In this document: in pieces, positions 1 to 64,000 of the stretch
How positions within the stretch are numbered: the first letter of the stretch is position 1
How the letters are laid out: each line of letters opens with the position of its first letter
Source: Abditibacteriota bacterium
GTDB lineage: Bacteria; Armatimonadota; UBA5829
Assembly: GCA_017445025.1 (NCBI GenBank)
Contig: JAFSVJ010000028.1
Location: 95,752-159,751 of the forward strand
Length of the DNA: 64,000 nucleotides
Direction: 5' to 3'
Position numbers and translations under genes: made by a program
The notes under the pieces: model-generated
What the model was told of the DNA's origin: nothing
Seen by the model: the letters and a program-made list of their open reading frames with translations, nothing else
Database searches by the model: none

Positions 1-2
1 GA

Positions 3-896
3 GACGGAGGAATTGAGTTTAGCACCAGCAAAATGAACCTGCTTTTCTACAAGGACAGCGATTCAGTTAAAATGAACTCTCTAAGCCTTAAACTCCCCAT
101 GAGCACCTATCTTGAAGATGGTAAACTTATGGTTCCTCTTTCATTTGTGGTAAAATCCTTAGGTGCGGAATACGATCAGGAAACCGATTTGATTATCCAC
201 ATAGACAACCTATCTATCCCAAAAAAAACAGAGCTTAAGGCCCCCACATTGGAACAACCTACTTCCAATTCTCCTGTCACAGAAGGCGTTTCCACTCCCG
301 CAGAGCCGGAAAAGGTTGTCACAGACTATCAAGCTCCTTCTCTTGACGGAAACTGGTTCCAAGGTATTGTAATGGCTTACGGCAAAAGACTTAACCTTAT
401 AGACGTGGATCTCTACAACTCTAACAACAAGCTTGTTCAAACCACCAAATCTACAGAAGGTGCTTTTGCCTTTAAAGGTCTCGACGACGGTAAGTATTAT
501 ATAAAAATAGACCACGCCAAAAACCCTTCATTTAAGACCTTTACCACAGCTCCTTTTAACGTTAAGGATATGGAAGGTAACAAGATTAAAAAGCCTTTAA
601 ACATATACAGAGCCATTAAATCAAACGGATGCAAGCCCAACGAAGTAAAAGGTCAAAAATGTTATATGTTCACTTGGAATGAAGTCCCCAACGTTGCCAA
701 TTATAAGGTTATCGTTTCCTCTTCCAACCCAAAGGCAAAAGTTGCCAAATATGACAAAAAAGTAGAAAAGATTAACATTCCAATCAGTGATATTTCCAAA
801 GGTCAAACCTATGGAGTTTCAGTTATTGCTTATGATAAATACGGTAATAAAATCGGTGAAAGCGTAGACTCCGGTTGGACATTTGAATCAAAATAG
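3..896 (+). CDS. Secreted protein, 5' end probably cut by the window edge. The N-terminal part resembles the copper-amine-oxidase N-terminal-like beta-sandwich domain; the C-terminal part is Ig/FN3-like.
   Basis: The reading frame is open back to position 3 with no upstream stop. The motif 'DGKLMVPLSFVVKSLGAEYDQETDLIIHI' is typical of Cu-amine-oxidase N-terminal-like domains. Confidence 0.4.
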   Translation, partial: DGGIEFSTSKMNLLFYKDSDSVKMNSLSLKLPMSTYLEDGKLMVPLSFVVKSLGAEYDQETDLIIHIDNLSIPKKTELKAPTLEQPTSNSPVTEGVSTPAEPEKVVTDYQAPSLDGNWFQGIVMAYGKRLNLIDVDLYNSNNKLVQTTKSTEGAFAFKGLDDGKYYIKIDHAKNPSFKTFTTAPFNVKDMEGNKIKKPLNIYRAIKSNGCKPNEVKGQKCYMFTWNEVPNVANYKVIVSSSNPKAKVAKYDKKVEKINIPISDISKGQTYGVSVIAYDKYGNKIGESVDSGWTFESK

Positions 897-1021
897 AAGG
901 CGAGTATAAAAATACCAAAGAACCGAAAATATCTTTTTTTTATAGGGATTTTCAAGCGAATAGCATAAGAAAAAATTGTTAAGCAAATAATAGGCTTTAG
1001 AATAAAGCCGGTGGATTAGCC

Positions 1022-1197
1022 CCATTTTCAAAAGAAATGGGGATTTTATTTATAAAAGTTCCATTTATGAAGAAAATGGGAGCTAAGGCAATTATGCGTC
1101 TACTATTTTTTCGTAAATGCGTGAGCGAAGGAAATCCCGTAATAAAAAATTAGAGATTTTCGGAAGATTTGGGATTTTTATACTCAAGACAAAATAA
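1022..1197. repeat. Left arm of a long inverted-repeat pair flanking the nitroreductase gene. It contains the MITE end-module 'TAATAAAAAATTAGAGATTTTCGGAAGATTTGGGATTTTT'.
   Basis: Its reverse complement matches 1978..2208 ('CCATTTTCAAAAGAAATGGGG', 'ATAAAAGTTCCATTTAT', 'ATGCGTCTA', 'AATAAAAAATTAGAGATTTTCGGAAGATTTGGGATTTTTATA', 'TCAAGACAAAATAA'). Confidence 0.75.
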
Positions 1198-1357
1198 AAA
1201 TCAAAAATAGAAAATATTACTCTCTAACCTAAGACATACTTATTGTTAACAGACATATTTTATATTTCATATTTCTTATTTTCTATTTTTGAAAATAGGT
1301 GTAAAATAAGGATTATTTAACTTAAACTAAGCCCCTTATGGGGCTTTTCTTTTAGGA

Positions 1358-1870
1358 GTGAATATGTTAGATGCCATAAAAAATCGTCGCTCCATACGAT
1401 TTATGAAAAAAGAAACTATACCGGAAAAAACTCTAAATGAGATTATATCTGCCGGTTTTCACGCTCCCAGCGGTCACAACAACAAAGGGTGGCATGTTTA
1501 TGTGACGGAGAATGAAGAAAAACTAAAGACACTCTCCAAATTGCACAAATGGACAAGATTTGTGTCTAATTCAAGTGCTGTAATTTGTGTATGTTACGAC
1601 ACAAGTGAACTTGAAGATTTTTGGATTGAAGACTGTGCCGCTTTTATGGAAAATATGCTCCTGCAAGCTACAGAAGAAGGCCTTGGCTCTTGTTGGATAG
1701 GTGTGAGGGGAATAGAAGTGGGGGGGATTGTTATGGAAGACGAGGTACGAAAAATATTTGAAGTAAACTCTTCTTTTAAGATTCTTTCTCTGTGTATTTT
1801 GGGAAAAGTCGCCAACTCCTTTAACTTTTCAAAGAAAATAGATATATCAAAACGAATCCACAAAGTTTAA
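1358..1870 (+). CDS. Nitroreductase family protein
   Basis: The N-terminal motif 'NRRSIRFMKKETIPEKTLNEIISAGFHAPSGHNNKGWHVYV' is characteristic of the nitroreductase fold. The gene is preceded by a hairpin terminator-like element and a GGAG ribosome-binding site. Confidence 0.85.
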   Translation: MNMLDAIKNRRSIRFMKKETIPEKTLNEIISAGFHAPSGHNNKGWHVYVTENEEKLKTLSKLHKWTRFVSNSSAVICVCYDTSELEDFWIEDCAAFMENMLLQATEEGLGSCWIGVRGIEVGGIVMEDEVRKIFEVNSSFKILSLCILGKVANSFNFSKKIDISKRIHKV

Positions 1871-1873
1871 AAT

Positions 1874-1958
1874 AATGCATAATTAATGCACAATGAACAA
1901 TTTACTCAGGGGGGATTTAGGGGGGTGATAATTATTCATTGTGCATTAATTATGCATT
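1874..1958. promoter_or_regulatory. Perfect 24-bp inverted repeat (AATGCATAATTAATGCACAATGAA / TTCATTGTGCATTAATTATGCATT) around a G-run loop, immediately 3' of the nitroreductase stop codon.
   Basis: The two arms, 1874-1897 and 1935-1958, are exact reverse complements of each other. Confidence 0.5.
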
Positions 1959-1977
1959 TTGCATTGTTAATTATTCA

Positions 1978-2208
1978 TTATTTTGTCTTGATTATAAAAA
2001 TCCCAAATCTTCCGAAAATCTCTAATTTTTTATTACGAAAATCTCTTCGCTCCTTAACCTACAATTTTTTTTATAGACGCATAAAACCCTAAGCCCAAAT
2101 CCCAAAAAGTTTTGCAAGCTCAACTTTTCGGGAACCCTTGGGCGGCTCCCAATTTCTTTATAAATGGAACTTTTATAGATAAAAGCCCCATTTCTTTTGA
2201 AATTGGAG
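1978..2208. repeat. Right arm of the inverted-repeat pair flanking the nitroreductase gene. It carries a nested ~50 bp 'CCCAAAAAGT...ACTTTTCGGG' hairpin element at 2096-2150.
   Basis: Its reverse complement aligns with 1022..1197 along the whole length except for the nested insert. Confidence 0.75.
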
Positions 2209-2317
2209 CTTATGGACGGCTTTCGCCTTTTTATTTGCTTAATAAAAAAATCTTGTTATAGTCGCTTGATATTTTCTATAAAAAATTGATCTTTTCGGTG
2301 CTTTGGTATTTTTATAC

Positions 2318-3352
2318 TCACTTCTTATACTCGCTTGGAATTAGTTTGGGCTTTATTATTTTGTTATATTCTATTAAAGGTTTGTTTTCAATTAAAGCAT
2401 TTAATAATTCTATAGCTTCTCTTCCCACTTTGTATAAATCAAATTCCAGTCTTGAAATTTTATATTCTTCATTATAGTTTTGGTGAGCATGAGATTGGGT
2501 GATTATAGGTGTGTCTTTAAAAATATTGGGATAATCTCTAAAATATTCTGATGTAATATCAAACAAGTTATTATCCGTAAAAACTATCAAATCCGGTTTG
2601 GTTTTTATTGTATCAAGAATTTCTATAATTTCTCCTTCACCTTTATCTTTTTTTGAAATATAATTAATTCTGTAAAGACTATACTTTTCAAATATAATTG
2701 CTTCAAGGTGAAAAGGATAACAATCAAAGATTCTGTCAACATCTTCATCAAGTGGGTTTATGGTAAAAACCAGAACATTTTGAGCATTCATCTTATTTAT
2801 TTGATTTATTATTTCTTTATATAAATAAATATAATCTAATGAAACAGTTGGGTAAGGAAGATTATTAAATCTTAAAATATCCACTATAGGAATATCCAAC
2901 GACGCTATATATTGTAGATCCTTTAGCTCTGCACTTAGTGAAATTGCTCCGTCTATTTCGTTTTTAAAAGGACCTACAGAAGTTTCAATATCAAGAATAT
3001 CATTAGCAATAAAATACAAAGGAGTATAACCTTTGTCAATAATATATTTATTTAAAATCTTACAAAAAAACCTGTATAGTTTTTTTGTATCTCCTTTTGT
3101 TGAATAGGTTGTGGATACAATAAGAATATACTTTTTCTTTTCATTATTTTTTGCAACAAATGTTCCGCTACCTCTTATTCTTTTGATAATTCCTTCTTGT
3201 TCTAAATCTGTAAAGGCACTTCTTATGGTATTCCTGTTAACATTAAGTGTTTCTGCAAGAAGAACTTCACTAATCAGTTTGTCTCCGTATTTTAAGTTAT
3301 TTTCTTTTATATGATTATTAATATAATCTATTATTTGTTGTTTTTTTGTCAT
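2318..3352 (-). CDS. GntR-family transcriptional regulator with a C-terminal periplasmic-binding-protein-like (sugar-binding) domain; paralog 1.
   Basis: N-terminal winged helix-turn-helix motif 'YGDKLISEVLLAETLNVNRNTIRSAFTDLEQEGIIKRIRGSGTFVA'. Start placed at the internal 'MTKKQQ' preceded by GGAAGG. About 60% identical to the product of 8269..9309. Confidence 0.75.
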   Translation of the reverse strand: MTKKQQIIDYINNHIKENNLKYGDKLISEVLLAETLNVNRNTIRSAFTDLEQEGIIKRIRGSGTFVAKNNEKKKYILIVSTTYSTKGDTKKLYRFFCKILNKYIIDKGYTPLYFIANDILDIETSVGPFKNEIDGAISLSAELKDLQYIASLDIPIVDILRFNNLPYPTVSLDYIYLYKEIINQINKMNAQNVLVFTINPLDEDVDRIFDCYPFHLEAIIFEKYSLYRINYISKKDKGEGEIIEILDTIKTKPDLIVFTDNNLFDITSEYFRDYPNIFKDTPIITQSHAHQNYNEEYKISRLEFDLYKVGREAIELLNALIENKPLIEYNKIIKPKLIPSEYKK

Positions 3353-3476
3353 TTTTATTATCCTTCCCAATTTATTATATAACAAATCAACAAAGAAAGT
3401 CAACTTTAAAAATAATTAGTCTATACAACTTTTTTGTAAAAGATAGATTTTTTAGATTTTTTCTATAAAAATTCTA

Positions 3477-3506
3477 TTGACTTTATTTGTTTGATTATGG
3501 TATAAT
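3477..3506 (+). promoter_or_regulatory. Sigma70-type promoter for pilin-like gene 1: -35 TTGACT at 3477-3482, an 18-nt spacer, and an extended -10 TGGTATAAT at 3498-3506.
   Basis: Consensus hexamers with the TGn extension. The same 'TGGTATAATATAA' occurs upstream of the paralog at 9455. Confidence 0.6.
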
Positions 3507-3529
3507 ATAAATGTAAAAGCATAGTCCGG

Positions 3530-3558
3530 TAAATAATTAGTGTATACTTTTTTATTTA
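3530..3558. promoter_or_regulatory. Candidate operator: palindrome TAAATAA-N15-TTATTTA with a central GTATAC, lying between the -10 and the ribosome-binding site of pilin-like gene 1.
   Basis: Dyad symmetry read directly from the sequence. Analogous dyads occur at the same position in the two paralogous modules. Confidence 0.45.
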
Positions 3559-3596
3559 TCAGTTTATGTAAAAATATATTTAGGAGGAACATAAAA

Positions 3597-4376
3597 ATGT
3601 TCAAAAGAGGATTTACCCTTATAGAATTGTTGGTGGTTATCGCTATAATCGCCATTCTTGCTGCAATTCTATTTCCCGTTTTTGCCCAAGCAAGAGAAAA
3701 AGCCCGAGCCGCCAGTTGTCTGTCCAATGTAAAGCAGTTGGGAACAGCCCTTCAGCTTTATATTGATGACTACGACGAAACCCTTCCAGTTGGTTATGAT
3801 CCGGCCAGACCCACAACTAACTTGAGTGCCGATTATAACAACTATCCGGCTAAGTGTTTCCCATATATGTTCGCACAGGGATTGCAAGCTGAGATACATT
3901 ATTGGACTTGGATGGATTCCATATTCCCTTATGTTAAAAACGTAAAGTTATATACTTGTCCCTCATCCGGTAATATTAAAATCAATAATGTTTATACTTG
4001 CGGCTATGGATTTAACTACAAATTCACCGAATATTTACCAACAGGGGCTCCACAAGTAATTGCCTATGGTTCACTAAACAATCCATCTAAAAAAGTGTTC
4101 CTTGCTGATACTCAAGTTTCAACTGCAGGTTGGACAGACTTTATTATATGTCCTTACACTATGAGAATAAGAAAAAACGAAGGTGCAATAGCTTGGGTTG
4201 TAGGAATTCCTTCTATAAGACATAACGATGGAGCAAATTACACTTTCTGTGATGGTCATGCTAAGTTCTATAAAAGAAATGCTGGACCGACAGAGACAGT
4301 TATTGTTAACGGAACAGAAGCCAATAACTCTAATTACTGGGGTAATGGCGTTGATTGGTGGGATCCGGCTGCATAA
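3597..4376 (+). CDS. Secreted protein with a prepilin-type N-terminal cleavage/methylation domain and a C-terminal H-X9-DG motif (PVC-group pseudopilin-like family); paralog 1.
   Basis: '[32 protein letters not shown]' is a class III signal/prepilin N-terminus. '[17 protein letters not shown]' gives H-X9-DG. Strong ribosome-binding site AGGAGG. Confidence 0.8.
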
Positions 4377-4383
4377 TATCCAT

Positions 4384-4441
4384 CCCCCCGTCATTTGCCT
4401 TTGGCAAATGCCACCCCCCAAAGCTTCGCTTTAGGGGGACA
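4384..4441 (+). repeat. C/G-clamped double-hairpin intergenic element (CCCCCCGTCA-hairpin-CCACCCCCCA-hairpin-AGGGGGACA), copy 1.
   Basis: Five copies in the window (4384, 11759, 19885, 46173, 47782), all in the same orientation, with compensatory base changes in the stems. Confidence 0.7.
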
Positions 4442-4449
4442 GGTTCAGT

Positions 4450-4483
4450 GCCTCTTTTTTTAAGAGGCATTTTATTTTTTTTT
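4450..4483 (+). terminator. Rho-independent terminator (GCCTC-N9-GAGGC followed by a T-run) after pilin-like gene 1.
   Basis: Hairpin followed by a T-tract. Confidence 0.6.
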
Positions 4484-4702
4484 CAAGGCGTAAACACAAC
4501 TCCCCTAAAAATCTCTAATTTTTTATTTAATGAAATAACTCTTGTCTTATCTCATTGACGCTCTTTCGTATTAGAACAAAATCTATTCGGACTGCGTCCT
4601 CTATCTTTTGCCCTACTACTCTTTCGCTACACTCGATGACGACAATTCGCTATTTCTTATAAAAAAATTGATCTTTTTGGTGATTTGTGTTTACACCTTG
4701 AG
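4483..4702 (-). mobile_element. MITE-like non-autonomous element (~220 bp) with 17-bp terminal inverted repeats TCAAGG(C/T)GTAAACACAA, flanked by a ~20-bp direct repeat GAGGCATTTTATTT(A)TTTTTT.
   Basis: Homologous to the inserts at 23055..23271 and 44695..44909. Shared ends are 'CACAAATCACCAAAAAGATCAATTTTT' and 'TTAAATAAAAAATTAGAGATTTTTAGGGGAGTTG'. Confidence 0.7.
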
Positions 4703-4731
4703 GCATTTTATTTATTTTTTTAGGTTGTAAT

Positions 4732-7700
4732 ATGAAATTTTTATTAACTTTTATTTTTGTATTTTTCTCAATATGTGTATTTGCCGGTGAAGTTGATATA
4801 GAAATACCAAAAAGTAAAAAACCGGTCAAACAAGGAGTTGTGACGGAATTTTCCGATGCTGTGGTTATAGATCATTTTAACACTCAAAACTATCTTTTTG
4901 AAGGGGAACCTAAAACACAATTATATCTAAAATATGATGATAATAACTTATACGCTCTGTTTATATGTTATGAAAACCAAAAAGGTTATCCAAAGGCTTT
5001 TAACAGAGAAGAAAATCTAATGATTGATGATGCTGTTCAAATAGTTTTAGGTTTATCAGCGGAAGAAAGTGCTCGGGGCAGTTTAAATATGGGGGGATAT
5101 GAAGGAGCATATAGTGAAATAAGTCCTTGCGATTTTTATTATCAATTTACAGTAAACAGTGAAAACTCTAAAACCAGAGATTATTTGGAAATGCATCTTG
5201 ACAGGCCTTTATTTGACAGTAAAATCAAAAAAGAAAATAATCGGTGGCTTGCTTTAATGACAATACCTTTTAAATCTTGGGGAGTAAAAAAACCGGATGG
5301 TTTAAGCTTTTACTTTAATGCTTATAGAAGTCGTCCACCCGAAACATTTGGTTATAAAAACTATTCCTATGGTGGTTATAGACCTATGTCATTTGCCAGA
5401 GCAAAATTTACATCAGAACCTTCATTAAATAATACATTTACCCAAAAAGAAACCAAAAAAGAAAACATAATAGATGATTTTTCTTTGAGATATTATCCCA
5501 CTGCCAAACAGATTTGTTCTCAAGCATTAATGAGTAATACAAATCAAAATTTTTATCTTATTATGGAAAGTGATAAATTTGAAACTATTAAAAATGAAAT
5601 AAAAGCCGGAAAACAAACAAATTTAGCTTTTAATATAGGTGATAACCCTAATTTACCTATAAATGTTAAGGCAAAGATTATATCTTCAGCCGGAACAGTT
5701 TTAAAAGAAGATAGTTTAACAGTAGAAAGCACTCCGGAAATGCCTGAGTATCTAAATTTTGAATTTGGAGAAGGTATTATTCCAAAACCTTGGACAAAAC
5801 CTGTAATTAAAGGTAATACCATAAAACTTCTTAACAAAGATATTGTTATAGGAAAAGGTGGTTTTTTTGCTTCTGTAACAGGTAAAGGCGAACTTCTTGC
5901 CGGAGATATGAACCTAATTATAAATATAAACGGAAAACCTGTCCCATTAGAACTGATTAATCAAGATATTAAAGAATATGGCAGAGGAGTTTTAGTAACC
6001 AGTAAATATAAATGCCATAATGGAACTTTTGATATAAAATTAAAGATAGATTTTGACGGCTTTACGCAAGTAAAAATGAGATCTGCGGATATTGAACCGG
6101 ATATACTCTCCAAACTCAGCTTAAATGTGCCTCTTAAAAGAGAAAATGCCTTATTTGTAAACAGAAGCAATGTTCAAAGAACCGTTAAAATTGATAAATT
6201 CGGTTGGCATGGGGATTGTGATGGATATATGTGGGTCGGATGCCACGAATGTGGCTTGGGATACGAATACGATCAATTTAACTCGACCTTTGCCGAAAAA
6301 AAGAGAAACAATATTGAAATAATAAATGATAAAGATATAAGTTTATTAAAACTAAATTTTATTGATGAAAAAGGTCAAATAAAAGAAAAAGGTCACGTTT
6401 TTGTTTTTTATCTGACACCAACCCCTACAAAAGATTATTCTTTGAATAAACATGGTTTATATCATGGTGTGGAATTGTGGTTTGAAACTTGGAGCGATTG
6501 GCAAGGATATTTTGATTTTGCCAAACTTCCGCAAATAAAGGAAAGAGTGGAAAACGCAGAAAAGAAAGGAAATGATTTTGCTATTTATTTTTCTCAATGT
6601 TTAGCAGAAGATTCACCCGCATCACAATTATATTTCAATGATTTGACAGCTTTCCCTAAAGCAAATATGTATCAAAGGGCTTACGAAAATATTCCGGGAA
6701 AAGGGGTACCTTGTTATTTAAGTTGTGTTAGGGAACTTTTTGGAGATTTAATATTATATGGAATAGATAAAGCTGTCAAAGAAGCTGGCTTATCTTGCAT
6801 TTATATGGACGGTCCTTCTCTTCCTTGGGCTTGTCAAAACCCAAGTCACAATCACTGTGATTCAAATGTCTATGATATTTGGGAAGATGATTATCTCTAT
6901 CCTTATGAAAAAACAAGAGATTTTTTAATTAAAATGAGAAATATCCTATCTCAAAGCGGAAAACCAATTACTATGGTAGCCCATACCGGTGGGGGTATAT
7001 CTCCGGGAACCATGAGTTTATGTGATAATTTCTTTGAAGGAGAACAAGTTTCAAGATATAAACAAGGCTATAATATTCCGCAAAATATTTTTTCTGTAGG
7101 ATATAGCGGTACTCCTTGGGGAATGAGGCATGAGATTATAATATCTCCAAATATTAACAATGATAAAAAGTTAAGAGCATTGTGTTTATTGCACGATTCA
7201 ACCTGTGCACCATATAAAGATTCTTATGACCTTGAAAATAAAATATATAAAGATTTTCAAAATGATAAAGAAACTGAGTTTTATCCCTATTGGCGTAAGC
7301 AGGATAAAATAAATTATGAGGGCAAATCTCTTATGACTTATTATCTAAATAAGGATAAAGCTTTAGTGGTATTCGGAAATTTGACTTTTTATAATGATAC
7401 AATTAAGTGTGATTTATCTAAATTATTAGGAGAAAGAGCGGTCGCTATTGACGGAGATGATGATAGTATTATATACGATGATGTTAAAAATATATCATTT
7501 AATATAGCGCCAAATCACTATAAAATACTAATGGTTTATAAAGATAAAAGTTTAGTAAATCAAACCAAGGAAACAATCAAAAAAAACATTATAAAAGAAA
7601 AACAAGAAGAATATAAATATGAAAATTCTACCACAGGTTGGAAAGCTAATATTGGAGATCCCGGAAATGCAGGCGAGATTTTAGATAATAATATAACCAT

Positions 7701-8121
7701 AAATACTACTCTTCAAAAAGCTGAAGGAATTATTGAATTTGAGAAAAATATAGATAATTTCTTTGGTGAGTTTGAAATAGAAAGAGTGGGACCTATAAGT
7801 ATAAACATTGGTCCTTCAAGAGTTTTAATTGCCAATAAGACAGTTAAGTTAGAAACAGTTGATGATTGGAACAATGGTATTATTATAAGTAATGATTTTG
7901 ATGAAATAACCCATTTAAATGTTAAATTATCAATTAATAACAATGAAATGGATGTAATTATTAATGATAAAGTGGTTTGTTATAATGTTATGCCAAAACT
8001 TGATAAAGATATAAATAAAATATCATTTAGAACATGGGCAGATTCATATATAATATTTAAACCTATATTGGTGACTAATAACGAAACAGACCTAATACCA
8101 CAAGTTCACCCTGTGCTGTAA
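4732..8121 (+). CDS. Large secreted protein (1129 aa) of unknown function, possibly a carbohydrate-active enzyme given its neighbours.
   Basis: Signal peptide 'MKFLLTFIFVFFSICVFA'. Long ORF with no overlapping alternative. No family recognised. Confidence 0.5.
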   Translation: MKFLLTFIFVFFSICVFAGEVDIEIPKSKKPVKQGVVTEFSDAVVIDHFNTQNYLFEGEPKTQLYLKYDDNNLYALFICYENQKGYPKAFNREENLMIDDAVQIVLGLSAEESARGSLNMGGYEGAYSEISPCDFYYQFTVNSENSKTRDYLEMHLDRPLFDSKIKKENNRWLALMTIPFKSWGVKKPDGLSFYFNAYRSRPPETFGYKNYSYGGYRPMSFARAKFTSEPSLNNTFTQKETKKENIIDDFSLRYYPTAKQICSQALMSNTNQNFYLIMESDKFETIKNEIKAGKQTNLAFNIGDNPNLPINVKAKIISSAGTVLKEDSLTVESTPEMPEYLNFEFGEGIIPKPWTKPVIKGNTIKLLNKDIVIGKGGFFASVTGKGELLAGDMNLIININGKPVPLELINQDIKEYGRGVLVTSKYKCHNGTFDIKLKIDFDGFTQVKMRSADIEPDILSKLSLNVPLKRENALFVNRSNVQRTVKIDKFGWHGDCDGYMWVGCHECGLGYEYDQFNSTFAEKKRNNIEIINDKDISLLKLNFIDEKGQIKEKGHVFVFYLTPTPTKDYSLNKHGLYHGVELWFETWSDWQGYFDFAKLPQIKERVENAEKKGNDFAIYFSQCLAEDSPASQLYFNDLTAFPKANMYQRAYENIPGKGVPCYLSCVRELFGDLILYGIDKAVKEAGLSCIYMDGPSLPWACQNPSHNHCDSNVYDIWEDDYLYPYEKTRDFLIKMRNILSQSGKPITMVAHTGGGISPGTMSLCDNFFEGEQVSRYKQGYNIPQNIFSVGYSGTPWGMRHEIIISPNINNDKKLRALCLLHDSTCAPYKDSYDLENKIYKDFQNDKETEFYPYWRKQDKINYEGKSLMTYYLNKDKALVVFGNLTFYNDTIKCDLSKLLGERAVAIDGDDDSIIYDDVKNISFNIAPNHYKILMVYKDKSLVNQTKETIKKNIIKEKQEEYKYENSTTGWKANIGDPGNAGEILDNNITINTTLQKAEGIIEFEKNIDNFFGEFEIERVGPISINIGPSRVLIANKTVKLETVDDWNNGIIISNDFDEITHLNVKLSINNNEMDVIINDKVVCYNVMPKLDKDINKISFRTWADSYIIFKPILVTNNETDLIPQVHPVL

Positions 8122-8156
8122 AATAAAGCATAATTAACAATACACAATGCACAATT

Positions 8157-8195
8157 GTCCCCCACTAAATACTATCTAATACATAGGTGGGGGAC
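8157..8195. terminator. Stem-loop (GTCCCCCAC-N21-GTGGGGGAC) between the convergent genes 4732..8121 and 8269..9309.
   Basis: 9-bp GC-rich inverted repeat. There is no clear T-tract, so it may act bidirectionally or only as a structural element. Confidence 0.35.
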
Positions 8196-8268
8196 TTACT
8201 GTTAACCATAGCTTGCCTTAACAGTAAGATCCGGCAAAAATATTATGCATTCATCATTAAATTAAGCA

Positions 8269-9309
8269 TTATTCATTATTCTTATACTCGCTTGGGATTA
8301 GTTTGTGTTTTATTATTTTGTTATACTCTATTAAAGGTTTATTTTGAATTATACCCTCTAATAACTCCATAGTCGCCCTTCCCATTTCATATAAATCAAA
8401 TTCCAGTCTTGTAATATTATACTTACCTGTATAGCTCCAATTTATATTTGAATGAGTTATAATAGGAGTATCTTTAAATATATGAGGATAATCATCAAAA
8501 TATTCTGATGTTATCTTGAACAAATTATCGTCCAAAAACACTACCATATCAGGCTTTTCTTTTATGTTATCCAATATATTTACTATTTCTTCTTCACCAT
8601 TATCTTCACTTTGACCATAACTTATACGATTGTTATTGTAATCACTAAATATAAAATCTTCCAACTGAAAGGGATAACTGCTGTATACATTGCTAACACT
8701 ATCTTTTCTCAAAGCCAAAGAAAATATCAAAACATTAGTGCAACCGTTTCTTTTGATTATTTTTATTATCTCTTCATGAAAATAACTAAAATCAAAGGTG
8801 ACCAAGGGATAAGGGGTTGGCAAGACACCTAAAACATCTACAATGGGTATATTGTTTGACGCAATATAATCTAAATCTTCCACTCTGCCCGCTAATGAAA
8901 TAACTCCTGCAATCTCATATTTATATGTCTCTATTAAAGTTTTAATATCTATCATTTTATTGGAAATAAAATATATAGGTGTATAATTTCTGTCAATAAT
9001 ATACTTATTTAATATTTTAAAGAAGAATCTAAAGATTTTCTTTATATCTCCTTGAGTTGCGTAATCTGTGGAAACTATAAAAATATACTTTTTTTCCTTA
9101 TTCTTCAGTGCCACAAATGTGCCTCTGCCATGCTCTCTATCTATAATCCCTTCTTTTTCAAGATCAGCATAAGCTATTCTAACGGTTCCCCTACTGATTT
9201 TTAATTCTTCCGCAAGGAGAGTTTCACTTATTATTTTATCTCCGTATTTTAAATTATTGTCTTTAATATAATCTTTTATATACTTAATTATTTCTTCTCT
9301 TTTGGTCAT
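8269..9309 (-). CDS. GntR-family transcriptional regulator with a sugar-binding-like C-terminal domain; paralog 2.
   Basis: 'YGDKIISETLLAEELKISRGTVRIAYADLEKEGIIDREHGRGTFVA'. Ribosome-binding site AGAGGTGA. Confidence 0.75.
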   Translation of the reverse strand: MTKREEIIKYIKDYIKDNNLKYGDKIISETLLAEELKISRGTVRIAYADLEKEGIIDREHGRGTFVALKNKEKKYIFIVSTDYATQGDIKKIFRFFFKILNKYIIDRNYTPIYFISNKMIDIKTLIETYKYEIAGVISLAGRVEDLDYIASNNIPIVDVLGVLPTPYPLVTFDFSYFHEEIIKIIKRNGCTNVLIFSLALRKDSVSNVYSSYPFQLEDFIFSDYNNNRISYGQSEDNGEEEIVNILDNIKEKPDMVVFLDDNLFKITSEYFDDYPHIFKDTPIITHSNINWSYTGKYNITRLEFDLYEMGRATMELLEGIIQNKPLIEYNKIIKHKLIPSEYKNNE

Positions 9310-9434
9310 ATTTCACCTCTGTCAATTATATTATAATATAAAAACACATTAAAAAGCAATTTATTAAAAAATAGGTATAAACAAGTTTTTTCAAAAAAAT
9401 GAGTTTCAATAATATTTTATATATAAGATCTCCT

Positions 9435-9463
9435 TGACATTTATAATTTAAATATGGTATAAT
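9435..9463 (+). promoter_or_regulatory. Sigma70-type promoter for pilin-like gene 2: -35 TTGACA at 9435-9440, a 17-nt spacer, and an extended -10 TGGTATAAT at 9455-9463.
   Basis: Consensus hexamers with the TGn extension. Confidence 0.65.
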
Positions 9464-9486
9464 ATAATTGATAAAGAAAAATCCAA

Positions 9487-9518
9487 ACAATTAATAGGTA
9501 TATACAAGTTAATTGTTT
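9487..9518. promoter_or_regulatory. Candidate operator palindrome AACAATTAA-TAGGTATATACAAG-TTAATTGTT between the -10 and the ribosome-binding site of pilin-like gene 2.
   Basis: 9-bp perfect arms; the centre contains the palindrome GTATATAC. Confidence 0.5.
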
Positions 9519-9546
9519 AGATTAAAAATTTAGGAGGAACATTACC

Positions 9547-10242
9547 ATGTTCAAAAAAGGATTTACCCTTATAGAATTGTTGGTTGTAATAGCAATTATA
9601 GCCATTCTTGCTGCAATTCTATTCCCCGTTTTCGCTCAAGCAAGAGAAAAGGCCAGACAAACCAGTTGTTTGTCAAATTGTAAACAAATAGGAACAGCGC
9701 TTCAACTTTATGTTGATGACTATGATGAAACTGTTCCGTTAATGTGGTACAACAGCAACCCATTTCCAACAGATAATTCATATCCTTGCTGTATGTTTAC
9801 CACAATGGATTTTATCTATGGCGGTCCAGCACTATGGACTACTTGGATGGATGCTATATTTCCTTATGTAAAGAATAGAAATATATTTATTTGTCCTTCC
9901 GGAGGAAAAAATCTTGCAGGTTATGGTTATAATGGTAATTTAGTTGGTGGTTATACTGTATGGACACAGGAAAACGCAAAGCCTATCAATCTCGCTCAAA
10001 TCAATAACTCTTCTCAATTAACATTTATTGGGGATACTCTCCAAGGTGGAACTTATAGTGCTATGCCTTTATCTTCTGCTTTAATTTATGCTTATAAGAA
10101 AAATATTAATAGGCATATTAGTGGTATGAATTGGACATTTTGTGATAGTCATGCTAAATACTATAAAGATTCAGCAGGACCGGCCTCTGCACCTAACGAC
10201 TGGATTTGTGCAGGAAATGTTTGGTGGGACCCTGCTGCTTAA
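9547..10242 (+). CDS. Prepilin-type N-terminal cleavage/methylation plus H-X9-D(S/G) protein; paralog 2.
   Basis: '[38 protein letters not shown]'. The C-terminal '[17 protein letters not shown]' gives H-X9-DS. Confidence 0.8.
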
Positions 10243-10262
10243 TTAAAAAATAAAAAACTATT

Positions 10263-10289
10263 AGGGGGATATATTCCCCTTTTTTTTTG
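10263..10289 (+). terminator. Rho-independent terminator (AGGGGGATATATTCCCCT followed by T9).
   Basis: Perfect hairpin followed by a T-run. Confidence 0.7.
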
Positions 10290-10352
10290 TAATAAAATAA
10301 TAAATATGATATAATATAATTAAGTAAAAAAATATTTTTTAGGGAGATTACA

Positions 10353-11657
10353 ATGAAAATTTTACTGAACATATTCTTATTAGTTCTACTCACGGGAATG
10401 TTATTGGCTCAAAACAACAGTGCATATATATCAGATGTATATTCAAAACAAGTTCCTCACATAGATAAAAACGGGAATATCCTAACAAAATATGACGAAA
10501 AGAAATCCTTTTTCCCTATTGCAATGTGGGGAGTACCTACATCCGAGGAAGTCTATGGCAAAACCTATAATTGGAACATATTAAAAAAAGCGGGCTACAA
10601 TACAGTTTGGCCCTGGCCCTCAGAAAACAGAGTTGCACAGTTAGACAAAGGAGCTGAATATGGCTTTCAAGTTGTCCTTATGAACCCCATAAGCGACGAA
10701 TCCCTTCCCTTAATTAATAATCATCCTAATCTTTTGGGAAACTGTTGGAGAGACGAACCTATAGGTCAATTAGGCCCTAAAATGCAAAGTATTTTTGATG
10801 ATTTTACTCAATATAAAGATAAAGCCAAGAAATTAGCTCCAAAACTAAAAGTTTTTGTTAACGATGCACCTTGGATAACAGAACCCGCCACAGAATGGTG
10901 GATCAAGTGGAACAAGGCGGGAGACATCTCTTGTCACGATTCCTATCCTGTTTACAACAAAGACGGAGAAGCCGCAAGATCTTTGGGAACAGGCATCAAT
11001 ATGCCGGCATCTATGAACTTGGCTGTATCTTCTACCGATGAAAAAATGCCTGTTTGGCTTATAGTGGGAGCCTTTACCCAACCTAATGAATACGGTAACA
11101 GTTATCCTTTCAGACACCCTACCCCCAACCAACTTCGTTCCTGTGTTTATACAGCTATAGAACATGGTGCTACAGGAATAACCTACTTTATATGGGACAG
11201 CTATATTTCAAGAGAAGGTCAGTGTATAGGTATGTCACCGGATCCTCAAACAGATATGGGAAACGGAGATTCCAAATATGTAATAGCCAAGCCCATTGAT
11301 TTAATAAATGCAAAAGCTAATTGGGAAATGGCTACTCAAATCAACAGAGAACTTAAGGAACTTGCTCCTATCATCTTAACTCCCACTGATACAAAAACTC
11401 AGTTTACAGTTAAAATTACAGGAAAAGGGGTAACGGAGCAACCTATTCACTGTATGCTTAAAAAAGACCCGGAAGGTGGCTGGATACTCTTTACAACCAA
11501 TATAGACGCTTCTTTCTTAAAGGTGGAATATACTTTTATGACATCTATCACAGAAGCAAAGGCTTTGTATGAAAACCAAAAGCCTTTAACAGTTGAAAAC
11601 GATACATTTTCTCTGTCATACGAACCCTTTGAAACACATATAATAAAGATAAAATAA
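10353..11657 (+). CDS. Secreted protein; first of a tandem pair of paralogs. Possible TIM-barrel glycoside hydrolase ('GNCWRDEPIG', 'HGATGITYFIWDS').
   Basis: Signal peptide present. Roughly 45% identical to the product of 11902..13254. Possible NEP-like acid/base motif 'DEP'. Confidence 0.45.
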   Translation: MKILLNIFLLVLLTGMLLAQNNSAYISDVYSKQVPHIDKNGNILTKYDEKKSFFPIAMWGVPTSEEVYGKTYNWNILKKAGYNTVWPWPSENRVAQLDKGAEYGFQVVLMNPISDESLPLINNHPNLLGNCWRDEPIGQLGPKMQSIFDDFTQYKDKAKKLAPKLKVFVNDAPWITEPATEWWIKWNKAGDISCHDSYPVYNKDGEAARSLGTGINMPASMNLAVSSTDEKMPVWLIVGAFTQPNEYGNSYPFRHPTPNQLRSCVYTAIEHGATGITYFIWDSYISREGQCIGMSPDPQTDMGNGDSKYVIAKPIDLINAKANWEMATQINRELKELAPIILTPTDTKTQFTVKITGKGVTEQPIHCMLKKDPEGGWILFTTNIDASFLKVEYTFMTSITEAKALYENQKPLTVENDTFSLSYEPFETHIIKIK

Positions 11658-11758
11658 AAACAAAAAGCAAATCTTAAATATGAAATAAAGAATATAAAAC
11701 AAAAAATAAAAAATATGTCTATCAACTATAAGAAAATCTTAGGTTAAAGGAATTTCCA

Positions 11759-11816
11759 CCCCCCCGTCATTTGCCTTTGGCAAATGACACCCCCCAATCT
11801 TACGATTAGGGGGACA
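11759..11816 (+). repeat. C/G-clamped double-hairpin element, copy 2.
   Basis: CCCCCCGTCATTTGCCTTTGGCAAATGACACCCCCCAATCTTACGATTAGGGGGACAG. Confidence 0.7.
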
Positions 11817-11901
11817 GATTTTACATTTTCTATTTTATATTTTCTATTTAAAAATAATTTTGTGATGACAAAGCATAAACAAAGAAATTCAAGGACAGAT
11901 T

Positions 11902-13254
11902 ATGAAAATACTACTTTATTTATTAATATTTTTAATCTCAGTTTCATCTATTTTAGCTGATGAATTTGAAACTTTGAGAAAAAATCAAAGAAATTTCAAC
12001 AGCATTCAGTTAATATATCAAGACGGTGTCCCTCACACAGACAAAACCGGCAACATTCTAATGGAATATGACAAAGAAAAATCTTTTTTTACCATTGCAG
12101 CTTGGGGTGTTCCTCTGCACGGTGAGCAATTGGGAGAGACTTATGACTGGCAACTCCTAAAAGACGCCGGATTTAACACTGTATGGCCCTATCCTATTTA
12201 CCCTATAGATAAACAGATAGAAGCTTTTGAGAAATTTGATATGCAAGGAATTATTTTACACCCTATAAATGATGAAGATTTGCTCAAAACCATAGGAAAC
12301 AGTCACATACTGGGTAATTGCTTTAAAGACGAGCCAATAGGCCTTGTAGGCTCATATTATGAAGATAATACGCCAAAATCAGATAAAATTTTTAAAGACT
12401 ATTTGGACTACAAAGCTCACGCTCAAGAAATCAATCCCAATCTAAAGATCTTTGTAAATGATTGCACCTGGAACACAGAACCAGCCACAAGTTGGTGGGT
12501 TAAGTGGAACACTGCAGGAGACATTCAATGTCAAGACGCCTATCCCATTACTTTGGATGAAGAAGGAGCTACAAGAACCTTAGCTCACAATAATATAGAC
12601 CTACCTAATTCGGTAGCTTGGGCTACAGCTATAAACAAAGAACAAAAACCTGTATGGCTTATTGTAGGTCCCTTCTCTCAAGTAGATAATTACGGTGGTG
12701 GTTCCTGTTTCAGGTGGCCTACTCCAAACCAACTCCGCTCTTGTGTTTATGCGGGAATTGAACACGGTGCAACAGGAATAATCTATTTTATATGGGACAG
12801 TTTCATATCAAGGGAAGGACGAGTTATAGGTATGAGCCCTAATCCTAAGGTTAAAATGGCTGAAGCAGATAAATATGTGGTAGCTAAGCCTCAAGACCTT
12901 GTAAACTCAAAAGCTATGTGGGAAACCACCAAACAGATAAACAAAGAGCTTAAGGAACTTGCTCCCTACATTCTGTCAAAAACTGTCAAAGAAAAAACTT
13001 ATAGTGTAAAGATAGAAGGCAAATTTATAAGCCCCAACGGTTTAAGATGTCTTCTAAAACAGGACGGAGAAGGTGGATATATTTTGTTTGCCACAAATAT
13101 AGACGCAGCTTGGCTACAAGCAGAATTTACTTTTGAAAAAGAGTTTTTATTAGCGGAAACCATGTTTGAAGACGGAAAGATTTTAGGCAAAGCCGACAAA
13201 GTCTTCAAAGCTGATTTTGACCCCTTTGAAACACATATAATACATATAAGATAA
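11902..13254 (+). CDS. Secreted protein; second of the tandem paralog pair. Possible glycoside hydrolase.
   Basis: 'GNCFKDEPIG', 'NQLRSCVYAGIEHGATGIIYFIWDS'; paralog of 10353..11657. Confidence 0.45.
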   Translation: MKILLYLLIFLISVSSILADEFETLRKNQRNFNSIQLIYQDGVPHTDKTGNILMEYDKEKSFFTIAAWGVPLHGEQLGETYDWQLLKDAGFNTVWPYPIYPIDKQIEAFEKFDMQGIILHPINDEDLLKTIGNSHILGNCFKDEPIGLVGSYYEDNTPKSDKIFKDYLDYKAHAQEINPNLKIFVNDCTWNTEPATSWWVKWNTAGDIQCQDAYPITLDEEGATRTLAHNNIDLPNSVAWATAINKEQKPVWLIVGPFSQVDNYGGGSCFRWPTPNQLRSCVYAGIEHGATGIIYFIWDSFISREGRVIGMSPNPKVKMAEADKYVVAKPQDLVNSKAMWETTKQINKELKELAPYILSKTVKEKTYSVKIEGKFISPNGLRCLLKQDGEGGYILFATNIDAAWLQAEFTFEKEFLLAETMFEDGKILGKADKVFKADFDPFETHIIHIR

Positions 13255-13295
13255 AGCAGAAAGCAGAAAATTAAATTTGCGTTGCAAATTTAAAA

Positions 13296-13362
13296 TCAAT
13301 AATCAAAAATCAAAATCGTGGTGCGACCCACCACGTGTTGTAATTTGTGATTTGTGATTTGG
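13296..13362. repeat. Short palindromic element: AATCAAAAATCAAAATC + a GTGGTGCGACCCACCAC hairpin + GATTTGTGATTTGTGATT.
   Basis: Same family as 18092..18166, 26442..26660, 39013..39060 and 46148..46312. Confidence 0.55.
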
Positions 13363-13486
13363 AAAATTAATAATTAATTTTCCATTATATCTTAAAACTT
13401 GTTTTTCTTTTTATTTTTTGATAAAATATATATGAAAGGTATTCTACTATTAAAAATAAATACAAAAGCATACACAGAGTTTTAAT

Positions 13487-14689
13487 ATGAAAATAAAAGT
13501 TGTTGATTTTAACGAATTACCGGTTCACGATACCACTTGGGCTTTATGCGGTGGTATTCACGGAGAAGCCTATGTGGGAGCCTGTTGCGAACACATAGGA
13601 GGTGTCAACGCTGTTGTTGTTCGCTACAATTCCGACGGCACAAGAGAGCCTCTTATGGATATGGGAGATATTGCCGGACAGCCCGCCGACAACGGACGTG
13701 CCACACAGTGCAAAGTCCACGACTCTCTCTTTGTAGATTATGACGGACTTCTCTATGCCGCTACTCACTTAAGCGGTCCTCCCGTCAACCAAATCATTTA
13801 CAACCCTTGGGGTAACTGGATGGACAACCATGTGTCCTTCCCGGGTGCTGTTCTCGCTGTTTATGATACAAACACAGACACTCTCATAAGCAGTGATTAT
13901 ATATACCCCCAAGAAGGTTGCAGAGCCTTAGCCCTTGACCCTATAAGAAAGAAATTATACTCCTGCACCTACCCCTTAAACCATTTCCACGTTTGGGATA
14001 TTGAGAAAAAGCAAGACACAGACTACGGAAGAGTGGGAGCTGTAAACCCTATTTGTATATGGGTTGACAGTAAGGGAAACGGATACCACTGTGACGATTT
14101 CGGCAGAGTTATACGCTTTAATGCAGAAACAGAAAGATTGGAATTCACGGAAGCCTTTACAACTTACCCCAAAAAATCTCAAGGTGGTTGGCACAATGTT
14201 TCTTACGATATAGTAAATACAAAAGAAAAAGATGTGGTTGTCGGTGTCAGCTGGAACTCTTATCCACATCTTTGGAAATATGATATGACCTGTGATAAAA
14301 CAGAAGATTTAGGACCTATCCACCTAAACACAACGGGTAAAGAAGCGCCTCGTATTAACAACTCCCATGTGGCAGGTCTGTGCTTCGGCCCCGACGACAA
14401 ACTATATATGTTTGGAATGACAGAAAACAATGACCTTCCCGGACAGGCCTTAACTCACATTCTTCGCTATACTATGGAAACCGGTGAGTGGGAAGACTTA
14501 GGTCCTCTTGTAGACGACAAGGGAGAAAAGGTTTGGTATATCTCCAGAGCTGTTTGGATAAACAGAAGAGAAATTGTGGGAGCTATAGTGGGCAGAGTGC
14601 CTACAGGAGTGGCTCACATAATTTTTGATGACAATGAAATAGATGACAAAGGGGATAAAAACTTCCCACAACTGAGGATTTGGGGATAA
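13487..14689 (+). CDS. Hypothetical protein, possibly a beta-propeller fold. Local GC content is clearly higher than the surroundings.
   Basis: Long ORF. The compositional shift also produces spurious overlapping ORFs in other frames. Confidence 0.5.
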   Translation: MKIKVVDFNELPVHDTTWALCGGIHGEAYVGACCEHIGGVNAVVVRYNSDGTREPLMDMGDIAGQPADNGRATQCKVHDSLFVDYDGLLYAATHLSGPPVNQIIYNPWGNWMDNHVSFPGAVLAVYDTNTDTLISSDYIYPQEGCRALALDPIRKKLYSCTYPLNHFHVWDIEKKQDTDYGRVGAVNPICIWVDSKGNGYHCDDFGRVIRFNAETERLEFTEAFTTYPKKSQGGWHNVSYDIVNTKEKDVVVGVSWNSYPHLWKYDMTCDKTEDLGPIHLNTTGKEAPRINNSHVAGLCFGPDDKLYMFGMTENNDLPGQALTHILRYTMETGEWEDLGPLVDDKGEKVWYISRAVWINRREIVGAIVGRVPTGVAHIIFDDNEIDDKGDKNFPQLRIWG

Positions 14690-15240
14690 ATAAATGCACA
14701 ATATACCCCCCACGATGAAAAACTTTTTGTTTTTCATCGTTGCCCCCCTCGGGGGGCAAAAGGGTTTTCCCTTTAACTTTGGATATGTTTATAAATTTAC
14801 GCTCTTAATAATAAGAAAATTTCCCTTTACCTCCCTTTTTTCCTATGGCTCTTTTTGAGCAAATCCAAAATCTTGAGACTTATTTATAAACACCTTTTTT
14901 GGTAGTATATTTTATTCTCTGTCTTCGAATGTTCATAAAATACACCACCAAAAAAGATGTTATGTAATAGGCTTATCTAAATTTTAATTTCGTATTTGCT
15001 CAAATTCCAAGGGCTCCCGAAAAGTCGTAGCGTAGCAAGACTTTTTGGGAATGGAAAAATAACCATAACAAAAAAAGGGGCGTTCCTTAATTTAAAGGCT
15101 GGCTTCGGTTAATTGACTCTTTAATCACGGGAAATAAGAGCAAGAAGGGAAACTTGAGCCTCCTTTAAGTAGAATTCACACCTCTTGCAAATTCACATAA
15201 AAATAGAGCAAAACTATTCACAATATATTAGGTTATTATT

Positions 15241-16380
15241 ATGATAGATCTTAGTCAAAAGAAATTTCCCGATAGGGAAAGAGAAATGAACAAGAAAAAA
15301 ATAGGCAGACCTATTCACAATTCCGCCTTTGATACTTTCGTCAAAGAAGGGTCTCTATATGTCCGTTCCATAAACTGCAACAGGCAAATAAAAGATATAG
15401 ATTTTTATTCTTCCAATATTACAACCTTAGCATATAACAATGGATATATTATAGGTGCCACCTCCGGAGAGAAAAGTGTTATTTTCTTACAAGTTCTCCA
15501 CTCAGCCTATGACTGTGCCGCCCCCATATATGAACTAAAGGAAACCAACAATACAGTAGGAATAGCTACCATATCCCTAACTGATATCATAATAGGTTCC
15601 AATAATGATAAAGGTAATATTATCAAAATCACAGGCGTTCACGGCTACGGTGATGTTATTCAGGAGTGGGACTACCCCTACCCTGAAGAAGAAAAATTAT
15701 TAGAAATTCCGGATAAAATCCTCACCTTTAAACAGAGCAAGAAAGATAAAAATATAGTTTACATTATCACAGACACAGGAAAATTTATTATATATAATAT
15801 TGAAGAAAATTCTTTAAATAAAATAGGTATTCTCTCCGAAAACTTCTTCTCAAAAGTAATTTGTGAAGGAGACGATGGTAATGTATATCTGTTTAAGGAA
15901 TTAGGTGGAATCCTTATCTATAAAGATAATAAAATTGAGGAAACAGGTATAAAAATCCCTTGCTTCCCGGGAAAAGGCCCCTATGCCAAAATCTCTGCTG
16001 CTATATGGAAAGATAACACCCTTATTGTGGGAGATACAGAAGGTTTATTGTCAAAGGTTATATTGCCAAACGAAGAGTGTAAAAATGAAATTATACCTCT
16101 CGGAAAGCCCACATCTGTAGGCGGAATTGATTTTCTTGTTGAAATAACAGACGGAAGAATTTACGGAGTTGCGGGAAGTTTTGATGGAATGGCTCATCTA
16201 TTCTTGTATAATCCCAAAAAGCACTCCATAAAAGATTTGGGTGTTTGTTGTGCCACAGTGGAAAAGGGCTGGTATGGTTATGTTATAGGTGATATGGTTG
16301 TCTGCCCCGACGGACACATTGTTTTAGGTGAAAACGATAAACTTGGTTGCCTATTCCACTATTACCCCCCGATTGTGTAA
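15241..16380 (+). CDS. Hypothetical protein, possibly a beta-propeller, distantly similar to the product of 13487..14689.
   Basis: Long ORF with a shared C-terminal pattern (…G..G.AHL..Y…DLG…). Confidence 0.45.
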   Translation: MIDLSQKKFPDREREMNKKKIGRPIHNSAFDTFVKEGSLYVRSINCNRQIKDIDFYSSNITTLAYNNGYIIGATSGEKSVIFLQVLHSAYDCAAPIYELKETNNTVGIATISLTDIIIGSNNDKGNIIKITGVHGYGDVIQEWDYPYPEEEKLLEIPDKILTFKQSKKDKNIVYIITDTGKFIIYNIEENSLNKIGILSENFFSKVICEGDDGNVYLFKELGGILIYKDNKIEETGIKIPCFPGKGPYAKISAAIWKDNTLIVGDTEGLLSKVILPNEECKNEIIPLGKPTSVGGIDFLVEITDGRIYGVAGSFDGMAHLFLYNPKKHSIKDLGVCCATVEKGWYGYVIGDMVVCPDGHIVLGENDKLGCLFHYYPPIV

Positions 16381-16760
16381 AGCAGAAAATTAAAGCAAAA
16401 AGCAAAAAGTTAAATTTGCGATGGCAAATTTAAAAATATTAAAGCATAAAGCATAAAGCATAAAAAAGTGGAGCTAAGGCTCCACTTTGGTTTTGTGGTG
16501 CTTCGCACCACTTTTGTTAAGTGGCCTCTAAATTTTTTAGTGACGACTACAGAACATAGCTAAATAAAAAACTAAAATAAAAGGCTCCCATTTGGGAGCC
16601 ATTTTTATTTAGCGTAAACCAAATTCATATTTAGTCTGACATCCCCAACAATGCCTTTCATAAATAGTTGGTTCATCCCCCGGTCCTCTTTCTATCGGTA
16701 TAACTTTTATAGATTCCTTTGGTTCTTCATAAAGACAACCATCATGTGGACAATCAGAGA

Positions 16761-17015
16761 TTACATAACAATATGTGGAACATATTTTTCTATTTTACAA
16801 TTTACTGTTCTACTGGCTAACCTTTTATACTGTTCGTAAGCAACAGGATCCTTTAAATAATCACAACCTATAACACATCCACCTACTATCCCAGTAAATG
16901 CAAAAATTCCGAAAATTGCTGCTGCCACAATCCAATCTTTATCTATTCCAATACATGTTAAAATAAGAAAAACTATTCCAAAAACAATCATAATAATAAA
17001 ATCTAACATTATCAT
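16761..17015 (-). CDS. Small membrane protein (84 aa, two transmembrane segments).
   Basis: Strong ribosome-binding site AAGGAGG. A Cys-rich (CPHDGC…CWGC) reading frame with no start codon continues downstream at roughly 16640-16800. Confidence 0.5.
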   Translation of the reverse strand: MIMLDFIIMIVFGIVFLILTCIGIDKDWIVAAAIFGIFAFTGIVGGCVIGCDYLKDPVAYEQYKRLASRTVNCKIEKYVPHIVM

Positions 17016-17230
17016 TTTCCTCCTTACAATTTTAATTCATATTTTTTATTTATTTAACTTGCAATTTGAATTCACAGTTAAAATATATTTCATTTTTATT
17101 TATCACTATTATATTTCTTTATAGATATATAATACTCTGTAAAAAAATAATTCACAAAAAATACTAATCGTCATTTGAATAAAACTCACATTCCTTGACA
17201 ACAATAAAATGACGGAAAAATGTTTATTTA

Positions 17231-17440
17231 TTAATGCCAATGAATTATACAGAGATAATGTCTTCCACACCAATTACAAATAATATCTCTTCTTAATTTA
17301 GGATAATCGTCAGGATAAGATATATATTGTGAACGTAGATGTTTTTTGTGACAGTGAGGGCAAAATGTTGCAAAATGACCTGATTTGTATCTGTAATCTA
17401 AAATTTCGCAATTTTCAACTGCATAAGGTTCCTCAAGCAT
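17231..17440 (-). CDS. Small four-cysteine zinc-ribbon protein (69 aa).
   Basis: CxxC…CPHCH…CNWCGRHY. Ribosome-binding site AGGAGA. Paralog of 17711..17926. Confidence 0.55.
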   Translation of the reverse strand: MLEEPYAVENCEILDYRYKSGHFATFCPHCHKKHLRSQYISYPDDYPKLRRDIICNWCGRHYLCIIHWH

Positions 17441-17534
17441 ATTTTTCTCCTATCTTAGTTTGATAAAAATATCAACTGTCAAGATTTTCTTGACAGTTGA
17501 TACACAGTAAAAGTATTCTATGTATGGATATTAA

Positions 17535-17690
17535 TCAATTCTTCTTACATTAGAGATTTGAACTTCTACTGTTGCATATTCCGCAAATAAAAGTCTTCTT
17601 GCATTAGTTTCACTTGAAGCTGTATAAGTTTTAACTTGTATACCCGGAATACCTTTAACTCTATACCTAATCTCATAAGTATGCATAACA
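17535..17690 (-). CDS. Small protein (51 aa), not present in the ORF track.
   Basis: ATG preceded by GGAAGGTGA. Translation: MHTYEIRYRVKGIPGIQVKTYTASSETNARRLLFAEYATVEVQISNVRRID. Confidence 0.35.
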
Positions 17691-17710
17691 TTCACCTTCC
17701 TATAATTTTA

Positions 17711-17926
17711 TTATCGCCATTCGATATAAGCATGTATATGTTCATGACAATGAGAACAATTTACAGTTGGTCCACCATGTCCTAAATAAGTAAAAGGGTG
17801 TTTTGCTGACATTACACGACCGCATTTAGGGCATACTACAACAAGGTATCCATGTCTACCATCAAAGCTTACAATTTCGCAATTAATGCAAACAGGTTCT
17901 TTATCCATTATTTTTCTCCTTCGCAT
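17711..17926 (-). CDS. Small four-cysteine zinc-ribbon protein (71 aa).
   Basis: CINCEI…CPKCG…CSHCHEH. Ribosome-binding site AAGGAG. Confidence 0.55.
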   Translation of the reverse strand: MRRRKIMDKEPVCINCEIVSFDGRHGYLVVVCPKCGRVMSAKHPFTYLGHGGPTVNCSHCHEHIHAYIEWR

Positions 17927-18091
17927 ATTTCTATGCTTTAAAATTAGTTTTTATTGGTTAGAACAAGTAAAATTTCCTTACATAACCATATATATTATAC
18001 TCAAAAAAAAAAAAAACGCAAGTTTTAAGACATAAATGGTGAAAAAAATAAAAAAATTTCATTTCGGGGCAAATAAAAAGCAAAAATAGAT

Positions 18092-18166
18092 AATCAAAAA
18101 TCAAAGTCGTGGTGCTATGCACCACGTATTTCTGCTTTTTACTTTTATTTTTTGATTTGTGATTTA
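18092..18166. repeat. AATCAAAAATCAAAGTC + GTGGTGCTATGCACCAC hairpin + TTTGATTTGTGATTT element.
   Basis: Member of the family listed at 13296. Confidence 0.5.
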
Positions 18167-18244
18167 TGTAAAATTTATGGTATAATAAATATGGATTTGT
18201 AAATATAATATTGGGTGAATGTTACCTTTACTTCCAATAAAGGA

Positions 18245-19845
18245 TTTTTATAAAGAATCACCCCCCTAACGCAGTGCGACAACTGTTTTTTTTCGGACAA
18301 TTACATAAAGATTTGTTTAGTTAGTGGGTAAGACTTTAAATTTCGCGCCATAAGTGCTTTTTAGATTGTAGATTGTTGAACAAAAAAAGCCTTTTGTTTA
18401 CGGAAATCTAAAACCTTACGTAATCACTTTAGACATCAGTCTTTAATACCGAAATCGTTTAGGTTCTTTATCATTATTATGACTAAAACAGAAATTTATC
18501 TCCGGAATTTCCATTTCTGTTCCTTCATAATACTTTGAATACATTTGGAATGTAGTCATATTAGTGTTTGTATATTTTCGTTCATAATTATAATAATGCA
18601 TCCATTCTTCTATTCCTTTATTGAACACTTCAAGTGTTTCAAACTGGCGTTGATTATAAAACTCATCTCTAAGAACGTGATAAAATTGTTCAATAAAGGG
18701 ATTATCTGTGCTTTTATAGGGACGGCTGTGACTTTGCTTTAAACCTAATTTCTCTAAATAATTATGAAAGCCATAAGTGCGATATATTCCCGCTCTATCT
18801 GAATGAAATATACCATCGGTGATCTTAAAAGGTAAAGCTTTTTCTAATAGTTTTAGGGTTTCATTTGCCAGATCGGAATTTTCATGAAATGAAGTGTGAA
18901 AACATATTATCATACGGGAATAATAATCCATAACACAAGATACTTTTATTATGCCAAAGCTATATTCCAACTTAATAACATCGGTGCAAAAGTATCTTAA
19001 AGGTTCATTTGCTCTAAAACCTGTTTTAATTAATCGTTCACATGCCGGCATCCTATCTTTTGTTAAGGATTTATTCTTGCAGCGACTCTCTTTTTTGGTT
19101 AAAAGCAGTCCTTCTTTTTTGGCAATTTTATAGACCTTTTCTTTATAAGTTTTAATACCATAGTCTTCGTAAAGAATAGAAACTAAAGCTTTGCAACCAC
19201 GATATATCTTTCTACGTTCTCGTATATCATGTAAAGCTAAACGAATCTTTTCGTCAATCGGATCTTGTGGCTTTTCCTCTTTAGGCTTATCGTTATCATA
19301 AAAGGTAGAACTTGGTATTTTAGTATGTTTAAACAACATTGTTTTTGTAAAAAATTCTTGATATAAATTGACTATAAAAACCTTAACATCATTTTTTATC
19401 TTTGTCTTTTTTTTTTCAAGAACATTAAATGCTGTGTTAACACAAAGCTCACAATCTAAATCTTTTATGATTTCAATTAATTCTTTTTGGGATTTATTTT
19501 CTAATTGTTTAAGATCAATGGGTTTTCTAAATTCAGCTTCATTTTTCTTTTTTTCTTTGTTAAAAAAGCTCATTGGACCTTTATCCTTATATTGACTAAC
19601 CCAAGAACGAATTGTTTTTCCGCCAGGCTTAGTTTGATTGGGAAGCAATTTTCTTGCAGTTTGCTTAAATGAAAGAAAATGCTCTCTCATATATATTATA
19701 GCATATATTTTGTATTCTGGCGAATAATAAGCCCTCTTTTGTGGCTTTTTTGAGATTTTGCTATCCATTAATTTTCCTCCTATTTGTCCGAAAATTAACA
19801 GATAGCACACGCAGTAGGGGGGGGACTGATTGTCAATCATAGCCA
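18245..19845 (-). mobile_element. Insertion sequence (~1.6 kb) with ~40-bp imperfect terminal inverted repeats (TTGTCCGAAAA..CAG…GC..TAGGGGGG.TGATT) at 18250-18310 and 19780-19840.
   Basis: The inverted repeats were found by comparing the reverse complement of the left end with the right end. A transposase ORF lies between them. Confidence 0.65.
18443..19768 (-). CDS. DDE transposase with an rve/integrase core (IS3/IS481 superfamily), encoded as a single ORF.
   Basis: 'HSDRAGIY' and 'SRPYKSTDNPFIEQFY' match the rve catalytic-core signatures (HSDRG…, SR.G…DNA..E). N-terminal helix-turn-helix. Start placed at the internal 'MDSKISKK' so that the CDS lies inside the right inverted repeat. Confidence 0.75.
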   Translation of the reverse strand: MDSKISKKPQKRAYYSPEYKIYAIIYMREHFLSFKQTARKLLPNQTKPGGKTIRSWVSQYKDKGPMSFFNKEKKKNEAEFRKPIDLKQLENKSQKELIEIIKDLDCELCVNTAFNVLEKKKTKIKNDVKVFIVNLYQEFFTKTMLFKHTKIPSSTFYDNDKPKEEKPQDPIDEKIRLALHDIRERRKIYRGCKALVSILYEDYGIKTYKEKVYKIAKKEGLLLTKKESRCKNKSLTKDRMPACERLIKTGFRANEPLRYFCTDVIKLEYSFGIIKVSCVMDYYSRMIICFHTSFHENSDLANETLKLLEKALPFKITDGIFHSDRAGIYRTYGFHNYLEKLGLKQSHSRPYKSTDNPFIEQFYHVLRDEFYNQRQFETLEVFNKGIEEWMHYYNYERKYTNTNMTTFQMYSKYYEGTEMEIPEINFCFSHNNDKEPKRFRY

Positions 19846-19884
19846 AGTATAAACTTTGGATGCCCGACAAACTTTAAATTCCAT

Positions 19885-19936
19885 CCCCCGTCAGTCCTTA
19901 CGGACTGCCACCCCCCAAGCGACACTTAGAGGGACA
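19885..19936 (+). repeat. C/G-clamped double-hairpin element, copy 3; the second hairpin is degenerate.
   Basis: CCCCCGTCAGTCCTTACGGACTGCCACCCCCCAAGCGACACTTAGAGGGACA. Confidence 0.6.
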
Positions 19937-19974
19937 AATTGTGCATTGTTAATTGTGATTATAGAATTAAAACT

Positions 19975-22900
19975 ATGAACCCTGTGTATTCTCTTGAAAC
20001 AAAAATTAATAATAAATTAAAAGAGCTTAAGGCTCTTATTACTTTAAAAGAAATAAATATGGAGCCTTGGGAAATTCGTCATGCCAAATATATAGACTTT
20101 GGCAATTATGATTATTTAGATGATTGGCAAACTCTCAACATAGGGGATTTTTGGGCCACTTCCGGAGAGACTGCTTTCATAAAAAAAACTGTTAACATTA
20201 ATAACCATAAAGGGGAATATATAGCTCTTTTTTTGGATACAGACGGAGAGGGTTTATTATATCTCAACGGAAAACCTTTCCACGGAGTTGACAATTTTAG
20301 AGGCTATATCTGCCTCACTCCTTCCGCAAAAGAAACAGAAACTTTCAATCTTCTCATAGAGCACAAAGCAGGTGGTTATGAGGACTTTGAAGACAAACCT
20401 ATAAAACATATATTCAAAGAAGCTAAATTACTATCCCTTGACAAAGAACTTGAAAGCATATATTACGACTATCTTGTGCCTTTTGATGTTGCTTGTCACA
20501 CCAAAGATGAAATCACCTCCAAACTTGTCAAGAATTTAGTCTACGACAGCCTTTTATCCGTTAACTTCAATAAAAACAGGGATACAGTCAAAAAAGCTCT
20601 TATAGAGGAAATTCAAAACTTTAAAGACAAACTTTCCACTCTCCCTAAAGCTCCCGGAGCGGTTCATTTTATAGGTAATTCCCATATAGATTTGGTTTTC
20701 ATGTGGCCGGAGCGAGAGACTCACAGAAAGGTGGGCAGAACCTTTAACTCTCTCTGTCGCCTTATGGAAGAATTTCCTCACTATTATTTTATGTGTTCCC
20801 AAGTTCCCATTTATGAATATTTAAAAGAGCTTTACCCTGACACATACTCTCAAATCAAAGAATTAATCAAAGAAGGAAGATTTGAGCCTATCGGTGGCAC
20901 TTATGTCCAACACTCCACCAATCTCCTATCCGGTGAAAGTTTGGTTCGTCAATGCCTATACGGAAAAAGATTTTTCAGAAAAGAATTTAATTATGATGTA
21001 AAAATCGGTTGGCTTCCGGACACCTTCGGTTTTGTTCACTCTCTTCCCCAAATCTACAAGCAAGCGGGAATTGACACACTCATAACTCAAAAGCTACGCT
21101 ACAATGACATAAATTCACATTATGAAGAAAACCTACCCCCTGAGTTGTTATTTAACTGGAAAGGCTGTGACGGTTCCACTCTTTTGGTCTACCACACAGG
21201 GTCCTACAAACATTTAACAACAAATAATATGGAATTTATGCTATATAACATTGGTTATTATTATAATAAAATTAAACATTTGCCAATGCCTGACTATTTG
21301 GCACCATACGGTTTCGGTGACGGTGGAGGTGGTGTTAACAGACGAGAATTGGAATATATAAAAAGGCTTGACACAGCTCCGGGTTTTCCAAAAGTTAAAT
21401 ATGGCACTGTTAAAGATTTCACAGAAAACCTGCCCACAGAGAATTTAAATACAATTGACGATGAACTTTACCTTGAAGCTCACAGAGGCACATACACAAG
21501 TCAAGGTGAAATTAAAAAATTAAACAGACTTTGCGAGATTGGTCTCAGAAACTGTGAAATATTAGGTGTAATAACCCAAAATTATGATAAGACAAAACTT
21601 GCCACGCTTTGGAAAAAAACTCTCTTTAATCATTTTCACGATATTCTTCCCGGATCCTCTATTCACGAAGGAGTAATAGACGCCAAAAAGTCTTACACTG
21701 AAATTCTTTCTGAATCAAACAGAATTATCCACCATAATCTAAAAGTTTTGGCAAAAAGGACAAACACTGAAGGAGATGGTGTTTCTATATTTGTATTTAA
21801 TCCTCTTTCTTATAGGAGAGAAGCTTTAGTTTCTGTTCCTATTACTGAAAATCAAATTATCAAAGATAAAGACGGAAATATTGTCCCAAGTCAAATCTCC
21901 GGGAATAACATCATATTTAACGCCAATATAGACGCCTTTAGTGGAAAAGTATATTTTGCCAACATAGGTATAAATAAAAACACATCACTTATTACATTTA
22001 AAAACAATATTATTGACACTCCTTTGCTTAAAATCACCTTAAAGGATGGTTATATCTCTCAAATCTATGACAAGGATGCAGACAGAGAGCTGTTAGAATG
22101 CGACAGTAATGTTCTGCAAGTTTTTGAAGACAAAGGCGGTTTCTTTGACGCTTGGGATATAGACCCATTATTTGAGAAAAATAAAGAAGAATTTATTCTT
22201 TGTTCAGAGCCAACCCTTATGGAAATTGGTCCTGTCAGATGTGTTATAAGAAGTGAGTATAAATATAACAAATCTTCCATAACTCAAGATATGATAGTCT
22301 ATCCCAATTCAAAGAGAATTGATTTTAAGACACAAGCTAATTGGCACGAAAGCCACACTATGCTAAAAGCATCTTTTAAAGTCAATACAAGATCCACAGA
22401 AGCCACTTATGAAATTCCCTACGGATCTATCAAACGACCCACCACAAGAAATAACAATATAGAAAGAGCAAAGTTTGAAGTATGCGGGCAAAGATGGGCC
22501 GACTTGTCAGAACCTAACTATGGAATATCAATTCTCAACAATTGCAAATACGGTTATGATATAAAAGAAAATGAAATGAGAATTACTCTTCTTCGCAGTC
22601 CCAAGCACCCGGATGCCACCTGCGATATGGGAGACCATGAGTTTACCTATTCCCTATTCCCCCATACAACTTGCTTATTAAAAGAAACAGTTAAAGAAGC
22701 TCATTCTTTAAATAATCCTCTCTTGTCTACAATTACAGACAACCACAAGGGAGAAGAATTAACATCTTTTGTGAATGTTTTAACAGATAATGTTATTATT
22801 GACTGTATCAAATTTGCTGAAGATACTGATGATATTGTCCTTCGCCTTTATGAACCCTACGGTCAAAGGGGAAAAGTGACCTTATCATTTAACAAAAACA

Positions 22901-23022
22901 TAAGAAATATAAAAGAAATTAATATTCTTGAAGAAGAAATAGGAAAAGTTCAAATCAATAACAATATTATGGAATTTGACATTAAACCTTTTGAAATAAA
23001 GAGTTTTCTTATAAAATGTTAG
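19975..23022 (+). CDS. Glycoside hydrolase family 38 alpha-mannosidase
   Basis: The N-terminal catalytic region 'FIGNSHIDLVFMWPERETHRKVGRTFNSLCRLMEEFPHYYFMCSQVPIYEYLKE' is characteristic of GH38. Length of about 1000 aa is consistent. Confidence 0.8.
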   Translation: MNPVYSLETKINNKLKELKALITLKEINMEPWEIRHAKYIDFGNYDYLDDWQTLNIGDFWATSGETAFIKKTVNINNHKGEYIALFLDTDGEGLLYLNGKPFHGVDNFRGYICLTPSAKETETFNLLIEHKAGGYEDFEDKPIKHIFKEAKLLSLDKELESIYYDYLVPFDVACHTKDEITSKLVKNLVYDSLLSVNFNKNRDTVKKALIEEIQNFKDKLSTLPKAPGAVHFIGNSHIDLVFMWPERETHRKVGRTFNSLCRLMEEFPHYYFMCSQVPIYEYLKELYPDTYSQIKELIKEGRFEPIGGTYVQHSTNLLSGESLVRQCLYGKRFFRKEFNYDVKIGWLPDTFGFVHSLPQIYKQAGIDTLITQKLRYNDINSHYEENLPPELLFNWKGCDGSTLLVYHTGSYKHLTTNNMEFMLYNIGYYYNKIKHLPMPDYLAPYGFGDGGGGVNRRELEYIKRLDTAPGFPKVKYGTVKDFTENLPTENLNTIDDELYLEAHRGTYTSQGEIKKLNRLCEIGLRNCEILGVITQNYDKTKLATLWKKTLFNHFHDILPGSSIHEGVIDAKKSYTEILSESNRIIHHNLKVLAKRTNTEGDGVSIFVFNPLSYRREALVSVPITENQIIKDKDGNIVPSQISGNNIIFNANIDAFSGKVYFANIGINKNTSLITFKNNIIDTPLLKITLKDGYISQIYDKDADRELLECDSNVLQVFEDKGGFFDAWDIDPLFEKNKEEFILCSEPTLMEIGPVRCVIRSEYKYNKSSITQDMIVYPNSKRIDFKTQANWHESHTMLKASFKVNTRSTEATYEIPYGSIKRPTTRNNNIERAKFEVCGQRWADLSEPNYGISILNNCKYGYDIKENEMRITLLRSPKHPDATCDMGDHEFTYSLFPHTTCLLKETVKEAHSLNNPLLSTITDNHKGEELTSFVNVLTDNVIIDCIKFAEDTDDIVLRLYEPYGQRGKVTLSFNKNIRNIKEINILEEEIGKVQINNNIMEFDIKPFEIKSFLIKC

Positions 23023-23054
23023 CACTTATAACAGGAGCCTCTGATGGTATAGGG

Positions 23055-23271
23055 AAACAAAAAAATACAAATCATCCAAAAGCACAATTTTTTATAAGCA
23101 ATTTTGAGTGTAGTCGTCGACTGTAGACTCGCAGAATAAGGTTATTTTTAAAGGCAAAAGCCATTTAAAAATGTCCTTAGGCGAGAATCGTCAAGGAGAC
23201 ACGAAACGAAAAAGTGCGTTAAATAAAAAATTAGGGATTTTGAGAGGAGTTGTGATTTTATGTTTTTAATA
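23055..23271 (+). mobile_element. MITE-like element (~217 bp, degenerate ends) inserted at the mannosidase/SDR gene junction and flanked by ~70-bp direct repeats (22987..23054 and 23272..23343).
   Basis: The direct repeats each contain the 3' end of the mannosidase gene plus the 5' end of the SDR gene. The internal sequence is homologous to 4483..4702 and 44695..44909. Confidence 0.7.
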
Positions 23272-23305
23272 CCTTTTGAAATAAAATCTTTTTTAATAAA
23301 ATGAA

Positions 23306-24067
23306 ATGACAGCACTCATAACAGGAGCCTCTGATGGTATAGGCAAAGCATTTGCTTATGAACTGGCAAAAAAACAATATAATTTAATACTCATTGCAAG
23401 AAGAGAAGAATTGTTATCAAAAATAAAATCTTCTCTTGAAAAAGAATATAACATTTCAGTCAATTATTATTCTCTCGATTTGACCACTCAGATAAATGAA
23501 TTTTGCCAAATCATAAGAGATAACAAGCCGGACATCCTTATCAATTCCGCAGGCTTCGGAAGACCCGGGCTTTTTGTGGATTTGGACTTTGCCTGTCACG
23601 CAGAAATGCTCTCAGTCCATATTGAAGCTGTTGTGAAGAGCAATTATGAAGCCTTAAAATATATGAGAGAAAAGAAAGAAGGCATGATTATAAATATCTC
23701 ATCTCTTGCCGGACTGATTTTAGGAAAAGGCTACACTATGTATGGCTCCACCAAACATTTTATAGCAGATTTCTCTCAAAGATTGGCTTTTGAGGCAAGA
23801 AAAGATAATGTCTATATTCAAGCTCTCTGCCCCGGCTTCACATATACAGGATTTCACGACACAGAATATTACCCCCATTTCGACAGAAGCAAATATCCCA
23901 AATTTCTTTGGCAAAGTCCGGAGTCTGTGACACAAGAAAGTCTTAAAAAATATAAAACTCCCCTACTAATTCCAAGGACACTTAACAGATTTATCTATAT
24001 TTTAAGTCAAACTCTTCTTTTTAAATACATAATTGCCAAAATAATGAAAAGTAGCAAATTTGTATAA
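23306..24067 (+). CDS. Short-chain dehydrogenase/reductase (SDR) family oxidoreductase
   Basis: 'TGASDGIGKAFA' Rossmann motif. Confidence 0.75.
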   Translation: MTALITGASDGIGKAFAYELAKKQYNLILIARREELLSKIKSSLEKEYNISVNYYSLDLTTQINEFCQIIRDNKPDILINSAGFGRPGLFVDLDFACHAEMLSVHIEAVVKSNYEALKYMREKKEGMIINISSLAGLILGKGYTMYGSTKHFIADFSQRLAFEARKDNVYIQALCPGFTYTGFHDTEYYPHFDRSKYPKFLWQSPESVTQESLKKYKTPLLIPRTLNRFIYILSQTLLFKYIIAKIMKSSKFV

Positions 24068-24082
24068 TCTCGGCATTTATCT

Positions 24083-25186
24083 ATGACAATCAAACCCAAA
24101 AAAATATATGAAATAACCGTTCCACCTTCAAAATCCTATCTTCACAGAGCGTTGATAGGAGCTTTTTTGTGTAAAGACAAATGTCATATAAAAAATATAT
24201 ATCATTCTCAAGATATTGACACAACAATAAAAGCTCTTGAAAGTCTGAATAAAAATGATATAATAAACTGCAATGAATGTGCTTCAACACTCAGGTTTTT
24301 GATACCCCTTTCTCTTGTCATAAACAGCAAAGGAGCTTTTTGTTTTGAGGAAAGCTTGGGCAAACGTCCTCTTGAAGAATATTTAAACATATTTGACACA
24401 AAAGGTATAAAATACTCTAAAAATAAAGATAATTTAGTAGTTCAAGGAAATCTTAAACCGGAAATTTATAATATTCAAGGCAATGTTTCCAGCCAATTTT
24501 TGACAGGTTTGTTATTGGCTTTACCACTCCTTAAAGGCAACAGTGAAGTTCACATAGAAAAAGAGCTTCAATCAAAGCCATATACAGACATTACTATTGA
24601 TATACTGAAAGATTTTGGTATTGAAATTGAAAACCAAAACTACCAAATTTTCAAAATCAAAGGAAACCAAGAATATAAATGCAAGGAATACGCATGTGAG
24701 GGAGATTGGTCCACGGGGGCTTTTTGGTATTTGCTATCTCAAAAATTTAATATAAAAATAAATAATTTAAATATGGATTCAATTCAGCCGGACGCTGTGG
24801 TGACTAAAATCACCCCACATTTGCCGGAAATTTTTGATGCCAAGGACACTCCTGACTTAGTGCCTCTCCTTGTTGCTTATGCCATAGGCACACACCAAGA
24901 AATAAAAATCACAGACTGTGAAAGATTAAAATATGAAGAAAGCAACAGGCTTTTGGCTTTAAAAGAATTTGAAAAAACAGGTGGAAAAATTAAAATTGAT
25001 GACAATTCAATAATTATTAATAAATCTCAATCGTTAAATAGTGGATTTTTAAACAGTTTTCACGACCACAGAATTGTTATGGCTTATGCTCTTTTTTCTT
25101 TCTTAACAAACACAGAATTAGAAACAGACGATATTGAATGTCTTAAAAAATCCTATCCGGAATTGATAGATATAATAAAAGGTTAA
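24083..25186 (+). CDS. aroA: 3-phosphoshikimate 1-carboxyvinyltransferase (EPSP synthase), short form
   Basis: 'ITVPPSKSYLHRALIGAFL' EPSP-synthase N-terminal signature. Adjacent to aroC. Confidence 0.75.
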   Translation: MTIKPKKIYEITVPPSKSYLHRALIGAFLCKDKCHIKNIYHSQDIDTTIKALESLNKNDIINCNECASTLRFLIPLSLVINSKGAFCFEESLGKRPLEEYLNIFDTKGIKYSKNKDNLVVQGNLKPEIYNIQGNVSSQFLTGLLLALPLLKGNSEVHIEKELQSKPYTDITIDILKDFGIEIENQNYQIFKIKGNQEYKCKEYACEGDWSTGAFWYLLSQKFNIKINNLNMDSIQPDAVVTKITPHLPEIFDAKDTPDLVPLLVAYAIGTHQEIKITDCERLKYEESNRLLALKEFEKTGGKIKIDDNSIIINKSQSLNSGFLNSFHDHRIVMAYALFSFLTNTELETDDIECLKKSYPELIDIIKG

Positions 25187-25190
25187 AAAA

Positions 25191-26246
25191 ATGAGTTTTA
25201 CAACAGGTAATAAATATAAAATCACCCTTTTCGGCACTTCTCACGGAGATTGTATAGGTTGCACTATTGAAGGTATTCCCGAAGGCTTAGAAATAGACTT
25301 TGAGAAAATTGACACAGAAATGAAAAGGCGAAAACCTCAGGGAACACTAACCACAAAAAGAAAAGAAACAGATAATTATGATATAATTTCCGGAGTATTG
25401 GATGAAATATGTGACGGAAGCCCTTTGACCTGTGTCATTCCAAACACAGATGCCATTTTTTCAGATTACAACAAAGATATCCCACGACCGGGACACGCTG
25501 ACTATGCAGCAAATATAAAATACAATGGTTACAACGATTACAGAGGAGGAGGCTTCTTCTCCGGGAGAATGACCGCTCCCTTGGTATTTGCGGGAGCTGT
25601 AGCCAAACAGATTTTAGAGAAAAAAGGCATTTATGTTTACAGTCATATTCTGTCTGTAAAGGATTCCAAAGAAGCATCTTTCAGTGACCTGGACTGTAAT
25701 ACAATAATTAACAGACTGAGAGAAATAAAAACATATCCTTTCCCCTGCTTAGAAAAAGAAAAAGAATTCATAAACATAATAAAAGAAAACTCCCCCGATA
25801 GCGTGGGGGGAGTGTGTGAAATAATGGTTTTGGGTGTTCCCGTAGGGGTTGGAGAGCCATTTTTTGACAGTATAGAAAGCACCCTGTCAAAACTCTTCTT
25901 CTCAGTGCCGGGAATAAAAGGGGTTGAATTTGGAGATGGATTTAAAATCACAGAATTGACCGGTTCCGTAGCCAATGACTGCCCTCATTATATTAAGGAC
26001 GAAATAACATTCCTGTCAAATCACTCGGGAGGAATAAACGGAGGCCTTGCCAACGGAATGCCCATAATTTGCAGAGTTGCGGTCCGCCCCACTCCTTCTG
26101 TATCAATAGAACAAGAAACCGTGGATTTAGAGAAAGGTGAAAACACCAAAATCACTGTCCACGGAAGACACGACAGAGCAATTATCCTTCGCATTGCCCC
26201 GGTTATGGAAGCCGTCACAGCCATGGGGATTTTGGATTTACTGTAA
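25191..26246 (+). CDS. aroC: Chorismate synthase
   Basis: 'GTSHGDCIGCTIEGIPEGL…RRKPQ' and 'RHDRAI'-type motifs. Confidence 0.85.
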   Translation: MSFTTGNKYKITLFGTSHGDCIGCTIEGIPEGLEIDFEKIDTEMKRRKPQGTLTTKRKETDNYDIISGVLDEICDGSPLTCVIPNTDAIFSDYNKDIPRPGHADYAANIKYNGYNDYRGGGFFSGRMTAPLVFAGAVAKQILEKKGIYVYSHILSVKDSKEASFSDLDCNTIINRLREIKTYPFPCLEKEKEFINIIKENSPDSVGGVCEIMVLGVPVGVGEPFFDSIESTLSKLFFSVPGIKGVEFGDGFKITELTGSVANDCPHYIKDEITFLSNHSGGINGGLANGMPIICRVAVRPTPSVSIEQETVDLEKGENTKITVHGRHDRAIILRIAPVMEAVTAMGILDLL

Positions 26247-26441
26247 ATTCAGCCCCCCCACTATGTAAGGGGTTGAATTGCAGCAATCTCGGGGTCCCCA
26301 AAAAGCCCTGCGAATAGCGAAAACAACCCAAGGGATCCCGAAAAGTCGTAGCATAGCAAGACTTTTTGGGAATGGGTTTTAGGGGTGAGAAATAAGCATC
26401 GCTTTTTTGTAAAAACGCCCAAGGCACCCCGTCATTATTAT

Positions 26442-26660
26442 AATCAAAAATAGAAAATCAAAAATCAAAATTGAAAGTGCTAACCTTTAAGAGCAACTGA
26501 AAAGTTAAGAGCCGGCTAATTGGATTATTAATTATTAATTTTAAAAATAGGGGGCGAACCGGCGTGCAAATTTAAAAAGGCGTCTATAAAGCTTAGAGCC
26601 CACCAACATAAGTGGTGCGTAGCACCACGAATTTTGATTTTCTATTTTTGATTTTTGATT
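26442..26660. mobile_element. MITE-like element with ~30-bp terminal inverted repeats (AATCAAAAATAGAAAATCAAAAATCAAAATT / AATTTTGATTTTCTATTTTTGATTTTTGATT) enclosing ~155 bp that includes a GTGGTGCGTAGCACCAC hairpin. The right inverted repeat overlaps the last codons of hydE.
   Basis: Inverted repeats verified by reverse complement. The internal segment 'GCTAACCTTTAAGAGCAACTGAAAAGTTAAGAGCCG' is shared with 46240-46275. Confidence 0.6.
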
Positions 26661-27685
26661 ATATTTCTTGCGTGGCCTTGATCTATAGATACTTGACGAT
26701 TGCAAGAAATTATAAGATCTTTAATTGTAGATAAGATTGTATCCGTGTTTTCGGAGATACACTTTTTTCCGGGGTAAATTTCATATAATATCTTATACTT
26801 TTGAGGAGTAAAGTTAATCATAATAACATCACATCCCACGCTCAAACCTTTCTTATAACCTTCATTACCTATGGTTGCAAGGGCTGTGGTTGCAGGCATA
26901 AGAGCGGTTTTTGTTATTATTCTCACCAGTGCCAACATTTTAAGAGTCAAAAAAACATCTCCGTTAGGCTCACCCTTAAAAGGTGTATGTTCATGCATAA
27001 CATAAGGACCTATTCCCACCATTTCAGGTTTGAAATCTCTTATAAACTCCAAATCTTCAGCCAAATATTCTGTCTTCTGTCCCGGAGAGCCCACCATACA
27101 CCCTACCCCGGTTTGATAACCTAATTTTTTTAAATTTCTCAAACATTCAAGCCTTGTGTCCAAAACTCCGTCAGGGTGCAAATATTTATAATGTTCCTTG
27201 TTGGCGGTTTCATGTCTCAACAGATACCTGTTAGCTCCGGCCTCTTTCCAAAGCTTATAAGTTTCAAAAGAATGTTCCCCAAGGCTTAAAGTCACAGCCA
27301 TATCAGTGTTAGATTTTATTTCCCTTATTAAATCTGCCAAATCAAAAGGATTATAGGTCTTGCTTTCCCCACCTTGCATAACTAAGGTTTTTACACCTTT
27401 TTTATCCATATCAAGAGCAATTGAATATATCTCCTCTATGGGCATTTTATACCTTTGAACAAGATCATTATTTGCCCTTACACCGCAATAATTACAATTA
27501 CGAGCACATATATTGCTTATTTCCAACAAACCTCTTATTTGAACCTTTTCACCACAATAATCCTTTCTTATTTTATCGGAAAGACTAAATAAAGAAACAG
27601 CCTCATCCGAATTTAAAGACAAGGCCTCTATTAAGTCATTTTTGGTATAATTATTTGATTTTATTTTATTTAGTAAATTATTCAT
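26642..27685 (-). CDS. hydE: Radical SAM protein of the BioB/HydE type, likely the [FeFe]-hydrogenase maturase HydE.
   Basis: 'CARNCNYCGVRANND' radical-SAM Cx3Cx2C motif. About 350 aa. Adjacent to a HydG-like gene. Confidence 0.55.
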   Translation of the reverse strand: MNNLLNKIKSNNYTKNDLIEALSLNSDEAVSLFSLSDKIRKDYCGEKVQIRGLLEISNICARNCNYCGVRANNDLVQRYKMPIEEIYSIALDMDKKGVKTLVMQGGESKTYNPFDLADLIREIKSNTDMAVTLSLGEHSFETYKLWKEAGANRYLLRHETANKEHYKYLHPDGVLDTRLECLRNLKKLGYQTGVGCMVGSPGQKTEYLAEDLEFIRDFKPEMVGIGPYVMHEHTPFKGEPNGDVFLTLKMLALVRIITKTALMPATTALATIGNEGYKKGLSVGCDVIMINFTPQKYKILYEIYPGKKCISENTDTILSTIKDLIISCNRQVSIDQGHARNIIKNQK

Positions 27686-28023
27686 TGGAATGATTATTAT
27701 TTCCTTATAAATCCAAGAGAACTTATTCTAAATCTTGTAAAGCCAACTGTAAACCTTAATTGCTCCTATACTAAGTAGGGCAAAAGTTAGTAGACTTTTT
27801 GGGATTTACAAAACTGCTTCACCCTCTTTGAACTGAATTTGCTTTCGCAAATTCATTTCAAGGAGGGGGACCACAAGGCGTAAGCCATTGTGGTGGGTGG
27901 TCAGGAATAAATTTGCATAGAATTGCAAATTTATGATAGAAGCATAATAATATAACAGAGCAACCACATTTGAAGACGGTGGGTGGTCAGGAGTAAAAAT
28001 AGCTAAACTGCAAATTTTACGAT

Positions 28024-29415
28024 TTATATATATTGATCTTTTTCGCCTTTATCTATGTTGGCGATAAGTTCTTTCACTTTTGATTTCATATTCTCCGGTA
28101 AGGTTTCCACATATTTATTGATTACCACATTTGCTTTTGCTTTCACTTCGTCACTTGCAAAATCGTGAAGATATTCTCTGAAAGAAAGAAGTGCATTGGG
28201 AAGACACATTTCGTGGATATCCCCTTCCTTTGCGTGTTTCATAAAAGTTTCACCGGTTCTTCCTCTTCTATAGCAAGCAGTGCAGAAAGATGGTATAAAT
28301 TCATCATTTAATAGAACATCTATTATTTGCGCCAAGGTTCTTTGGTCTGAAAGTTGAAATTGGTCTTTACTCTCCACCAAACCTTCTTCTTTTGAATACT
28401 CTCCCGGTCCCACTCTTGAACCCGCAGAAATTTGACTTACACCCAAGTTAATAAGTTCGTTTCTAAATTCTGCTCTCTCTCTTGTGGAAAGAATAATACC
28501 TGTATAAGGCACAGCCACTCTGAATACAGAAACTATCTTTCTCATTATATCTTCATTTACAGGATAAGGAATATTCTCTGCCACAGGGGCGTTTTGAGCA
28601 GGCTCAAGTCTTGGGACAGATATGGTATGAGGACCTATGTTGTATAAAGCATTTAAGTGTTCACAGTGTTGTAAAGTTGCCAAAGTTTCAAATCTGAAAT
28701 CATACAAGCCATACAAAGGACCTATTCCCACATCGTCAATACCCGCTTCAATTGCTCTGTCCGGTGCTAAAAGTCTGTTTGCCATATCTCTCTTAGGACC
28801 GGAAACATGGTATTTCATATAACTGTCATAGTGATAGGTTTCTTGGAAAACTTGATAGGTTCCTATTCCACACTGTTTCAACCGTTTAAAATCTTCTCCA
28901 CTCAAAGGTGCACAGTTTACGTTAACTCTTCTTATGCCCACACCATTATATCTTGCTTTGTAAATGGCTGCCACTGCTTTTTCAAGATATTCTATTCCTG
29001 AGTATTTGGGATGCTCTCCCGCAACCAACAATACTCTCTTGTGTCCCTCTCTCAAAAGGAAAAGTGTTTCATTTTCTATTTCTTCCGGAGATTGGCAAAT
29101 TCTCTTAAGATCCTTGTTTCCCGTTCTGAAAGCACAGTATAAACAGTTGTTTGCACATATATTGGATACATACATAGGTGCAAAAAACACTATTCTCTTT
29201 CCATAGATTTGCTCTTTAATATATCCTGCTATTTCGTATAATTTCTCAAGTAAACCTTTATCCGTCAATTGAAGAAGACAGGCTGCCTCTTCAATGGTTA
29301 TTCCTTTACATTCTTTTGCCTTTGCAAGTATATCATTGATATGCTCTTTACTTAAATCCGCATTGTCCAATGCATTAAAGATTTGCTCTTCATTCACAAA
29401 AGCATTATCTTTCAT
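28024..29415 (-). CDS. hydG: Radical SAM protein of the ThiH/HydG family, likely the [FeFe]-hydrogenase maturase HydG.
   Basis: 'CANNCLYCAFRTGN'. Length 463 aa with an extra C-terminal Cys motif (CTACYRRGRTGE). Confidence 0.55.
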   Translation of the reverse strand: MKDNAFVNEEQIFNALDNADLSKEHINDILAKAKECKGITIEEAACLLQLTDKGLLEKLYEIAGYIKEQIYGKRIVFFAPMYVSNICANNCLYCAFRTGNKDLKRICQSPEEIENETLFLLREGHKRVLLVAGEHPKYSGIEYLEKAVAAIYKARYNGVGIRRVNVNCAPLSGEDFKRLKQCGIGTYQVFQETYHYDSYMKYHVSGPKRDMANRLLAPDRAIEAGIDDVGIGPLYGLYDFRFETLATLQHCEHLNALYNIGPHTISVPRLEPAQNAPVAENIPYPVNEDIMRKIVSVFRVAVPYTGIILSTRERAEFRNELINLGVSQISAGSRVGPGEYSKEEGLVESKDQFQLSDQRTLAQIIDVLLNDEFIPSFCTACYRRGRTGETFMKHAKEGDIHEMCLPNALLSFREYLHDFASDEVKAKANVVINKYVETLPENMKSKVKELIANIDKGEKDQYI

Positions 29416-29567
29416 GTTACGCCTCTTAAATTGATAAATTTTTAACTATTTCTAATATATATTATACCACTTTTAAAAAAAATAATCAATTAATATAAAT
29501 GTTTTTCGGAACTTTTTTTATTATTTTTCGTTTATATATATGTCCCTCATATGGGCTTGGAGGTTAA

Positions 29568-29897
29568 ATGATCAAACTTTTACACAGAATCAGATTTTAC
29601 CTGGCTTGTCTGAACCTTCTCTACGGAAAAGAAATTTTTCCGGTGGGAAACAATTTTAAGGTAAAAAAAGGCGATTTTCTAATTTTAGCCAAGATGTCAA
29701 ACAGACAGCTGGATGTCTTTATCGAAGAAGCTTCCAGATTCGGGAGACTGTTTCTCTTAATGGACTCTATGGCGCAACAAGGAAAAAACTATGCTCTTTT
29801 TGAAGCAAATGAAAAAAGAGGAAGACTAAAACAAATATTTGAACAGTTAGAGGATGATTTGATATACAACACTTCCAAATTTACAGAGGACAAATAA
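29568..29897 (+). CDS. Hypothetical protein
   Basis: ORF with a hairpin terminator (GGGGCAATTGCCCC followed by a T-run) downstream. Confidence 0.4.
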   Translation: MIKLLHRIRFYLACLNLLYGKEIFPVGNNFKVKKGDFLILAKMSNRQLDVFIEEASRFGRLFLLMDSMAQQGKNYALFEANEKRGRLKQIFEQLEDDLIYNTSKFTEDK

Positions 29898-29928
29898 AGG
29901 GGCAATTGCCCCTCTTTTTTTTATATTA

Positions 29929-30237
29929 GTGATAATTATGTTAAAATATATTGAAAACAAATTATTATTTGAAATGAATGGTATAACTTACCGGCTTACA
30001 AGTCAACCCTACGAGCCCTGTTTGTATATAAATTATAATGGGCAGATTATAAAAACCATCCATAATGCATGGACATGGGATACAATTTCCGAAACATTCC
30101 AAAAAGGAGAAAAAATAGAAGCTTTGGATGGTAAGTGTTACTCCGAAGAAGAATTTTGTTCTGTTTTGGAGAAATTTATGGAATCAAGCAGAACAGAGGC
30201 CGATTTCGCATTTATAGCAAAAACGGAAGAAATATAA
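29929..30237 (+). CDS. Hypothetical protein
   Basis: ORF only. Confidence 0.35.
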   Translation: MIIMLKYIENKLLFEMNGITYRLTSQPYEPCLYINYNGQIIKTIHNAWTWDTISETFQKGEKIEALDGKCYSEEEFCSVLEKFMESSRTEADFAFIAKTEEI

Positions 30238-30400
30238 AACGATTTATTATAAATAAAGAAGGGGTGTCAAGGTCAAAAGTGTGTATTAATTGAAATTTTT
30301 GGTAAAAAGTAATATAATATATAATGGTATATTTTACAAAAAAAAGATTTTTAACACAAATTTGCGTAATTTAAATTAGTATATTGAATTTACAGGTTAG

Positions 30401-31297
30401 GTGACAGATATGAGAAAGATAGATATGGAAAATATGGACGACATAGATATAGCCAAATTACTTAAAAACATGTCAGAAGAAAATGTTGATGATATTTCTG
30501 ATGAAAATGTCTCTGTTGAAGAAACTGAAAACAATACAGACATTGAAGACACAAAATCACAAGAGAAGAAAGAAAACACCATATCAGATATAGCACATCA
30601 AATAGAAGAAATGGAAGAAAACGATGAAGATGAATCTTTTTATGATTCAAATACCATTAAAGTTGTTCTTCAAGACTATAAAGACCTAAAAGAAAAGTAT
30701 GATGAATTAAATGATAAATATCTCAGGTCCGTTGCCGACTTTGGTAACTTCCGAAAAAGAAACTTAGAAGAAAACAGAACCAAAATCGAAAAAAGTAAAG
30801 TAAGTCTTGTAAAGGAAATCATTACTCTTAACGATTCTCTTGAAAAAGCTCTCAAAGAAGCGGAAGAAAGTCAATCCTTCGAAAATCTTTTTGAAGGTGT
30901 CCAAGCAATACAAAAAATGGTAAGCTTTGCCTTAGAAAAAGAAAACGTTCGCCCCATTGATGCTGTAGGTGAAAAATTCAATCCTGAACTTCACGACTGT
31001 ATATTGGTAGCTCCTATCCCGGGAGTTGAAGCGGAAACCATTGTTGAAGAAACAGAAAAAGGTTATACCATTAACAAAACCGTGGTTCGTCCCGCCAAGG
31101 TAATAGTAGCCGGAGGGAGTCCTGAGGTTTCTGTTGATGAAAATGATGAAGAAATTCAAAAAACAGATACAGAAACCCAAGTGGAAGATACTCCCGAAAA
31201 CCCACAGGAGCCTGATACTGAAGAACCGGAAAATGCTTCCGAGCCCCCAGACTCCGAAGATGAAGTAGAAATTCCTGTAAATGTAAGAGAAGAATGA
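30401..31297 (+). CDS. grpE: Nucleotide exchange factor GrpE with long acidic N- and C-terminal extensions
   Basis: 'YLRSVADFGNFRKRNLEE' GrpE signature. Confidence 0.75.
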   Translation: MTDMRKIDMENMDDIDIAKLLKNMSEENVDDISDENVSVEETENNTDIEDTKSQEKKENTISDIAHQIEEMEENDEDESFYDSNTIKVVLQDYKDLKEKYDELNDKYLRSVADFGNFRKRNLEENRTKIEKSKVSLVKEIITLNDSLEKALKEAEESQSFENLFEGVQAIQKMVSFALEKENVRPIDAVGEKFNPELHDCILVAPIPGVEAETIVEETEKGYTINKTVVRPAKVIVAGGSPEVSVDENDEEIQKTDTETQVEDTPENPQEPDTEEPENASEPPDSEDEVEIPVNVREE

Positions 31298-31478
31298 TTT
31301 TCCAAATCACAAAAAGTTTTAACATTTTTTAGGGAACCCTTGGATTTTTTACAAAAACATCTTGTATTTCTGCCCCAATGAGCCTAAAAGAGATTCATTA
31401 AGTTAGTGGGGGACTGAATTTTAGAGGTAGCTCTACAGGGTAAAGGCGATAGGTTCCTCATGATTTGCTAACAAAAAC

Positions 31479-32957
31479 ATGAATATTGTATCATCTGAAA
31501 ATATAAAAGAAATAGATAGAATCTGTGAAGAAAAATACAACATTCCCACTCTCATTTTAATGGAAAATGCGGGAAAGAGTATTTTTAGTCATATTTCTTC
31601 AAATATTGATATAAACAAAAACATAGCTGTTGTTTGCGGTAAAGGAAATAATGGCGGTGATGGTTTGGTTTGTGCCAGACACTTAATTAACAATAACTAC
31701 AATGTGACAATTTATCTCTTAGGAGAACCTTCCACAAAAGACTGTAAAACCAACCTGTCAATTTTAGAATCAATTAAAGCCAAAATCATTTTTATAACAA
31801 AAGATAATTTACCAAATTTCAAGGAATATGATATTATAATTGACGCTCTCTTAGGTATAGGTATCAAAGGAGCACCAAAAGATTTATTCTCAAAAGTCAT
31901 TAATGCCATAAATTCTGCTTCTTCCTATATTTACTCCATAGATATTCCAAGCGGTATCAACGGAACAACAGGTGAAGGAGTAATATTCATAAAAGCCAAT
32001 GAAACCTTAACTCTCGGATATCCAAAAATAGGTTCTTTTGTTTTTCCCGGTCGTGAGGCTTGCGGGAAAGTGACAACTCTTGATATATCTCTTCCGAAAG
32101 ACATTCTTGATAATATAGAATCTCTCACCCACGCTTTTACCAAAGAGGATTTCCAAAAGCCGGAAAGATTTGCCAATTCTCACAAAGGCACATATGGGCA
32201 TGTTGGAATTATTGGAGGCCTGGCATATATGACAGGAGCTGCTACCTTAACGGGACTTGCTTCCTATGGTGTGGGGTGCGGGTATGTTTCCATAGCGTCT
32301 CCTATTCACTATATGAGCTCATTTTCAAACAAATTGACGGAAGCTGTTATAACCCCTATTTACAAATCCAATGAAGATTCCTATTCACAAGCCTCCATAC
32401 CGGAGCTTATATCCTTTACCAAAAGCAAAAGTGTGGTGGTTTTAGGCCCCGGATTAGGCAAAAACGAGACTTCCATAGATATTGTATCAAATATATGTAA
32501 CAACAGCCAAAGTCCCCTAATTTTAGACGCTGACGCTATTTACGGGATTTCATATAATCTTGATAAACTTAAACCCAACACTGTTTTGACCCCTCATCCA
32601 AAGGAAATGACTTATCTCACAGGCCTTAATATAGGTGATATTCAAAAAAACAGAATTAAAATCGCAAAAGAATTTGCAAAAAAATATAACATAATTCTTG
32701 TTCTTAAAGGTGCCGACACGGTAACCACAGACGGAAAAGAAGTTTATATCAACACCTCAGGCTCCGACGGAATGGCAACAGCAGGCAGCGGTGATGTTTT
32801 AAGCGGCATTATAGCAGGTTTGATTGCCCAAAAAGGTGTCTCTCTTAAAACTGTGGCAAGTGCTGTATGGCTTCACGGAAAAGCCGGTGAAGAAGCACAA
32901 AAAGCTTTGGGCTTCGGTATGAGAGCCTCTAATATTATTGAATACATAAAACTATAG
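31479..32957 (+). CDS. nnr: Bifunctional NAD(P)H-hydrate repair enzyme (YjeF N-terminal epimerase plus C-terminal dehydratase)
   Basis: 'VVCGKGNNGGDGLV' and 'GSDGMATAGSGDVLSGIIAG'. Confidence 0.85.
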   Translation: MNIVSSENIKEIDRICEEKYNIPTLILMENAGKSIFSHISSNIDINKNIAVVCGKGNNGGDGLVCARHLINNNYNVTIYLLGEPSTKDCKTNLSILESIKAKIIFITKDNLPNFKEYDIIIDALLGIGIKGAPKDLFSKVINAINSASSYIYSIDIPSGINGTTGEGVIFIKANETLTLGYPKIGSFVFPGREACGKVTTLDISLPKDILDNIESLTHAFTKEDFQKPERFANSHKGTYGHVGIIGGLAYMTGAATLTGLASYGVGCGYVSIASPIHYMSSFSNKLTEAVITPIYKSNEDSYSQASIPELISFTKSKSVVVLGPGLGKNETSIDIVSNICNNSQSPLILDADAIYGISYNLDKLKPNTVLTPHPKEMTYLTGLNIGDIQKNRIKIAKEFAKKYNIILVLKGADTVTTDGKEVYINTSGSDGMATAGSGDVLSGIIAGLIAQKGVSLKTVASAVWLHGKAGEEAQKALGFGMRASNIIEYIKL

Positions 32958-32965
32958 GTTTTTTT

Positions 32966-34021
32966 ATGAAAAAAATCATATTTATTATTATTTTTTTACT
33001 CATAGCAACCTGTGTTTTTTCCAAGGGCATGAAGGCTGTTTATGTCAGCACATGGAACCCGGGACTTTTTACCAAATCACAGGTAGATAATACAATCAAA
33101 GCTTGCAAGACAGCAGGAATAACAGATCTCTTTGTTCAAGTAAGACGAATGAACGATGCATATTATACTTCCAAAATTGTCCCTAAAGCTACCAATCTAA
33201 AAGAAAACTTTGATATGTTGGACTATACCATTAAATCTTGCAAAAAGAACAATATAAAAGTTCACGCTTGGTTTGTTATTTGCAGAATAGGAAGAGACGA
33301 TTACAAAAAAAGCCTAAACCCCAATCAAATATCTTGGCTGGACAAAGATAAAAAAGGCAACTTGATTAGCGAAAAAAATGTTTTCATTGACCCTTCCAAC
33401 GAAGCAGCAAGAAAATATATCACAAGTGTTATTAAAGAAGTTATTACCAAATATCCCGTTGACGGAGTTCATTTAGATTATATAAGATACCCAAATGCCA
33501 ACTATGGTTTTTGTCCCCATTCCGTTAAACAATTTACCCTTGAAACAGGTACCTTAGCCCCTATGGGTCCCCAGTTTGATAATTTCAGAAGAGAACAAAT
33601 AACCAAACTTGTGGCAGAAATCAGACATACTTGCAACAGCAGTAAAAGAAAAATAATTCTTTCCGCTTCTATTGTCAGTTGGGGAGGAGCCACATCATAC
33701 ACAAAACTTTCTTCTTATGCGAATACTTTCCAAGACTATGATAAATGGATTAGAAATAACTATGTGGACTATGTTATGCCTATGATTTACAAAAGACAAA
33801 ACGTGGATAAACAAGCAAAAGACTACATAGAATGGCTGAAGGTATATTCCAATGCCAAACATAAAAGCAAAATAGTCCCCGCAATAGCCGGATATTTAAA
33901 CACATCTGACGGCTTAAAAAGGCAGATTACAATAACGGAACAAGCAGGTTACAATAATTGGATTGTATTTGACTTTAACGAAGGGGCTGACAGAAAGAAC
34001 CTCATAGCAGCATTAAAATAA
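32966..34021 (+). CDS. Glycoside-hydrolase-like family 10 (GHL10) lipoprotein
   Basis: 'VDGVHLDYIRYP' signature. Signal peptide present. Confidence 0.65.
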   Translation: MKKIIFIIIFLLIATCVFSKGMKAVYVSTWNPGLFTKSQVDNTIKACKTAGITDLFVQVRRMNDAYYTSKIVPKATNLKENFDMLDYTIKSCKKNNIKVHAWFVICRIGRDDYKKSLNPNQISWLDKDKKGNLISEKNVFIDPSNEAARKYITSVIKEVITKYPVDGVHLDYIRYPNANYGFCPHSVKQFTLETGTLAPMGPQFDNFRREQITKLVAEIRHTCNSSKRKIILSASIVSWGGATSYTKLSSYANTFQDYDKWIRNNYVDYVMPMIYKRQNVDKQAKDYIEWLKVYSNAKHKSKIVPAIAGYLNTSDGLKRQITITEQAGYNNWIVFDFNEGADRKNLIAALK

Positions 34022-34153
34022 AAATACCAATAATAATGGCAGGTTTACTCCTGCCATTTGTTTATTATGTTTAAAACAAGAAAGCAGGGACGAGCCCTGC
34101 TTAAATATATTCAAAAAAAAACATCCGTAAAATCCAAAAACTATATGTAATTA

Positions 34154-35182
34154 TTATTGCCACATTTTGAGAAAATCATCGGTGATTTTCTGCTCCGTTT
34201 CCTCTTCTTCTTTTTTCTTTAAATATTCATTGACAAAACCTTTGTAAAGTCTTGTTTCAAAATTAGTCTTATTGTTCTTTGTGAAAGCATCGTCAGATTT
34301 GTCGCCTTGAACCAAATTAACAAAATAATGAACTTTAAAACTTATTTCATCTGCCAAGTGAAGAACCATTGCTTCTAAGGTGCAGGGGACTTTCGGAGAA
34401 CCATATTCCAACTTTCCATGATGAGACAATATCATGTGAGATATAATTCCGCAAAACTCCTCATCCAAACCAAGTTCCTTACAAGCCTCCATTGCCATGG
34501 AAGCACCCATTACCAAATGGCCTATAAAATGACCTTCATTGGTAAACTCTATTCCGGACTTAATCTTATACTCCCTTATCTTTGCCATATCATGAAGGAG
34601 AGCACCCGTTATCAACACATCTCTTTTAATGATTTCATAATAAACTGAGGCTACCTTGTCTGCCACGTTACACACATCCAAAGTATGTTCCAAAAGACCT
34701 GCCACATAAGCATGGTGAAAAGTCATAGCCGCCGGAGCCTCTATAAACTTATTATAAAAAGACTGATTATCAAAAAAATAATGCAAAAGCTTTTTACAAT
34801 TCTCATCCTTTACAGACACAATGATATTATTCAGCTTTTTCTTCATATCATTAATATCTTTTGGACTGGAAGCCAAGAAATCTGCACAATTGCAATTTTC
34901 ACTTGTCTTGGCAATGGAATCCACCCTAAATTGCAAATTTCCGTTATAATCATTTACCAATCCCGTAATATTATAATACTTTCCTTCCACGAGGTCATCA
35001 AACTCATTCTCTGAGGAAATATTCCATTTCTTACCGTCTATCTCACCGGTTTTATCCACAAGTTTTAAACTTAAATATTGATTGTCATTTTTCCCCACAC
35101 ACAATTGTTTATGTGTCAGCAAAAATATATCATTTATTTTTTCCCCTGATAAAAAATCTTTTATAAATTTGGTTTTTGGCAT
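34154..35182 (-). CDS. yhaM: OB-fold plus HD-domain 3'-5' exoribonuclease of the YhaM type
   Basis: N-terminal OB fold and HD motif ('HHAYVAGLLEHTLDV'). Confidence 0.6.
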   Translation of the reverse strand: MPKTKFIKDFLSGEKINDIFLLTHKQLCVGKNDNQYLSLKLVDKTGEIDGKKWNISSENEFDDLVEGKYYNITGLVNDYNGNLQFRVDSIAKTSENCNCADFLASSPKDINDMKKKLNNIIVSVKDENCKKLLHYFFDNQSFYNKFIEAPAAMTFHHAYVAGLLEHTLDVCNVADKVASVYYEIIKRDVLITGALLHDMAKIREYKIKSGIEFTNEGHFIGHLVMGASMAMEACKELGLDEEFCGIISHMILSHHGKLEYGSPKVPCTLEAMVLHLADEISFKVHYFVNLVQGDKSDDAFTKNNKTNFETRLYKGFVNEYLKKKEEEETEQKITDDFLKMWQ

Positions 35183-35194
35183 ATTATATTCCTT

Positions 35195-36592
35195 TTATTT
35201 TCCAATACAAAATTGTGAGAAAATATAGTCAAGTATATCTTCGGTTGTAGTCTCTCCGGTAATCAAACCCAGTTGATACATGGCATCCGTCAAATCTATT
35301 GCCACACAATCAAGTTCCATACCGTTCTCATTGCTTTCTTTAGCCAACAAAAGAGATTTAACAGCTTTTTTAATTGCGTCAAGATGCCTGTTGTTGGTAA
35401 TCATTAAGTCTTCGCTGCCCACAAAATCTTTGATATATTCATATATAATTGTTTTTAATTTTTCAATTGAAGAAGGTTCTTTAGCACTGATTGTGACAAA
35501 ATTTAAAATATCATTGTTCTTATATGTCAACTTATCAACAGAAGCTAAATAATCTTTGTATTCATTAATAATTAACGGACAAGATATATCTTCTTTATTT
35601 ACCACAAATAAAATATCTTTACTAAAAGTTAAAATATGCGAAAGAATATACTTATCTTCCTCGCTTATCTCTCTTGATCCGTCAAAAACCATTATAATCA
35701 AATCAGCTTCTTCCGATACGGAAAGAGATCTTAAAACACCTTCTCTCTCTATCACATCTTCCGTGTCTCTCACTCCCGCAGTATCACTTATAACCACAGG
35801 AACGCCCTTTATATCCAAACTCTCCGTAATTATATCACGAGTAGTGCCCGGAATATCCGTCACTATAGCTCTTTGACTGTCCAATAGTCCGTTTAAGATG
35901 GAAGATTTTCCCACATTGACACATCCTACCAAACTGACCTTCATTCCGTCTCGAAAATAATAAGACTTTTGATTGGTATTAACAATATTTTCCAAATAAT
36001 CTATTATTTTTGAAAAACTTTTATCCAAATCTTCTCTCTCCGGCTCAAGCACATCTTCCGGGAAATCAATGTTAGCTTCAATAGATGCCCTAATATCCAT
36101 AATCTCTTTATTGATTTCCTTCATTTTCATGCCGAGAGAACCTTTCAGTTGAGAGAGAGCAATTTGTTTACTTCTTTTGGTTTGGGATTTGATTAAATCG
36201 TTTACAGCCTCTGCTTGGGAAAGATCCAATTTCCCATTCAAAAAAGCACGTTTGGTAAACTCTCCGGGTTCAGCAATAACAGCACCGGCTTCCAAAAGAG
36301 AATTAATGATCTCCTCCACAATAATTATATTACCATGGGAAGAGATTTCAATCACATCTTCTCCCGTATATGAATGAGGACCTTGAAATTTGGTAATGAC
36401 AATGTCATCAATTGTTTTTCCTTCAAAATTAAAAAAGTTGCCGTGTAGAATTGTTCTCGGAGCTTGGTTAATAACATCCTCTGAAAATAGCTTATTAACT
36501 ATTTCAAAGCTTTTATCACCACTTACTCTAATAACACTCATACCACCACTGCCTTGTGGAGTGGCTACGGCAACAATAGTATCATTTAGCAT
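35195..36592 (-). CDS. mnmE: tRNA modification GTPase MnmE
   Basis: N-terminal 'IVAVATPQGSGGMSVIRVSG', G-domain, and the C-terminal 'CIGK' motif. Confidence 0.9.
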   Translation of the reverse strand: MLNDTIVAVATPQGSGGMSVIRVSGDKSFEIVNKLFSEDVINQAPRTILHGNFFNFEGKTIDDIVITKFQGPHSYTGEDVIEISSHGNIIIVEEIINSLLEAGAVIAEPGEFTKRAFLNGKLDLSQAEAVNDLIKSQTKRSKQIALSQLKGSLGMKMKEINKEIMDIRASIEANIDFPEDVLEPEREDLDKSFSKIIDYLENIVNTNQKSYYFRDGMKVSLVGCVNVGKSSILNGLLDSQRAIVTDIPGTTRDIITESLDIKGVPVVISDTAGVRDTEDVIEREGVLRSLSVSEEADLIIMVFDGSREISEEDKYILSHILTFSKDILFVVNKEDISCPLIINEYKDYLASVDKLTYKNNDILNFVTISAKEPSSIEKLKTIIYEYIKDFVGSEDLMITNNRHLDAIKKAVKSLLLAKESNENGMELDCVAIDLTDAMYQLGLITGETTTEDILDYIFSQFCIGK

Positions 36593-36634
36593 AATGTTTT
36601 TTATTTGATTTTCTGCTTTCTGTTTTAATATTTA

Positions 36635-37348
36635 TTAATTATCCTTCGGAGAGATTATAACATGTCTCTCCATGCCTTCGCCTTCTGAGTAAGTTTTAAC
36701 ACCCTCATAATTGCGAAGAGCCATGTGAACAATTCGTCTGTCATTGGCACTTTGAGGCTCCATAACAGCTTCTCGTCCGTGCTTAACTACCATTTCAGCT
36801 ATCTTTAAAGCCCTTTCTTGTAATTCTTTGGTTCTCTTGGCTCTGTGACCGTCGGCATCAATTACTATTCTTCTTTTACAAGGGTATTTCTTATTGGCAA
36901 TAATACAGGCAAGATATTGAAGAGAATCCAAAGTTGCACCAAATTTACCGATTAATATTGCTATATCTTCACCCACTATGTTAAAAGCAATACGGTCTTC
37001 TGTCACAGTATCAATAATCAAATTAACCTTGATACCCATTAGTTCAATGGTTTTTTCTATAAACTCTTTAGCTGTGTCAAAGAAAATATCTTCATTTGAT
37101 TCTTCTTCCACCAATACAGGCTTTTCTTCAGGTTCCCCCTCTTCCTTTGTAATGGAAACAGGAGTTGCAGGAGAGGGAGCTTCTTTTTTACTTGCTTCTA
37201 TAACTACTTTGCTTCCTAAACCCAAAAAACCTTTTACTTCTTCTACAACTGAATATTCTATCAAAGAAACGGGAGCACCTAAGGCTTCGCCTGCCGAAGC
37301 AAGTGCGTCCTCAAGATTAGAACCTTCAAATTTTTGTTTTTCGTCCAT
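36635..37348 (-). CDS. jag: Jag/KhpB RNA-binding protein (KH plus R3H domains)
   Basis: R3H motif 'SANDRRIVHMALRNYEGVKTYSEGEG'. Sits in the conserved yidC-jag-mnmE context. Confidence 0.8.
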   Translation of the reverse strand: MDEKQKFEGSNLEDALASAGEALGAPVSLIEYSVVEEVKGFLGLGSKVVIEASKKEAPSPATPVSITKEEGEPEEKPVLVEEESNEDIFFDTAKEFIEKTIELMGIKVNLIIDTVTEDRIAFNIVGEDIAILIGKFGATLDSLQYLACIIANKKYPCKRRIVIDADGHRAKRTKELQERALKIAEMVVKHGREAVMEPQSANDRRIVHMALRNYEGVKTYSEGEGMERHVIISPKDN

Positions 37349-37369
37349 TTATTTAATCCTTATACAAGT

Positions 37370-38581
37370 TTATTTCTTATTATTCTTTTCTTCTTTCGGT
37401 AATTCTTTTACTTTTGTTTCGCTTGTTCCGTTCTCTTCATCATATTTCTTATAAAACATTTTCTGTTGAATGGTTTGGAAAATGTTAAACACAAGCCAAT
37501 AAAGTAAGAATGCACTGGGGAACCCGGCAAACAAGAATGCGAACATTATGGGGAACATGTAGCTCATCATTTTTTGTTGGTCTGCCTGCTGCTTGTCGGC
37601 AACGGGAGTATTCATTTTCATAGAAACGAAAGTTGAAATAATGTATATAACCAAAAGTATTAAGTCTGCTTCTGCAAGATTTGCACCACAAAACCAAACA
37701 ACTTGTCCCGGCTGTCCCAAAACATTTAATGAGAAGTGATGTTCAAAAGTTGAACCTATCCACAAAAATGTTCCCTTTTGGAATTGAATTTCATAAGATT
37801 TTATAACATAAAATAGGAAGAAGAGAATAGGCATCTGTATTAACAAAGGCAAACAACCACTCAAAGGGTTTATATTATGCTCTTTGTATAAAGCCATAGT
37901 CTCCTGACCTAATTTCTGTTGATCGTCTTTATATTTCTCTTGAAGAGCCTTTATCTTAGGCTGAATCTTCTGCATCTCCTTCATAGATCTCATTTGAGTA
38001 TTAAAAAGAGGAGTTAGGACAATCTTAACCACAATGGCTATCAAAACAATGGCAAACCAATAAGAAAACCCCGGTTTTGAGCCTGTCAACTTAACGAGAA
38101 AATCAATTATCTTATAATTAAGTTTTTCAGAATTTTGCTTATCAAGAAGCAACCCCACTTCCTGTTTTTTCTCTTTGATTTCTACAACTTTGTTCTTAAT
38201 CTCTCCGATTTCTTTTGTGGTAAACCCGGCTTTATCCAATTCGGCATCAGTTCTATCCCAACGAACCACAAGCATTTTCAAAGCTTCATAAGCTCTTTGA
38301 GTTTGTTTGGGGTCTCCTGATGCTGCTTGAATTTTGGCAAGTTCATATTGAGCATATATAGCTTCCGGAGTATCTTTGGTTTTCTTGTTTTTAAGAATAT
38401 CATTAAAACATTCGGAAGCCTCAGCTTGAAGTTCCTTTTTCTCAGAGGATGACTGAGAAGCCTCAGCCTTTTGTACATACTCCATTCCCTTGTTGTATAG
38501 TTCTTGAGATTTTGTCTCATCTGCAAAAACACCAACTGACAAGAATAGAATAAAACATATAAATAAAAATCTTAATTTCAT
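37370..38581 (-). CDS. yidC: Membrane protein insertase YidC/Oxa1 family with an N-terminal TPR-like periplasmic region
   Basis: 'LPLLIQMPILFFLFYV' YidC core, and gene context. Confidence 0.75.
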   Translation of the reverse strand: MKLRFLFICFILFLSVGVFADETKSQELYNKGMEYVQKAEASQSSSEKKELQAEASECFNDILKNKKTKDTPEAIYAQYELAKIQAASGDPKQTQRAYEALKMLVVRWDRTDAELDKAGFTTKEIGEIKNKVVEIKEKKQEVGLLLDKQNSEKLNYKIIDFLVKLTGSKPGFSYWFAIVLIAIVVKIVLTPLFNTQMRSMKEMQKIQPKIKALQEKYKDDQQKLGQETMALYKEHNINPLSGCLPLLIQMPILFFLFYVIKSYEIQFQKGTFLWIGSTFEHHFSLNVLGQPGQVVWFCGANLAEADLILLVIYIISTFVSMKMNTPVADKQQADQQKMMSYMFPIMFAFLFAGFPSAFLLYWLVFNIFQTIQQKMFYKKYDEENGTSETKVKELPKEEKNNKK

Positions 38582-38689
38582 TAAATAACCTTATAATATA
38601 ATTCTTAACATATCCATGTAAAAGTTTGGGAAAGGGCACTTGTTATTTACCATTTTTAAATAGATTTGCTACGCAAATCATTTTTCTTC

Positions 38690-38960
38690 TTATTATCGCA
38701 AAATCGTTCCGCACCCCCCGCCGTTTTTGACAGTTTTCCTACGGAAAACACCAAAAACGACTACAGGGTGGGGGGTCTATAAAGGGCTCCCGAAAAGTCG
38801 TAAGACTTTTTGGGAATAATGCCCTATGGGGATGGGGGCCCGACTTCGGGGCTACCCCCCTCCGGCTCCCCCCTATATGCCTTCTAGTATAGGCTGGTCA
38901 ACAGAATTTTACCCCCATAGGGGGGGAGAGAGTGGTGCTCCTACATTACCATTTCCCTTG
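38690..38960. repeat. GC-rich, G/C-run-rich repeat mosaic inserted between yidD and yidC (CCCCCC/GGGGGG runs and a CCCGAAAAGTCGTAAGACTTTTTGGG hairpin).
   Basis: Composition clearly differs from the AT-rich background. It contains copies of the hairpin families seen elsewhere in the window. Confidence 0.5.
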
Positions 38961-39088
38961 ACTAAAGTATCTATCCACCATAGCCCACCTTAAAAATTAG
39001 GGCCCGGTAACCTAAGTGGTGCGAACCACCACAAGTTTGATTTTCTATTTTTTGATTATTGATTTTAAATTTGCCATTGGCAAATTTA

Positions 39089-39316
39089 TTATTTCACGGG
39101 GTCATCTCCCCCTTTTGACCATGGGTTGCAACGAATTATTCGCCATATTCCCAATAAAGAGCCTTTAAGAACTCCATATTTTTCAATAGCTTGAGCCGTA
39201 TATTCGGAACAAGTGGGATGAAAACGACAAGTTGGTGGCAAAAACTTTCTTGAAAAAGGTTGATAACATCGTCTTATAAGAAAAAGACAAAATTTCTTAA
39301 TCACCTGTGACCCCAT
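39089..39316 (-). CDS. yidD: Membrane protein insertion efficiency factor YidD
   Basis: '[19 protein letters not shown]…[16 protein letters not shown]'. Confidence 0.85.
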
Positions 39317-39644
39317 TTAAAATTCCGACTTTGCTTAATAGACTGTCCAAACTCATCTTTAACCTTCTATAGTCCTTTTCTTTTGCCCCCTTAAGAACTA
39401 CAATAACCGCTAAATATGGCTTCAAGACCTCAAGCTCAAGATAAATAATCTCCGAAAGCCTACGCTTTATTTTGTTTCTTTCACAGGATTTTCCGTATTT
39501 TTTGTTAATAGAAAAACCTACTTTAAAACAATAACTTTTCGGATAAAAGTAAAGAACAAAATCTTCATTTGCTACTTTTTTTCCTTTTCTGTAAACAAAC
39601 GAAAACTCTCTGTCCTTTCTGATACGATTTTCTTTACAAAGCAA
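39297..39644 (-). CDS. rnpA: Ribonuclease P protein component
   Basis: Basic protein in the rpmH-rnpA context ('[24 protein letters not shown]'). Confidence 0.85.
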
Positions 39645-39719
39645 ATCTAAACCTTATATTAAATACTTAAAAAGTATGGAAATATCATCGTGGTATGATC
39701 TCATACCACGCAATAAAGA

Positions 39720-39854
39720 TTAAACGGTCAGTGACCATCTTCCTTTTTGGCGTCTGTTGGCAAGGACTTTTCGCCCACCCTTAGAAGCCATTCTTGCCAT
39801 AAAACCATGAACTCTGTGCATCTTACGGTTTTTGGGCTGATATGTTCTTTTCAT
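39720..39854 (-). CDS. rpmH: 50S ribosomal protein L34 (44 aa; not in the ORF track)
   Basis: Translation: [44 protein letters not shown]. Confidence 0.9.
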
Positions 39855-40146
39855 TATAACCTCCATAAAAAGACAATCATTATAAATTATATCACAAATC
39901 GGGCTCTTTTGTCAAATTATACAAAAAAACTACCTGTTAATAATATAAAAAAACCACATCTAATGTCTCTAACAAATTAAATTTTCTCTAAAAATTGTAT
40001 ATTAATATAAAAATGTAGTATAATAATATTAGGTGTATTAAATTTAAAAATTATTAATTATATTTTTATTCATATTTATAGAAAATAACTTGTTTATATT
40101 AGGTGTCACTTTTTATAATCTATTGACATATTAATAGGAGGCTTTT

Positions 40147-41874
40147 ATGGAGCTTTTACATAACAGATATGAAATAATTAAAAGGCTTAGCGATACCACC
40201 GTCTGTGAAGTCTATTTGTGTAAAGATAACACAAACGACACTTCCGTCAGTGTTTACAAAGTCAAGTCTTCCTTTATGCAGGATGTTTCTTTTGTAAACG
40301 GTTTGACACAGGGTATTATTGATTGCAGAGACCTTAATCATGCAAATACACTAAAATTTATAGATGTGGATACTGACCCGGATAACGAAAGTATTATCTA
40401 TGTTTACGAATATGCCGACGGTGTTTCTCTTAAAGAAGTTTTTGCCAGACAAGCCAAACTGCCATTGCAAAAATCCATAGAAATTGCGGTTAACGTCCTT
40501 CAATCCCTTGACAATGCTCACTTAATGGGAATTTGTCACGGAGACCTTTACACTGATGATGTTTTTATCACCCAGGATGGTCATGTTAAAGTTCGTGGTT
40601 TCGGTAGAAAAGACGGTATAGAGCAATCTTCCATTGCCAAAGAACACCTATCTCTTGAAACCATAAGATACCAATCTCCGGAAGTATTAGAAAACCAAGG
40701 CCTATATGAATCCAGTGACGTTTACTCTGTAGGTGTAATTCTCTATCAAATGCTCACGGGACGATTGCCCTTTGACGGAAATACCTCCGTTGAAATTGCT
40801 ACCAAAATATTAAGAGATGCTCCACTATCACCGAGAATGATTAACAGAGACCTTTCCGCTTCTCTCTCATCTCTTATTCTTGAATCCATTAACAAAGAAT
40901 ACAACGCTCGTGTAGGCACAGCATCCCTCTTTATCTCAAGATTAACAGACGCACTGAGAGGATACAAGCAAGGAGAATACTCAGCACCAAAAGAACATAT
41001 TGCCATAAAACAAGAAACGGGAAAAGACAAAAAATCAGTTATTCCCATGCTCCTTGTTTTGTTTGTGGTAGCTTGTGTCTTAACCGCAGCCATTACGGTT
41101 GTAGCAATAAACGGTAAAAAGATGCAAACCCCTAATCTCATAGGATTAACAGAAGAAGAAGCTATCAACAAGCTCCAAGGGCTTAAATTAGGCTTTAACA
41201 AAGGAGAAGACAGATTCTCCACAGACTATGGTGCAGGTGTGATTTGTGACCAAAGCCCAAAAGCCGGAGAAAAAATAGGTAAAAAAGAAAAAGTTGAATA
41301 TTACCTTAGCAAGGGTGCTCCGGAAATCAAAATGCCTTATATCATAGGTCTTGATTATGAAACAGCAAAAGAAAAGTTATCTATGGGTAATTTCACCATT
41401 GAATTAAAAGAAGAATTTTCAAACTCCGTTCCCGACGGATCGGTTATAAGCACATCTCCGGAAACCGGTGTTACCTTGAGCAACGGTGCTCCAATTACCA
41501 TTACAATTTCCAAGGGTTCAGGCGGAGGCTCTTACACCAGCAGCGGAACAACCTCAGGCAGAATTAATTACGGAAATTCCGAAACAGGCGCTCCCACATA
41601 CACAGGTGATAACCCGGAAGGAAACGACTCTGAAGACAGACCAAGAAGAAGTTCAAAACAGGGCAAAAAAGTATCTTCTCAGGGTTCCGACACTCCCACA
41701 GAGACAACTACTTCAAAGAAAACCGATGAAGGAAAAACTTCAACCAAAAAAGAAGAAGCAAAAGTTGATACTCCCAAGCCTCAACCTAAGGAAACATCCA
41801 AACCTTCCGAAAGTCACAGTTCCTACTCTTCTTCCGGAGGCTCTACACCCGACGCAACAGTTGATTTTGAATAA
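40147..41874 (+). CDS. Ser/Thr protein-kinase-like protein with a transmembrane segment and PASTA repeats. The catalytic motifs are degenerate, so it is likely a pseudokinase.
   Basis: HGD in place of HRD, 'GFG' in place of DFG, APE-like 'SPE'. Two PASTA-like repeats after the transmembrane segment, followed by a low-complexity Ser/Thr/Pro tail. Confidence 0.6.
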   Translation: MELLHNRYEIIKRLSDTTVCEVYLCKDNTNDTSVSVYKVKSSFMQDVSFVNGLTQGIIDCRDLNHANTLKFIDVDTDPDNESIIYVYEYADGVSLKEVFARQAKLPLQKSIEIAVNVLQSLDNAHLMGICHGDLYTDDVFITQDGHVKVRGFGRKDGIEQSSIAKEHLSLETIRYQSPEVLENQGLYESSDVYSVGVILYQMLTGRLPFDGNTSVEIATKILRDAPLSPRMINRDLSASLSSLILESINKEYNARVGTASLFISRLTDALRGYKQGEYSAPKEHIAIKQETGKDKKSVIPMLLVLFVVACVLTAAITVVAINGKKMQTPNLIGLTEEEAINKLQGLKLGFNKGEDRFSTDYGAGVICDQSPKAGEKIGKKEKVEYYLSKGAPEIKMPYIIGLDYETAKEKLSMGNFTIELKEEFSNSVPDGSVISTSPETGVTLSNGAPITITISKGSGGGSYTSSGTTSGRINYGNSETGAPTYTGDNPEGNDSEDRPRRSSKQGKKVSSQGSDTPTETTTSKKTDEGKTSTKKEEAKVDTPKPQPKETSKPSESHSSYSSSGGSTPDATVDFE

Positions 41875-41889
41875 AAACAGGATATATTT

Positions 41890-42546
41890 ATGAAAAATAT
41901 TATTATAATGCCTTCAATTTTAAGTGCGGATTTCAGCATAATGAAGGAACAATTAAATGATGTAAAGCAAGCAGGAGCAGACGCTATTCACTGCGACATT
42001 ATGGACGGACATTTTGTGCCTAACATAACTTTCGGACCGGGATTTATAGAAGCTTGTGCAAAGGTATGCGACTTGCCTTTTTATGTACACCTTATGATTG
42101 AAAATCCTGATCAATACTTGGCAGCCTTTGCCAAACCGAAAAATGTAGTTGAAATAGGAGTTCACGAAGAAGCTTGTGTTCATCTCCACAGAACCGTTCA
42201 AAACATAAAAGCCCTTGGCAAGAGAGCTTGTGTGGCTCTTAACCCCCACACTCCCGCCTCTAATTTGGATTATATTCTTGATGACCTTGACGCTGTTTTG
42301 GTTATGACAGTAAACCCGGGCTTCGGTGGTCAAAAGTTCATAGAATCACAGCTCCGTAAAATAGAAGAAATCCGTAAGGAAGCGGACAGGCGAGGACTGG
42401 ACCTGGACATTCAAGTAGACGGTGGTGTGGACGGTATCACCAGCAAGAAAATTGCTGTCGCCGGTGCCAATATGTTTGTGGCAGGCTCCTATGTCTTTAC
42501 CAACAAAACTCTGTCTATGAAAGAAGCCATTAAAAGTTTGAGATAA
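41890..42546 (+). CDS. rpe: Ribulose-phosphate 3-epimerase
   Basis: 'MPSILSADFSIMKEQLNDVKQAGADAIHCDIMDGHFVPNITFGP'. Confidence 0.9.
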   Translation: MKNIIIMPSILSADFSIMKEQLNDVKQAGADAIHCDIMDGHFVPNITFGPGFIEACAKVCDLPFYVHLMIENPDQYLAAFAKPKNVVEIGVHEEACVHLHRTVQNIKALGKRACVALNPHTPASNLDYILDDLDAVLVMTVNPGFGGQKFIESQLRKIEEIRKEADRRGLDLDIQVDGGVDGITSKKIAVAGANMFVAGSYVFTNKTLSMKEAIKSLR

Positions 42547-42548
42547 AA

Positions 42549-42923
42549 ATGAATTACGCCCTAAGTTCAATAATAACCATGCTCTTTGGCATTTTAGGAG
42601 GCATATTCTCTTTGGTGTTTTTTGCCATTGAGTATGGAAAGTGGAAAAGAAAAGTAATTGCCATAAGTATGGAGCAAAAAATAATAAGAAGTGTTTCTTT
42701 TATTTTTATGCTTTTAATCTTTGGAGGAATTTTCCTTTTCGGTTTCTTTGGAATGGGAGGGCAAAAAAAAGTAGCTCTTGTGACTTTTCTGTTGGTTTTG
42801 ATATTGATTTTGTTTTTGCTTATTAATCTCTCCGTAGATTTGATTTTAACAAGAAAAAAGAAATATTTTCTCAAAAAAGAAGATTTTCAAAAATGTCTTT
42901 TTAACAGAGATTTAAAAGATTAA
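42549..42923 (+). CDS. Small membrane protein, hypothetical
   Basis: Three predicted transmembrane segments. Confidence 0.4.
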   Translation: MNYALSSIITMLFGILGGIFSLVFFAIEYGKWKRKVIAISMEQKIIRSVSFIFMLLIFGGIFLFGFFGMGGQKKVALVTFLLVLILILFLLINLSVDLILTRKKKYFLKKEDFQKCLFNRDLKD

Positions 42924-42925
42924 CC

Positions 42926-43984
42926 ATGAACAAAGATTTTATGCTCTATGCTATAGATATGGCAAAACAATATTTGCCAAGCCCCAATCCTCGTGTAGGA
43001 TGTGTTATAGTAAAAGATGACAACATAATAGGTTTCGGTGCCCACATCAAAGCAGGAGAAGCCCACGCTGAAGTGAATGCTGTTAACTCTTGCACAGAAT
43101 CCACAAAGGGAGCAGATGTCTACGTCACATTAGAACCTTGTTCTCACTTTGGAAAAACTCCACCTTGTGCGGATATGCTTTGCAAATTAGGCATAAAAAA
43201 TGTTTACATTGGAATGAAAGACCCGGATGAAAAAGTATCCGGGAAAGGTATTGAAAAACTAAAAGCCGCAGGTATAAATGTTGTTGTGGGAATTTGCGAA
43301 GAAGAATGCAGAGAAATGAATAAGGGGTATATTAAACACAGAACTACAGGCTTGCCTTACATTGTTCTCAAATCAGCCATGACCTTAGACGGTAAAATCG
43401 CCACAAGGAGTGGAGACTCCAAATGGATAACCAGTGCGGAAGCTCTCTCTTTCTCTCACAAACAAAGGAAAGAATCCGACGCCATTATGGTAGGAGGAAA
43501 CACAGAAAAGGAAGACAATCCTACCCTAACGGCACGTTGTGAAACCGTCACCTACCCCAACAGAATAGTTTTAACAAGTCGCAAAATAAACAAAAATGCC
43601 AATATTTTCACAGTCCCGGGAAAAGTTTTTATTTGTTCTCTTTTAGGGGATTTTAAAGAAGAAAAAGAAAATAACGGTATTTGTGAAATTGTTCATGTGA
43701 CAGCCAAAAATCTTGTGGATTTGTTGAAATACTTTGCCTCTTGCGGTATAATGAGATTGTTAGTCGAAGGCGGAGGCACTTTGGTAGGCTCTTTTCTCAA
43801 AGAAAAATTAGGAGATGAATTGATGCTCTATTACGGAGCAAAAATCATTGGTGATGCGGGAGCAGTGTGTGGCATCTCAAACATCTCAGTTGATAAATTA
43901 AGCGACGCCATAAATGTGGAAATTGTAGATATTATTAAATTTAGAAAGGATTTTGTGGTTAAAGCCAAACCTATATTTAAGTAA
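42926..43984 (+). CDS. ribD: Bifunctional riboflavin biosynthesis deaminase/reductase
   Basis: 'HAEVNAV…TLEPCSHFGKTPPC' deaminase zinc motif. Confidence 0.85.
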   Translation: MNKDFMLYAIDMAKQYLPSPNPRVGCVIVKDDNIIGFGAHIKAGEAHAEVNAVNSCTESTKGADVYVTLEPCSHFGKTPPCADMLCKLGIKNVYIGMKDPDEKVSGKGIEKLKAAGINVVVGICEEECREMNKGYIKHRTTGLPYIVLKSAMTLDGKIATRSGDSKWITSAEALSFSHKQRKESDAIMVGGNTEKEDNPTLTARCETVTYPNRIVLTSRKINKNANIFTVPGKVFICSLLGDFKEEKENNGICEIVHVTAKNLVDLLKYFASCGIMRLLVEGGGTLVGSFLKEKLGDELMLYYGAKIIGDAGAVCGISNISVDKLSDAINVEIVDIIKFRKDFVVKAKPIFK

Positions 43985-44614
43985 ATGTTTACCGGAATAG
44001 TTGAAGAAATAGGAAAAATAGCTTCAATTAATGTTGGAGTTGTTTATGATTTAATTATAAAATGCCCCATAACGGCACCAAAATGCTCCATAGGTGACAG
44101 CGTAGCCGTAAACGGTATATGTCTTACTGTGACAAAAATAAAAGGTGATTTACTCTCTTTTAATGCCGTGAGAGAAACCATAAGCAGAACCTCTTTAAAA
44201 GAATTAAAAGTGGGAAGTGAAATAAACCTTGAAACTGCTCTGACTTTATCTAAACCCATAGGAGGCCATTTGGTTTCAGGTCATATTGACGGAGTGGGAT
44301 TAATTTCAAACATTCTCAATGTTGGTGACTCAAAGGAAATAACCTTTTCTGCGGGAAAAGATATTTTAAAATATATTATAGAAAAAGGATCTGTTTGTAT
44401 TGACGGGATATCCTTGACTGTAGCATCGGTCTCTTCGGACAGTTTTAAAGTTGCCTTTATACCGCACACCCTTGAAAATACTTCCCTTAAAAGCAAAGGC
44501 ATTGGTTCAAATGTCAATATCGAATGTGATATAATAGGAAAATATGTGGAAAAATTACTCAACAAAAGTAGTGAAAAATCACTGATTGATTTATTGAAAG
44601 AAAACGGATTTTAA
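43985..44614 (+). CDS. ribE: Riboflavin synthase alpha subunit
   Basis: 'MFTGIVEEIGKI'. Confidence 0.85.
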   Translation: MFTGIVEEIGKIASINVGVVYDLIIKCPITAPKCSIGDSVAVNGICLTVTKIKGDLLSFNAVRETISRTSLKELKVGSEINLETALTLSKPIGGHLVSGHIDGVGLISNILNVGDSKEITFSAGKDILKYIIEKGSVCIDGISLTVASVSSDSFKVAFIPHTLENTSLKSKGIGSNVNIECDIIGKYVEKLLNKSSEKSLIDLLKENGF

Positions 44615-44748
44615 TGGATTTTATAATAAATGATTTTGAATTTGCGACAATAGAAGATGCAATTAAAGATATACAACAAGGTAAAATGTTAATTTTTAAA
44701 ATCACAAATCACCAAAAAGATCAATTTTTCGCAAGAAATATGGAATGA
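44614..44748 (+). pseudogene. Duplicated 5' fragment of ribBA (first 27 codons) that reads into the inserted MITE and terminates.
   Basis: 'MDFIINDFEFATIEDAIKDIQQGKMLI' is about 90% identical to the true ribBA start at 44913. Confidence 0.6.
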
Positions 44749-44909
44749 AGTCGTCGACCGTAGACTCGGAACAAAATGTTTTTTTTCAAGGCATTAGCCA
44801 TTGATAAAATGTTATTATGTGAGAATCGTCAGGAAGACACGGAAAGACATATTTCGTTAAGCGAAAAAATAGAGATTTTTAGGGGAGTTGGGTTTTTAAA
44901 AATAAAAAA
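44695..44909 (+). mobile_element. MITE-like element (~215 bp) inserted at the ribE/ribBA junction and flanked by ~84-bp direct repeats (44611..44694 and 44910..44993).
   Basis: Direct repeats read from the sequence. The insert is homologous to 23055..23271 and 4483..4702 ('GAAGTCGTCGACCGTAGACTCGG', 'GAGAATCGTCAGGAAGACACGGAAAG'). Confidence 0.7.
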
Positions 44910-44912
44910 TTA

Positions 44913-46130
44913 ATGGATTTAATAATGAATAATTTTGAATTTGCGACAATAGAAGATGCAATTAAAGATATACAACAAGGTAAAATGTTAATCGTTGCTG
45001 ATGATGAAGATCGAGAAAACGAAGGCGATTTCATAATGGCTGCGGAAAAAATAACCCCTGCAGATGTAAATTTTATAACAAAATACGGAAGGGGATTGGT
45101 TTGTTGCCCAACCACAGGAGAAAGATTGGAAGAATTAAAACTTCCTATGATGGTTCAAAACAATACAGCTCCTTTAGGAACAGCTTTTACAGTAAGTGTA
45201 GACGCTCTCAAAGGAACAACCACAGGAATTTCTTGCAATGACAGAGCCATAACCCTAAATGCTATGGCAAATCCAAACACTAAGCCTGAGGATTTGGGAC
45301 GTCCCGGTCATATTCACCCTCTCAAAGCCAAGGATGGGGGCGTGTTGGCAAGAGCGGGACATACGGAAGCTGTGGTTGACCTGTGTAAATTGGCAGGTTT
45401 ACATCCCACCGGTGTCTTATGCGAAATACTTAAAGAGGACGGCACTATGGCAAGGGTGCCGGATTTGATTGAAATATCAAAAAAATTTAATTTAAAATTT
45501 ATAACCATTGCAGAAATAATCAAATACAGACGAAAACACGAAAAACTGGTAAAGAGATCTGCGGAATGTCACCTTCCTACCGAATATGGAGATTTTAATA
45601 TGATTGCATACGAAACATCCATAGAAGCAGACCCCTATATAGCTTTAACAATAGGAAATATAGCTGACGGTGAACCTTGTTTGGTTCGGGTTCACTCAGG
45701 ATGTTTTACCGGCGATGTTTTAGGCTCAAAACGATGTGATTGCGGTGACCAACTACACAAATCAATGGAAATGATTGCAAAGGAAGGCAAAGGAGTTGTG
45801 GTTTATATTCAACACCACGAAGGACGAGGGATTGGCCTTATAAATAAATGCAAAGCTTACAAACTGCAAGAAAAGGGAAGAGACACTGTAGACGCCAATT
45901 TAGAATTGGGCTTTCCCGCAGATATGAGAGATTACTCATTAGGCGCACAAGTCTTAATGGACTTAGGCGTCACAAAAATGAGACTTTTAACTAATAACCC
46001 AAAGAAATATGTTGGACTTTCCGGATACGGATTGGAAATAGTGGAAAGAGTGCCTATTGTAATAAAACCAAATGAAATTAATAAAGATTATTTGGAAACA
46101 AAGAAAGAGAGAATGGGACACTTATTGTAA
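44913..46130 (+). CDS. ribBA: Bifunctional 3,4-dihydroxy-2-butanone-4-phosphate synthase / GTP cyclohydrolase II
   Basis: 'RENEGDFIMAAE', 'RVHSGCFTGDVLGSKRCDCG'. Confidence 0.9.
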   Translation: MDLIMNNFEFATIEDAIKDIQQGKMLIVADDEDRENEGDFIMAAEKITPADVNFITKYGRGLVCCPTTGERLEELKLPMMVQNNTAPLGTAFTVSVDALKGTTTGISCNDRAITLNAMANPNTKPEDLGRPGHIHPLKAKDGGVLARAGHTEAVVDLCKLAGLHPTGVLCEILKEDGTMARVPDLIEISKKFNLKFITIAEIIKYRRKHEKLVKRSAECHLPTEYGDFNMIAYETSIEADPYIALTIGNIADGEPCLVRVHSGCFTGDVLGSKRCDCGDQLHKSMEMIAKEGKGVVVYIQHHEGRGIGLINKCKAYKLQEKGRDTVDANLELGFPADMRDYSLGAQVLMDLGVTKMRLLTNNPKKYVGLSGYGLEIVERVPIVIKPNEINKDYLETKKERMGHLL

Positions 46131-46147
46131 ATTATAATCAAATACAG

Positions 46148-46312
46148 AAAATCAAAAATCAAGAATTCCATTCCCCGGTCACTCCAAATCCCAAAAGTTG
46201 AGTTTACGAAACTATTAAGGATTTAGGGTTAAGGGGACAGATGCTAACTTTAAAGATCAACTCTAAAGTTTAGAGCCGATTTTTGATTATTGATTATTAA
46301 TTATTGATTTTT
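46148..46312. repeat. Composite repeat: AATCAAAAATCAAG-ended element carrying a divergent copy of the C/G-clamped element (46173-46239).
   Basis: Shares 'CTAACTTTAAAGATCAACTCTAAAGTTTAGAGCCG' with 26477-26510, and its ends match 13296. Confidence 0.5.
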
Positions 46313-46328
46313 AAAAACGAGGTGAAAT

Positions 46329-46787
46329 ATGATATTTGAAGGTAATTTTGATGCCAAAGGACTTAAATTTGCCATAGTATGTTCAAGATTTAATGAACTA
46401 ATTACAAGCAAACTTTTAGGCGGTGCTATGGATGCCATAAAAAGACATGGCGGTGTCAAGGAAGACATTGATGTGGCTTGGGTGCCCGGTTCCTTTGAAA
46501 TTCCTTTGATTGCAAAAAAAATGGCTGAAAGCGGAAATTATAACGCTGTTATTTGTTTGGGTGCGGTTATAAGAGGTGCTACGGGACATTATGATATGGT
46601 GGCTAACGAAATGACCAAAGGCATAGCACAAGCAAGTATGTCAACTGGAGTTCCGGTAATATTCGGAGTTTTGACCACAGATACAATAGAACAAGCCATT
46701 GAAAGAGCCGGAACTAAAAGCGGAAACAAGGGCTTTGATTGTGCCAATACAGCCATTGAAATGGCAAATTTAATCAAAAAATTATAA
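46329..46787 (+). CDS. ribH: 6,7-dimethyl-8-ribityllumazine synthase
   Basis: '[28 protein letters not shown]'. Confidence 0.9.
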
Positions 46788-46825
46788 ATTATTCATTATT
46801 ACTAACAAAAAAAAGGGACAAAGCT

Positions 46826-47683
46826 ATGTTTACAAAATGTTATAAAGAATATTGTAACTTTCTCACAAGAGCAAGCAGAAGCGAATATTGGATATACACC
46901 ATTATAATGAGTCTTATCAACTCAATATTGTTAGCCATTGCAATATCTATTTTTGTTATATTAATTAAAAATGGAACAATAAACAATAATATGTCGGAAG
47001 AGGCTTTTGTAAGATTCTTTTTTACATCCCCTTATCTGTTAGTTTATATAGTTTTATCACTTATCAGTTCAATTATCACTTGTCCTTGGTATGCAGTGGC
47101 AGTTCGACGACTTCACGATATAGGCTATAACGCTTGGTGGCTTTTGATAAGTTGCATTCCTATCATAGGCGGAATTTGGTTTTTGGTTTTAACTCTTTTG
47201 CCGGGACAGAAGGAAGACAATCAATGGGGAGCAAACCCTCATAATGTTCCTTCAGAAAATATAGACCAAATCAGCAAATGCGGTTACTGTTTTAAGAAAG
47301 CTTTTGCCAAAACCTTTGATTACAGTTCAACCTCACCCATAGAAGAATATTACGGTTTCGGTTTTGTATTCTCTATTTTAATTACAATCTTTTTTATAAT
47401 TGCAACAATTATATCATATTTTGTAAATTTAAGTGCCGAACTTTGGCCCGTATATTACTGCTTTATTTTTATGTTAGTAGGTTTATGGATCTTAGAAACA
47501 CTGCTTCAAAGCATTCCCCTTATGGTCAGAAGATTGAGAGACGCAGGATTTTCACCCTATCTGGCTTTACTGCTTTTGCTCAATTGGAATATTGTCACAT
47601 ATATCTTAATGGTATTTTGCAGCCAGCCCACCAAACAAGCAGAGGAAACCAAAACCCCACCCTCTTATGACCAAAATATCTAA
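46826..47683 (+). CDS. DUF805-family membrane protein (two repeats)
   Basis: 'RRLHDIGYNAWW' and 'RRLRDAGFSPY' signatures. Confidence 0.65.
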   Translation: MFTKCYKEYCNFLTRASRSEYWIYTIIMSLINSILLAIAISIFVILIKNGTINNNMSEEAFVRFFFTSPYLLVYIVLSLISSIITCPWYAVAVRRLHDIGYNAWWLLISCIPIIGGIWFLVLTLLPGQKEDNQWGANPHNVPSENIDQISKCGYCFKKAFAKTFDYSSTSPIEEYYGFGFVFSILITIFFIIATIISYFVNLSAELWPVYYCFIFMLVGLWILETLLQSIPLMVRRLRDAGFSPYLALLLLLNWNIVTYILMVFCSQPTKQAEETKTPPSYDQNI

Positions 47684-47781
47684 ATGATTTGGACTTGTCT
47701 TATCTATGCTTTTCCTTGAAAACAGGATAAGAGAATTAATTTTGCTACGCAAAATGTGATTTTTTTCAAAAATCACTTATT

Positions 47782-47841
47782 CCCCCCGTCATTCACTACG
47801 TGAATGCCACCCCCCATTTTGCTTCGCAAAATAGGGGGACA
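47782..47841 (+). repeat. C/G-clamped double-hairpin element, copy 4.
   Basis: CCCCCCGTCATTCACTACGTGAATGCCACCCCCCATTTTGCTTCGCAAAATAGGGGGACA. Confidence 0.7.
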
Positions 47842-47893
47842 CATTTAGCGATTCCCTTTATAAAAAGGGGAAATAAAACAATGAGTTAATAAT

Positions 47894-48898
47894 ATGAAAA
47901 AAATACCTGTTATACTTGATATGGATCCGGGAGCAGACGACGCTCTTGCTATCCTTTTAGCGGTAAAGTCACAGGCTTTTGATATAAAAGGAATTACCAT
48001 TTGCGGTGGAAATGTTTCTTCCGACCAATGTGCTCGCAATGCGGCAAAAGTTCTCAACTTTCTAAAAGTTGATATTCCCATTTACAAAGGTTCCTACAGA
48101 CCTCTTACCGCCTCTCCGAAAATAAGTGATTATGTCCACGGCACAGATGGTTTGGGAAATATATCATCAAAATGGACATATAATGAGGACCTTATTAAAA
48201 AGATCTCTGCCACTGATTTTATTCTCGAAACTTTGGATAAGAATCCTAACCTTAAAATCATTGCCACAGGTCCTTTAACCAATATAGCAAAATGTATAAG
48301 CAAAAACAGACCTCTTATGTCTAAGCTTAAGCACCTTTATTGGATGGGTGGAGCATATACATGTGCGGGAAACGTAACCCCCGTAGGAGAGTTTAACGCC
48401 ATTTGCGACCCACAAGCTGCAAAAGAAGTTTTTAATTCCTATATTCCCATGACTGTTGTGGGCTTGGACGTTACAATGAAGCTTATGCTTCCGAAAGATA
48501 CTGTTGACACTCTTGCAAAAGAGGGAAACGAAACCGCAAAATTCTGCCGGGAAATACTTAAAGCCTATTTTTCATACTATACAACTTACACAAGCAAGCC
48601 GGAGTGTTGCCTCCACGACCCCTTGGCAGTATTGGTTTGCTTATACCCAAATATTATTTCCTACAGCAAAATATACAAAGTAGATGTAAGCCTTGAGGGT
48701 ATTACGGAAGGACAGACCATTATTGACAGACGCCCTTCTTACAAATGGCATAACAAAGATTTCCTTAAGTATTACGAAAAAGAAAAAGACAATTTCAAAA
48801 AATATGGCATAAATGAAAAAATGCCTACAACAAATATAGTATTGGATTTAGATTTTAAAAAAGCATTAGAAAAATTCATATCAATAGTATTTAAATAA
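47894..48898 (+). CDS. Inosine-uridine preferring nucleoside hydrolase family
   Basis: 'PVILDMDPGADDALAILLA' aspartate-cluster signature. Confidence 0.85.
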   Translation: MKKIPVILDMDPGADDALAILLAVKSQAFDIKGITICGGNVSSDQCARNAAKVLNFLKVDIPIYKGSYRPLTASPKISDYVHGTDGLGNISSKWTYNEDLIKKISATDFILETLDKNPNLKIIATGPLTNIAKCISKNRPLMSKLKHLYWMGGAYTCAGNVTPVGEFNAICDPQAAKEVFNSYIPMTVVGLDVTMKLMLPKDTVDTLAKEGNETAKFCREILKAYFSYYTTYTSKPECCLHDPLAVLVCLYPNIISYSKIYKVDVSLEGITEGQTIIDRRPSYKWHNKDFLKYYEKEKDNFKKYGINEKMPTTNIVLDLDFKKALEKFISIVFK

Positions 48899-48910
48899 GA
48901 GGTTAAAAAT

Positions 48911-49426
48911 ATGAAGAAAATTATTTTATGTATTATTATCTTAGGGGCATTAAGTTTTCTTATAGGTTGTGGCGGAAGCGGTGGCTCTTCTCACAAGAAA
49001 GATGACCCTTCAACAGAAACCTTAGTTGTGGTCACATGCCCAACAGAATTTCATGGTGATGCCATAAAGTTGGCATATTCTTCTGCCGGACACCTAATTA
49101 CAGTTAAAACTACTCTTTCAGACAAATATAAAGATAAAGTTTTACTTTATAATTGGTATTGGGACTCTACGGGTGGAGCACCTTTATTTGGAACGGATGA
49201 TGTTTACAACAATGCAGAATTTATTTACAGGCCAAATGACACAAGCATAATTCCTCCGGACGTAACCTATGGAACAGAAAGAGTATATAACAGAGGATTT
49301 AAGCTTTTGAGCAGCAATATAGATCGATATTTATATTTGATTGTAAAGACATCCACAGGTGCAACTCTTGATACAATAAAATTCTATGTTGCCGAACCTG
49401 TAGCACCACCTGCACCAAATCAATAA
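48911..49426 (+). CDS. Lipoprotein, hypothetical
   Basis: Lipobox 'LIGCGG'. Confidence 0.5.
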   Translation: MKKIILCIIILGALSFLIGCGGSGGSSHKKDDPSTETLVVVTCPTEFHGDAIKLAYSSAGHLITVKTTLSDKYKDKVLLYNWYWDSTGGAPLFGTDDVYNNAEFIYRPNDTSIIPPDVTYGTERVYNRGFKLLSSNIDRYLYLIVKTSTGATLDTIKFYVAEPVAPPAPNQ

Positions 49427-49452
49427 AATATAATTTAACATAAGGATATATT

Positions 49453-50265
49453 ATGGAAATAGGAATTATTAACGGTTTATACAACCAAGGAAAATGCTTT
49501 GACAAATTAATAAGTTTGGGACTTCGCACATGCCAATTGGCAGGTTGGGATTTCACTCAGCAAACAGAAGAAGCAATAGAAAATGTTAAACAAGAAATAA
49601 AAGAGAAAAATCTCAATATAAGATCCTTTTGGGCAGGTTGGAGCGGAAACCAACACTGGGACCTTATAGACGGTCCTCTCACCTTGGGTATTGTTCCGAT
49701 TCAATACAGAGCCAAAAGAGTAGCCGAACTCAAAAGCTGGGCAGACTTTGCTCACAAAATCGGTATCAAAAATATGATTACTCACTTTGGGTTTATACCA
49801 GAAAACATGTGTGACCCTAACTATTGGGGAGTTGTTGACACTATAAAAGAATTGGCAGAATATTGTCTCCAATATGACATGGGACTGTGGTTTGAAACAG
49901 GTCAAGAAACCCCTGTGGTTATTCTCCGAACCATTGAAGCTGTTGGCACAGGAAACCTTGGAATTAACTTAGACCCCGCCAACCTTATTCTCTACGGAAA
50001 AGGTAATCCTATTGATGCTTTAGATGTTTTTGGAAAATATGTTTGCCAAGTTCACGTTAAAGACGCCCTTCCCCCTACTTGCGGAACAAAATTAGGATTG
50101 GAAGTAGCCCCGGGACAAGGTTCTGTTCGTTTCCCTGAATTTATCCAAAAATTAAAGAAAATCGGTTTCACAGGTGAATTTATTATAGAAAGAGAAATAT
50201 CCGGTGAACAACAAATTAAAGACATGAAACAAACCATCCTTGATCTTCAAGAGTGGTGGAAATAA
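49453..50265 (+). CDS. Sugar phosphate isomerase/epimerase (xylose-isomerase-like TIM barrel)
   Basis: Fold-level resemblance (…HFGF…GINLDPANL…). Confidence 0.55.
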   Translation: MEIGIINGLYNQGKCFDKLISLGLRTCQLAGWDFTQQTEEAIENVKQEIKEKNLNIRSFWAGWSGNQHWDLIDGPLTLGIVPIQYRAKRVAELKSWADFAHKIGIKNMITHFGFIPENMCDPNYWGVVDTIKELAEYCLQYDMGLWFETGQETPVVILRTIEAVGTGNLGINLDPANLILYGKGNPIDALDVFGKYVCQVHVKDALPPTCGTKLGLEVAPGQGSVRFPEFIQKLKKIGFTGEFIIEREISGEQQIKDMKQTILDLQEWWK

Positions 50266-51411
50266 ATGATAAAAATATCAGTCTTAGGTAGCACAGGTTC
50301 CATAGGCACTCAAGTTTTAGATGTTTGCAAAAGAATCAAGGACCATATTTCCGTTATAGCTCTCGGAGCACAAAACAATGCAGACCTTCTCATAAAGCAA
50401 ATAAATGAATTCAAACCTAAATATGCTTGTATCGGAAATGGGGCTTTATATGATTATGTCAAAGAAAATATACCGGAAGACACCAAACTTGTATCCGACG
50501 AAGAAGGGTTTTTGACATTAACGGAAATTGAAGCAGACAAAATCATTATTTCCATAGCAGGATTTCCCGGGTTCTTTCCAACTCTACGGGCCATTGAACT
50601 TAGAAAAACAGTCTGTTTGGCATCAAAGGAAGTCCTTGTTGCCGGCGGTCATATCGTCACAGAATATGCAAAAAAATATAATGTGCCTATTTTGCCTATC
50701 GATTCAGAACACAGTGCCATTTTCCAATGTTTGCAAGGAAATGACAAAAGAGAAATAAAAAAACTTATTTTAACCGCTTCCGGTGGTGCTTTCCGTGATA
50801 AATCCATTGAAGAATTATCAAAAGTCACATACAAAGAAGCTCTCAACCACCCTACTTGGAAAATGGGGAAAAAAGTTACCATTGACAGTGCAACTCTTAT
50901 GAACAAAGGGTTGGAAATAATAGAGGCAAAATGGCTATTTGGAGTAGAGGCAGACCAAATAGATGTGCTTCTCCACAGAGAAAGTATTATTCATTCTATG
51001 GTGGAATTTAAAGACAGAGCAGTCATAGCCCAATTGGGACGTGCGGACATGAGAGTGCCTATTCAATACTCCCTATTATATCCCCATAGAATTGAAAACG
51101 GACTTGAGAGCCTTGATTTAAGGGCCTTTGGCTCCCTAAATTTTGGTTATATTGATTATAAGAAATTTCCATGTTTAAAAATAGCTTTTGAAGTATTGAA
51201 AGAAGGCGGTAATATTCCTTGTATTATGAATGCGGCAGATGACGCCTGTGTCAAACTCTTTATGGAAGAAAAAATAGGTTTTCTTGATATACCGAGAATC
51301 ATTGAAGAAAATATCTCTTCATATACAAAAACAAAAGCACCAAGTATAAATGAATTAATCAACCTTGATAAAGAGGTTAAAGCCAAAATATACGAAAAAT
51401 ATAATTACTGA
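50266..51411 (+). CDS. dxr: 1-deoxy-D-xylulose 5-phosphate reductoisomerase
   Basis: 'ISVLGSTGSIGTQVLDV', 'DSEHSAIFQCL'. Confidence 0.9.
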   Translation: MIKISVLGSTGSIGTQVLDVCKRIKDHISVIALGAQNNADLLIKQINEFKPKYACIGNGALYDYVKENIPEDTKLVSDEEGFLTLTEIEADKIIISIAGFPGFFPTLRAIELRKTVCLASKEVLVAGGHIVTEYAKKYNVPILPIDSEHSAIFQCLQGNDKREIKKLILTASGGAFRDKSIEELSKVTYKEALNHPTWKMGKKVTIDSATLMNKGLEIIEAKWLFGVEADQIDVLLHRESIIHSMVEFKDRAVIAQLGRADMRVPIQYSLLYPHRIENGLESLDLRAFGSLNFGYIDYKKFPCLKIAFEVLKEGGNIPCIMNAADDACVKLFMEEKIGFLDIPRIIEENISSYTKTKAPSINELINLDKEVKAKIYEKYNY

Positions 51412-51423
51412 GCGAAAGAAAAT

Positions 51424-52446
51424 ATGCCTAAAAAGAAAAAAGAAGAAATAACAAACATTCCACAACGAGAAACTACAAAGCCTGTAAGAATGAAAGATGT
51501 GGCAGAGATGTGCGGAACATCCATTTCTACTGTATCTCGTGTGTTGAACGGAATAAAAACAGATTGGATATCAAAAGAAACTGAAAATAGAATTAATGAA
51601 GTAGCATACACCATGGGTTATAAGAAAAATGTTTTTGCACAGGCATTAACAGGGGGAAAAACCTATCTGATTGATATTCAAATCCCGGCTCAATATTATG
51701 GCATGATATATTGTTTTAATACCTTATCAAGAGATACGGATTATAGCATTATTACCAGAGATGTGGAAATTAAATATATATCAAATAAAGATATAATAAA
51801 TCTTTCAGTAGATGGTGTTATTTCTATTGTAGATGTATCTTTAATAGAAAGCTATATGAAAAACCTTCCTCACAAAAACTGTGTAAGTATAGGAAGAAAC
51901 TGTTCTACCAAATTTGACCATATTTATGAAGATTTTTATGACGGAACTTGTGAAGCCATTGAATATTTAATCAAAACCGGTTGTAAAAAAATAGGTTACT
52001 TAACTGATGATTTAATGATCCCAAAAAGAGAAGAAAAAGTTAGAGCTTATTTAACAACCCTTGAAAAACACAATTTAAAGTCTGTTTTTATTAATACAAA
52101 AGGCTGGAATCCCAATGACGTTTACGAGGGAGTGCTTTCAAAGCTTAAATCCGGTCTTAAAGTAGATGCTATTTTTTGCCACTCTGACGTTCGACATGAT
52201 CCATGTGTGAAAGCCCTGCAAGACTATGGTTTAAAAATCCCGAAAGATGTGTCCATTCTCACCGCCGGTCATATATCAGACCCAATTTTAGGCTTTAAAA
52301 AAGATATTTCAGGAATATTTATTGAAGACAGTGTTATTTGCGAAAAAGCTTGGAATTTCTTAATTAAGAGAATTGAAAACCCTAAATTACCCATTCAAGA
52401 ATTCATAGCAAAATATAGATTTATAAAAGGAAACTCCACAAAATAA
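51424..52446 (+). CDS. LacI-family transcriptional regulator
   Basis: Helix-turn-helix 'VRMKDVAEMCGTSISTVSRVLNG' plus a periplasmic-binding-protein fold. Confidence 0.75.
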   Translation: MPKKKKEEITNIPQRETTKPVRMKDVAEMCGTSISTVSRVLNGIKTDWISKETENRINEVAYTMGYKKNVFAQALTGGKTYLIDIQIPAQYYGMIYCFNTLSRDTDYSIITRDVEIKYISNKDIINLSVDGVISIVDVSLIESYMKNLPHKNCVSIGRNCSTKFDHIYEDFYDGTCEAIEYLIKTGCKKIGYLTDDLMIPKREEKVRAYLTTLEKHNLKSVFINTKGWNPNDVYEGVLSKLKSGLKVDAIFCHSDVRHDPCVKALQDYGLKIPKDVSILTAGHISDPILGFKKDISGIFIEDSVICEKAWNFLIKRIENPKLPIQEFIAKYRFIKGNSTK

Positions 52447-52855
52447 ATTTGTGTAGCAAATTCCACGGGTTCCCGAAAACCCCCGCTTGCGAATTACCCT
52501 AGGGTCCCCTAAAAAACCCTTGCGTAGCAAAACTTTTTGGAAATGTTTTTTTTGGATTTAGAATAGTCCTCCGACTTTTTGAGATTTGGGTAAGGAGGAT
52601 ATAGGGGGGGATATTTAAAGCGAATTTTTGCATTCACTCGCTTTGTGAGATAGAAGCCTAATAATCTACAGAGCAACCCAAATAAGAAAGTGTATCAATT
52701 GGGAAATATAAAAAAATTTTTAATAGCAATGCTTAAAAATTGTTTTTTTTTGATATGTTATAACACTATCGGGATTGCAAATGTTTCTTTTTACAATTAC
52801 AATTCACAATAAAAAAAATTCCCCATAAGGAGAATTCTTTTTTTTGTTTTAATTA

Positions 52856-54226
52856 TTATTTTAATACTTCTTTTATTCTGTCAGCCAAGGTATGAACTAT
52901 TCTGTCCACATCATCTTGGTTATCACCTTCAGCCATTACTCTTATAAGATTTTCTGTGCCGGAAGCTCTTAATACCAATCTTCCGCTATCTCTCAGTTCT
53001 TCTTCGGCTTTTTCCTTTGCCTTCAAAATCTCCTCATTCTCTTCCCAACCTTCCTTGTTTTCCACTTTAACATTTACCAAAAGCTGAGGATATTCTTTTA
53101 TGTCTTTTGTCAATTCCTTTAAAGTCTTTCCACTCTGTAAAATTGTTTTAATAACCATAAGAGCGGTTAACATCCCGTCTCCCACAGGGGCTATTTCATT
53201 AAAAATTATGTGACCGCTTTTTTCTCCGCCCACAACAGCTCCAAGAGTTATCATATCTTCTGCCACATATCGGTCACCCACTTTTGATCTGTGAAGTTTT
53301 ATACCGGAAGCTTTTAAATATTTGGCAAGGCCCAAATTACTCATAACTGTCCCTACCACACAATCTGCGGGAAGACCGACACTCTCTTTTCTCTCTTTAG
53401 CATAAAGAGCCATTATTTTATCACCGTCAACAATATTCCCTTCGTGATCACACATTATAACTCTGTCTGCGTCACCGTCAAAGGCACAGCCTAAATCTGC
53501 TCCTTCTTCTTTTGTCGCCTTAGCGATAAATTCAGGATGAAGAGAACCGCATCCTCTGTTAATATTTAGACCATCGGGAGTGTGATTAAAAGATATAGCT
53601 TTTGCTCCTAAACTTTCAAAAAGTTCTTTAGCTATATTTGATGAAGCGCCATAAGCACAATCAAGAGCTATAGTCATGCCGGAAAGATTCAAAGGCTCAT
53701 CATTTATCTTTACAGCATTTTTCAAAAAATCCATATAAAGATGAACATATTCACTGCCATCTATTCTTATTCCAATCTTATCTTCCGATTCAAACTTTGG
53801 GCTAATATTATCCATAATGTTTTCTATGTAAGTTTCTGTTTCGTCAGAAAGTTTATTTCCGTCTTTTGAAAGAATTTTAATGCCGTTATCATAATATGGA
53901 TTATGAGAAGCGCTTATTACAACTCCCAAACTTACAAATGAATTGTTTTTGGTAACAAAGCCAACGCCGGGAGTGGTTATAACACCCAAATCCAAAACAT
54001 TCACACCCATAGAACACAAACCTGATGAGAGTGCGCTCTTTAGCATAAATCCGGAAAGCCTTGTATCTGTGCCTATGGCAACAGTTTTACCTAAACCCTT
54101 TTCATTCAAATATTGCCCTAAAGCATAACCTAATTTTAGTGATAAAAGAGATGTCAATCCTTTATTTGCCACACCTCTGATACCGTCTGTGCCGAAATAT
54201 TTACCCATATTTTTCCTCCTACTCAA
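52856..54226 (-). CDS. glmM: Phosphoglucosamine mutase
   Basis: 'GTDGIRG', active-site 'SASHNPYYDNGIK'. Confidence 0.9.
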   Translation of the reverse strand: MSRRKNMGKYFGTDGIRGVANKGLTSLLSLKLGYALGQYLNEKGLGKTVAIGTDTRLSGFMLKSALSSGLCSMGVNVLDLGVITTPGVGFVTKNNSFVSLGVVISASHNPYYDNGIKILSKDGNKLSDETETYIENIMDNISPKFESEDKIGIRIDGSEYVHLYMDFLKNAVKINDEPLNLSGMTIALDCAYGASSNIAKELFESLGAKAISFNHTPDGLNINRGCGSLHPEFIAKATKEEGADLGCAFDGDADRVIMCDHEGNIVDGDKIMALYAKERKESVGLPADCVVGTVMSNLGLAKYLKASGIKLHRSKVGDRYVAEDMITLGAVVGGEKSGHIIFNEIAPVGDGMLTALMVIKTILQSGKTLKELTKDIKEYPQLLVNVKVENKEGWEENEEILKAKEKAEEELRDSGRLVLRASGTENLIRVMAEGDNQDDVDRIVHTLADRIKEVLK

Positions 54227-54446
54227 AATTAAAGATTATATGAGTTATTTAAAATGATATTTTCGACAAAAATTGAAGTAATTCTTTCCCTAAGAAAAAG
54301 AAGATACAATAATAGTATAATTATATTGAAGAGCTTTTACTACAATTTAAGCCACTATTATTATATCATAAAATCACTTTTTTTTCAAATTTAGAAATCA
54401 TATAAAAAACCCCCAATTAAGGGGGATTTTTAAAGACTAATAAATA

Positions 54447-56735
54447 TTATTTTAATACACATATTACTCTGTCAATGGTAATTGCTTCCGCACAATCCGG
54501 ATTATTTACACCGCACATATAAAATGTTCCGTCTTTACAATCTCCAAACTCAAAATTACCTAAATATATTATATTAAAAGAATTGTCATTTAGATCTTTG
54601 GCAGCAATATTATTCTTAAATCTGTTTGAATTTGTATTATAGTCCCAAACTCCTAAGGTAGCTATATCACCTATATCATTATGTTTATTTACGGTTTTAC
54701 ATTCAACATAAACATCAAGAGAAGTTTTCCCTGCCTTTTTGAAATTAACAATATTACCTGATACAGACCTTTGCATTGACCATTCGGTTTGTGTGGGATA
54801 AAGATCTGTGACTGTTCCGAATGAGGCATCTTTTTCTTCTCTTTGCACACCTATTGCATGTAAACCAAAATCAAGACTATCTATTTCAAACCAATCTTCA
54901 TCTTTTATGTTATTATCAATGATAAACTGCGGAGTTTTATCGGATTTTTTTAATTCATAAGCGGCTGCAACAAAATCTATAGGCTTTCCTTCACTTATAT
55001 ATCCGTTACCATGTGCGATAATATATTTTTCAAAATATTCACTAAATTCTTCTTTATCATTCCATGGCAGTTTACATTCCATAAGCACTCTGTCAAACTT
55101 TTCATCATTCATTACATACCAACCATATAAAAAGCTGATATAAATATTATTGATTTTTGTATTTGCTTGTTCATCTTTTTCTGTTTTCTTTAAGGCTTCT
55201 TGAAAAAGTTTTACACTCTTTACATAGTCATCTTCAGTCATCCATTCCATATCATATACATAAGTGGGATAATATAAACCTTTGTGATATACCGCATTAG
55301 TGTAAATATCTATAATTTTTAAAATTTCCTTATAACCTTTTCCGTAAACATTTTTACAAAAATCTTCTTTAAGTTTATCTACATCTTCATCAGGATTCCA
55401 CAAAAGTTTTGATATTAAGAAATTTTTAAGCTCATTAAATGTAGAACCTTCATTATAATAATCACCTTGTTCAAACATGGCAATTACATTGTGATCTCTG
55501 AAATATTGTAGATTTGGCTTTAATATATGCAAATTGGGATGAACTATATGACAATTAGAAAAGTTTACCGTATAATCCCACACATAAAGACTTTTACATA
55601 TATTAGCCCATGCTTCCAAATTATCCGCAAAAACCTTATTAATGGTTTGAGTATCTATATATCCCCAATTTCTTCCATTTACCGGGGTATATGGGCCAAA
55701 GGCACTTTTTTCTGCAATAGGCTCACAGAAATTATTTTCTATATCACAAACACGAATAATAACATTATCGGCACAAGTTATGCCCTTTGGAGCGGGAAGG
55801 GTGTGTTGATATGCCAAAGTTTCCACATAAACATTGGGATACTTTTTCTTAACCTCTCCTGCCACATAATTTATCATCTCTACCAAAGCTCCCGCAGGAG
55901 AAGCGTATTTTTCCTTGGCGGCACGGCAATTTTCACATTCACATTCAGTTGTATTATCCATTTGTGAAACATCTATAATCTTTGGATTATTATATGAATC
56001 CAATATTTCTATAACTCTTTTGGCAAGCTCCTTCTGCATTTCCTTGTTTGTCCAACAAAGTTGAATAGGCACTCTTCTGCCCGTCACAAGAGAATAAAAC
56101 TCCGGATGCTCATTCATATACTTTTCAGGTGGCAAATAAACCATACTTGAATGACACCAATTTATTAGTTCTATATGACCACCCATTTCTTCACTGATAT
56201 AATTATGATTTCCGTTTAACTTGTGCTTTAAAGCAAATTCCGGATAAGCATTGTTTCCGCGGTAATAAGCTTCCCTTGACATAAAAGAAGGAGTATAAGA
56301 ATAATTTATGTTATTACTTAAAACAATGGCTTTCTTTGAAGGTATCTTTTCTATGTCTTTGGTATAAAACTCAACACCTAAATATTTTACCAAGAATTCA
56401 TAAACGGAATAAATAGTTCCCCGTGGACTGTTTCCTTGAATATATAAATTATTATCCTTAAAGTTTATATTTACACCGTCGTCACCGGTTTCATCACCTA
56501 AGGCACTGATATAAACACTTTTAGGCGTCTCTGTTGTGGTTATATTTAATTTGTTTCCGGTTATTTTTTCAATATACTTTATAAATTCCTCTGCCGCATA
56601 CTTTTCAGCTTCGGTGGCATTTTCCTTAATAACCACATTAGTATTTTTAGTTATTGAAAAAGCAAACAAAGAAACTGAGAACATAAGTATAAATAGTAAT
56701 ACAAATAAAGATTTTAATAATATAACAACTTTCAT
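54447..56735 (-). CDS. Secreted DUF4838-like (GH20-related) putative glycoside hydrolase
   Basis: Signal peptide present. The 'CECENCRAAKEKY…YVETLAYQHT' region resembles DUF4838. Co-directional with pilin-like gene 3. Confidence 0.45.
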   Translation of the reverse strand: MKVVILLKSLFVLLFILMFSVSLFAFSITKNTNVVIKENATEAEKYAAEEFIKYIEKITGNKLNITTTETPKSVYISALGDETGDDGVNINFKDNNLYIQGNSPRGTIYSVYEFLVKYLGVEFYTKDIEKIPSKKAIVLSNNINYSYTPSFMSREAYYRGNNAYPEFALKHKLNGNHNYISEEMGGHIELINWCHSSMVYLPPEKYMNEHPEFYSLVTGRRVPIQLCWTNKEMQKELAKRVIEILDSYNNPKIIDVSQMDNTTECECENCRAAKEKYASPAGALVEMINYVAGEVKKKYPNVYVETLAYQHTLPAPKGITCADNVIIRVCDIENNFCEPIAEKSAFGPYTPVNGRNWGYIDTQTINKVFADNLEAWANICKSLYVWDYTVNFSNCHIVHPNLHILKPNLQYFRDHNVIAMFEQGDYYNEGSTFNELKNFLISKLLWNPDEDVDKLKEDFCKNVYGKGYKEILKIIDIYTNAVYHKGLYYPTYVYDMEWMTEDDYVKSVKLFQEALKKTEKDEQANTKINNIYISFLYGWYVMNDEKFDRVLMECKLPWNDKEEFSEYFEKYIIAHGNGYISEGKPIDFVAAAYELKKSDKTPQFIIDNNIKDEDWFEIDSLDFGLHAIGVQREEKDASFGTVTDLYPTQTEWSMQRSVSGNIVNFKKAGKTSLDVYVECKTVNKHNDIGDIATLGVWDYNTNSNRFKNNIAAKDLNDNSFNIIYLGNFEFGDCKDGTFYMCGVNNPDCAEAITIDRVICVLK

Positions 56736-56782
56736 AATATTTCTCCTTTTCTAATTATATTATAACATATTTAAACATAATA

Positions 56783-56813
56783 ATACAAAAAATAGCAGGA
56801 AATAATTCCTGCT
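56783..56813 (-). terminator. Rho-independent terminator (AGCAGGAATTATTTCCTGCT followed by a T-run on the minus strand) after pilin-like gene 3.
   Basis: Perfect hairpin followed by T7. Confidence 0.6.
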
Positions 56814-56920
56814 ATACACCAAAATCTCTATTACCTATACGTAAAGGGATATATATTACTCACATTAAGGACGCTTTTAATAGATAGATTTCTGTAAAGC
56901 AAAAAACGGGAAATGAAATC

Positions 56921-57664
56921 CTATTGATAGTAAGCAGGATCCCAATATTGGCAATTATCCCCCCAAGATTCCAAATAAACAGACGGACCGCTGTGCCTTT
57001 TGTTATATTTTGCATGTCCATCACAATATGTAATGTTCATACCATCATTGTGCCTATTAGGTTGAGAATAACTGCCACCTGTCACAACATCACCGCAAGC
57101 AATTACCGGTGCCATTACAAAAGCACCCTGAGACCAAGGTTCAGCAGTTTGAACCAGTGCATCACAACAAAATACAATCTCTGAAACATTACTTATTCCG
57201 GATAAAGAATAAGGGTTGCATCCTGAAGCAACATCTATTGAGTTATATCCATGATTTAACATTATATTAAAGCCATAACCGTTAAACTTTTTGTTAAGAG
57301 AAGGACAATTAAAAATATTAACATTTTTAACATATGGGAATATAGAATCCATCCAAGTCCAACTATAAGAAACGTTTATAACCCAAGCTGTTGTTCTTAA
57401 TTTTGTAAATGGATATCCGGGCCAATTTGCCACGTCAGCATCAGTATACATACTGAGCCTTGAGTCACAACATGGTGGGACAGTCTCCTCAAAATCGTCT
57501 ATATAGAGTTGCAATGCCGTCCCAATCTGTTTAGTATTGGATAAACAATTTGCAGCTCTTGCCTTTTCCCTTGCCTGTGCAAACACAGGAAACAATATTG
57601 CTGCCAGAATAGCTATAATAGCTATCACTACCAACAACTCGATTAATGTAAAAGCTTTCTTCAT
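56921..57664 (-). CDS. Prepilin-type N-terminal cleavage/methylation plus H-X9-DG protein; paralog 3.
   Basis: '[40 protein letters not shown]'. C-terminal '[17 protein letters not shown]'. Confidence 0.8.
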
Positions 57665-57695
57665 TTTTTTACCTCTCTCATTTTCCTACTTGTAT

Positions 57696-57726
57696 TAATA
57701 AGTTTTTAATACAAGTATGATATATT
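57696..57726. promoter_or_regulatory. Candidate operator palindrome TACTTGTATTAA-TAAGTTT-TTAATACAAGTA between the promoter and the ribosome-binding site of pilin-like gene 3.
   Basis: 12-bp perfect arms. Confidence 0.5.
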
Positions 57727-57754
57727 TTTTTGCTTTACAATAATAATTATATCA

Positions 57755-57783
57755 CATTTTCATCAAAATGTCAAGGTTTTTTT
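57755..57783 (-). promoter_or_regulatory. Sigma70-type promoter for pilin-like gene 3 on the minus strand: -35 TTGACA (57778-57783), a 17-nt spacer, and an extended -10 TGATATAAT (57755-57763).
   Basis: Consensus hexamers. Confidence 0.55.
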
Positions 57784-57913
57784 AAGTAAAAAATTCAAAA
57801 AATTCAAAAAATCGAAAAAAAGTTATTATAATAAATTAAGTTATAACTTGATTTTTTTTTATAAATATAGTATAATAATATATGATAACTTATTAGTATA
57901 AATCAGGTATAAT

Positions 57914-58945
57914 ATGAATAAAAAGGATATAGTTATAAAATATATTGAAGAAAACATAAACAATGGTAAATGGAAGGTCGGCTCCAAAATTTTCTCAGAA
58001 AATCAATTAATTGATTATTTGGGAGTTTCCAGAGTGACCATTCGTTTAGCCATAAATGAATTGTGCAATAAAGGCGTCCTTGAAACTCGCCAAGGAAGCG
58101 GAACATATATCAAAGGACAATACACAAACCCGGGAAAATATATTATCATATTAACAAGTATAGGTGCTGTAACGGGAGACACCAATTATATTTACAGATA
58201 TTTTATAGACTTATTGGAAAAATATATTAAAAGTTTGGGATACTCACCTATAGCTTATGTGGGAAATCCGGATATTAACATAGAAGAGGGTCTTGCAAGC
58301 AAACTAAATGACATCGGAGGGATCATATTTCTTTACGGACTCCAAAAAGACTTAGATGTGCTTAATATGCTTAACATCCCCATTATTTCTTCCTTAGGTG
58401 CATTTAGCAATTTTTGTCCGGGAGTTCTATTAGACTATACGGATTTAATCTACAAAACAGACTACCTTTTAAAAAAATATAATTATAAAGAAGTTATTAT
58501 TTTTAAAATCAATCAAAACAACAAAAAACATGTTAAAGAAAATCTTGTTTGGCTTGCCATGGACAGTTTCTTTTCTAATTATCATGTTGTAAATATGCCC
58601 ATATCCTACGACCACAATATGAAGGTAGATATTTTTAAAAGCACTATCTCAAAAATCAAAAAGTCTCCGGACTGTATTGTATTTATGGATGATACCATAT
58701 ATCTTACTGCCTCTCCATACTTTCAAAAATATCATAACATTTTAAAAGATACCAAAATTATAACCCACTCCTCAGGAAATTTGGAAACCACAGATGTTTA
58801 TAAAATCTGTAAAATAGAATTTAATTTAGATAAGGTTGCAAAAGAAACCGTAAACCTAATTGACAAAAGAATAAATAAAATTAATTTTAATGAATATAAC
58901 ATTTATATTAAACCTAAAGTTATAAATGAAGAAAACTTAATTTAA
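57914..58945 (+). CDS. GntR-family transcriptional regulator with a sugar-binding-like domain; paralog 3 (more divergent than the other two).
   Basis: 'SENQLIDYLGVSRVTIRLAINELCNKGVLETRQGSGTYI'. Confidence 0.7.
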   Translation: MNKKDIVIKYIEENINNGKWKVGSKIFSENQLIDYLGVSRVTIRLAINELCNKGVLETRQGSGTYIKGQYTNPGKYIIILTSIGAVTGDTNYIYRYFIDLLEKYIKSLGYSPIAYVGNPDINIEEGLASKLNDIGGIIFLYGLQKDLDVLNMLNIPIISSLGAFSNFCPGVLLDYTDLIYKTDYLLKKYNYKEVIIFKINQNNKKHVKENLVWLAMDSFFSNYHVVNMPISYDHNMKVDIFKSTISKIKKSPDCIVFMDDTIYLTASPYFQKYHNILKDTKIITHSSGNLETTDVYKICKIEFNLDKVAKETVNLIDKRINKINFNEYNIYIKPKVINEENLI

Positions 58946-59391
58946 AAAAAGCAAAAATTATAATCCTGTTTTAAAATTTTAAAGTTTACAAAGCAAAATA
59001 AAATGTGGGTGCAGACTTTTTGGGATTTGGTGCTACGTAATGGGCTCCATTGCGGCAAAAAAGCCTCAGTTGTTAGATTCACCCTCCTTAAACTAAAATT
59101 TGCAAATTTTCTTTTAAGGAGGGGGGACCATTCGCAAAGCGAATGGTGGGTGGTCAGGAATATATTTGCATAGAATTGCAAATTTATGCATTCACTCGCT
59201 TGCGAGATAGAAGCCTAATAATTTAAACCAACAACCCAAGTTCAATTCCCAAGGGGTCCCGAAAAGTTGAAGCATCTGCGAAAACTTTTTGGGAATGGGA
59301 AGGAGGGGTATAGATAGAACAAGCCTTAAGCTTATCGTTTATTTTGCATTCTGCATTTTTCATTAAAAAAAAGCCCTTTTCAGGGCTTTTT

Positions 59392-60117
59392 TTATTCTTC
59401 CTCGTCATCGTCGGGGATTATGTTCTCTTTCTTGTTTCTGTATTCACGGACTTTTTCAACTTCTGTTTGGACATCTTCATCATCTGCAAAACTACATAAA
59501 TCCATACTCTTTCTTGCATTATATGTAAGACTGTGTAAAGTCCCAAAATTCAATGCTGTTCCTTCTTTGTCCGCAGCATAAGTCATGGACAGTTTTCTGC
59601 TCATACCCAAGTCTTCCGCAAAATCTTCAGCCTCAAAATTGGCACCCATAAATATGAATTCCCAACCTGCATCCTTTCTCTTGCTCTCAATCAAAGATTT
59701 AATGGCTTTATGACTATATTCACGGCTGGAGTTTTCCATTCCGTCTGTCATAATCACAAACAATGTCTTTTGAGGCTTTAAATCCTCATTAATTTTGGTT
59801 GTTTGACTTATTGCAAAACCTACTGCGTCATAAAGTGCTGTTCCGCCTTCTGCAACATATTCCTTTGTTGTCATGTGTTTGGCTTTTTTAATGTCCTTGT
59901 TGGTATAAAGAACATCGGTCTCTGTGTTAAATAGATAACAAGATACCACAGCTTCACCCACTGATTCTTCTTTTTGTTTGTCCAAATAAGAATTGAATCC
60001 ACCAATGGTGTCGGCAGTCAATTGATACATTGATCCGCTCTTGTCCAAAATAAAAACTATATGTGTTAAATTCTTCTCTGAATCTTCCATAACTTTCTTC
60101 GGGGCATTCTTTGCCAT
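59392..60117 (-). CDS. von Willebrand factor A (vWA) domain protein
   Basis: MIDAS 'DKSGSM', '…TALYDAVG…', 'MTDGMENSS'. Confidence 0.7.
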   Translation of the reverse strand: MAKNAPKKVMEDSEKNLTHIVFILDKSGSMYQLTADTIGGFNSYLDKQKEESVGEAVVSCYLFNTETDVLYTNKDIKKAKHMTTKEYVAEGGTALYDAVGFAISQTTKINEDLKPQKTLFVIMTDGMENSSREYSHKAIKSLIESKRKDAGWEFIFMGANFEAEDFAEDLGMSRKLSMTYAADKEGTALNFGTLHSLTYNARKSMDLCSFADDEDVQTEVEKVREYRNKKENIIPDDDEEE

Positions 60118-60131
60118 AAAAATATCTCCTA

Positions 60132-60821
60132 TTACTTTTTCTTAGAAATATCCGATCTTTCTTTTTCGGTGATATAACCACCCTTTACCATTTCTCTCAA
60201 AACTTTGTCCTGTCTTTGTAGGCATAAATCTTTATTTACTTTTGGGGAATACTTTGACGGTGCATTTGGAACTCCCACCAAAATGGTGCACTCATTTAGG
60301 TCAAGGTCCTTCGGCTTCTTATTAAAATAACCCTTTGAAGCCTCATAAATGCCTGTATACCCGCTTCCGTAATAAATGCAATTCACATATATTTCCAACA
60401 CTTCTTCTTTACTGTAATCTCTTTCAATCTTTAATGCCATTAATATCTCGGCCACCTTTCTCTTTACAGTATAGTCTAAAGGGAAATATAAATTCTTTGC
60501 CAATTGTTGGGATATGGTTGAGCCTCCCTCCTTCAACTTTCTCCCCTTCAGGTTTACATAGACTGCTCTGCCGGACCCTATTAAATCCAAACCATTGTGA
60601 ACATAATACCGCCTGTCCTCTGTTGCTATTAAAGCATTAAAATACATTTTCGGTATATCAGAATATTTGGTGTAATGGGGTTCCTGCTTTAAAGCTTCTA
60701 TCTTTTTATCCAATGGATCGTTTTTGAGAGTATCTATATATAAATTATAACCGGGGATAATTAATAAATAAATACCATATAATATCCCCATAATTATAAT
60801 TAAACTTAATAACCTTTTCAT
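60132..60821 (-). CDS. mtgA: Monofunctional biosynthetic peptidoglycan transglycosylase (GT51)
   Basis: 'ATEDRRYYVHNGLD…GGSTISQQLAKNLY'. Confidence 0.85.
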   Translation of the reverse strand: MKRLLSLIIIMGILYGIYLLIIPGYNLYIDTLKNDPLDKKIEALKQEPHYTKYSDIPKMYFNALIATEDRRYYVHNGLDLIGSGRAVYVNLKGRKLKEGGSTISQQLAKNLYFPLDYTVKRKVAEILMALKIERDYSKEEVLEIYVNCIYYGSGYTGIYEASKGYFNKKPKDLDLNECTILVGVPNAPSKYSPKVNKDLCLQRQDKVLREMVKGGYITEKERSDISKKK

Positions 60822-61103
60822 AACTTTTTTATTGAATTTAATCTCAAATTTCTCTAATAAATATTTATACGAAAAAGAAAAAAAATAGTTCCCAAATAAT
60901 TAAAAAAAAAGGCAGGGGCGAGCCTTGAAATAATCTATAAAATTAGATCTGAAACCTAAAACCTATTCCCAAAAAGTCAAAGGTCCATCCCGCAAAATGC
61001 TTTCTACTCCCCTATTCGTGAAGCTAAAATTACAGACAGCAATAAAACAAGGGACCCTCTAAAATCAGAATATAAAAAAGTTCCCATAAAATATGGGAAC
61101 CTT

Positions 61104-61179
61104 TGGAGCCAACAGGGAGGGTCGAACTCCCGACCTGAGCTTTACGAAAGCCCTGCTCTGCCAACTGAGCTATGTTGGC
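61104..61179 (-). tRNA. tRNA-Thr (anticodon CGT), with CCA encoded
   Basis: Manual cloverleaf: acceptor GCCAACA/TGTTGGC, D-arm GCTC…GAGC, anticodon stem GGGCT/AGCTC with loop TTCGTAA, T-arm GGGAG-TTCGACC-CTCCC, CCA end. Confidence 0.85.
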
Positions 61180-61226
61180 AAAAAACATCCCTCTGATAAG
61201 TAGAGGGAATTGTTTACTGATTTCTA

Positions 61227-61676
61227 TTAATTGTTTTTAAATTCTTGACCGTTGCCTAAGTAAAATTGTTCCGCATAAACGGAATTTACACTTGAAACAT
61301 AATAGTTTTCATACTTTGCGGGCTTTTTGGTATTCATTGACACCAAATTGGCAGATAATACCACAACAACCAACAAACCCATACCAACGCAGAGACCTGC
61401 TTTCACAGGATTATGACCATAGCCAAAGAGAAAGTCAAACAAAGAAGGCTTAACTGCTTCCTCATCCAATCTTGCGTTAACTCTTTCCCTTATATTGGGT
61501 GGTTCCGGAACATTAACCTCCGGATTCAGTAGTGCCCTTATAGCTCTGTGATCAGCGTAAGCCTTTCTGCAAGAGGCACACACGCTTAAATGTTCTCTTA
61601 ACTCTCTCTCTTCTGATTTTGAGAGTTTTTCAAAGAGATTTTTACTTTCTATTTCATTAAATCTTGCACAATTCAT
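61227..61676 (-). CDS. Anti-sigma factor (zinc-finger, ChrR/RsrA-like N-terminus plus one transmembrane segment)
   Basis: 'HLSVCASCRKAYADH'. Immediately downstream of an ECF sigma gene. Confidence 0.6.
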   Translation of the reverse strand: MNCARFNEIESKNLFEKLSKSEERELREHLSVCASCRKAYADHRAIRALLNPEVNVPEPPNIRERVNARLDEEAVKPSLFDFLFGYGHNPVKAGLCVGMGLLVVVVLSANLVSMNTKKPAKYENYYVSSVNSVYAEQFYLGNGQEFKNN

Positions 61677-61746
61677 ATTATTAAACCTATTTAAACATAT
61701 TAATCCATATATAAATACTTTCTATTTTTGGGAATTGTTCCATAAT

Positions 61747-62328
61747 TTACCTAAAATCTGCTAATTTTTCTTCAAGGGCGGCTTTGGCACGGTTAATACG
61801 ACTTTTTACTGTTCCCACAGGAACATTTAATTTCTCGGCAATTTCTTCATAACCCAAACCCTCTTGAAAATACAACTTAATGGGAGTGGATTGGATTTCC
61901 GGAAGAGTCTCTACTATAGCCCAAATCTCCTTGCTTCTCTCCTCGCTTTCAACAGTCTCTTCCGGATTAAGAGCATCATCCCCTATTTCTCTTTGAATAG
62001 TGCCATCATCGGTTTCAATATCCGAATCAAGAGAAGCATAGTCAAACTTTTTATTGGCTTTTAACCTGTCTATATAAACATTTTTAACAATTGTAAAAAG
62101 CCATGAAGAAAAATTACAATCATTTCTAAAACTGGCAATAGCTTTAAAGGCACGAATAAATGCCTCAATTGTTATATCTGAGGCCTCTTCGTAATTCTTA
62201 TTTTTTAGTAAACCGAGAGCAAAACCATAGACTTGTTTCTCATGAATAGACATTAAATCATCAAAAGCTCGCCTGTCTCCTCGTTTACATTTTCTTATCA
62301 ATAATTGTAATTTCGGGTTGTCTGCCAT
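61747..62328 (-). CDS. RNA polymerase ECF (sigma-70 family) sigma factor
   Basis: Region 2 'HEKQVYGFALGLL', region 4 'YEEIAEKLNVPVGTVKSRINRAKAAL'. Confidence 0.85.
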   Translation of the reverse strand: MADNPKLQLLIRKCKRGDRRAFDDLMSIHEKQVYGFALGLLKNKNYEEASDITIEAFIRAFKAIASFRNDCNFSSWLFTIVKNVYIDRLKANKKFDYASLDSDIETDDGTIQREIGDDALNPEETVESEERSKEIWAIVETLPEIQSTPIKLYFQEGLGYEEIAEKLNVPVGTVKSRINRAKAALEEKLADFR

Positions 62329-62350
62329 TTTTCTGCTTTATACTTAATAT

Positions 62351-62803
62351 TTATTGAGTCACAGCATTTTTAAGAGCTATAATATCTTCTTCTTGCAGTT
62401 CCTTATCACTACCATCTTTATCTACTTTTATACAATAAAATCTGGAAATTTCTCTTGTAAACATTCCTCTTATAATAACTCCCTTATTCTCTTCGTTTAA
62501 AAGAGCCAGTGAGAAACTCTGGGCACCACCAGTATCCGCCACATCATATCTGTGTATTCCGATTTTCTTTATGGGAGATTTAGCATCCTTCTCTAACAAA
62601 GCAACTTTTGCCTTCAAAGTATTAATCTCTGCTTCTTTAATCTCTAAAATCTCCATAAGATTTTCTACTTGAGATACTATTTCGTCCGGCGTCCCCTCTT
62701 CAAGCTTCAATCTGCGATATTTGTAAAGCTTTGAAACCTGAATATGAATAACCAATAAGTATAATACCATTATACAAATCAATATAGTAAGAAAAATATT
62801 CAT
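62351..62803 (-). CDS. Membrane-anchored hypothetical protein (DUF4446-like?)
   Basis: Transmembrane segment plus coiled coil. Start placed at the internal 'MNIFLTIL'. Confidence 0.35.
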   Translation of the reverse strand: MNIFLTILICIMVLYLLVIHIQVSKLYKYRRLKLEEGTPDEIVSQVENLMEILEIKEAEINTLKAKVALLEKDAKSPIKKIGIHRYDVADTGGAQSFSLALLNEENKGVIIRGMFTREISRFYCIKVDKDGSDKELQEEDIIALKNAVTQ

Positions 62804-62929
62804 ATATATCCCTTTGTTGTTTTTTTTAACATACACATAATTATTATACCACAAATGCAATAATTTATTCAAGTTGTAATTTAACTCTAAATATGATATA
62901 ATATTATTGAAATATATAATTAAGGAAAT

Positions 62930-64000
62930 ATGATGAACTACATAGGCAATTTTTCAAAAACTCACACAAAAGTATATCCTGTATCTTTAAAAAATGTTAA
63001 AGTTAAAGGATACTTAGGAGATATAATTAATAAAAATGTTGAAAGTATATACAAAGGATTTGAATCCAACATAGGAGAATTATTTAAATTTTACAAAAAC
63101 GGAACTCCCCTATCAGATTTCCATAAACGTTTGGCTGCGGAAAGTGACTTCTTCAAACTTATGGAAGGAGCCTGTTATGCATATATTTACACACAAGATG
63201 AAAATCTTAAAAATCTCATTTATGAACATACTGAATATATGCTTTCAAAACAGGAAGAAGACGGTTTTATTCTTCACAACAAGGAAAGATTTGACAAAAA
63301 TGTTAACCACGACCTTTACATTTTAGGTCACTACTTAGAGTTTGTAGTAGCTCATTACGAAGCTTTTGGTGAAGATTTTATTATCAAATCCGGAAAGAAA
63401 TGGATAGATACAATCATTGAGGCAGAAAAAGCCGGTAATGATTATTTTGAAGATTTATGTGACAGAGAACACCCTGAAATAGAAGTTGCTTTAGTTCGTT
63501 TTGCAAGAGTGACCAAAGATAATAAATATTTGGATTTTGCAATTAAAATCATAAAAAAATACATAATAGAAGCCGAACTTAAAGATTGCAAAACCGGTGG
63601 CGGACACAGACATGTTGTCAGAACAAATTACTTATTTATGGGTATTCTTGAAGCATATTTAGAAACCGGTGATGAAAGTCTCTTCAAATACATAGAAGGT
63701 CTTGTAAATGAAATCATAGATACAAGGATCTATATCTGCGGCGGAGGAGGATACAGAGAGGCATACCCTGCCACTGCTTATGAGCTACCACAAGAAGGGA
63801 ACATTGCAGAAACCTGTGGCTCCGTATCCCTTTCAATGTTACTTTGGAGATTATTCCAAATAAATCCAAATTCCAAATATCTTAACACTTTAGAGCGTGT
63901 ATTTCACAACCACCTTATAGGAGCTCTAAATAAGGAGCAAGATGGAATTTACTATTACAATCCTATTCGTTCTACTGCAGGTTCAAGAAGCGATTTTGAC
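62930..64000 (+). CDS. Glycoside hydrolase family 127-like (DUF1680, beta-L-arabinofuranosidase family) protein; the 3' end is cut by the window edge. Not in the ORF track.
   Basis: The open frame starts at MMNYIGNF and runs to the window end. It contains 'IAETCGSVS', which matches the GH127 catalytic-Cys region (E-T-C). Confidence 0.5.
   Translation, partial: MMNYIGNFSKTHTKVYPVSLKNVKVKGYLGDIINKNVESIYKGFESNIGELFKFYKNGTPLSDFHKRLAAESDFFKLMEGACYAYIYTQDENLKNLIYEHTEYMLSKQEEDGFILHNKERFDKNVNHDLYILGHYLEFVVAHYEAFGEDFIIKSGKKWIDTIIEAEKAGNDYFEDLCDREHPEIEVALVRFARVTKDNKYLDFAIKIIKKYIIEAELKDCKTGGGHRHVVRTNYLFMGILEAYLETGDESLFKYIEGLVNEIIDTRIYICGGGGYREAYPATAYELPQEGNIAETCGSVSLSMLLWRLFQINPNSKYLNTLERVFHNHLIGALNKEQDGIYYYNPIRSTAGSRSDFD

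Follow-up and report, generated by a model that had tools for sequence, protein, structure and literature searches.

A small mobile hairpin element of an uncultured rumen bacterium is flanked by unusually long target duplications that preserve interrupted genes

The DNA analyzed here is a window of 64 kb (the whole stretch, 64,000 nt) from an uncultured rumen bacterium, the host of a family of hairpin elements. A mannosidase gene (19939–23022) and an SDR gene (23306–24067) are separated by a 208-nt type I element (copy B, 23058–23265, plus strand; nhmmer score 185). Another type I element of 216 nt (copy C, 44694–44909, plus strand; nhmmer score 199.7) follows the ribE gene (43985–44614) and precedes the functional start of ribBA (44913 or 44925 to 46130). 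A type II element, also of 216 nt (copy A, 4484–4699, minus strand), lies directly past an intrinsic terminator and is antisense to the genes on either side. All three were delimited by alignment, which placed the predicted 215–220 bp copies and their flanking repeats where they had been claimed, with slightly refined coordinates. Conserved end patterns revealed two ~300-nt relatives beyond these three (type III): copy D (893–1197, plus strand), whose ends are the conserved ones but whose interior differs, and copy E (1978–2328, minus strand), which contains a nested small palindromic repeat. Copies D and E are mutually inverted and bracket a nitroreductase gene (1358–1870). The end patterns matched five times in the 64-kb window versus 0 matches in 100 shuffles, and every copy that nhmmer recovered was full length.

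Direct repeats flank copies A, B and C. Those of copy C are 83 nt long with three mismatches (44611–44693 and 44910–44992, both plus strand). Copy B has a 76-nt left repeat (22982–23057, plus) and an 82-nt right repeat (23266–23347, plus), ~85% identical and differing by a 5-nt indel. The repeats of copy A measure 20 nt with one mismatch (4464–4483 and 4700–4719, both plus), the left consisting of the 3' arm of the terminator stem and its T tract. The ~84, ~70 and ~20 bp originally predicted thus became 83, 76/82 and 20 nt. When the whole window was scanned for repeat pairs no more than 900 nt apart, the element-flanking pairs were the longest (83 nt; 47+33 nt), and the 20–25 nt pair was one of them. 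No long local direct repeats other than those of copies A, B and C occur in the 64 kb, and comparable flanks were absent from every other repeat family of the window.

The repeats contain the ends of the neighboring genes. Copy B was inserted in the first SDR codons, just beyond a 7-nt overlap of the mannosidase and SDR genes that is visible in relatives lacking the element. The mannosidase gene ends within the left repeat, which carries its functional tail and stop followed by a relic SDR start, MLALITGASDGIGK, equal to the start of the orthologues P0121 and P0122. The SDR gene begins within the right repeat, which carries a relic mannosidase tail (PFEIKSFLIK*) and a functional, remodelled SDR start (MTALITG...). 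At copy C, ribE extends just into the left repeat, which holds its last 4 nt, including the stop, and then a relic ribBA 5' end, seen as a 44-aa ORF (44614–44748) that reads into the element. The right repeat supplies the functional ribBA start. The repeat therefore carries the ribBA start as predicted, but the insertion site is not the gene junction: it lies inside ribBA at about codon 27, with only 4 nt of ribE included. The prediction that both neighbors retain intact frames held at the two loci, with the ends of mannosidase/SDR and of ribE/ribBA supplied by opposite repeat copies. Separately, the best match of the ribBA protein among GTDB representatives had 64% identity, with matches scattered over phyla, and the nearest named ribBA matches (68%) were from Armatimonadota and Abditibacteriota.

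A pattern scan identified 10 metagenome contigs with the element, and a peptide-based search added 17 more. Relatives with empty sites were recovered at both loci: L012 and L100 at ribE/ribBA, and L099 and the P0121 contig at mannosidase/SDR. Each is element-free and has the repeated segment as a single copy, and their neighbor genes are 82–93% identical. The duplications consequently arose with the insertions, and the possibility that they pre-date the element, which would have refuted the original prediction, fails. An identical copy C insertion with the same repeats was present in an independent assembly (ENA contig L011). These comparisons show that insertion duplicates 20 to ~120 bp of target and that the duplication comes with the insertion. 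At copy B, the differences between repeats are patchy and synonymous, so that simple in-situ duplication is not the whole history; the mannosidase tail of its right repeat resembles that of the outgroup L099. Scanning the GTDB representative genomes and IMG/VR for the exact pattern yielded zero matches, and copy C had no blastn match among plasmids and phages.

Long repeats also flank related copies at unrelated loci in rumen metagenome contigs, where they are mostly 100–120 nt. Across at least 10 independent loci the lengths were 20, 34+, 76–82, 83, ~100, ~107, ~111, 116, ~118 and ~119 nt, which removes the second potential refutation, namely that copies elsewhere would uniformly have short duplications. 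Repeat starts are AT-rich, and the youngest repeats are 100% identical across 52–55 nt. The metagenome contigs are mostly short and their ends cut several repeats; no flanking repeat was detected for copies L001, L007, L104 (9928–10136), D and E.

Insertions were found inside genes near their ends in ribBA, the mannosidase/SDR overlap, the tRNA-Met anticodon loop, xseB and a LacI-type gene. In every case an intact gene end comes from one of the two repeat copies, and the genes rescued in this manner comprise ribBA, SDR/mannosidase, xseB, a RING-finger gene, the LacI-type gene, tRNA-Met and an acetyltransferase. Selection for gene-sparing insertions, suggested for the window copies, gained support from six further loci (xseB, RING-finger, LacI-family, tRNA-Met, the acetyltransferase C-terminus and a terminator-bearing locus). 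In persisting copies the duplication was shown to span the whole interrupted gene end, either start and promoter or stop and terminator, and after insertion one repeat copy was shown to stay functional while the other decays.

The entire element forms a single long imperfect hairpin with two arms of ~100 nt each. Its conserved ends read 5'-AAAAT-N-ACAAATCACCAAAAAG ... AGGGGAGTTGGG-ATTTT-3'. The terminal inverted repeat of copy A is 17 bp with one mismatch, and an imperfect terminal inverted repeat of ~45 bp is present in all copies. Types I and II measure 208–216 nt and type III ~300 nt. Pairing occurs in 94% of hairpin alignment cells compared to ~50% in slid controls, and 35 of the 67 pairs show compensatory changes on both sides, compared to 5–13 in slid controls and 0/500 shuffles. 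The element is non-coding, its sole ORF being an inconsistent frame of 30–65 aa that is absent from type II. The forward strand folds 7–23 kcal/mol better with equal z-scores. A strand-specific RNA signature was considered and rejected, the energy bias being compositional and the excess of G-U over A-C in an unbiased wobble count (27 vs 18) not significant (p = 0.23); a single-stranded intermediate is not demonstrated. No promoter or terminator signal above shuffles was obtained for the element. At the gathering score, Rfam 15 gave a tRNA (61107–61179) as the only match in the window and no match at the 10 metagenome loci, and in E-value mode it returned only chance-level matches for L003 and L005.

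An outer stem of 3–9 bp closes the hairpin. It differs among near-identical copies, yet is always paired: the interiors of L004, L010a and L001 are 90–94% identical, and their outer stems are entirely different but pairing. The outermost bases are the most variable part of the element, and even the youngest copies, with repeats still 100% identical, have outer stems. The type III copies D, E and L002 have a common outer stem, GAGTAT/ATACTC. Some junctions contain unpaired filler, such as ATAAAAAA in copy C and GAC in L004; filler at the right end is frequently A-rich, and the genome is 66% A+T. Derivation of the outer stem from a palindromic target or from the duplicated segment was rejected, as the left stem is missing after the right repeat in L004, L010a and copy A.

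At the tRNA-Met locus the repeat starts in the anticodon loop and ends past the 3' end of the gene, which is reconstituted. The right outer stem, AATCA-ACAAAA-ACCCGGAG, includes 12/13 nt of the tRNA-sense anticodon loop and stem, and is thus an inverted copy of target sequence that abuts the left end. This suggests DNA synthesis across the folded hairpin. Three units form an array at this locus, with the order M1-M2-M3 identical in two independent assemblies. They have one common odd indel in the inverted copy and so do not represent three independent events. The terminator hairpins of the relic target copies differ from that of the functional copy. Tandem arrays of target and element were also present at the LacI-type gene, L006 and L009; a CRISPR-like reading of the arrays was discarded, the "spacers" being copies of each other. 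At L009 the left outer stem and the opening bases of the right repeat mirror each other. Overall, tRNA-Met is the one locus with a clear fold-back signature; two others are suggestive, and at the rest the outer stems neither derive from the target nor can be traced.

A mobilizing enzyme was searched for with Pfam or NCBIfam among ~50 window ORFs and 10 neighbor ORFs. Only one transposase gene was detected in the window, of the IS3 family (18443–19870), and its ends are unrelated to those of the element. The in-trans transposase with matching inverted repeats envisaged in the original prediction was not found in the window or the 27 metagenome contigs. No autonomous element with the same ends was found among GTDB representatives, IMG/VR, plasmids and phages, collections that do not include the host genome. 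Neither an IS1634-type DDE transposase gene nor a reverse transcriptase was present in the 64-kb window.

The family was next compared with established classes. It meets the MITE criteria of short length (<500 bp), absence of coding capacity, terminal inverted repeats, dispersed copies, and filled and empty sites, but not that of a short, family-specific duplication, its own being variable at 20 to ~120 nt. Direct repeats of long and variable length are a trait of the IS1634 family, and the repeats described here share it. Several classes could be set aside. The termini are variable, AT-rich and not TGT...ACA, and duplications are mostly 76–120 nt, which excludes the IS1202 group. An integrase-driven tRNA-site element is incompatible with repeats that are local sequence in each case and with the lack of an integrase at any locus. 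REP/REPIN sequences mobilized by RAYT, palindromes that are short and GC-rich and lack a target duplication, do not fit an AT-rich hairpin of ~100 bp with long duplications. Finally, a diversity-generating retroelement was rejected on the ribBA repeat mismatches (T/A, A/G and G/A, not adenine-specific) and the absence of a nearby reverse transcriptase.

The hairpin element is a genuine mobile element, and its mechanism is unresolved. The core of the original prediction, a MITE-like family with unusually long target duplications and intact neighbors, stands; its list of mechanisms (widely staggered cleavage, template switching or recombination-mediated capture) could be narrowed only a little, without any single one being established. 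We tentatively hypothesize, at slightly less than even confidence, that this non-coding, non-autonomous hairpin is moved by a factor it does not encode. The target strands would be opened or primed ~100 nt apart and the gap filled by copying, with the element joined through DNA synthesis and no clean cut-and-paste, as inferred from the duplications and junctions. During synthesis of the second arm, the new strand may snap into a hairpin and extend itself by a few bases. Such self-extension would yield a copy-specific complementary outer stem and, at tRNA-Met, also the inverted target copy. The long repeats could later recombine into tandem target-element arrays, and presumably their recombination would also permit scarless loss and allele exchange between strains. 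A copy-in process is possible but on the doubtful side: a 3' end of the target would prime on a single-stranded hairpin copy of the element (DNA or RNA), the new strand would fold back and extend itself by a few bases, and re-engagement with the chromosome ~100 nt upstream would produce the long duplication, with no cut-and-paste transposase involved.

The element might instead be an ordinary MITE of an IS1634/IS1549-like DDE insertion sequence, mobilized by an external transposase that would bind the conserved subterminal repeats and act through a wide, variable stagger and repair, with its stems arising later by quasi-palindrome template switching that lengthens the palindrome. The duplications had originally been described as far outside the 2–14 bp typical of DDE transposons; they are unusually long, but DDE precedents exist. 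IS1549 (Mycobacterium smegmatis) and IS1634 (Mycoplasma mycoides) give variable direct repeats of 8–514 bp, for which there is no mechanistic model, and conservation of the ends is poor in the IS1634 family, which targets AT-rich DNA (PMC2266710). The IS1202 group (ISNCY) gives target duplications of 16–28 bp, unusually long for a DDE element (PMC10132070). Long terminal inverted repeats, dispersed copies, empty sites and AT-rich repeat starts are all accommodated, and the common stem of D, E and L002 would be expected of element-borne ends. However, no transposase or autonomous element was encountered in the window, the 27 contigs, or the genome, viral, plasmid and phage pattern scans. The outermost bases, usually the most conserved in DDE elements, are here the most variable, and the outer stems were already there in copies with 100% identical repeats. 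Staggered cuts also cannot yield an inverted target copy. We regard this explanation as unlikely, though not to be dismissed.

Recombination-mediated capture appears improbable. Under this scheme, a circle or fragment containing the element and a local segment would enter the matching chromosomal segment by a single homologous crossover of Campbell type, leaving that segment on either side, and could pop out and re-enter the same locus in other strains. The repeats satisfy the minimal homology lengths for homologous recombination, the shortest being 20 nt and most ~80–120 nt. The scheme would also account for the tandem arrays, for the unrelated terminator hairpins of the tRNA relics, as if derived from other alleles, and for the L099-like tail and exclusively synonymous left-right differences at copy B. 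It leaves unexplained the first joining of the element to a new locus segment, with at least 10 loci occupied, as well as the complementary outer stems, and the youngest repeats are mutually identical, as expected for copying within one genome. A non-mobile origin, as a resident structured RNA, regulatory or terminator module beside unrelated tandem duplications or assembly artefacts, is very hard to sustain: strong covariation typical of structured RNA, a T run after the hairpin and possible assembly problems behind some arrays and contig-end repeats (L009 begins inside the element end, and L101 has N gaps) are outweighed by presence/absence at orthologous sites among close relatives, which largely refutes it, by the same insertion and repeats in the independent assembly, by copies within unrelated genes, by the lack of any Rfam match or promoter signal above background, and by three clean cases in a window that is one 64-kb contig.

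Restoration of the interrupted gene end by the duplication allows the hairpin element to occupy the interiors of essential genes. Sites in riboflavin synthesis and in an initiator-type tRNA-Met, closed to ordinary transposons, are thus open to it. Repeats of ~100 nt should also render insertions reversible by homologous recombination, tandem-amplifiable and exchangeable between strains. In practical terms, the elements break short-read assemblies, leave behind relic starts and ends of genes, and introduce spurious small ORFs into protein databases.

Target duplications of such length are very rare, and no explanation for them exists. Classical bacterial MITEs (Correia/NEMIS, RUP, ERIC, Nezha and Chunjie) have transcripts that fold stably (PMC10969869). 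Like the hairpin elements, they are short, AT-rich, non-coding and dispersed, have inverted-repeat ends, and often lie in or beside operons. Chunjie reportedly sits within an operon that remains unbroken. Classical MITEs nevertheless make duplications of 2–10 bp and, unlike the hairpin elements, do not rebuild tens of interrupted codons. In the IS1202 group, each element has a fixed duplication length and Tn7-like TGT...ACA ends, in contrast to other ends and 20 to ~120 nt here. Reconstitution of tRNA-Met and the tandem piling-up of units recall tRNA-targeting integrative elements; their integrases use one fixed, element-carried att site, whereas the hairpin elements have a local repeat per locus, a ~310-bp unit and no integrase. 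Quasi-palindrome template-switch mutagenesis extends an imperfect palindrome with inverted copies of its flanks. As a mutational process it inserts nothing, and could account for the outer stems only if they arose later. Target-primed insertion of non-LTR retrotransposons and SINEs in eukaryotes yields variable duplications and heterogeneous 5' junctions with filler or inverted sequence at AT-rich nicks, but the hairpin elements have no visible reverse transcriptase partner, poly(A) tail or 5'-truncated copies. To our knowledge, nothing comparable to SINE-like target-primed insertion has been described in bacteria. Were the copy-in process correct, this would be a bacterial SINE-like or template-switch element, and might explain the long repeats of IS1549/IS1634.

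IS1549/IS1634 is the sole precedent for such variable long repeats. Those elements are autonomous, 1.5–2 kb in length and equipped with a DDE transposase, whereas the hairpin elements are 210–300 bp, non-coding and folded over their full length. Hairpin-element repeats further differ in clustering at ~100–120 nt, with no transposase partner found, and at their junctions lie complementary stems specific to each copy, joined at one locus by an inverted target copy. The long variable duplications of IS1549/IS1634 have been without a mechanistic model for 25 years, and a small, abundant non-coding family would supply the series of junctions with which to resolve how long duplications arise.

Degenerate patterns for both conserved ends of the element each matched five times in the window and not at all in 100 shuffles. 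Three of the matches are the ~215-220-bp copies with long flanking direct repeats described in the original prediction, whose boundaries were refined by direct reading and alignment; the other two are ~300-bp relatives, copies D (893-1197) and E (1978-2328), mutually inverted around a nitroreductase gene. Copy C (44694-44909) lies between 83-nt repeats (44611-44693 and 44910-44992, 3 mismatches) and copy B (23058-23265) between repeats of 76 and 82 nt (22982-23057 and 23266-23347, ~85% identical, one 5-nt indel). Copy A (4484-4699, minus strand) has the 17-bp terminal inverted repeat and the short direct repeat ascribed to it, the latter being 20 nt with 1 mismatch (4464-4483 and 4700-4719). 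In a window-wide scan of direct repeats up to 900 nt apart, the element-flanking pairs ranked top, and such long flanking repeats were absent from the other small repeat families of the window.

At copy B, the mannosidase gene (GH38, 19939-23022) terminates within the left repeat and the SDR gene (23306-24067) starts in the right, as had been proposed. The proposal for copy C, a repeat of ~84 bp containing the ribBA start at a gene junction, held for the length and for the start, which lies in the right repeat, but not for the junction. ribE (43985-44614) overlaps the left repeat only at its very end: the repeat carries just 4 nt of ribE plus ~27 codons of ribBA. The element therefore lies within ribBA, the left repeat being a relic N-terminus of that gene that runs into the element (44-aa ORF, 44614-44748). 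Copy A directly follows an intrinsic terminator, its repeat consisting of the 3' stem arm and T tract. The nitroreductase gene (1358-1870) between D and E gives the appearance of a composite unit (893-2328). In a contig from a more distant relative (L015, 1120-1850) the orthologous nitroreductase is directly upstream of SDR, preceded by one diverged element, and a type III element is again paired with a nitroreductase in contig L008.

In the ribBA orthologues L012 (88% identity) and L100 (82%), the ribE stop is followed after 6-13 nt by the ribBA ATG, the segment being single-copy and the element absent; nor does an element lie upstream of ribBA in the 93% relative (L098). SDR overlaps its upstream gene by 7 nt in the 93% relative (gene coordinates only), and its junction is single-copy in DNA in the 84% relative (L099). 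The N-terminus of the SDR orthologues P0121 and P0122, MLA(V/L)ITGASDGIGK, is the sequence encoded by the window's relic left copy; SDR now begins MTALITG in the functional right copy. Duplication therefore accompanied or followed insertion, and the possibility that it came first, which would have refuted the original prediction, fails at L012, L100 and L099. In the 86% relative (L013, 1477-2135), the ribE-ribBA spacer comprises 660 nt of other GC-rich hairpin repeats and ribBA is not duplicated, making the junction a putative landing site for repeats of different families. In L012 (1983-3858), ribH is closely followed by large and small terminase-like genes, so a presumptive prophage or phage remnant adjoins the riboflavin operon there.

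The 3'-end pattern had no match in one genome per GTDB species, a set without a representative of the host (best ribBA match 64%), or in IMG/VR. The host's DUF1559/prepilin-type proteins and closest named ribBA hits hint only weakly at an Armatimonadota-like lineage. In metagenomes it matched 10 contigs with rumen-type sample names, and the copy C insertion recurred identically in an independent ENA rumen assembly (L011). Alignment resolved three subfamilies that have ~45 nt in common at both ends: type I (B, C, L001, L003, L004, L005, L010a), type II (A, L006, L007, L009) and the ~300-nt type III (D, E, L002, L010b). Six of the seven type I copies keep an open frame (MLFCENRQGDTK...EKLEIFRGVG, 30-65 aa; e.g. 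44776-44913 and 23168-23266) that public databases list as protein (17 clusters). It is probably spurious, because type II lacks it, and is nonetheless a usable handle for finding copies: a protein query with it returned 17 more element-bearing contigs, all metagenomic.

Long repeats recurred at several independent loci (~100-119 nt), so copies elsewhere do not uniformly have short duplications. The L009 repeat is 116 nt with 1 mismatch and spans the promoter and first ~18 codons of a RING-finger gene. At L004, the repeat is truncated by the contig end and is 100% identical over at least 52 nt (~111 nt by geometry); it covers the xseB upstream region and first ~27 codons. In L101 (5507-5715) at least 55 nt are 100% identical (~119 nt in total), and the repeat extends from the stop of the preceding gene as far as codon ~27 of a LacI-family gene, a locus that also has an older third segment copy and a second element. 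L010a has at least 39 nt (~118 nt by geometry), L003 a diverged repeat of ~100 nt beginning at the A tract of a terminator, and L006 one segment in three copies around two different elements. In L005, L101, L102 and L103 the ~107-nt repeat comprises the terminator and the 3' half of tRNA-Met(CAT), as far as the anticodon loop. A type III copy in L104 (4393-4667) has 34 nt (also given as 34+) from an acetyltransferase C-terminus. Flanking repeats could not be detected for copies D and E, L001, L007, the old L015 copy or L104 9928-10136. Lengths concentrate in the ~76-120 nt range, about as long as one hairpin arm; those of 20 and 34+ nt are outliers. We consider it highly probable that this is a mobile hairpin family whose insertion duplicates ~20-120 bp of target, the surviving copies being those that rebuild the interrupted gene end.

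Each copy folds as one long imperfect hairpin. RNAalifold predicted 67 pairs from a 10-sequence alignment, with 94% of cells pairing (40-56% with partners slid) and 35 of the 67 pairs changed on both sides (5-13 with slid partners; 35 was reached in 0 of 500 shuffles). Internal loops are conserved between subfamilies, which excludes simple re-copying of one arm from the other. Folding energy favors the forward strand by 7-23 kcal/mol, but the two strands have equal z-scores, and the result of an unbiased wobble count was not significant; we make no claim as to the folded strand, or RNA versus DNA. The conserved AAAAT...ATTTT is bordered by 3-9 bp whose sequence varies from copy to copy but is complementary within each (helix 1, columns 4-9/215-220). 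These outer stems are unrelated even among L004, L010a and L001 (AATTGAAT/TTCAATT, TCTC/GAGA and TTTTT/AAAAA), which are 90-94% identical inside, and already exist in the youngest copies. The duplicated segment does not include them: those bases are missing from the sequence beyond the right repeat. At the tRNA-Met locus the left junction carries tRNA sequence up to the anticodon loop, and 12 of 13 nt from the tRNA-sense strand are present in the right outer stem, AATCA-ACAAAA-ACCCGGAG; this is an inverted target copy adjoining the opposite end. The left outer stem of L009 mirrors the first bases of its right repeat, and some junctions contain unpaired filler bases.

Synthesis-coupled insertion with fold-back is the route we tentatively favor, at somewhat under even confidence. 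A 3' end extended on the folded hairpin could yield an inverted target copy, either at insertion or later by quasi-palindrome template switching. A classical IS1634-like transposase with later palindrome extension remains possible but rather unlikely. Staggered transposase cuts cannot give inverted target copies such as that at tRNA-Met. Among ~50 ORFs of the window and 10 neighbor ORFs, Pfam or NCBIfam scans identified housekeeping genes and one IS3-family transposase (18443-19870, minus strand), and no reverse transcriptase, integrase or IS1634-type gene. The in-trans transposase with matching inverted repeats that the original prediction envisaged was thus not recovered from these ORFs, the IS3-family gene being rejected as mobilizer since its ends are unrelated.

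This IS3-family insertion sequence (18261-19823) lies within a GC-rich palindromic repeat (CCCCCCTAACGCAG ... CTGCGT.AGGGGGGG brackets its inverted repeats), which suggests that such palindromes may be its target. Short structured repeats are unusually abundant in this genome. A second small palindromic family, CCAAGGG.TCCCGAAAAGT...ACTTTTTGGGA, occurs at 15000-15054, 26321-26375, 38773-38804, 52456-52546 and 59242-59273, is nested in copy E (~2087-2140), L007 and unit M3 of the L101 tRNA-Met array, and has no long flanking repeats. Further families occupy 27891-28023 and 59144-59188, 26587-26663 and 38991-39067, and 18071-18129 (GGTGGGTGGTCAGG...; TAAAGCTTAGAGCCCACC...GTGGTGCG...). The window also holds three paralogous divergent pairs of a GntR-family regulator and a DUF1559/prepilin-type N-methyl protein (2318-4376, 8269-10242 and 56921-58945), the first two sharing 70-83% DNA identity.

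Units of ~310 nt (element plus segment) are stacked in tandem at tRNA-Met, with three different element variants in the same order in a scaffold and an independent MEGAHIT contig. L101 (9537-10750), L102 and L103 carry at least 3-5 units of hairpin element plus 107-nt tRNA-Met 3' segment beside an intact tRNA-Met(CAT), the units differing in element subfamily and bearing two terminator hairpin types. Arrays or triple segments also occur at the LacI-type gene and L006, and probably in L009. The relic tRNA-Met segments and the functional copy have unrelated terminator hairpins (GTGAAG...CTTCAC and CAGGCC...GACCTG, respectively). Copy B repeat differences are confined to ~35 nt at the gene junction (22995-23020 versus 23280-23305); the right repeat resembles the outgroup, and the five substitutions in the K-S-F-L codons of the mannosidase tail are all synonymous (AAG/AAA, AGT/TCT for Ser, CTT/TTA), which is not expected of a decaying relic. 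Neither these terminators nor the copy B differences fit pure in-situ duplication; both point to subsequent recombination, or to exchange of alleles, by way of the long repeats. Recombination-mediated capture as the primary route is improbable.

Duplications of prokaryotic MITEs are normally short (PMC10969869), and those of the IS1202 group measure 16-28 bp (PMC10132070). IS1549/IS1634 provide the precedent for long variable repeats (8-514 bp); their ends are poorly conserved, and there is 'no mechanistic model' for them (PMC2266710). The hairpin family is a real mobile element of this long-variable-duplication phenotype, its specific route being undecided, and we do not claim IS1634-family membership. 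Unlike IS1549/IS1634, it is tiny and non-coding and folds back along its entire length, with repeats clustering near 100-120 nt and junction signatures of its own.

Follow-up and report, generated by a model that had tools for sequence, protein, structure and literature searches.

Cyanobacterial intergenic DNA reportedly carries tandem repeats of heptamers (STRR), as described by Mazel et al. in 1990. Intergenic heptamer repeats are also found in the Beggiatoaceae and in some Bacteroidetes (PMC4679880). Other short bacterial repeats are palindromic. The pneumococcal SPRITE elements, reported in 2011, appear in a summary of that work (PMC3184786) as dispersed repeats of ~100 nt with a predicted structure similar to an intrinsic terminator. 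The REP/BIME sequences of E. coli and the REPINs of Pseudomonas have proposed roles in termination and mRNA stabilisation (PMC3116915, PMC3733652), and the tetranucleotide that identifies their palindromes, GTAG or CGTC, is located at the foot (PMC3733652). Rickettsia palindromic elements (RPE; Ogata et al. 2000), as outlined in PMC3184786, are located in frame within genes and add 35-50 internal residues to the encoded proteins.

The intergenic DNA of the uncultured Abditibacteriota genome considered here is colonised by lineage-specific short modular repeats, which represent an ordinary kind of bacterial repeat. Our analysis is centred on a window of 64,000 nucleotides (the whole stretch of DNA analysed) that includes hydE. 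Like SPRITE, the family lies preferentially at gene 3' ends and between convergent genes, and repeats of this type can extend the 3' ends of open reading frames. It has no sequence relationship to SPRITE, occurs in a different phylum and, unlike SPRITE, is modular, with swappable stems, flanking heptamer tracts and a hairpin-less derivative. The similarity to STRR lies in the 7-nt periodicity of intergenic DNA, the presence of several heptamer units and the variation in unit number between strains. However, the units are different (AATCAAA, TTGTGAT, AAAGCAG and others, compared with TAACTGA, CCCCAGT and others; PMC4679880), and the tracts in this phylum, the Abditibacteriota, flank hairpins at gene 3' ends rather than lying upstream of start codons.

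Composition of the repeat family

Members of the family are assembled from a small set of parts. A GC-rich stem of 7 bp, usually GTGGTGC/GCACCAC, encloses a loop of 3-5 nt and is bordered on one side by a tandem AATCAAA/TTTGATT heptamer tract. The other side carries either another heptamer tract or a conserved module of ~35 nt (…TTTAGAGCCCnCCAAC…), the latter making the ~100-nt family that we term E2, of which the window and other metagenomes together contain more than 12 copies. A second form, E1, is a hairpin-less derivative of this hairpin-and-heptamer family. When at most one mismatch is allowed, the motif AATCAAAAATCAAAA has nine matches in the window (13294/13301+, 18092+, 18150-, 26456+, 26646-, 39050-, 46150+ and 46281-), compared with 0.14 expected from shuffled sequences. 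Five copies of the hairpin GTGGTG-N4-8-CACCAC are present (at 13318, 16495, 18109, 26612 and 39016) and four of the composite AATCAAA-N2-5-hairpin, where none is expected in either case. Each of the five copies cited in the original prediction has AATCAAAAATCAAAA at or within it, and the motif statistics establish the dispersed family as real.

The hairpin itself is less uniform than had been predicted. It is lacking from the copy at 46148-46312 although present in the others, and the stem described as GTGGTGC/GCACCAC of 7-8 bp is an exact 7-bp match in only three copies, those at 13318 and 39016 having 6 bp and a C·C mismatch. The hairpin at 16495-16511, previously considered to stand alone, belongs to an E2-like copy in reverse orientation (16472..16549, minus strand), which scores 60.7 bits in the covariance model and is located between convergent genes amid other hairpins and (TAAAGCA)n heptamers. 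On the other hand GGTGGGTGGTCAGG, which had been assigned to the hairpin family as a variant, is a separate repeat with three copies (27891, 27977 and 59144), in which the GTGG forms part of a different stem, CCACAA…TTGTGG.

Two plus-strand copies have the simple arrangement with heptamers on both sides of the stem. Copy A (13286..13362) comprises (AATCAAA)n, the hairpin GTGGTGCGACCCACCAC (13318-13334) and (TTGTGAT)n, and lies 63 nt past the stop codon of the gene at 11902..13254; its variant hairpin and upstream flank recur at a non-orthologous locus in L136. Copy B (18071..18170) has A-rich heptamers, the hairpin CGTGGTGC-TAT-GCACCACG (18108-18126; -13 kcal/mol) and T-rich heptamers; it adjoins an insertion sequence and is the top match of the terminator-like scan on both strands. 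The E2 copies C (26561..26663) and D (38977..39072) are likewise on the plus strand. Copy C gives an alignment of ~100 nt with at least six copies from the window and other metagenomes (83.5 bits), and consists of the left module (…GGCGTCTATAAAGCTTAGAGCCCACCAACATAA), the hairpin GTGGTGC-GTA-GCACCAC (26612-26628; -11.3 kcal/mol) and a (TTTGATT)n tract at 26630-26663. Copy D (78.9 bits; hairpin at 39016-39032) shares 77 nt with copy C at 74% identity and is embedded in a repeat mosaic of 715 nt between rnpA and yidC.

The covariance model, R1, finds at least 20 copies in the DNA of this lineage, of which ~160 kb was covered, and no matches in the repeat-free relatives L020-L023, L145 and L148, where the motifs are also absent. 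Around 10 further true copies are present on unrelated metagenome contigs that have only repeat modules in common with the window. These were recovered by a pattern search of metagenomes that returned 120 loci, the true members being L047, L050, L054, L074, L086, L088, L090, L096 and L136; approximately 110 of the 120 are chance matches to unrelated terminators or to coding sequence for His-His. L078, with four copies, was rejected as an unrelated tandem gene/terminator repeat on a contig of 29% GC. Searches of Rfam (gathering threshold and E <= 1), of plasmids and phages by BLAST and of viral contigs gave no true match, the sole viral-contig hit (L149) being attributable to chance.

Pairing of the E2 hairpin has been kept through compensatory changes in the stem. 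In otherwise homologous contexts the stem is GTGGTGC/GCACCAC, GTCGAAC/GTTCGAC or GTGGGAC/GTCCCAC; compensatory changes affect three of the seven stem pairs, pairing holds in 98.7% of cells and none of 500 shuffles reached the covariation score, although the variants represent just two to three independent events. The loops vary freely. The heptamer tracts are part of a more general periodicity: exact 6-mers recur at a lag of 7 at 9.1 per 1000 intergenic positions, compared with ~1 at lags of 6 and 8 and 0.8 in coding DNA, and we found ~26 period-7 arrays with units that include AATCAAA, TTGTGAT, AAAGCAG, TAAAGCA and ATTTTCT. The tracts also change in length, since L086 and L088 carry alleles that are ~99% identical but differ by one heptamer unit in each tract.

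A conserved stem with a variable loop, in a short GC-rich extragenic palindrome that is present in many copies and combined with other short motifs in mosaic intergenic blocks, is reminiscent of E. coli BIMEs, and the hairpins might on this basis be recognised and spread by a RAYT, an IS200/IS605-like Y1 transposase. We consider this distinctly unlikely. The stems have no conserved GTAG or CGTC tag at their foot, the flanks being AAATC, AAGTC, AAATT or CATAA within A/T-rich heptamers, and GTAG is seen only in some of the loops. There are no inverted doublets, the only doublet observed (L050, 242/295) being in direct orientation. No RAYT is seen among the 40 window proteins scanned against Pfam, none of which has a Y1_Tnp domain, and hydE, hydG and the genes at 23306-26246 have other identities.

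The composite unit and the 3' end of hydE

The sequence at 26442-26660 was initially described as a single element with terminal inverted repeats of ~30 bp around a core of 155 bp. Inverted arms are indeed present (26439-26482 and 26620-26663; 44 nt, 82% complementary), but they lie 137 nt apart and do not appear to bound one element. The region consists of an E1 and an E2 copy side by side, each of which occurs separately elsewhere, and the outer AATCAAA tracts of the two modules are in opposed orientation, which gives the appearance of terminal inverted repeats. The E1 short copy (26439..26547, plus strand) combines an arm of A-rich heptamers, AATCAAA/AATAGAA (26439-26472), with a module that forms an AT-rich hairpin, GCTAAC…GAGCCG (26478-26517), and with a T-rich tract of ATTATTA; a weak match to the E2 model lies within it (26488-26545). 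It is related to the E1 long copy at 46133..46316 (plus strand), which lacks the GC hairpin. The copies were compared pairwise; a MAFFT alignment placed the left arms incorrectly. The left arm is 91% identical to 46133-46164, and 26478-26547 is 77% identical to 46242-46316, a sequence also found in L144. Of the 137-nt core, only ~70-75 nt is shared with this second locus. RNA folds of the whole elements give z scores of -3.4 and -5.5, which derive solely from pairing of the complementary heptamer arms.

The right arm overlaps hydE (26642..27685, minus strand), which encodes an [FeFe]-hydrogenase radical-SAM maturase; its homologues are named HydE, and the T. maritima HydE structures are matched with E = 3e-90. 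The reading frame ends …GHARNIIKNQK*, and its last seven codons (N I I K N Q K) and TAG stop, at 26642..26665, derive from the A-rich strand of the heptamer tract in E2. The arm holds the TAG (26642-26644) and the codons K Q N K I I, while the Asn codon straddles its edge. The sequence and the table of reading frames thus bear out the proposal that the repeat supplies the 3' end of hydE, namely the last six to seven codons and the stop. L018, an independent assembly of the same strain (99.95% identical), encodes an identical HydE of 347 residues, which shows that the tail is not an assembly artefact. The two closest orthologues (86% and 82% identical), which end …GNARK* (P0001) and …GHAR* (P0002), are six to seven residues shorter and have no tail. 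In L019 and L020, nucleotide homology with the window extends no further than 26662, at the edge of the repeat, and the repeat sequence that forms the 3' end of hydE recurs at more than 10 loci that have no relation to this gene. A search of genome contigs with HydE gave only distant homologues of at most 45% identity.

The tail AATATAATCAAAAATCAAAAATAG therefore has a repeat origin. It might alternatively be ancestral and resemble the repeat through a coincidence of A+T-rich sequence, given that 347 residues is a normal length for HydE and that two other proteins, P0012 (…RKIKNQ*) and P0010 (…RKIKK*), have similar endings without repeats. The original prediction had named such an ending in a distant relative as evidence against repeat capture, and at the protein level P0012 (59% identical, no repeat nearby) in part provides one. 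The corresponding DNA from L021, however, scores 26 against the tail, compared with 25.4 ± 3.0 for shuffled sequences, indicating that the likeness of the endings is compositional. As the tail DNA is continuous with the hairpin in a repeat of 77-100 nt that is present at many other loci, and as both closest orthologues lack the tail and homology stops at the repeat edge, we regard an ancestral tail as very improbable.

With repeat origin as the reading adopted, the tail may have arisen when an E2 copy came to lie directly at the end of hydE through an insertion or a rearrangement that eliminated the original stop codon. The A-rich strand of (AATCAAA)n contains no stop codon in any frame, so that translation would run on for around seven Lys, Asn, Ile or Gln codons; a variant unit, AATAGAA, supplies the TAG at which the hydE frame stops, 13 nt short of the hairpin. 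Excision of the repeat in silico, with or without a TA duplication, did not produce an in-frame stop. Downstream of hydE, synteny with all three relatives is broken, and repeat modules are again present to the left of E1. With a breakpoint and no true empty site, insertion and rearrangement are indistinguishable for this copy. RPEs also provide codons to protein-coding genes from a palindromic repeat, although in hydE the contribution is only a C-terminal tail of six to seven residues and a stop codon. The suggestion that this tail has been co-opted is not borne out: HydE proteins differ in both length and sequence beyond GH(A/S)R, and the sequence of the T. maritima HydE structure (348 residues) aligns only up to query residue 342. 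Judged from these alignments, the tail looks to be an incidental by-product.

Gain and loss of repeats between relatives

Filled and empty sites are seen at several gene junctions. The ribBA-ribH junction is 198 nt long in the window and in L144 but only 10 nt in L145, from which E1 is absent; in the window the E1 long copy extends from 3 nt past the ribBA stop codon to the ribosome-binding site of ribH. Between hydG and hydE the window contains a block of 338 nt (27686..28023, no strand assigned) composed of other repeat modules, including two GGTGGGTGGTCAGG units. This block is absent in relatives, the two genes overlapping at TAATG in L020 and lying 12 nt apart in L021. The DUF805-IUNH junction is 210 nt compared with 11 nt in L144; further junctions also differ between the window and L144, and intergenic regions elsewhere have undergone complete turnover. 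An 83-nt duplication of the 5' end of ribBA flanks one repeat block.

Bacterial MITEs (Correia elements, Nezha and RUP; PMC3184786) are comparable in size range, in apparent terminal inverted repeats, in having filled and empty sites and in occasional fusion to open reading frames. According to this precedent, 26439-26663 would be a single element, mobilised in trans by an insertion sequence transposase and inserted at a TA in the region of the hydE stop codon. The length of 225 nt, the 44-nt arms noted above, a TA dinucleotide that can be read on both sides and the presence in the window of an insertion sequence with an rve transposase (18443..19870) are all compatible with this scenario, yet it appears unlikely. 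The unit splits into E1 and E2, which are found apart, and the putative terminal repeats are tandem heptamer tracts with a variable number of units. The TA belongs to a conserved TATAATC end and would be expected by chance in DNA of 65% A+T. Target duplication is not consistently observed: none is visible at ribBA-ribH when the filled site in the window is compared with the empty site in L145, and the 83-nt duplication is unlike the product of staggered cuts by a transposase. The rve enzyme is the only transposase in the window, and the ends of its element (18261-18303 and 19781-19823) are unrelated to the TATAATCAAAAAT-type repeat ends, leaving no matching insertion sequence in the window.

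Between the window and L144, the E1 copies at ribBA-ribH are identical at 196 of 198 positions, whereas the genes on either side are far more diverged (ribBA 84.8% and ribH 87.4% identical, with only 63-69% identity at third codon positions). This conservation, and the compensatory changes that maintain the E2 hairpin, could signify that E1 and E2 are not selfish or neutral repeats but structured or cis-regulatory RNAs, for example in 3' untranslated regions or as intercistronic regulators, on which purifying selection is strong. Such a role seems improbable, since E1 copies within the genome are only 77-91% alike, relatives with 91-93% identical RibH have no E1 at all, intergenic sequence elsewhere shows complete turnover between these same two genomes, and Rfam provides no match. 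Moreover, identity along the region is a mosaic (71-96% per gene), which fits recombination tracts.

We infer that recombination or transfer of insertion alleles, combined with replication slippage, are the leading candidates for the spread of these repeats, in preference to a dedicated transposase. A more speculative proposal, to which we give little weight, is that the cassettes spread without a transposase by an undescribed mechanism, such as template switching or slippage-driven heptamer synthesis coupled to insertion at 3' ends, and that the insertion alleles then move between diverged lineages. It is hinted at by the 99% identity of E1 between genomes whose flanking genes differ by 13-15%, by the 83-nt ribBA duplication and by the swapping of stems within an otherwise conserved module.

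Placement and predicted termination

The distribution of the repeats is biased with respect to gene orientation. Twelve of 17 hairpins lie 9-120 nt past a stop codon and none of the 17 falls between divergent genes. Where an intergenic region includes the 3' end of a gene, repeat coverage is 33%, compared with ~3% for divergent regions and 2% for coding controls. The description of almost every intergenic region as a mosaic holds in that 25 of 29 regions longer than 100 nt contain some repeat, but it overstates their extent: repeats account for only 27% of intergenic bases, which is a lower bound, and are nearly absent from divergent regions. On both strands, stems of 7-8 bp (-8 to -13 kcal/mol) are followed within 9 nt by 4-6 U; the copies were flagged by the terminator scan, and a metagenomic member (L054, 2448) has the form of a textbook terminator, A9-GGTGGTGCC-loop-GGCACCACC-T9, adjoining heptamers. 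The copy within the rib operon, E1, is the one without the GC hairpin.

By analogy with SPRITE and REP/BIME, the family is probably a dispersed, bidirectional terminator-like cassette that is lineage-specific, modular and works in a comparable manner. A hairpin preceded by A-rich and followed by T-rich sequence could act as a Rho-independent terminator in both directions, or as an RNA stem at transcript 3' ends; we infer this activity from predicted structure and placement. Against termination, the U-tracts are interrupted (4-6 of 9), the tail on the hydE strand is just UUAUGUUGG, and several copies are inside usual operons (rnpA-yidC), which a strong terminator would be expected to split. Selection against insertion into promoters could alternatively explain the bias towards 3' ends.

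While knowledge of HydE itself is unchanged, the family is a clear-cut case of a dispersed repeat with the shape of a terminator, in a phylum that has received little study. The compensatory stem variants and the natural hairpin-less derivative in an operon lead to the prediction that copies with a hairpin terminate transcription and those without do not. Annotators of this lineage should expect short C-terminal tails rich in Lys, Asn and Ile and truncated pseudo-ORFs made by repeats, operon junctions that differ between close relatives, and assembly breaks at the modules, within which many related contigs end. The intergenic 7-nt periodicity extends the puzzle of heptamer repeats beyond the cyanobacteria, Beggiatoaceae and Bacteroidetes and, if spread without a transposase proves to be true, the lineage would be a tractable non-cyanobacterial model for the long-unexplained phenomenon of STRRs and small dispersed repeats.

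Two repeat modules between aroC and hydE

The repeats were found in a 395-nt spacer between the convergent genes aroC (25191-26246, + strand, chorismate synthase family) and hydE (26642-27685, - strand, E = 3e-90 against the T. maritima HydE structures); hydG (28024-29415, - strand) lies upstream of hydE. The window has a G+C content of 34.5%, and among named HydE homologues the closest come from Armatimonadota MAGs. The original prediction of a dispersed, hairpin-bearing repeat family is borne out by motif counts far above expectation. In the window, AATCAAAAATCAAAA (at most one mismatch) has nine matches against 0.14 expected, GTGGTG-N4-8-CACCAC has five against 0, and the composite of heptamer tract (tandem AATCAAA/TTTGATT units) and hairpin has four against 0.

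The prediction had treated 26442-26660 as a single palindromic element, but other copies divide 26439-26663 into two modules, E1 and E2. The apparent long-range inverted repeat (arms 26439-26482 and 26620-26663, 44 nt, 82% complementary) results from the opposed orientation of two heptamer arms, the left one of E1 and the right one of E2. E2 (26561-26663) consists of a left module (…CCATAGCC/GGCGTC-N-TTAAAAnTTAGAGCCCnCCAAC-N4), a 7-bp stem with a 3-nt loop, and (TTTGATT)n. Alignable copies lie at 38977-39072 and in L047, L050, L054, L074 and L090. A covariance model built from 12 E2 copies recovers them at 55-88 bits, matches L074 981 (53 bits) and L054 1326 (45 bits) outside the training set, and also finds simple heptamer-hairpin-heptamer copies at 13295 and 18086. 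E1 (26439-26547) combines an AT-rich hairpin (GCTAAC…GAGCCG) with an A-rich heptamer arm on one side and a T-rich tract on the other; a longer form of it lies at 46133-46316. The 3' part of E1 matches the E2 model weakly and reads like E2 minus the GC hairpin (TTTAGAGCC-G-ATTTTTGATT versus TTTAGAGCCCACCAACATAA-[hairpin]-AATTTTGATT).

Several details of the first description need amendment. The GC hairpin assigned to the 46148-46312 copy is absent there, and GGTGGGTGGTCAGG, taken as a form of the GTGGTG hairpin, is a separate repeat with three copies. The hairpin at 16495, described as solitary, sits in reverse orientation within a module recognised by the covariance model. Stems were given as 7-8 bp, but two hairpins have stems of 6 bp. 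Sequence is indeed shared with the region around 46240-46275, but the supposed 155-bp core is an inter-arm region of 137 nt, with some 70-75 nt common to 46242-46316.

A cluster of small ORFs (16761-17926, minus strand), two of which (17231-17440 and 17711-17926) contain CxxC…CxxC motifs, separates a repeat-rich spacer from an IS and may be a mobile or phage-derived module. The IS (18261-19823) encodes an rve-type (DDE) transposase (18443-19870, - strand) and has 43-nt imperfect terminal inverted repeats beginning C7/G7, which have no relation to the AATCAAA repeats.

The repeat-derived end of hydE

The claim that the right arm encodes the end of HydE (…GHARNIIKNQK*) holds: the arm contains the TAG stop (26642-26644) and the six codons before it, and the seventh straddles its edge. 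The tail-coding sequence is continuous into the hairpin and is part of a 77-100 nt unit that recurs at many other loci. A second assembly of the same strain (99.95% identical) encodes the same protein, whereas its two nearest orthologues stop earlier, P0001 (86% identical, 341 aa) with …GNARK* and P0002 (82% identical, 340 aa) with …GHAR*. The DNA encoding these two (L019 and L020) can be aligned to the window only up to 26662, and the outer edge of the repeat is 26663. Downstream of hydE, synteny breaks off in all three relatives, and the E2 copy may have arrived by insertion or by rearrangement.

A distant HydE with the same ending and no repeat had been named as evidence against capture. 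The orthologue P0012 (59% identical) has a similar protein end, …RKIKNQ*, with no repeats nearby, but its DNA-level match to the tail is at chance (score 26 against 25.4 ± 3.0 for shuffled sequence) and is thus a product of A+T-rich codon usage. Read on its A-rich strand, (AATCAAA)n is free of stop codons in all frames, while on the other strand TGA occurs in each of them; an ORF that enters the tract on the A-rich side thus gains a Lys/Asn/Gln/Ile/Ser tail, which continues until a variant AATAGAA unit supplies TAG. A second example is provided by a duplicate of the ribBA 5' end (83 nt, 44611-44693), which reads into an AATCACA tract and ends there.

The proposal that the repeat had been "co-opted" is right on the origin of the tail but overstated, as there is no sign of a new function in a region that varies across HydE. 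The tail is repeat-derived but of ordinary length: 0 to ~20 residues follow GH(A/S)R in HydE proteins, and the alignment with T. maritima HydE (348 aa) extends no further than query residue 342.

Hairpin conservation and a predicted role at 3' ends

Stems in the E2 context include GTGGTGC/GCACCAC, GTCGAAC/GTTCGAC and GTGGGAC/GTCCCAC, with GTCAAAC/GTTCGAC as a further variant containing one mismatch. Three of the seven stem pairs show compensatory double changes, 98.7% of cells pair, no shuffle matches the observed covariation score, and the loops vary freely among copies. Stem energies range from -8 down to -13 kcal/mol, and on both strands 4-6 of the next 9 nt are U; these stems are the top matches of a terminator-pattern scan, and one relative (L054 2448) has a perfect A9-stem-T9 version. 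Of the 17 hairpins, 12 follow a stop codon at a distance of 9-120 nt, and the copy within the riboflavin operon is E1, which lacks the GC hairpin. Because of these compensatory stems, energies and U tracts, the 3'-end placement and the hairpin-less operon copy, we favour a role as a bidirectional intrinsic terminator or 3'-stem, albeit with imperfect U-tracts.

One candidate from the pattern search was discarded: four near-identical AAAAAATCAAAAAAGGTGGTGTAAATCACCACCTTTTTT copies spaced ~2-3 kb apart (L078 7347-14663) are a chance match to the search pattern. L078 is an unrelated metagenome contig (29% GC) in which tandemly repeated gene units have a common terminator.

Distribution, spread and relation to known repeats

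Dispersed repeats occupy at least 27% of intergenic bases, compared with 2% of coding controls. The five divergent intergenic regions contain only 57 nt of repeat in 2109, whereas other intergenic regions are 33% covered. The window also has three paralogous divergent gene pairs (2318-4376, 8269-10242 and 56921-58945), each comprising a GntR-family regulator and a prepilin-type N-methyl/DUF1559 protein; the first two share 70-83% nucleotide identity. Exact 6-mers recur at lag 7 in intergenic DNA at 9.1 per 1000 positions (for example at 13253-13269, 16392-16464, 11818-11849 and 1929-1982), whereas the rates are ~1 per 1000 at lag 6 or 8 and 0.8 for coding sequence, and there are ~26 period-7 arrays with differing units (AAAGCAG, TAAAGCA, TTGTGAT, ATTTTCT, ATTATGC and others). 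Two tandem paralogous genes (10353-11657 and 11902-13254) share 70-74% nucleotide identity over 95-226-nt segments and have no Pfam match.

Other modules are interspersed with this family. One, a distinct hairpin module of high copy number, CCCGAAAAGTC-loop-GACTTTTTGGGA (15007-15054, 26328-26375, 38782-38817, 59248-59299, 2083-2144 and 60943-60978), supplies 11-mers that occur 6-8 times each, more often than any other non-trivial word in the window; it is also found in L050 and L144. The genes rnpA and yidC normally form a tight operon; here they are separated by a 715-nt mosaic (38582-39296) that includes an E2 copy, C6/G6 runs and a CCCGAAAAGTC…GACTTTTTGGG hairpin.

The repeat families occur in L019 and L144, and in several metagenome contigs whose similarity to the window is confined to repeats; they are absent from L020-L023 (HydE 59-82% identical) and from L145 and L148 (RibH 91-93% identical); searches of Rfam, plasmids, phages and viral contigs gave no match. 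The hydG-hydE interval is a 338-nt mosaic of other repeat modules in the window (27686-28023), an overlap (TAATG) in L020 and 12 nt in L021; L019 bears one of the mosaic modules in opposite orientation. The riboflavin genes ribD, ribE, ribBA and ribH span 41890-46787, with ribH at 46329-46787; no FMN riboswitch was detected anywhere in the window (Rfam, gathering threshold). In L145 the ribBA-ribH interval is 10 nt long (stop, ribosome-binding site, ATG); it measures 198 nt both in the window and in L144, and L146 and L147 have different fillers there. The window and L144 also differ in length by 480 nt between ribH and DUF805 and by 187 nt between DUF805 and IUNH, and in two ~99% identical alleles (L086 and L088) the heptamer tracts differ by whole units. 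One variant hairpin with its flank (GTGGTGCGACCCACCAC) recurs at non-orthologous loci (window 13318 and L136 1281), which suggests that it was copied and did not arise by convergence.

E1 at ribBA-ribH is identical at 196 of 198 positions between the window and L144, within a low-divergence tract (~46110-46344 and L144 2535-2770), while identity on its flanks falls to 84.8% for ribBA and 87.4% for ribH (63-69% at third codon positions). Such near-identity could point to very strong constraint on E1 as an alternative to recent transfer. Per-gene identity along the region ranges from 71% to 96%, however, which makes recent allele transfer the simplest reading: an insertion allele would lately have been transferred by homologous recombination.

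Neither a consistent target duplication around the repeats nor a transposase with ends matching them was found in the window. An 83-nt direct duplication (44611-44693 and 44910-44992, 96% identical) of the ribE-stop/ribBA-start region flanks a 216-nt block of repeat modules, its upstream copy being a truncated ribBA start; this is unusually long for a "target duplication".

The nearest analogue, functionally and architecturally, is SPRITE, followed by REP/BIME mosaics and MITEs. REP/REPINs are defined by a GTAG/CGTC tag (PMC3733652); the window family has neither this tag nor inverted doublets, and no RAYT was found in a Pfam scan of 40 window proteins. The comparison with MITEs is mixed. Filled and empty sites are MITE-like; the complementary arms could pass for terminal inverted repeats but belong to two modules, TA can be read at both ends of 26439-26663 but within a conserved end sequence, and no parent IS was found in the window. 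The family has both the structure and the positions that a terminator-like repeat should show, although activity is only predicted. The 7-nt periodicity, an STRR-like trait in Abditibacteriota, resembles the heptamer repeats of cyanobacteria, Beggiatoa and Bacteroidetes (PMC4679880). Repeats that fuse with or lengthen gene 3' ends are already on record (PMC3184786). The repeat family is real, lineage-specific and modular, of a general kind already known, and the hydE tail is a genuine, though probably inconsequential, capture of repeat sequence.

Follow-up and report, generated by a model that had tools for sequence, protein, structure and literature searches.

A probable REP/BIME-like mosaic of palindromic repeats in the yidD-yidC spacer of an Abditibacteriota genome

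In an Abditibacteriota bacterium, yidD and yidC are separated by 507 bp of DNA that is probably a lineage-specific mosaic of palindromic DNA repeats, similar in kind to REP/BIME elements, and not a conserved RNA gene. The spacer consists of a chain of about nine (8–9) hairpins of 13–64 nt each, approximately one third is accounted for by repeat families that are also present in other intergenic regions of the window, it is absent from relatives, and it differs in a near-identical strain. Turnover at this site is suggested by one strain comparison, namely that with L001. All coordinates given here refer to the window, i.e., the complete 64-kb stretch of DNA that was analyzed.

The operon is encoded on the minus strand in the order rpmH-rnpA-yidD-yidC-jag-mnmE, as judged from open reading frames (ORFs) and Pfam matches, and comprises rpmH (39720–39866, ORF calling), rnpA (39297–39644, Pfam Ribonuclease_P, 1e-24), yidD (39089–39316, 75 aa, PF01809 YidD, E = 3e-27), yidC (37370–38581, 403 aa, 60KD_IMP, E = 8e-55), jag (36635–37348, Jag_N/KH/R3H) and mnmE (35195–36592). 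In the operon direction, yidD lies upstream and yidC downstream of the spacer (38582–39088), and the YidC of the window is 100% identical to the protein entered as 'MAG: membrane protein insertase YidC [Abditibacteriota bacterium].' The genes and the layout agree with a first-pass annotation of the sequence, which had described a spacer of about 500 bp within rpmH-rnpA-yidD-yidC, the exact size of the gap being 507 bp.

The central part of the spacer (38690–38960) has a GC content of 0.524, which is reached by only 0.09% of 271-bp windows (mean over the window, 0.344), and its 100-bp profile ranges from 0.51 to 0.58. The GC-rich center described in the first-pass annotation is thus borne out (52% vs. 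34% GC), while the background of ~30% GC quoted there has to be corrected to 34%. The claim that the spacer is dense in C6/G6 runs is likewise sustained, as five runs of six or more G or C are found, compared to 1.46 ± 1.04 in 1000 dinucleotide shuffles, four of which reach five. The spacer contains 5 of the 27 runs of this type present in the 64 kb, and 21 of the 27 are intergenic. Perfect hairpins with a stem of at least 7 bp number four in the spacer, against 0.31 ± 0.57 in the shuffles (0/1000 reach four), and occur in the window at 3.77 per kb of intergenic and 0.69 per kb of coding DNA. Three motifs that had been quoted previously were located at 38836–38852, 38789–38814, and 39016–39032.

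The yidD-proximal 94 bp (38995–39088) constitute a gene-end module, of which 4–5 copies exist within the 64 kb and which aligns with sequence at 13266, 18066, 26596, and 46125. Its first hairpin (39066–39088, either strand; TAAATTTGCC-AAT-GGCAAATTTA) has a perfect 10-bp stem (−8.9 kcal/mol) and begins at the first base past the yidD stop codon, and members of the same family are located just past other stop codons (4392, 11766, 13271, and 16410). The linker that follows (39033–39065, minus strand) is A-rich and of the AATCAAAAA type (T-rich on the plus strand), and belongs to family D6/D16 (alignment A3), which is also present at 13284, 18075, 26439, and 46133. The second hairpin (38995–39032, minus strand) consists of GTGGTGG-TTC-GCACCAC and a conserved tail, TTAGGTTACCGGGCCC; it matches 16493–16526 (I23), is 90% identical to 26609–26649, and aligns with 13317, 18108, and 26612 (alignment A3).

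A second repeat family is represented by the 47-nt D8 module (38780–38826, plus strand), AGGGC-TCCCGAAAAGTC-GTAA-GACTTTTTGGGA-ATAAT-GCCCT, which scores 58.5 bits with covariance model R1 (E = 3e-17) and whose G.T wobble indicates the plus strand, so that it runs antisense to the operon. According to the same model, the family has five strong copies in the 64 kb, including the CCCGAAAAGTCGTAAGACTTTTTGGG hairpin of the spacer, the others being located at 15007, 26328, and 59249 on the plus strand and at 2089–2141 on the minus strand. The adjoining long compound hairpin (38713–38776, either strand; inverted repeats I12 and I24) has a folding energy of −27.7 kcal/mol on the minus strand and is built from an outer C6/G6 clamp (ACCCCCCGCC/GGTGGGGGGT), a middle segment (CGTTTTTG/CAAAAACG) and an inner GTTTTCC-TAC-GGAAAAC. 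This architecture recurs in units at 4383, 11758, and 14706; the likeness to repeats is one of architecture only, with no second copy of the sequence in the 64 kb, in the relatives or in JGI metagenomes. Closer to yidC, a hairpin of the class TTGC-N3-GCAA (38663–38679, either strand), GATTTGC-TAC-GCAAATC, with the loop GTA on the operon-sense strand, resembles hairpins at 47739, 47816, and 52447 as well as one in the relative L007.

The central G/C-run-rich block (38827–38994, 168 bp, either strand) is a part of the spacer for which no second copy was found. It contains a G5…C6 hairpin holding GGGCCCGACTTCGGGGC (38830–38870), the hairpin CCTATA…TATAGG (38872–38893), the palindrome CCCCCATAGGGGG (38912–38924), a further hairpin on the plus strand (38923–38958), and a 10-bp long-range pair between 38822–38831 and 38913–38922. 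The block is repeat-like in architecture only, has no match in the window, the relatives, or the Clostridia loci considered below, and a 23-mer of it, GGGGGCCCGACTTCGGGGCTACC, yielded 0 matches in JGI metagenome contigs. At the other end of the spacer lies the yidC leader with its AAGG ribosome-binding site (38582–38612, minus strand), which is shared with strain L001. A promoter-like TTTACA-16-TATATT upstream of yidC (38595–38622, minus strand) is a weak lead, given its overlap with the ribosome-binding site and the lack of conservation of the −35 hexamer in L001. Overall, ~30% of the spacer has demonstrable copies elsewhere (38780–38826 and 38995–39088, plus the generic hairpin at 38663–38679), and many intergenic regions of 250–550 bp in the window are composed of the same kinds of unit. 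A pile-up of the repeat families of this genome, one of two origins proposed in the first-pass annotation, is accordingly what the copies of the gene-end module and of D8 point to, with the remaining hairpins being built as in the long intergenic regions.

The normal adjacency of yidD and yidC stated in the first-pass annotation is borne out within the clade. In eight relatives with YidC proteins of 60–88% identity the gap is 13–127 bp, and in five of them 13–18 bp: it measures 17 bp in L008 (YidC 88%) and in L102 (84%), 18 bp in L004-6 (83%), 13 bp in L103 (80%), 36 bp in L009 (60%), 104 bp in L003 (75%), and 127 bp in L007 (82%). None of the eight has any spacer sequence in common with the window. 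The view that this is an unusual place for an insertion is correct in general, but needs to be qualified, as other junctions of the same operon are also colonized in the clade: in L007, 293 bp separate rnpA from yidD, 166 bp yidC from jag, and 410 bp jag from mnmE. The L007 junctions would represent independent colonization of the operon, and an AT-rich expansion is found in L104.

Strain L001 is 99.35% identical to the window over yidC, yet the BLAST alignment stops at 38610, ~29 bp upstream of the start codon, and beyond this point L001 bears a different unit, C6-GTC-hairpin-GAC-C6. The leader is the sole part of the spacer common to both, with an exact 21-mer at 38578–38598. As it is a GC-rich hairpin unit, and not yidD, that is located ≤77 bp upstream of yidC in L001, a long repeat-filled gap must be assumed there too. 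A search for other strains of the species, using a 33-mer across the yidC start, returned 0 matches in JGI metagenomes.

The second origin put forward in the first-pass annotation was a structured RNA lying antisense to the operon. More generally, the GC-rich center could be a free-standing structured ncRNA gene, sense or antisense, that is flanked by repeats. Its folding indeed beats that of shuffled sequence on both strands (when the whole spacer is folded, z = −3.7 for the minus strand and z = −5.1 for the plus strand), the central 168 bp are unique, D8 keeps its G.U wobble on the plus strand, and three plus-facing terminator-like hairpins could end an antisense transcript (within 38400–39400, the four terminator-like sites predicted all face the plus strand, and the spacer contains three of these). 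Such a gene is nonetheless quite improbable. When both strands of 38300–39400 were searched against Rfam at E ≤ 1, the only match was a spurious one to mir-957 (18 bits vs. a threshold of 66), which corresponds to the long compound hairpin at 38713–38776. Across the whole window, Rfam at the gathering threshold detected one tRNA, outside the spacer, and ARAGORN found no tRNA or tmRNA in the gap. Because the spacer is missing in the eight relatives and differs in the 99.35%-identical strain, there is no conservation or covariation to count. The folding signal stems from local DNA palindromes that can fold on either strand, and that both strands fold about equally well is what is expected of DNA palindromes. 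Nor are promoter-like sites enriched (5 vs. 2.4 ± 1.9 expected, not significant). The proposal of a structured antisense RNA thus finds no support here; an unconserved antisense transcript may still exist. Being directly upstream of yidC, the spacer might instead act as a cis-regulatory leader, working by attenuation, as a riboswitch, or through an arrest peptide that senses insertase activity in the manner of MifM; in Bacillus subtilis, leader-based control of the YidC paralogue (yidC2) by MifM is established. This is very improbable for the present spacer, as its ORFs are ≤55 aa and of low plausibility, those on the minus strand are ≤40 aa and have no membrane segment, and a MifM-like leader peptide was rejected because no plausible leader ORF exists. 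The ribosome-binding site is preceded by ~70 nt of AT-rich sequence that is part of no stable hairpin, Rfam gives no riboswitch match, and the relatives lack a leader (gaps of 13–18 bp in five) and share no sequence with the spacer.

It is also unlikely, although less so, that part of the length or content of the spacer is an assembly artifact, such as a chimeric join induced by repeats or a repeat that was collapsed or expanded when the metagenome-assembled genome (MAG) was built. The L002 contig ends at 38765 and L001 diverges at ~38610, so that no independent contig spans 38610–38765 and the exact content of this segment rests on one assembly; moreover, the yidC contigs of most close relatives are only 1.5–3 kb long. 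On the other hand, L002 confirms that 38765–39088 is contiguous with yidD at 99.9% identity, yidD followed by yidC is the conserved gene order, and L001 likewise has a GC-rich hairpin unit, rather than yidD, upstream of yidC. That independent assemblies break inside the spacer, as is typical of repeats, is in favor of the mosaic reading. A decayed mobile element, for instance an integrative mobilizable one of which only hairpins resembling an oriT or a single-strand origin, such as D8, are left, appears to be as improbable as an ncRNA gene. D8 of Clostridia is positioned upstream of relaxase genes (in 9/9 relaxase-bearing loci) and near ParA/ParB and serine recombinase genes, and forms the first stem of a conserved multi-hairpin element of ~130 nt. 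However, the window and the Clostridia loci have the 34–42 nt hairpin alone in common and nothing around it, and the four other D8 copies of the window lie between housekeeping genes, which is the behavior of a dispersed repeat. No gene remnants are found around the spacer, and neither terminal inverted repeats nor a target-site duplication are present at its ends, the sole end-to-end inverted match (38659–38669/39080–39090, 11 nt) being the ATTTGC/GCAAAT core of two small palindromes.

Under the repeat-mosaic reading, small palindromic repeats would have piled up at the yidD-yidC junction of a single lineage, in a low-GC Abditibacteriota genome whose intergenic regions are commonly occupied by units of this kind, and the spacer would work in the manner of the REP/BIME clusters of enterobacteria or the BOX elements of pneumococci. 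Seen in the operon direction, a standard gene-end module (AAATTTGCC hairpin, A-rich linker, and GTGGTGC hairpin) that abuts the yidD stop codon comes first, followed by a chain of GC-clamped hairpins, in which the G6/C6 runs are the stem bases and one member is the 47-nt unit in reverse orientation, and finally by the ~30 bp of conserved yidC leader. The units may have spread by insertion or duplication, possibly by means of an enzyme acting on hairpins of single-stranded DNA, whereby an ancestral tight coupling of yidD and yidC (13–18 bp) would have been broken. Expression of yidC could now occur by read-through or from a new promoter. Read-through would be permitted by the lack of a canonical terminator in the sense direction: no Rho-independent terminator facing the operon direction was predicted between yidD and yidC (38400–39400), and the sequence that comes after the GTGGTGG hairpin on the sense strand, UUAGGUUA, has 4 U in 8 positions. 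At the RNA level, the hairpins might give the upstream rpmH-rnpA-yidD message 3′-end or stability barriers of the kind that REPs provide.

REPs are short (20–40 bp), imperfect extragenic palindromes that are found either alone or combined into mosaic clusters in which several families are mixed, with gene 3′ ends and the intervals between genes of one operon as frequent locations (PMC3733652, PMC6006769), and that carry a conserved tetranucleotide, GTAG (or CGTC), at one end of the palindrome (PMC3733652). Known effects of REPs are protection of mRNA 3′ ends and partial termination, and a REP hairpin within ~15 nt of a stop codon lowers translation (Liang, Rudd and Deutscher, 2015, cited in PMC6006769). 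The palindromes of the spacer are similarly extragenic and strain-variable in content, and the yidD stop codon is immediately followed by the first of them. Unlike in REPs, the GTAG/CGTC tag is missing at the stem base, where the units are flanked by AGGGC/AAGGAG or G/C runs, and GTAG is found inside some loops only (e.g., GCGTAGC). Furthermore, the spacer chains different sequences instead of alternating the orientation of one unit with defined linkers, a constant arrangement of parts is seen in the gene-end module alone, and the stems are A/T tracts clamped by G/C runs. Since the host genome has 34% GC, the units stand out as GC-rich islands. No REP-associated tyrosine transposase (RAYT, Y1_Tnp) was seen in the 64 kb: none of the 40 ORFs scanned against Pfam encodes a Y1/HUH transposase (12 mapped ORFs being outside the scan), and the one transposase detected in the window is of the rve type. 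An ORF flanked by long inverted repeats (1358–1870) was considered as a RAYT and discarded, as it is a nitroreductase by Pfam.

BOX elements of Streptococcus pneumoniae (boxA-boxB-boxC) are described in PMC3049150 as modular intergenic repeats of a low-GC genome, variable in the number of sub-modules, predicted to form stable RNA structures, and located near or inside operons. The spacer resembles BOX as a set of modular intergenic repeats in a low-GC genome, but has no sequence relation to it, and while BOX follows a fixed A-B-C grammar, a grammar is evident only in the gene-end module of the spacer. MITEs, such as the Correia/NEMIS elements of Neisseria and the Rickettsia palindromic elements, are non-autonomous, intergenic, hairpin-forming, strain-variable, and co-transcribed with their neighbors, and are single units of 100–400 bp that are bounded by terminal inverted repeats and flanked by target-site duplications, neither of which the spacer possesses.

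The value of the repeat-mosaic reading is mostly negative, in that a candidate structured RNA is removed and an odd gap in a textbook operon would be accounted for by repeat colonization. The junctions of rpmH-rnpA-yidD-yidC, which normally measure about a dozen bases, appear to tolerate several hundred bases of hairpin DNA, and such expansion would have occurred repeatedly and independently within one little-studied clade. From this tolerance it would follow that tight coupling to yidD is dispensable for yidC expression in the clade. No description of repeat families of Abditibacteriota/Armatimonadota was found in the literature, and searches on Abditibacteriota repeats and Clostridiales MITEs returned nothing specific.

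The D8 hairpin is not confined to this genome. At least 90 stretches of genome DNA contain it, the majority of which come from Clostridia of the gut and rumen (~0.4 chance matches estimated), and a D8 29-mer is identical in L016, L017, and L042. The general form is AGGGC-TCCCGAAAAGTC-(GNRA or GNA loop)-GACTTTTTGGGA-AAGGAG; a G.U/G.T wobble is conserved, and the stem shows compensatory changes. In the nine relaxase-bearing Clostridia loci it precedes the relaxase gene by 61–824 nt on the same strand, and in Clostridia it also adjoins ParA/ParB and serine recombinase genes; the orientation relative to neighbors is mixed over the 90 loci (naive ORF calls) and fixed only with respect to relaxase and ParA genes. 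A small peptide encoded after D8 in Clostridia was considered and dismissed, since the frames differ and a second hairpin with compensatory changes is conserved instead, as part of the ~130-nt multi-hairpin element. Rfam gave no match over the D8 hairpin in 18 Clostridia loci or, at E ≤ 1, in the L017 array; phage carriage was limited to two matches in IMG/VR and plasmid carriage to one in PLSDB, without annotation, and literature searches by sequence string produced chance primer matches only.

Tentatively, and with considerable doubt, D8 might be an undescribed, phylum-crossing ssDNA/RNA signal of mobilizable elements that later became REP-like; in such elements, it may serve as a single-strand origin, an accessory hairpin of oriT, or a regulatory RNA. 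With hairpin signals of mobile elements that act as single-stranded DNA, such as oriT inverted repeats and ssoA, D8 shares its strand specificity, marked by a conserved G.T mismatch and compensatory changes in the stem, and its position in Clostridia ahead of relaxase genes that lie on the same strand. A specific nick site is unlikely, because D8 precedes two unrelated relaxase families, MobA/VirD2 and Mob_Pre. Unlike oriT and ssoA, D8 of the window occurs as scattered single copies that have no mobility genes in their vicinity. If this reading were true, hairpins of conjugative elements would be linked to the origin of genomic palindromic repeats, and the near-identity of D8 with mobilizable elements of gut Clostridia bears both on that origin and on horizontal exchange between phyla. 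D8 occurs as solo dispersed copies and in tandem arrays in some genomes, including the Abditibacteriota genome and a Eubacteriales MAG.

The minus-strand operon rpmH-rnpA-yidD-yidC-jag-mnmE lies in a window of 64 kb with a GC content of 34.5%, and ORF calls place rpmH at 39720-39866, rnpA at 39297-39644 (Pfam Ribonuclease_P), yidD at 39089-39316 (Pfam YidD), yidC at 37370-38581 (Pfam 60KD_IMP), jag at 36635-37348 (Pfam Jag) and mnmE at 35195-36592. The encoded YidC has 100% identity to the NCBI entry 'MAG: membrane protein insertase YidC [Abditibacteriota bacterium]', and remoter homologues carry the label Armatimonadota. The non-coding gap between yidD and yidC comprises exactly 507 bases (38582-39088). 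The first-pass annotation had singled it out for a GC-rich centre, dense G/C runs and three hairpin motifs, and each of these was recovered: the motifs are located at 38836-38852, 38789-38814 and 39016-39032, the centre (38690-38960) has 52.4% GC, a value reached by only 0.09% of equal-sized windows, and of the 27 G6/C6 runs in the window the spacer holds 5, compared with 1.46 ± 1.04 in 1000 dinucleotide shuffles. Perfect hairpins with a stem of at least 7 bp number four in the spacer versus 0.31 ± 0.57 in the same shuffles, none of which reached four, and the spacer as a whole folds better than shuffled sequence (z = -3.7 for the minus and -5.1 for the plus strand). The feature is real.

Read in the direction of the operon, the spacer begins directly after the yidD stop codon with a perfect 10-bp hairpin, TAAATTTGCC-AAT-GGCAAATTTA (39088-39066), followed by A-rich sequence made of AATCAAAAA-like repeats (39065-39033) and the hairpin GTGGTGG-TTC-GCACCAC, whose tail reads TTAGGTTACCGGGCCC (39032-38995 with the tail). 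The next ~170 bp (38994-38827) hold several hairpins, the stems of which are clamped by G-runs and C-runs. A 47-nt module (38826-38780), likewise a hairpin, and a compound hairpin of 64 nt clamped on its outside by C6/G6 (38776-38713) come next, then the hairpin GATTTGC-GTA-GCAAATC (38679-38663) and, at the 3' end next to yidC, ~80 AT-rich bases including the yidC ribosome-binding site. Given this anatomy, the G6/C6 runs are hairpin stem bases and, because the units are DNA palindromes, the hairpins form on either strand.

Two readings had been offered for such a sequence, namely a structured non-coding RNA antisense to the operon and a pile-up of the genome's own repeat families. The RNA reading is unsupported, as the spacer is unconserved in relatives and a search of 38300-39400 on both strands against Rfam 15 (E <= 1) gave no real match, the only hit being a spurious miRNA match (18 bits versus a threshold of 66) that corresponds to the long compound hairpin; across the whole window, the Rfam gathering threshold and ARAGORN yielded a single tRNA, outside the spacer. 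The pile-up is supported by copies of the gene-end module and of the 47-nt family elsewhere in the window. In its yidD-proximal 94 bp the spacer repeats a compound module that is also present behind other genes (13266, 16405, 18066, 26596-26668 and 46125), with identical part order and a start mostly 0-30 nt past the stop codon. R1, a covariance model built for the 47-nt module and run on the window, found five strong copies (47-58 bits) at 38780-38826, 15007-15061, 26328-26382 and 59249-59305 (plus strand) and 2089-2141 (minus strand), and a further two weak ones. The long hairpin (38713-38776) has the same C6...hairpin...C6/G6 build as units at 4383, 11758 and 14706, with differing sequences. 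Many long intergenic regions of the window (250-550 bp) are packed with units of the spacer type, perfect hairpins being 5.5 times as dense in intergenic as in coding DNA (3.77/kb versus 0.69/kb). The central 168 bp have no second copy in the window, in 47 kb of relatives or in 600 kb of Clostridia loci, and their most distinctive 23-mer has no match in JGI metagenomes. The spacer is built at least partly from repeats of this genome, the uncopied central 168 bp being the main gap in the argument. Another intra-operon hairpin array is found at 47739-47832 between two co-directional genes, where two C6 runs accompany four perfect small hairpins in series (ATTTTGC-TAC-GCAAAAT, GTGATTTTT-TTC-AAAAATCAC, CATTCAC-TAC-GTGAATG and ATTTTGC-TTC-GCAAAAT).

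The expectation that yidD and yidC are normally closely spaced was confirmed on contigs encoding YidC relatives, in which yidD was found by tblastn. The gap measures 13 bp in L103 (80% YidC identity), 17 bp in L008 (88%) and L102 (84%), 18 bp in L004, L005 and L006 (83%), 36 bp in L009 (60%), 104 AT-rich bp in L003 (75%) and 127 bp in L007 (82%). L104 (82%) represents another kind of expansion at the yidC-upstream junction, with at least 308 bp of 13% GC (1-308) 5' of yidC and TTGACAATTG-type repeats instead of yidD. The spacer sequence is absent from all relative loci compared, L104 included; together with the short gaps, this indicates that the tight junction is ancestral and the 507-bp spacer lineage-specific. 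In L007, a 293-bp chain of small hairpins separates rnpA from yidD, and the yidC-jag (166 bp) and jag-mnmE (410 bp) junctions are also expanded, which shows the same process at other operon junctions. In L003 and L009 the operon order continues with mnmE, an OB/HD protein, DUF4446 and an ECF sigma factor. The window has its DUF4446 and sigma-factor genes at 61747-62872 instead, ~26 kb away from 34154-36592, and the sequence beyond mnmE has therefore undergone rearrangement.

Two near-identical contigs allow a comparison within the species. L001, with 99.35% identity over yidC, retains only ~29 bp 5' of the start codon, beyond which lies a different unit (reverse complement CCCCCCGTC-hairpin-GACACCCCCC) with the architecture of those at 4383 and 11758. 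L002 (99.93% identity) confirms the part adjoining yidD (38765-39088) and stops inside the long hairpin; as 38610-38765 is not bridged by any independent assembly, that stretch may contain an assembly error caused by repeats. The spacer is a mosaic of palindromic units, some of them from dispersed families, which were inserted in this lineage and differ between near-identical strains.

The 47-nt hairpin extends to another phylum. The pattern TCCCGAAAAGT-N(4-24)-ACTTTTTGGGAA matched at least 90 stretches in GTDB species genomes, where ~0.4 would be expected by chance according to our own estimate, and most of the matches listed are in gut or rumen Clostridia (Christensenella, Monoglobus, Oscillospiraceae); one Eubacteriales MAG has at least nine loci, with tandem arrays, and the spacer's 29-mer is identical in the loci L016, L017 and L042. 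The hairpin has the form AGGGC-TCCCGAAAAGTC-loop-GACTTTTTGGGA, with conserved flanks AGGGC and AAGGAG and loops that are mostly GNRA or GNA. Comparison of 119 distinct sequences gave changes on both sides at 7 of the 12 stem pairs, a count that leans towards structure since the collecting pattern fixed the outer stem; 93 of the sequences have G.U at the fifth pair. In Rfam scans of Clostridia loci the hairpin was not covered by any family, and it is rare in phage contigs (two matches) and plasmids (one). In all nine cases with a relaxase gene nearby (four MobA/VirD2-like, five Mob_Pre), the hairpin precedes that gene by 61-824 nt and shares its strand, and at ParA loci it is divergently upstream in four of five; at these loci it forms the first (5') stem of a conserved ~130-nt multi-hairpin element, the second hairpin of which also has compensatory changes. 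Possible roles of the hairpin are those of a single-strand origin, of an oriT accessory and of a regulatory element. Because 47 kb of sequence from other relatives in the Abditibacteriota yielded no copy, an origin in mobile elements of co-resident Firmicutes, followed by multiplication in this genome, is suggested, though not proven. Some Clostridia genomes also contain intergenic hairpin arrays in the style of those in the window, often beside tRNA or tmRNA genes (L016, 2700-3100; L017, 3360-3990, beside a tmRNA at 3986-4332; L041, 470-900, after a tRNA array; L077, 1-700) and with tandem copies of the hairpin just ~41 nt apart, hence such colonization of intergenic DNA is not confined to one phylum. 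The spacer itself is of modest interest, and the cross-phylum hairpin might repay more work.

Among known repeats, REP/BIME clusters and pneumococcal BOX elements come closest. REPs are extragenic palindromes of 20-40 bp, single or clustered, that carry a GTAG or CGTC tag and are often RAYT-linked (PMC3733652, PMC6006769). The spacer resembles them in size, location, clustering and strain variability, but it has no terminal tag, GTAG occurring inside loops only (e.g., GCGTAGC), and does not follow BIME grammar; terminal inverted repeats or a target duplication, as in a MITE, are likewise absent. It is therefore filed as REP/BIME- or BOX-like in its probable working, outside those families. The units would have spread via insertion or local duplication, and the 47-nt unit, with its strand polarity and its conserved G.T mismatch, would suit an enzyme that recognizes folded single strands, like REPs and IS200/IS605 ends. 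Among the 40 window ORFs scanned, none encodes an enzyme of that kind, and the sole transposase is rve-type (DDE; 18443-19870); its gene adjoins a 2-kb stretch that lacks any long ORF and carries several short minus-strand ones (16600-18000, minus strand).

For the operon, the ancestral yidC-yidD coupling would have been lost. On the sense strand no spacer hairpin is followed by a U-tract, and the four terminator-like sites detected in 38400-39400 (three within the spacer) are all oriented towards the plus strand, hence read-through from yidD is plausible. Upon read-through, the spacer hairpins could block 3'-exonucleases or cause partial pausing, as REPs do between malE and malF of E. coli. 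The first hairpin touches the yidD stop codon, and REPs placed in this way have been reported to make the gene before them less well translated (cited in PMC6006769). A promoter-like TTTACA-16-TATATT (38622-38595) overlaps the yidC ribosome-binding site; L001 does not preserve the -35 hexamer, and promoter-like sites are not enriched.

Other repeats are present in the window. An 83-bp direct repeat of 96% identity (44611-44693 and 44910-44992), covering the overlap of the riboflavin synthase end and the ribBA start, brackets a ~216-bp insert (44694-44909) of a ~200-bp family that has an inverted copy at 4492-4692, another copy at 23060-23257 and partial ones at 1123-1197, 1978-2052 and 2269-2313; the arrangement resembles that left by a MITE-like element inserting into the ribBA 5' end, with a repair that duplicated the gene start. 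A nitroreductase gene (PF00881, 1358-1870) between inverted repeats of ~300-450 bp (893-1197 and 1978-2328; arms of 98, 75 and 69 nt, 78-92% complementarity), which are put together from the window's small repeat families, may form a cassette flanked by repeats or a segment prone to inversion. A ~1.5-kb duplication of 70-83% identity (2322-3787 and 8279-9737) encodes a regulator of the GntR family and a DUF1559 protein that resembles type IV pilins and bears a methylation motif at its N-terminus; the divergent promoter region is part of the duplicated segment, and a third GntR and DUF1559 pair lies at 56921-58945.
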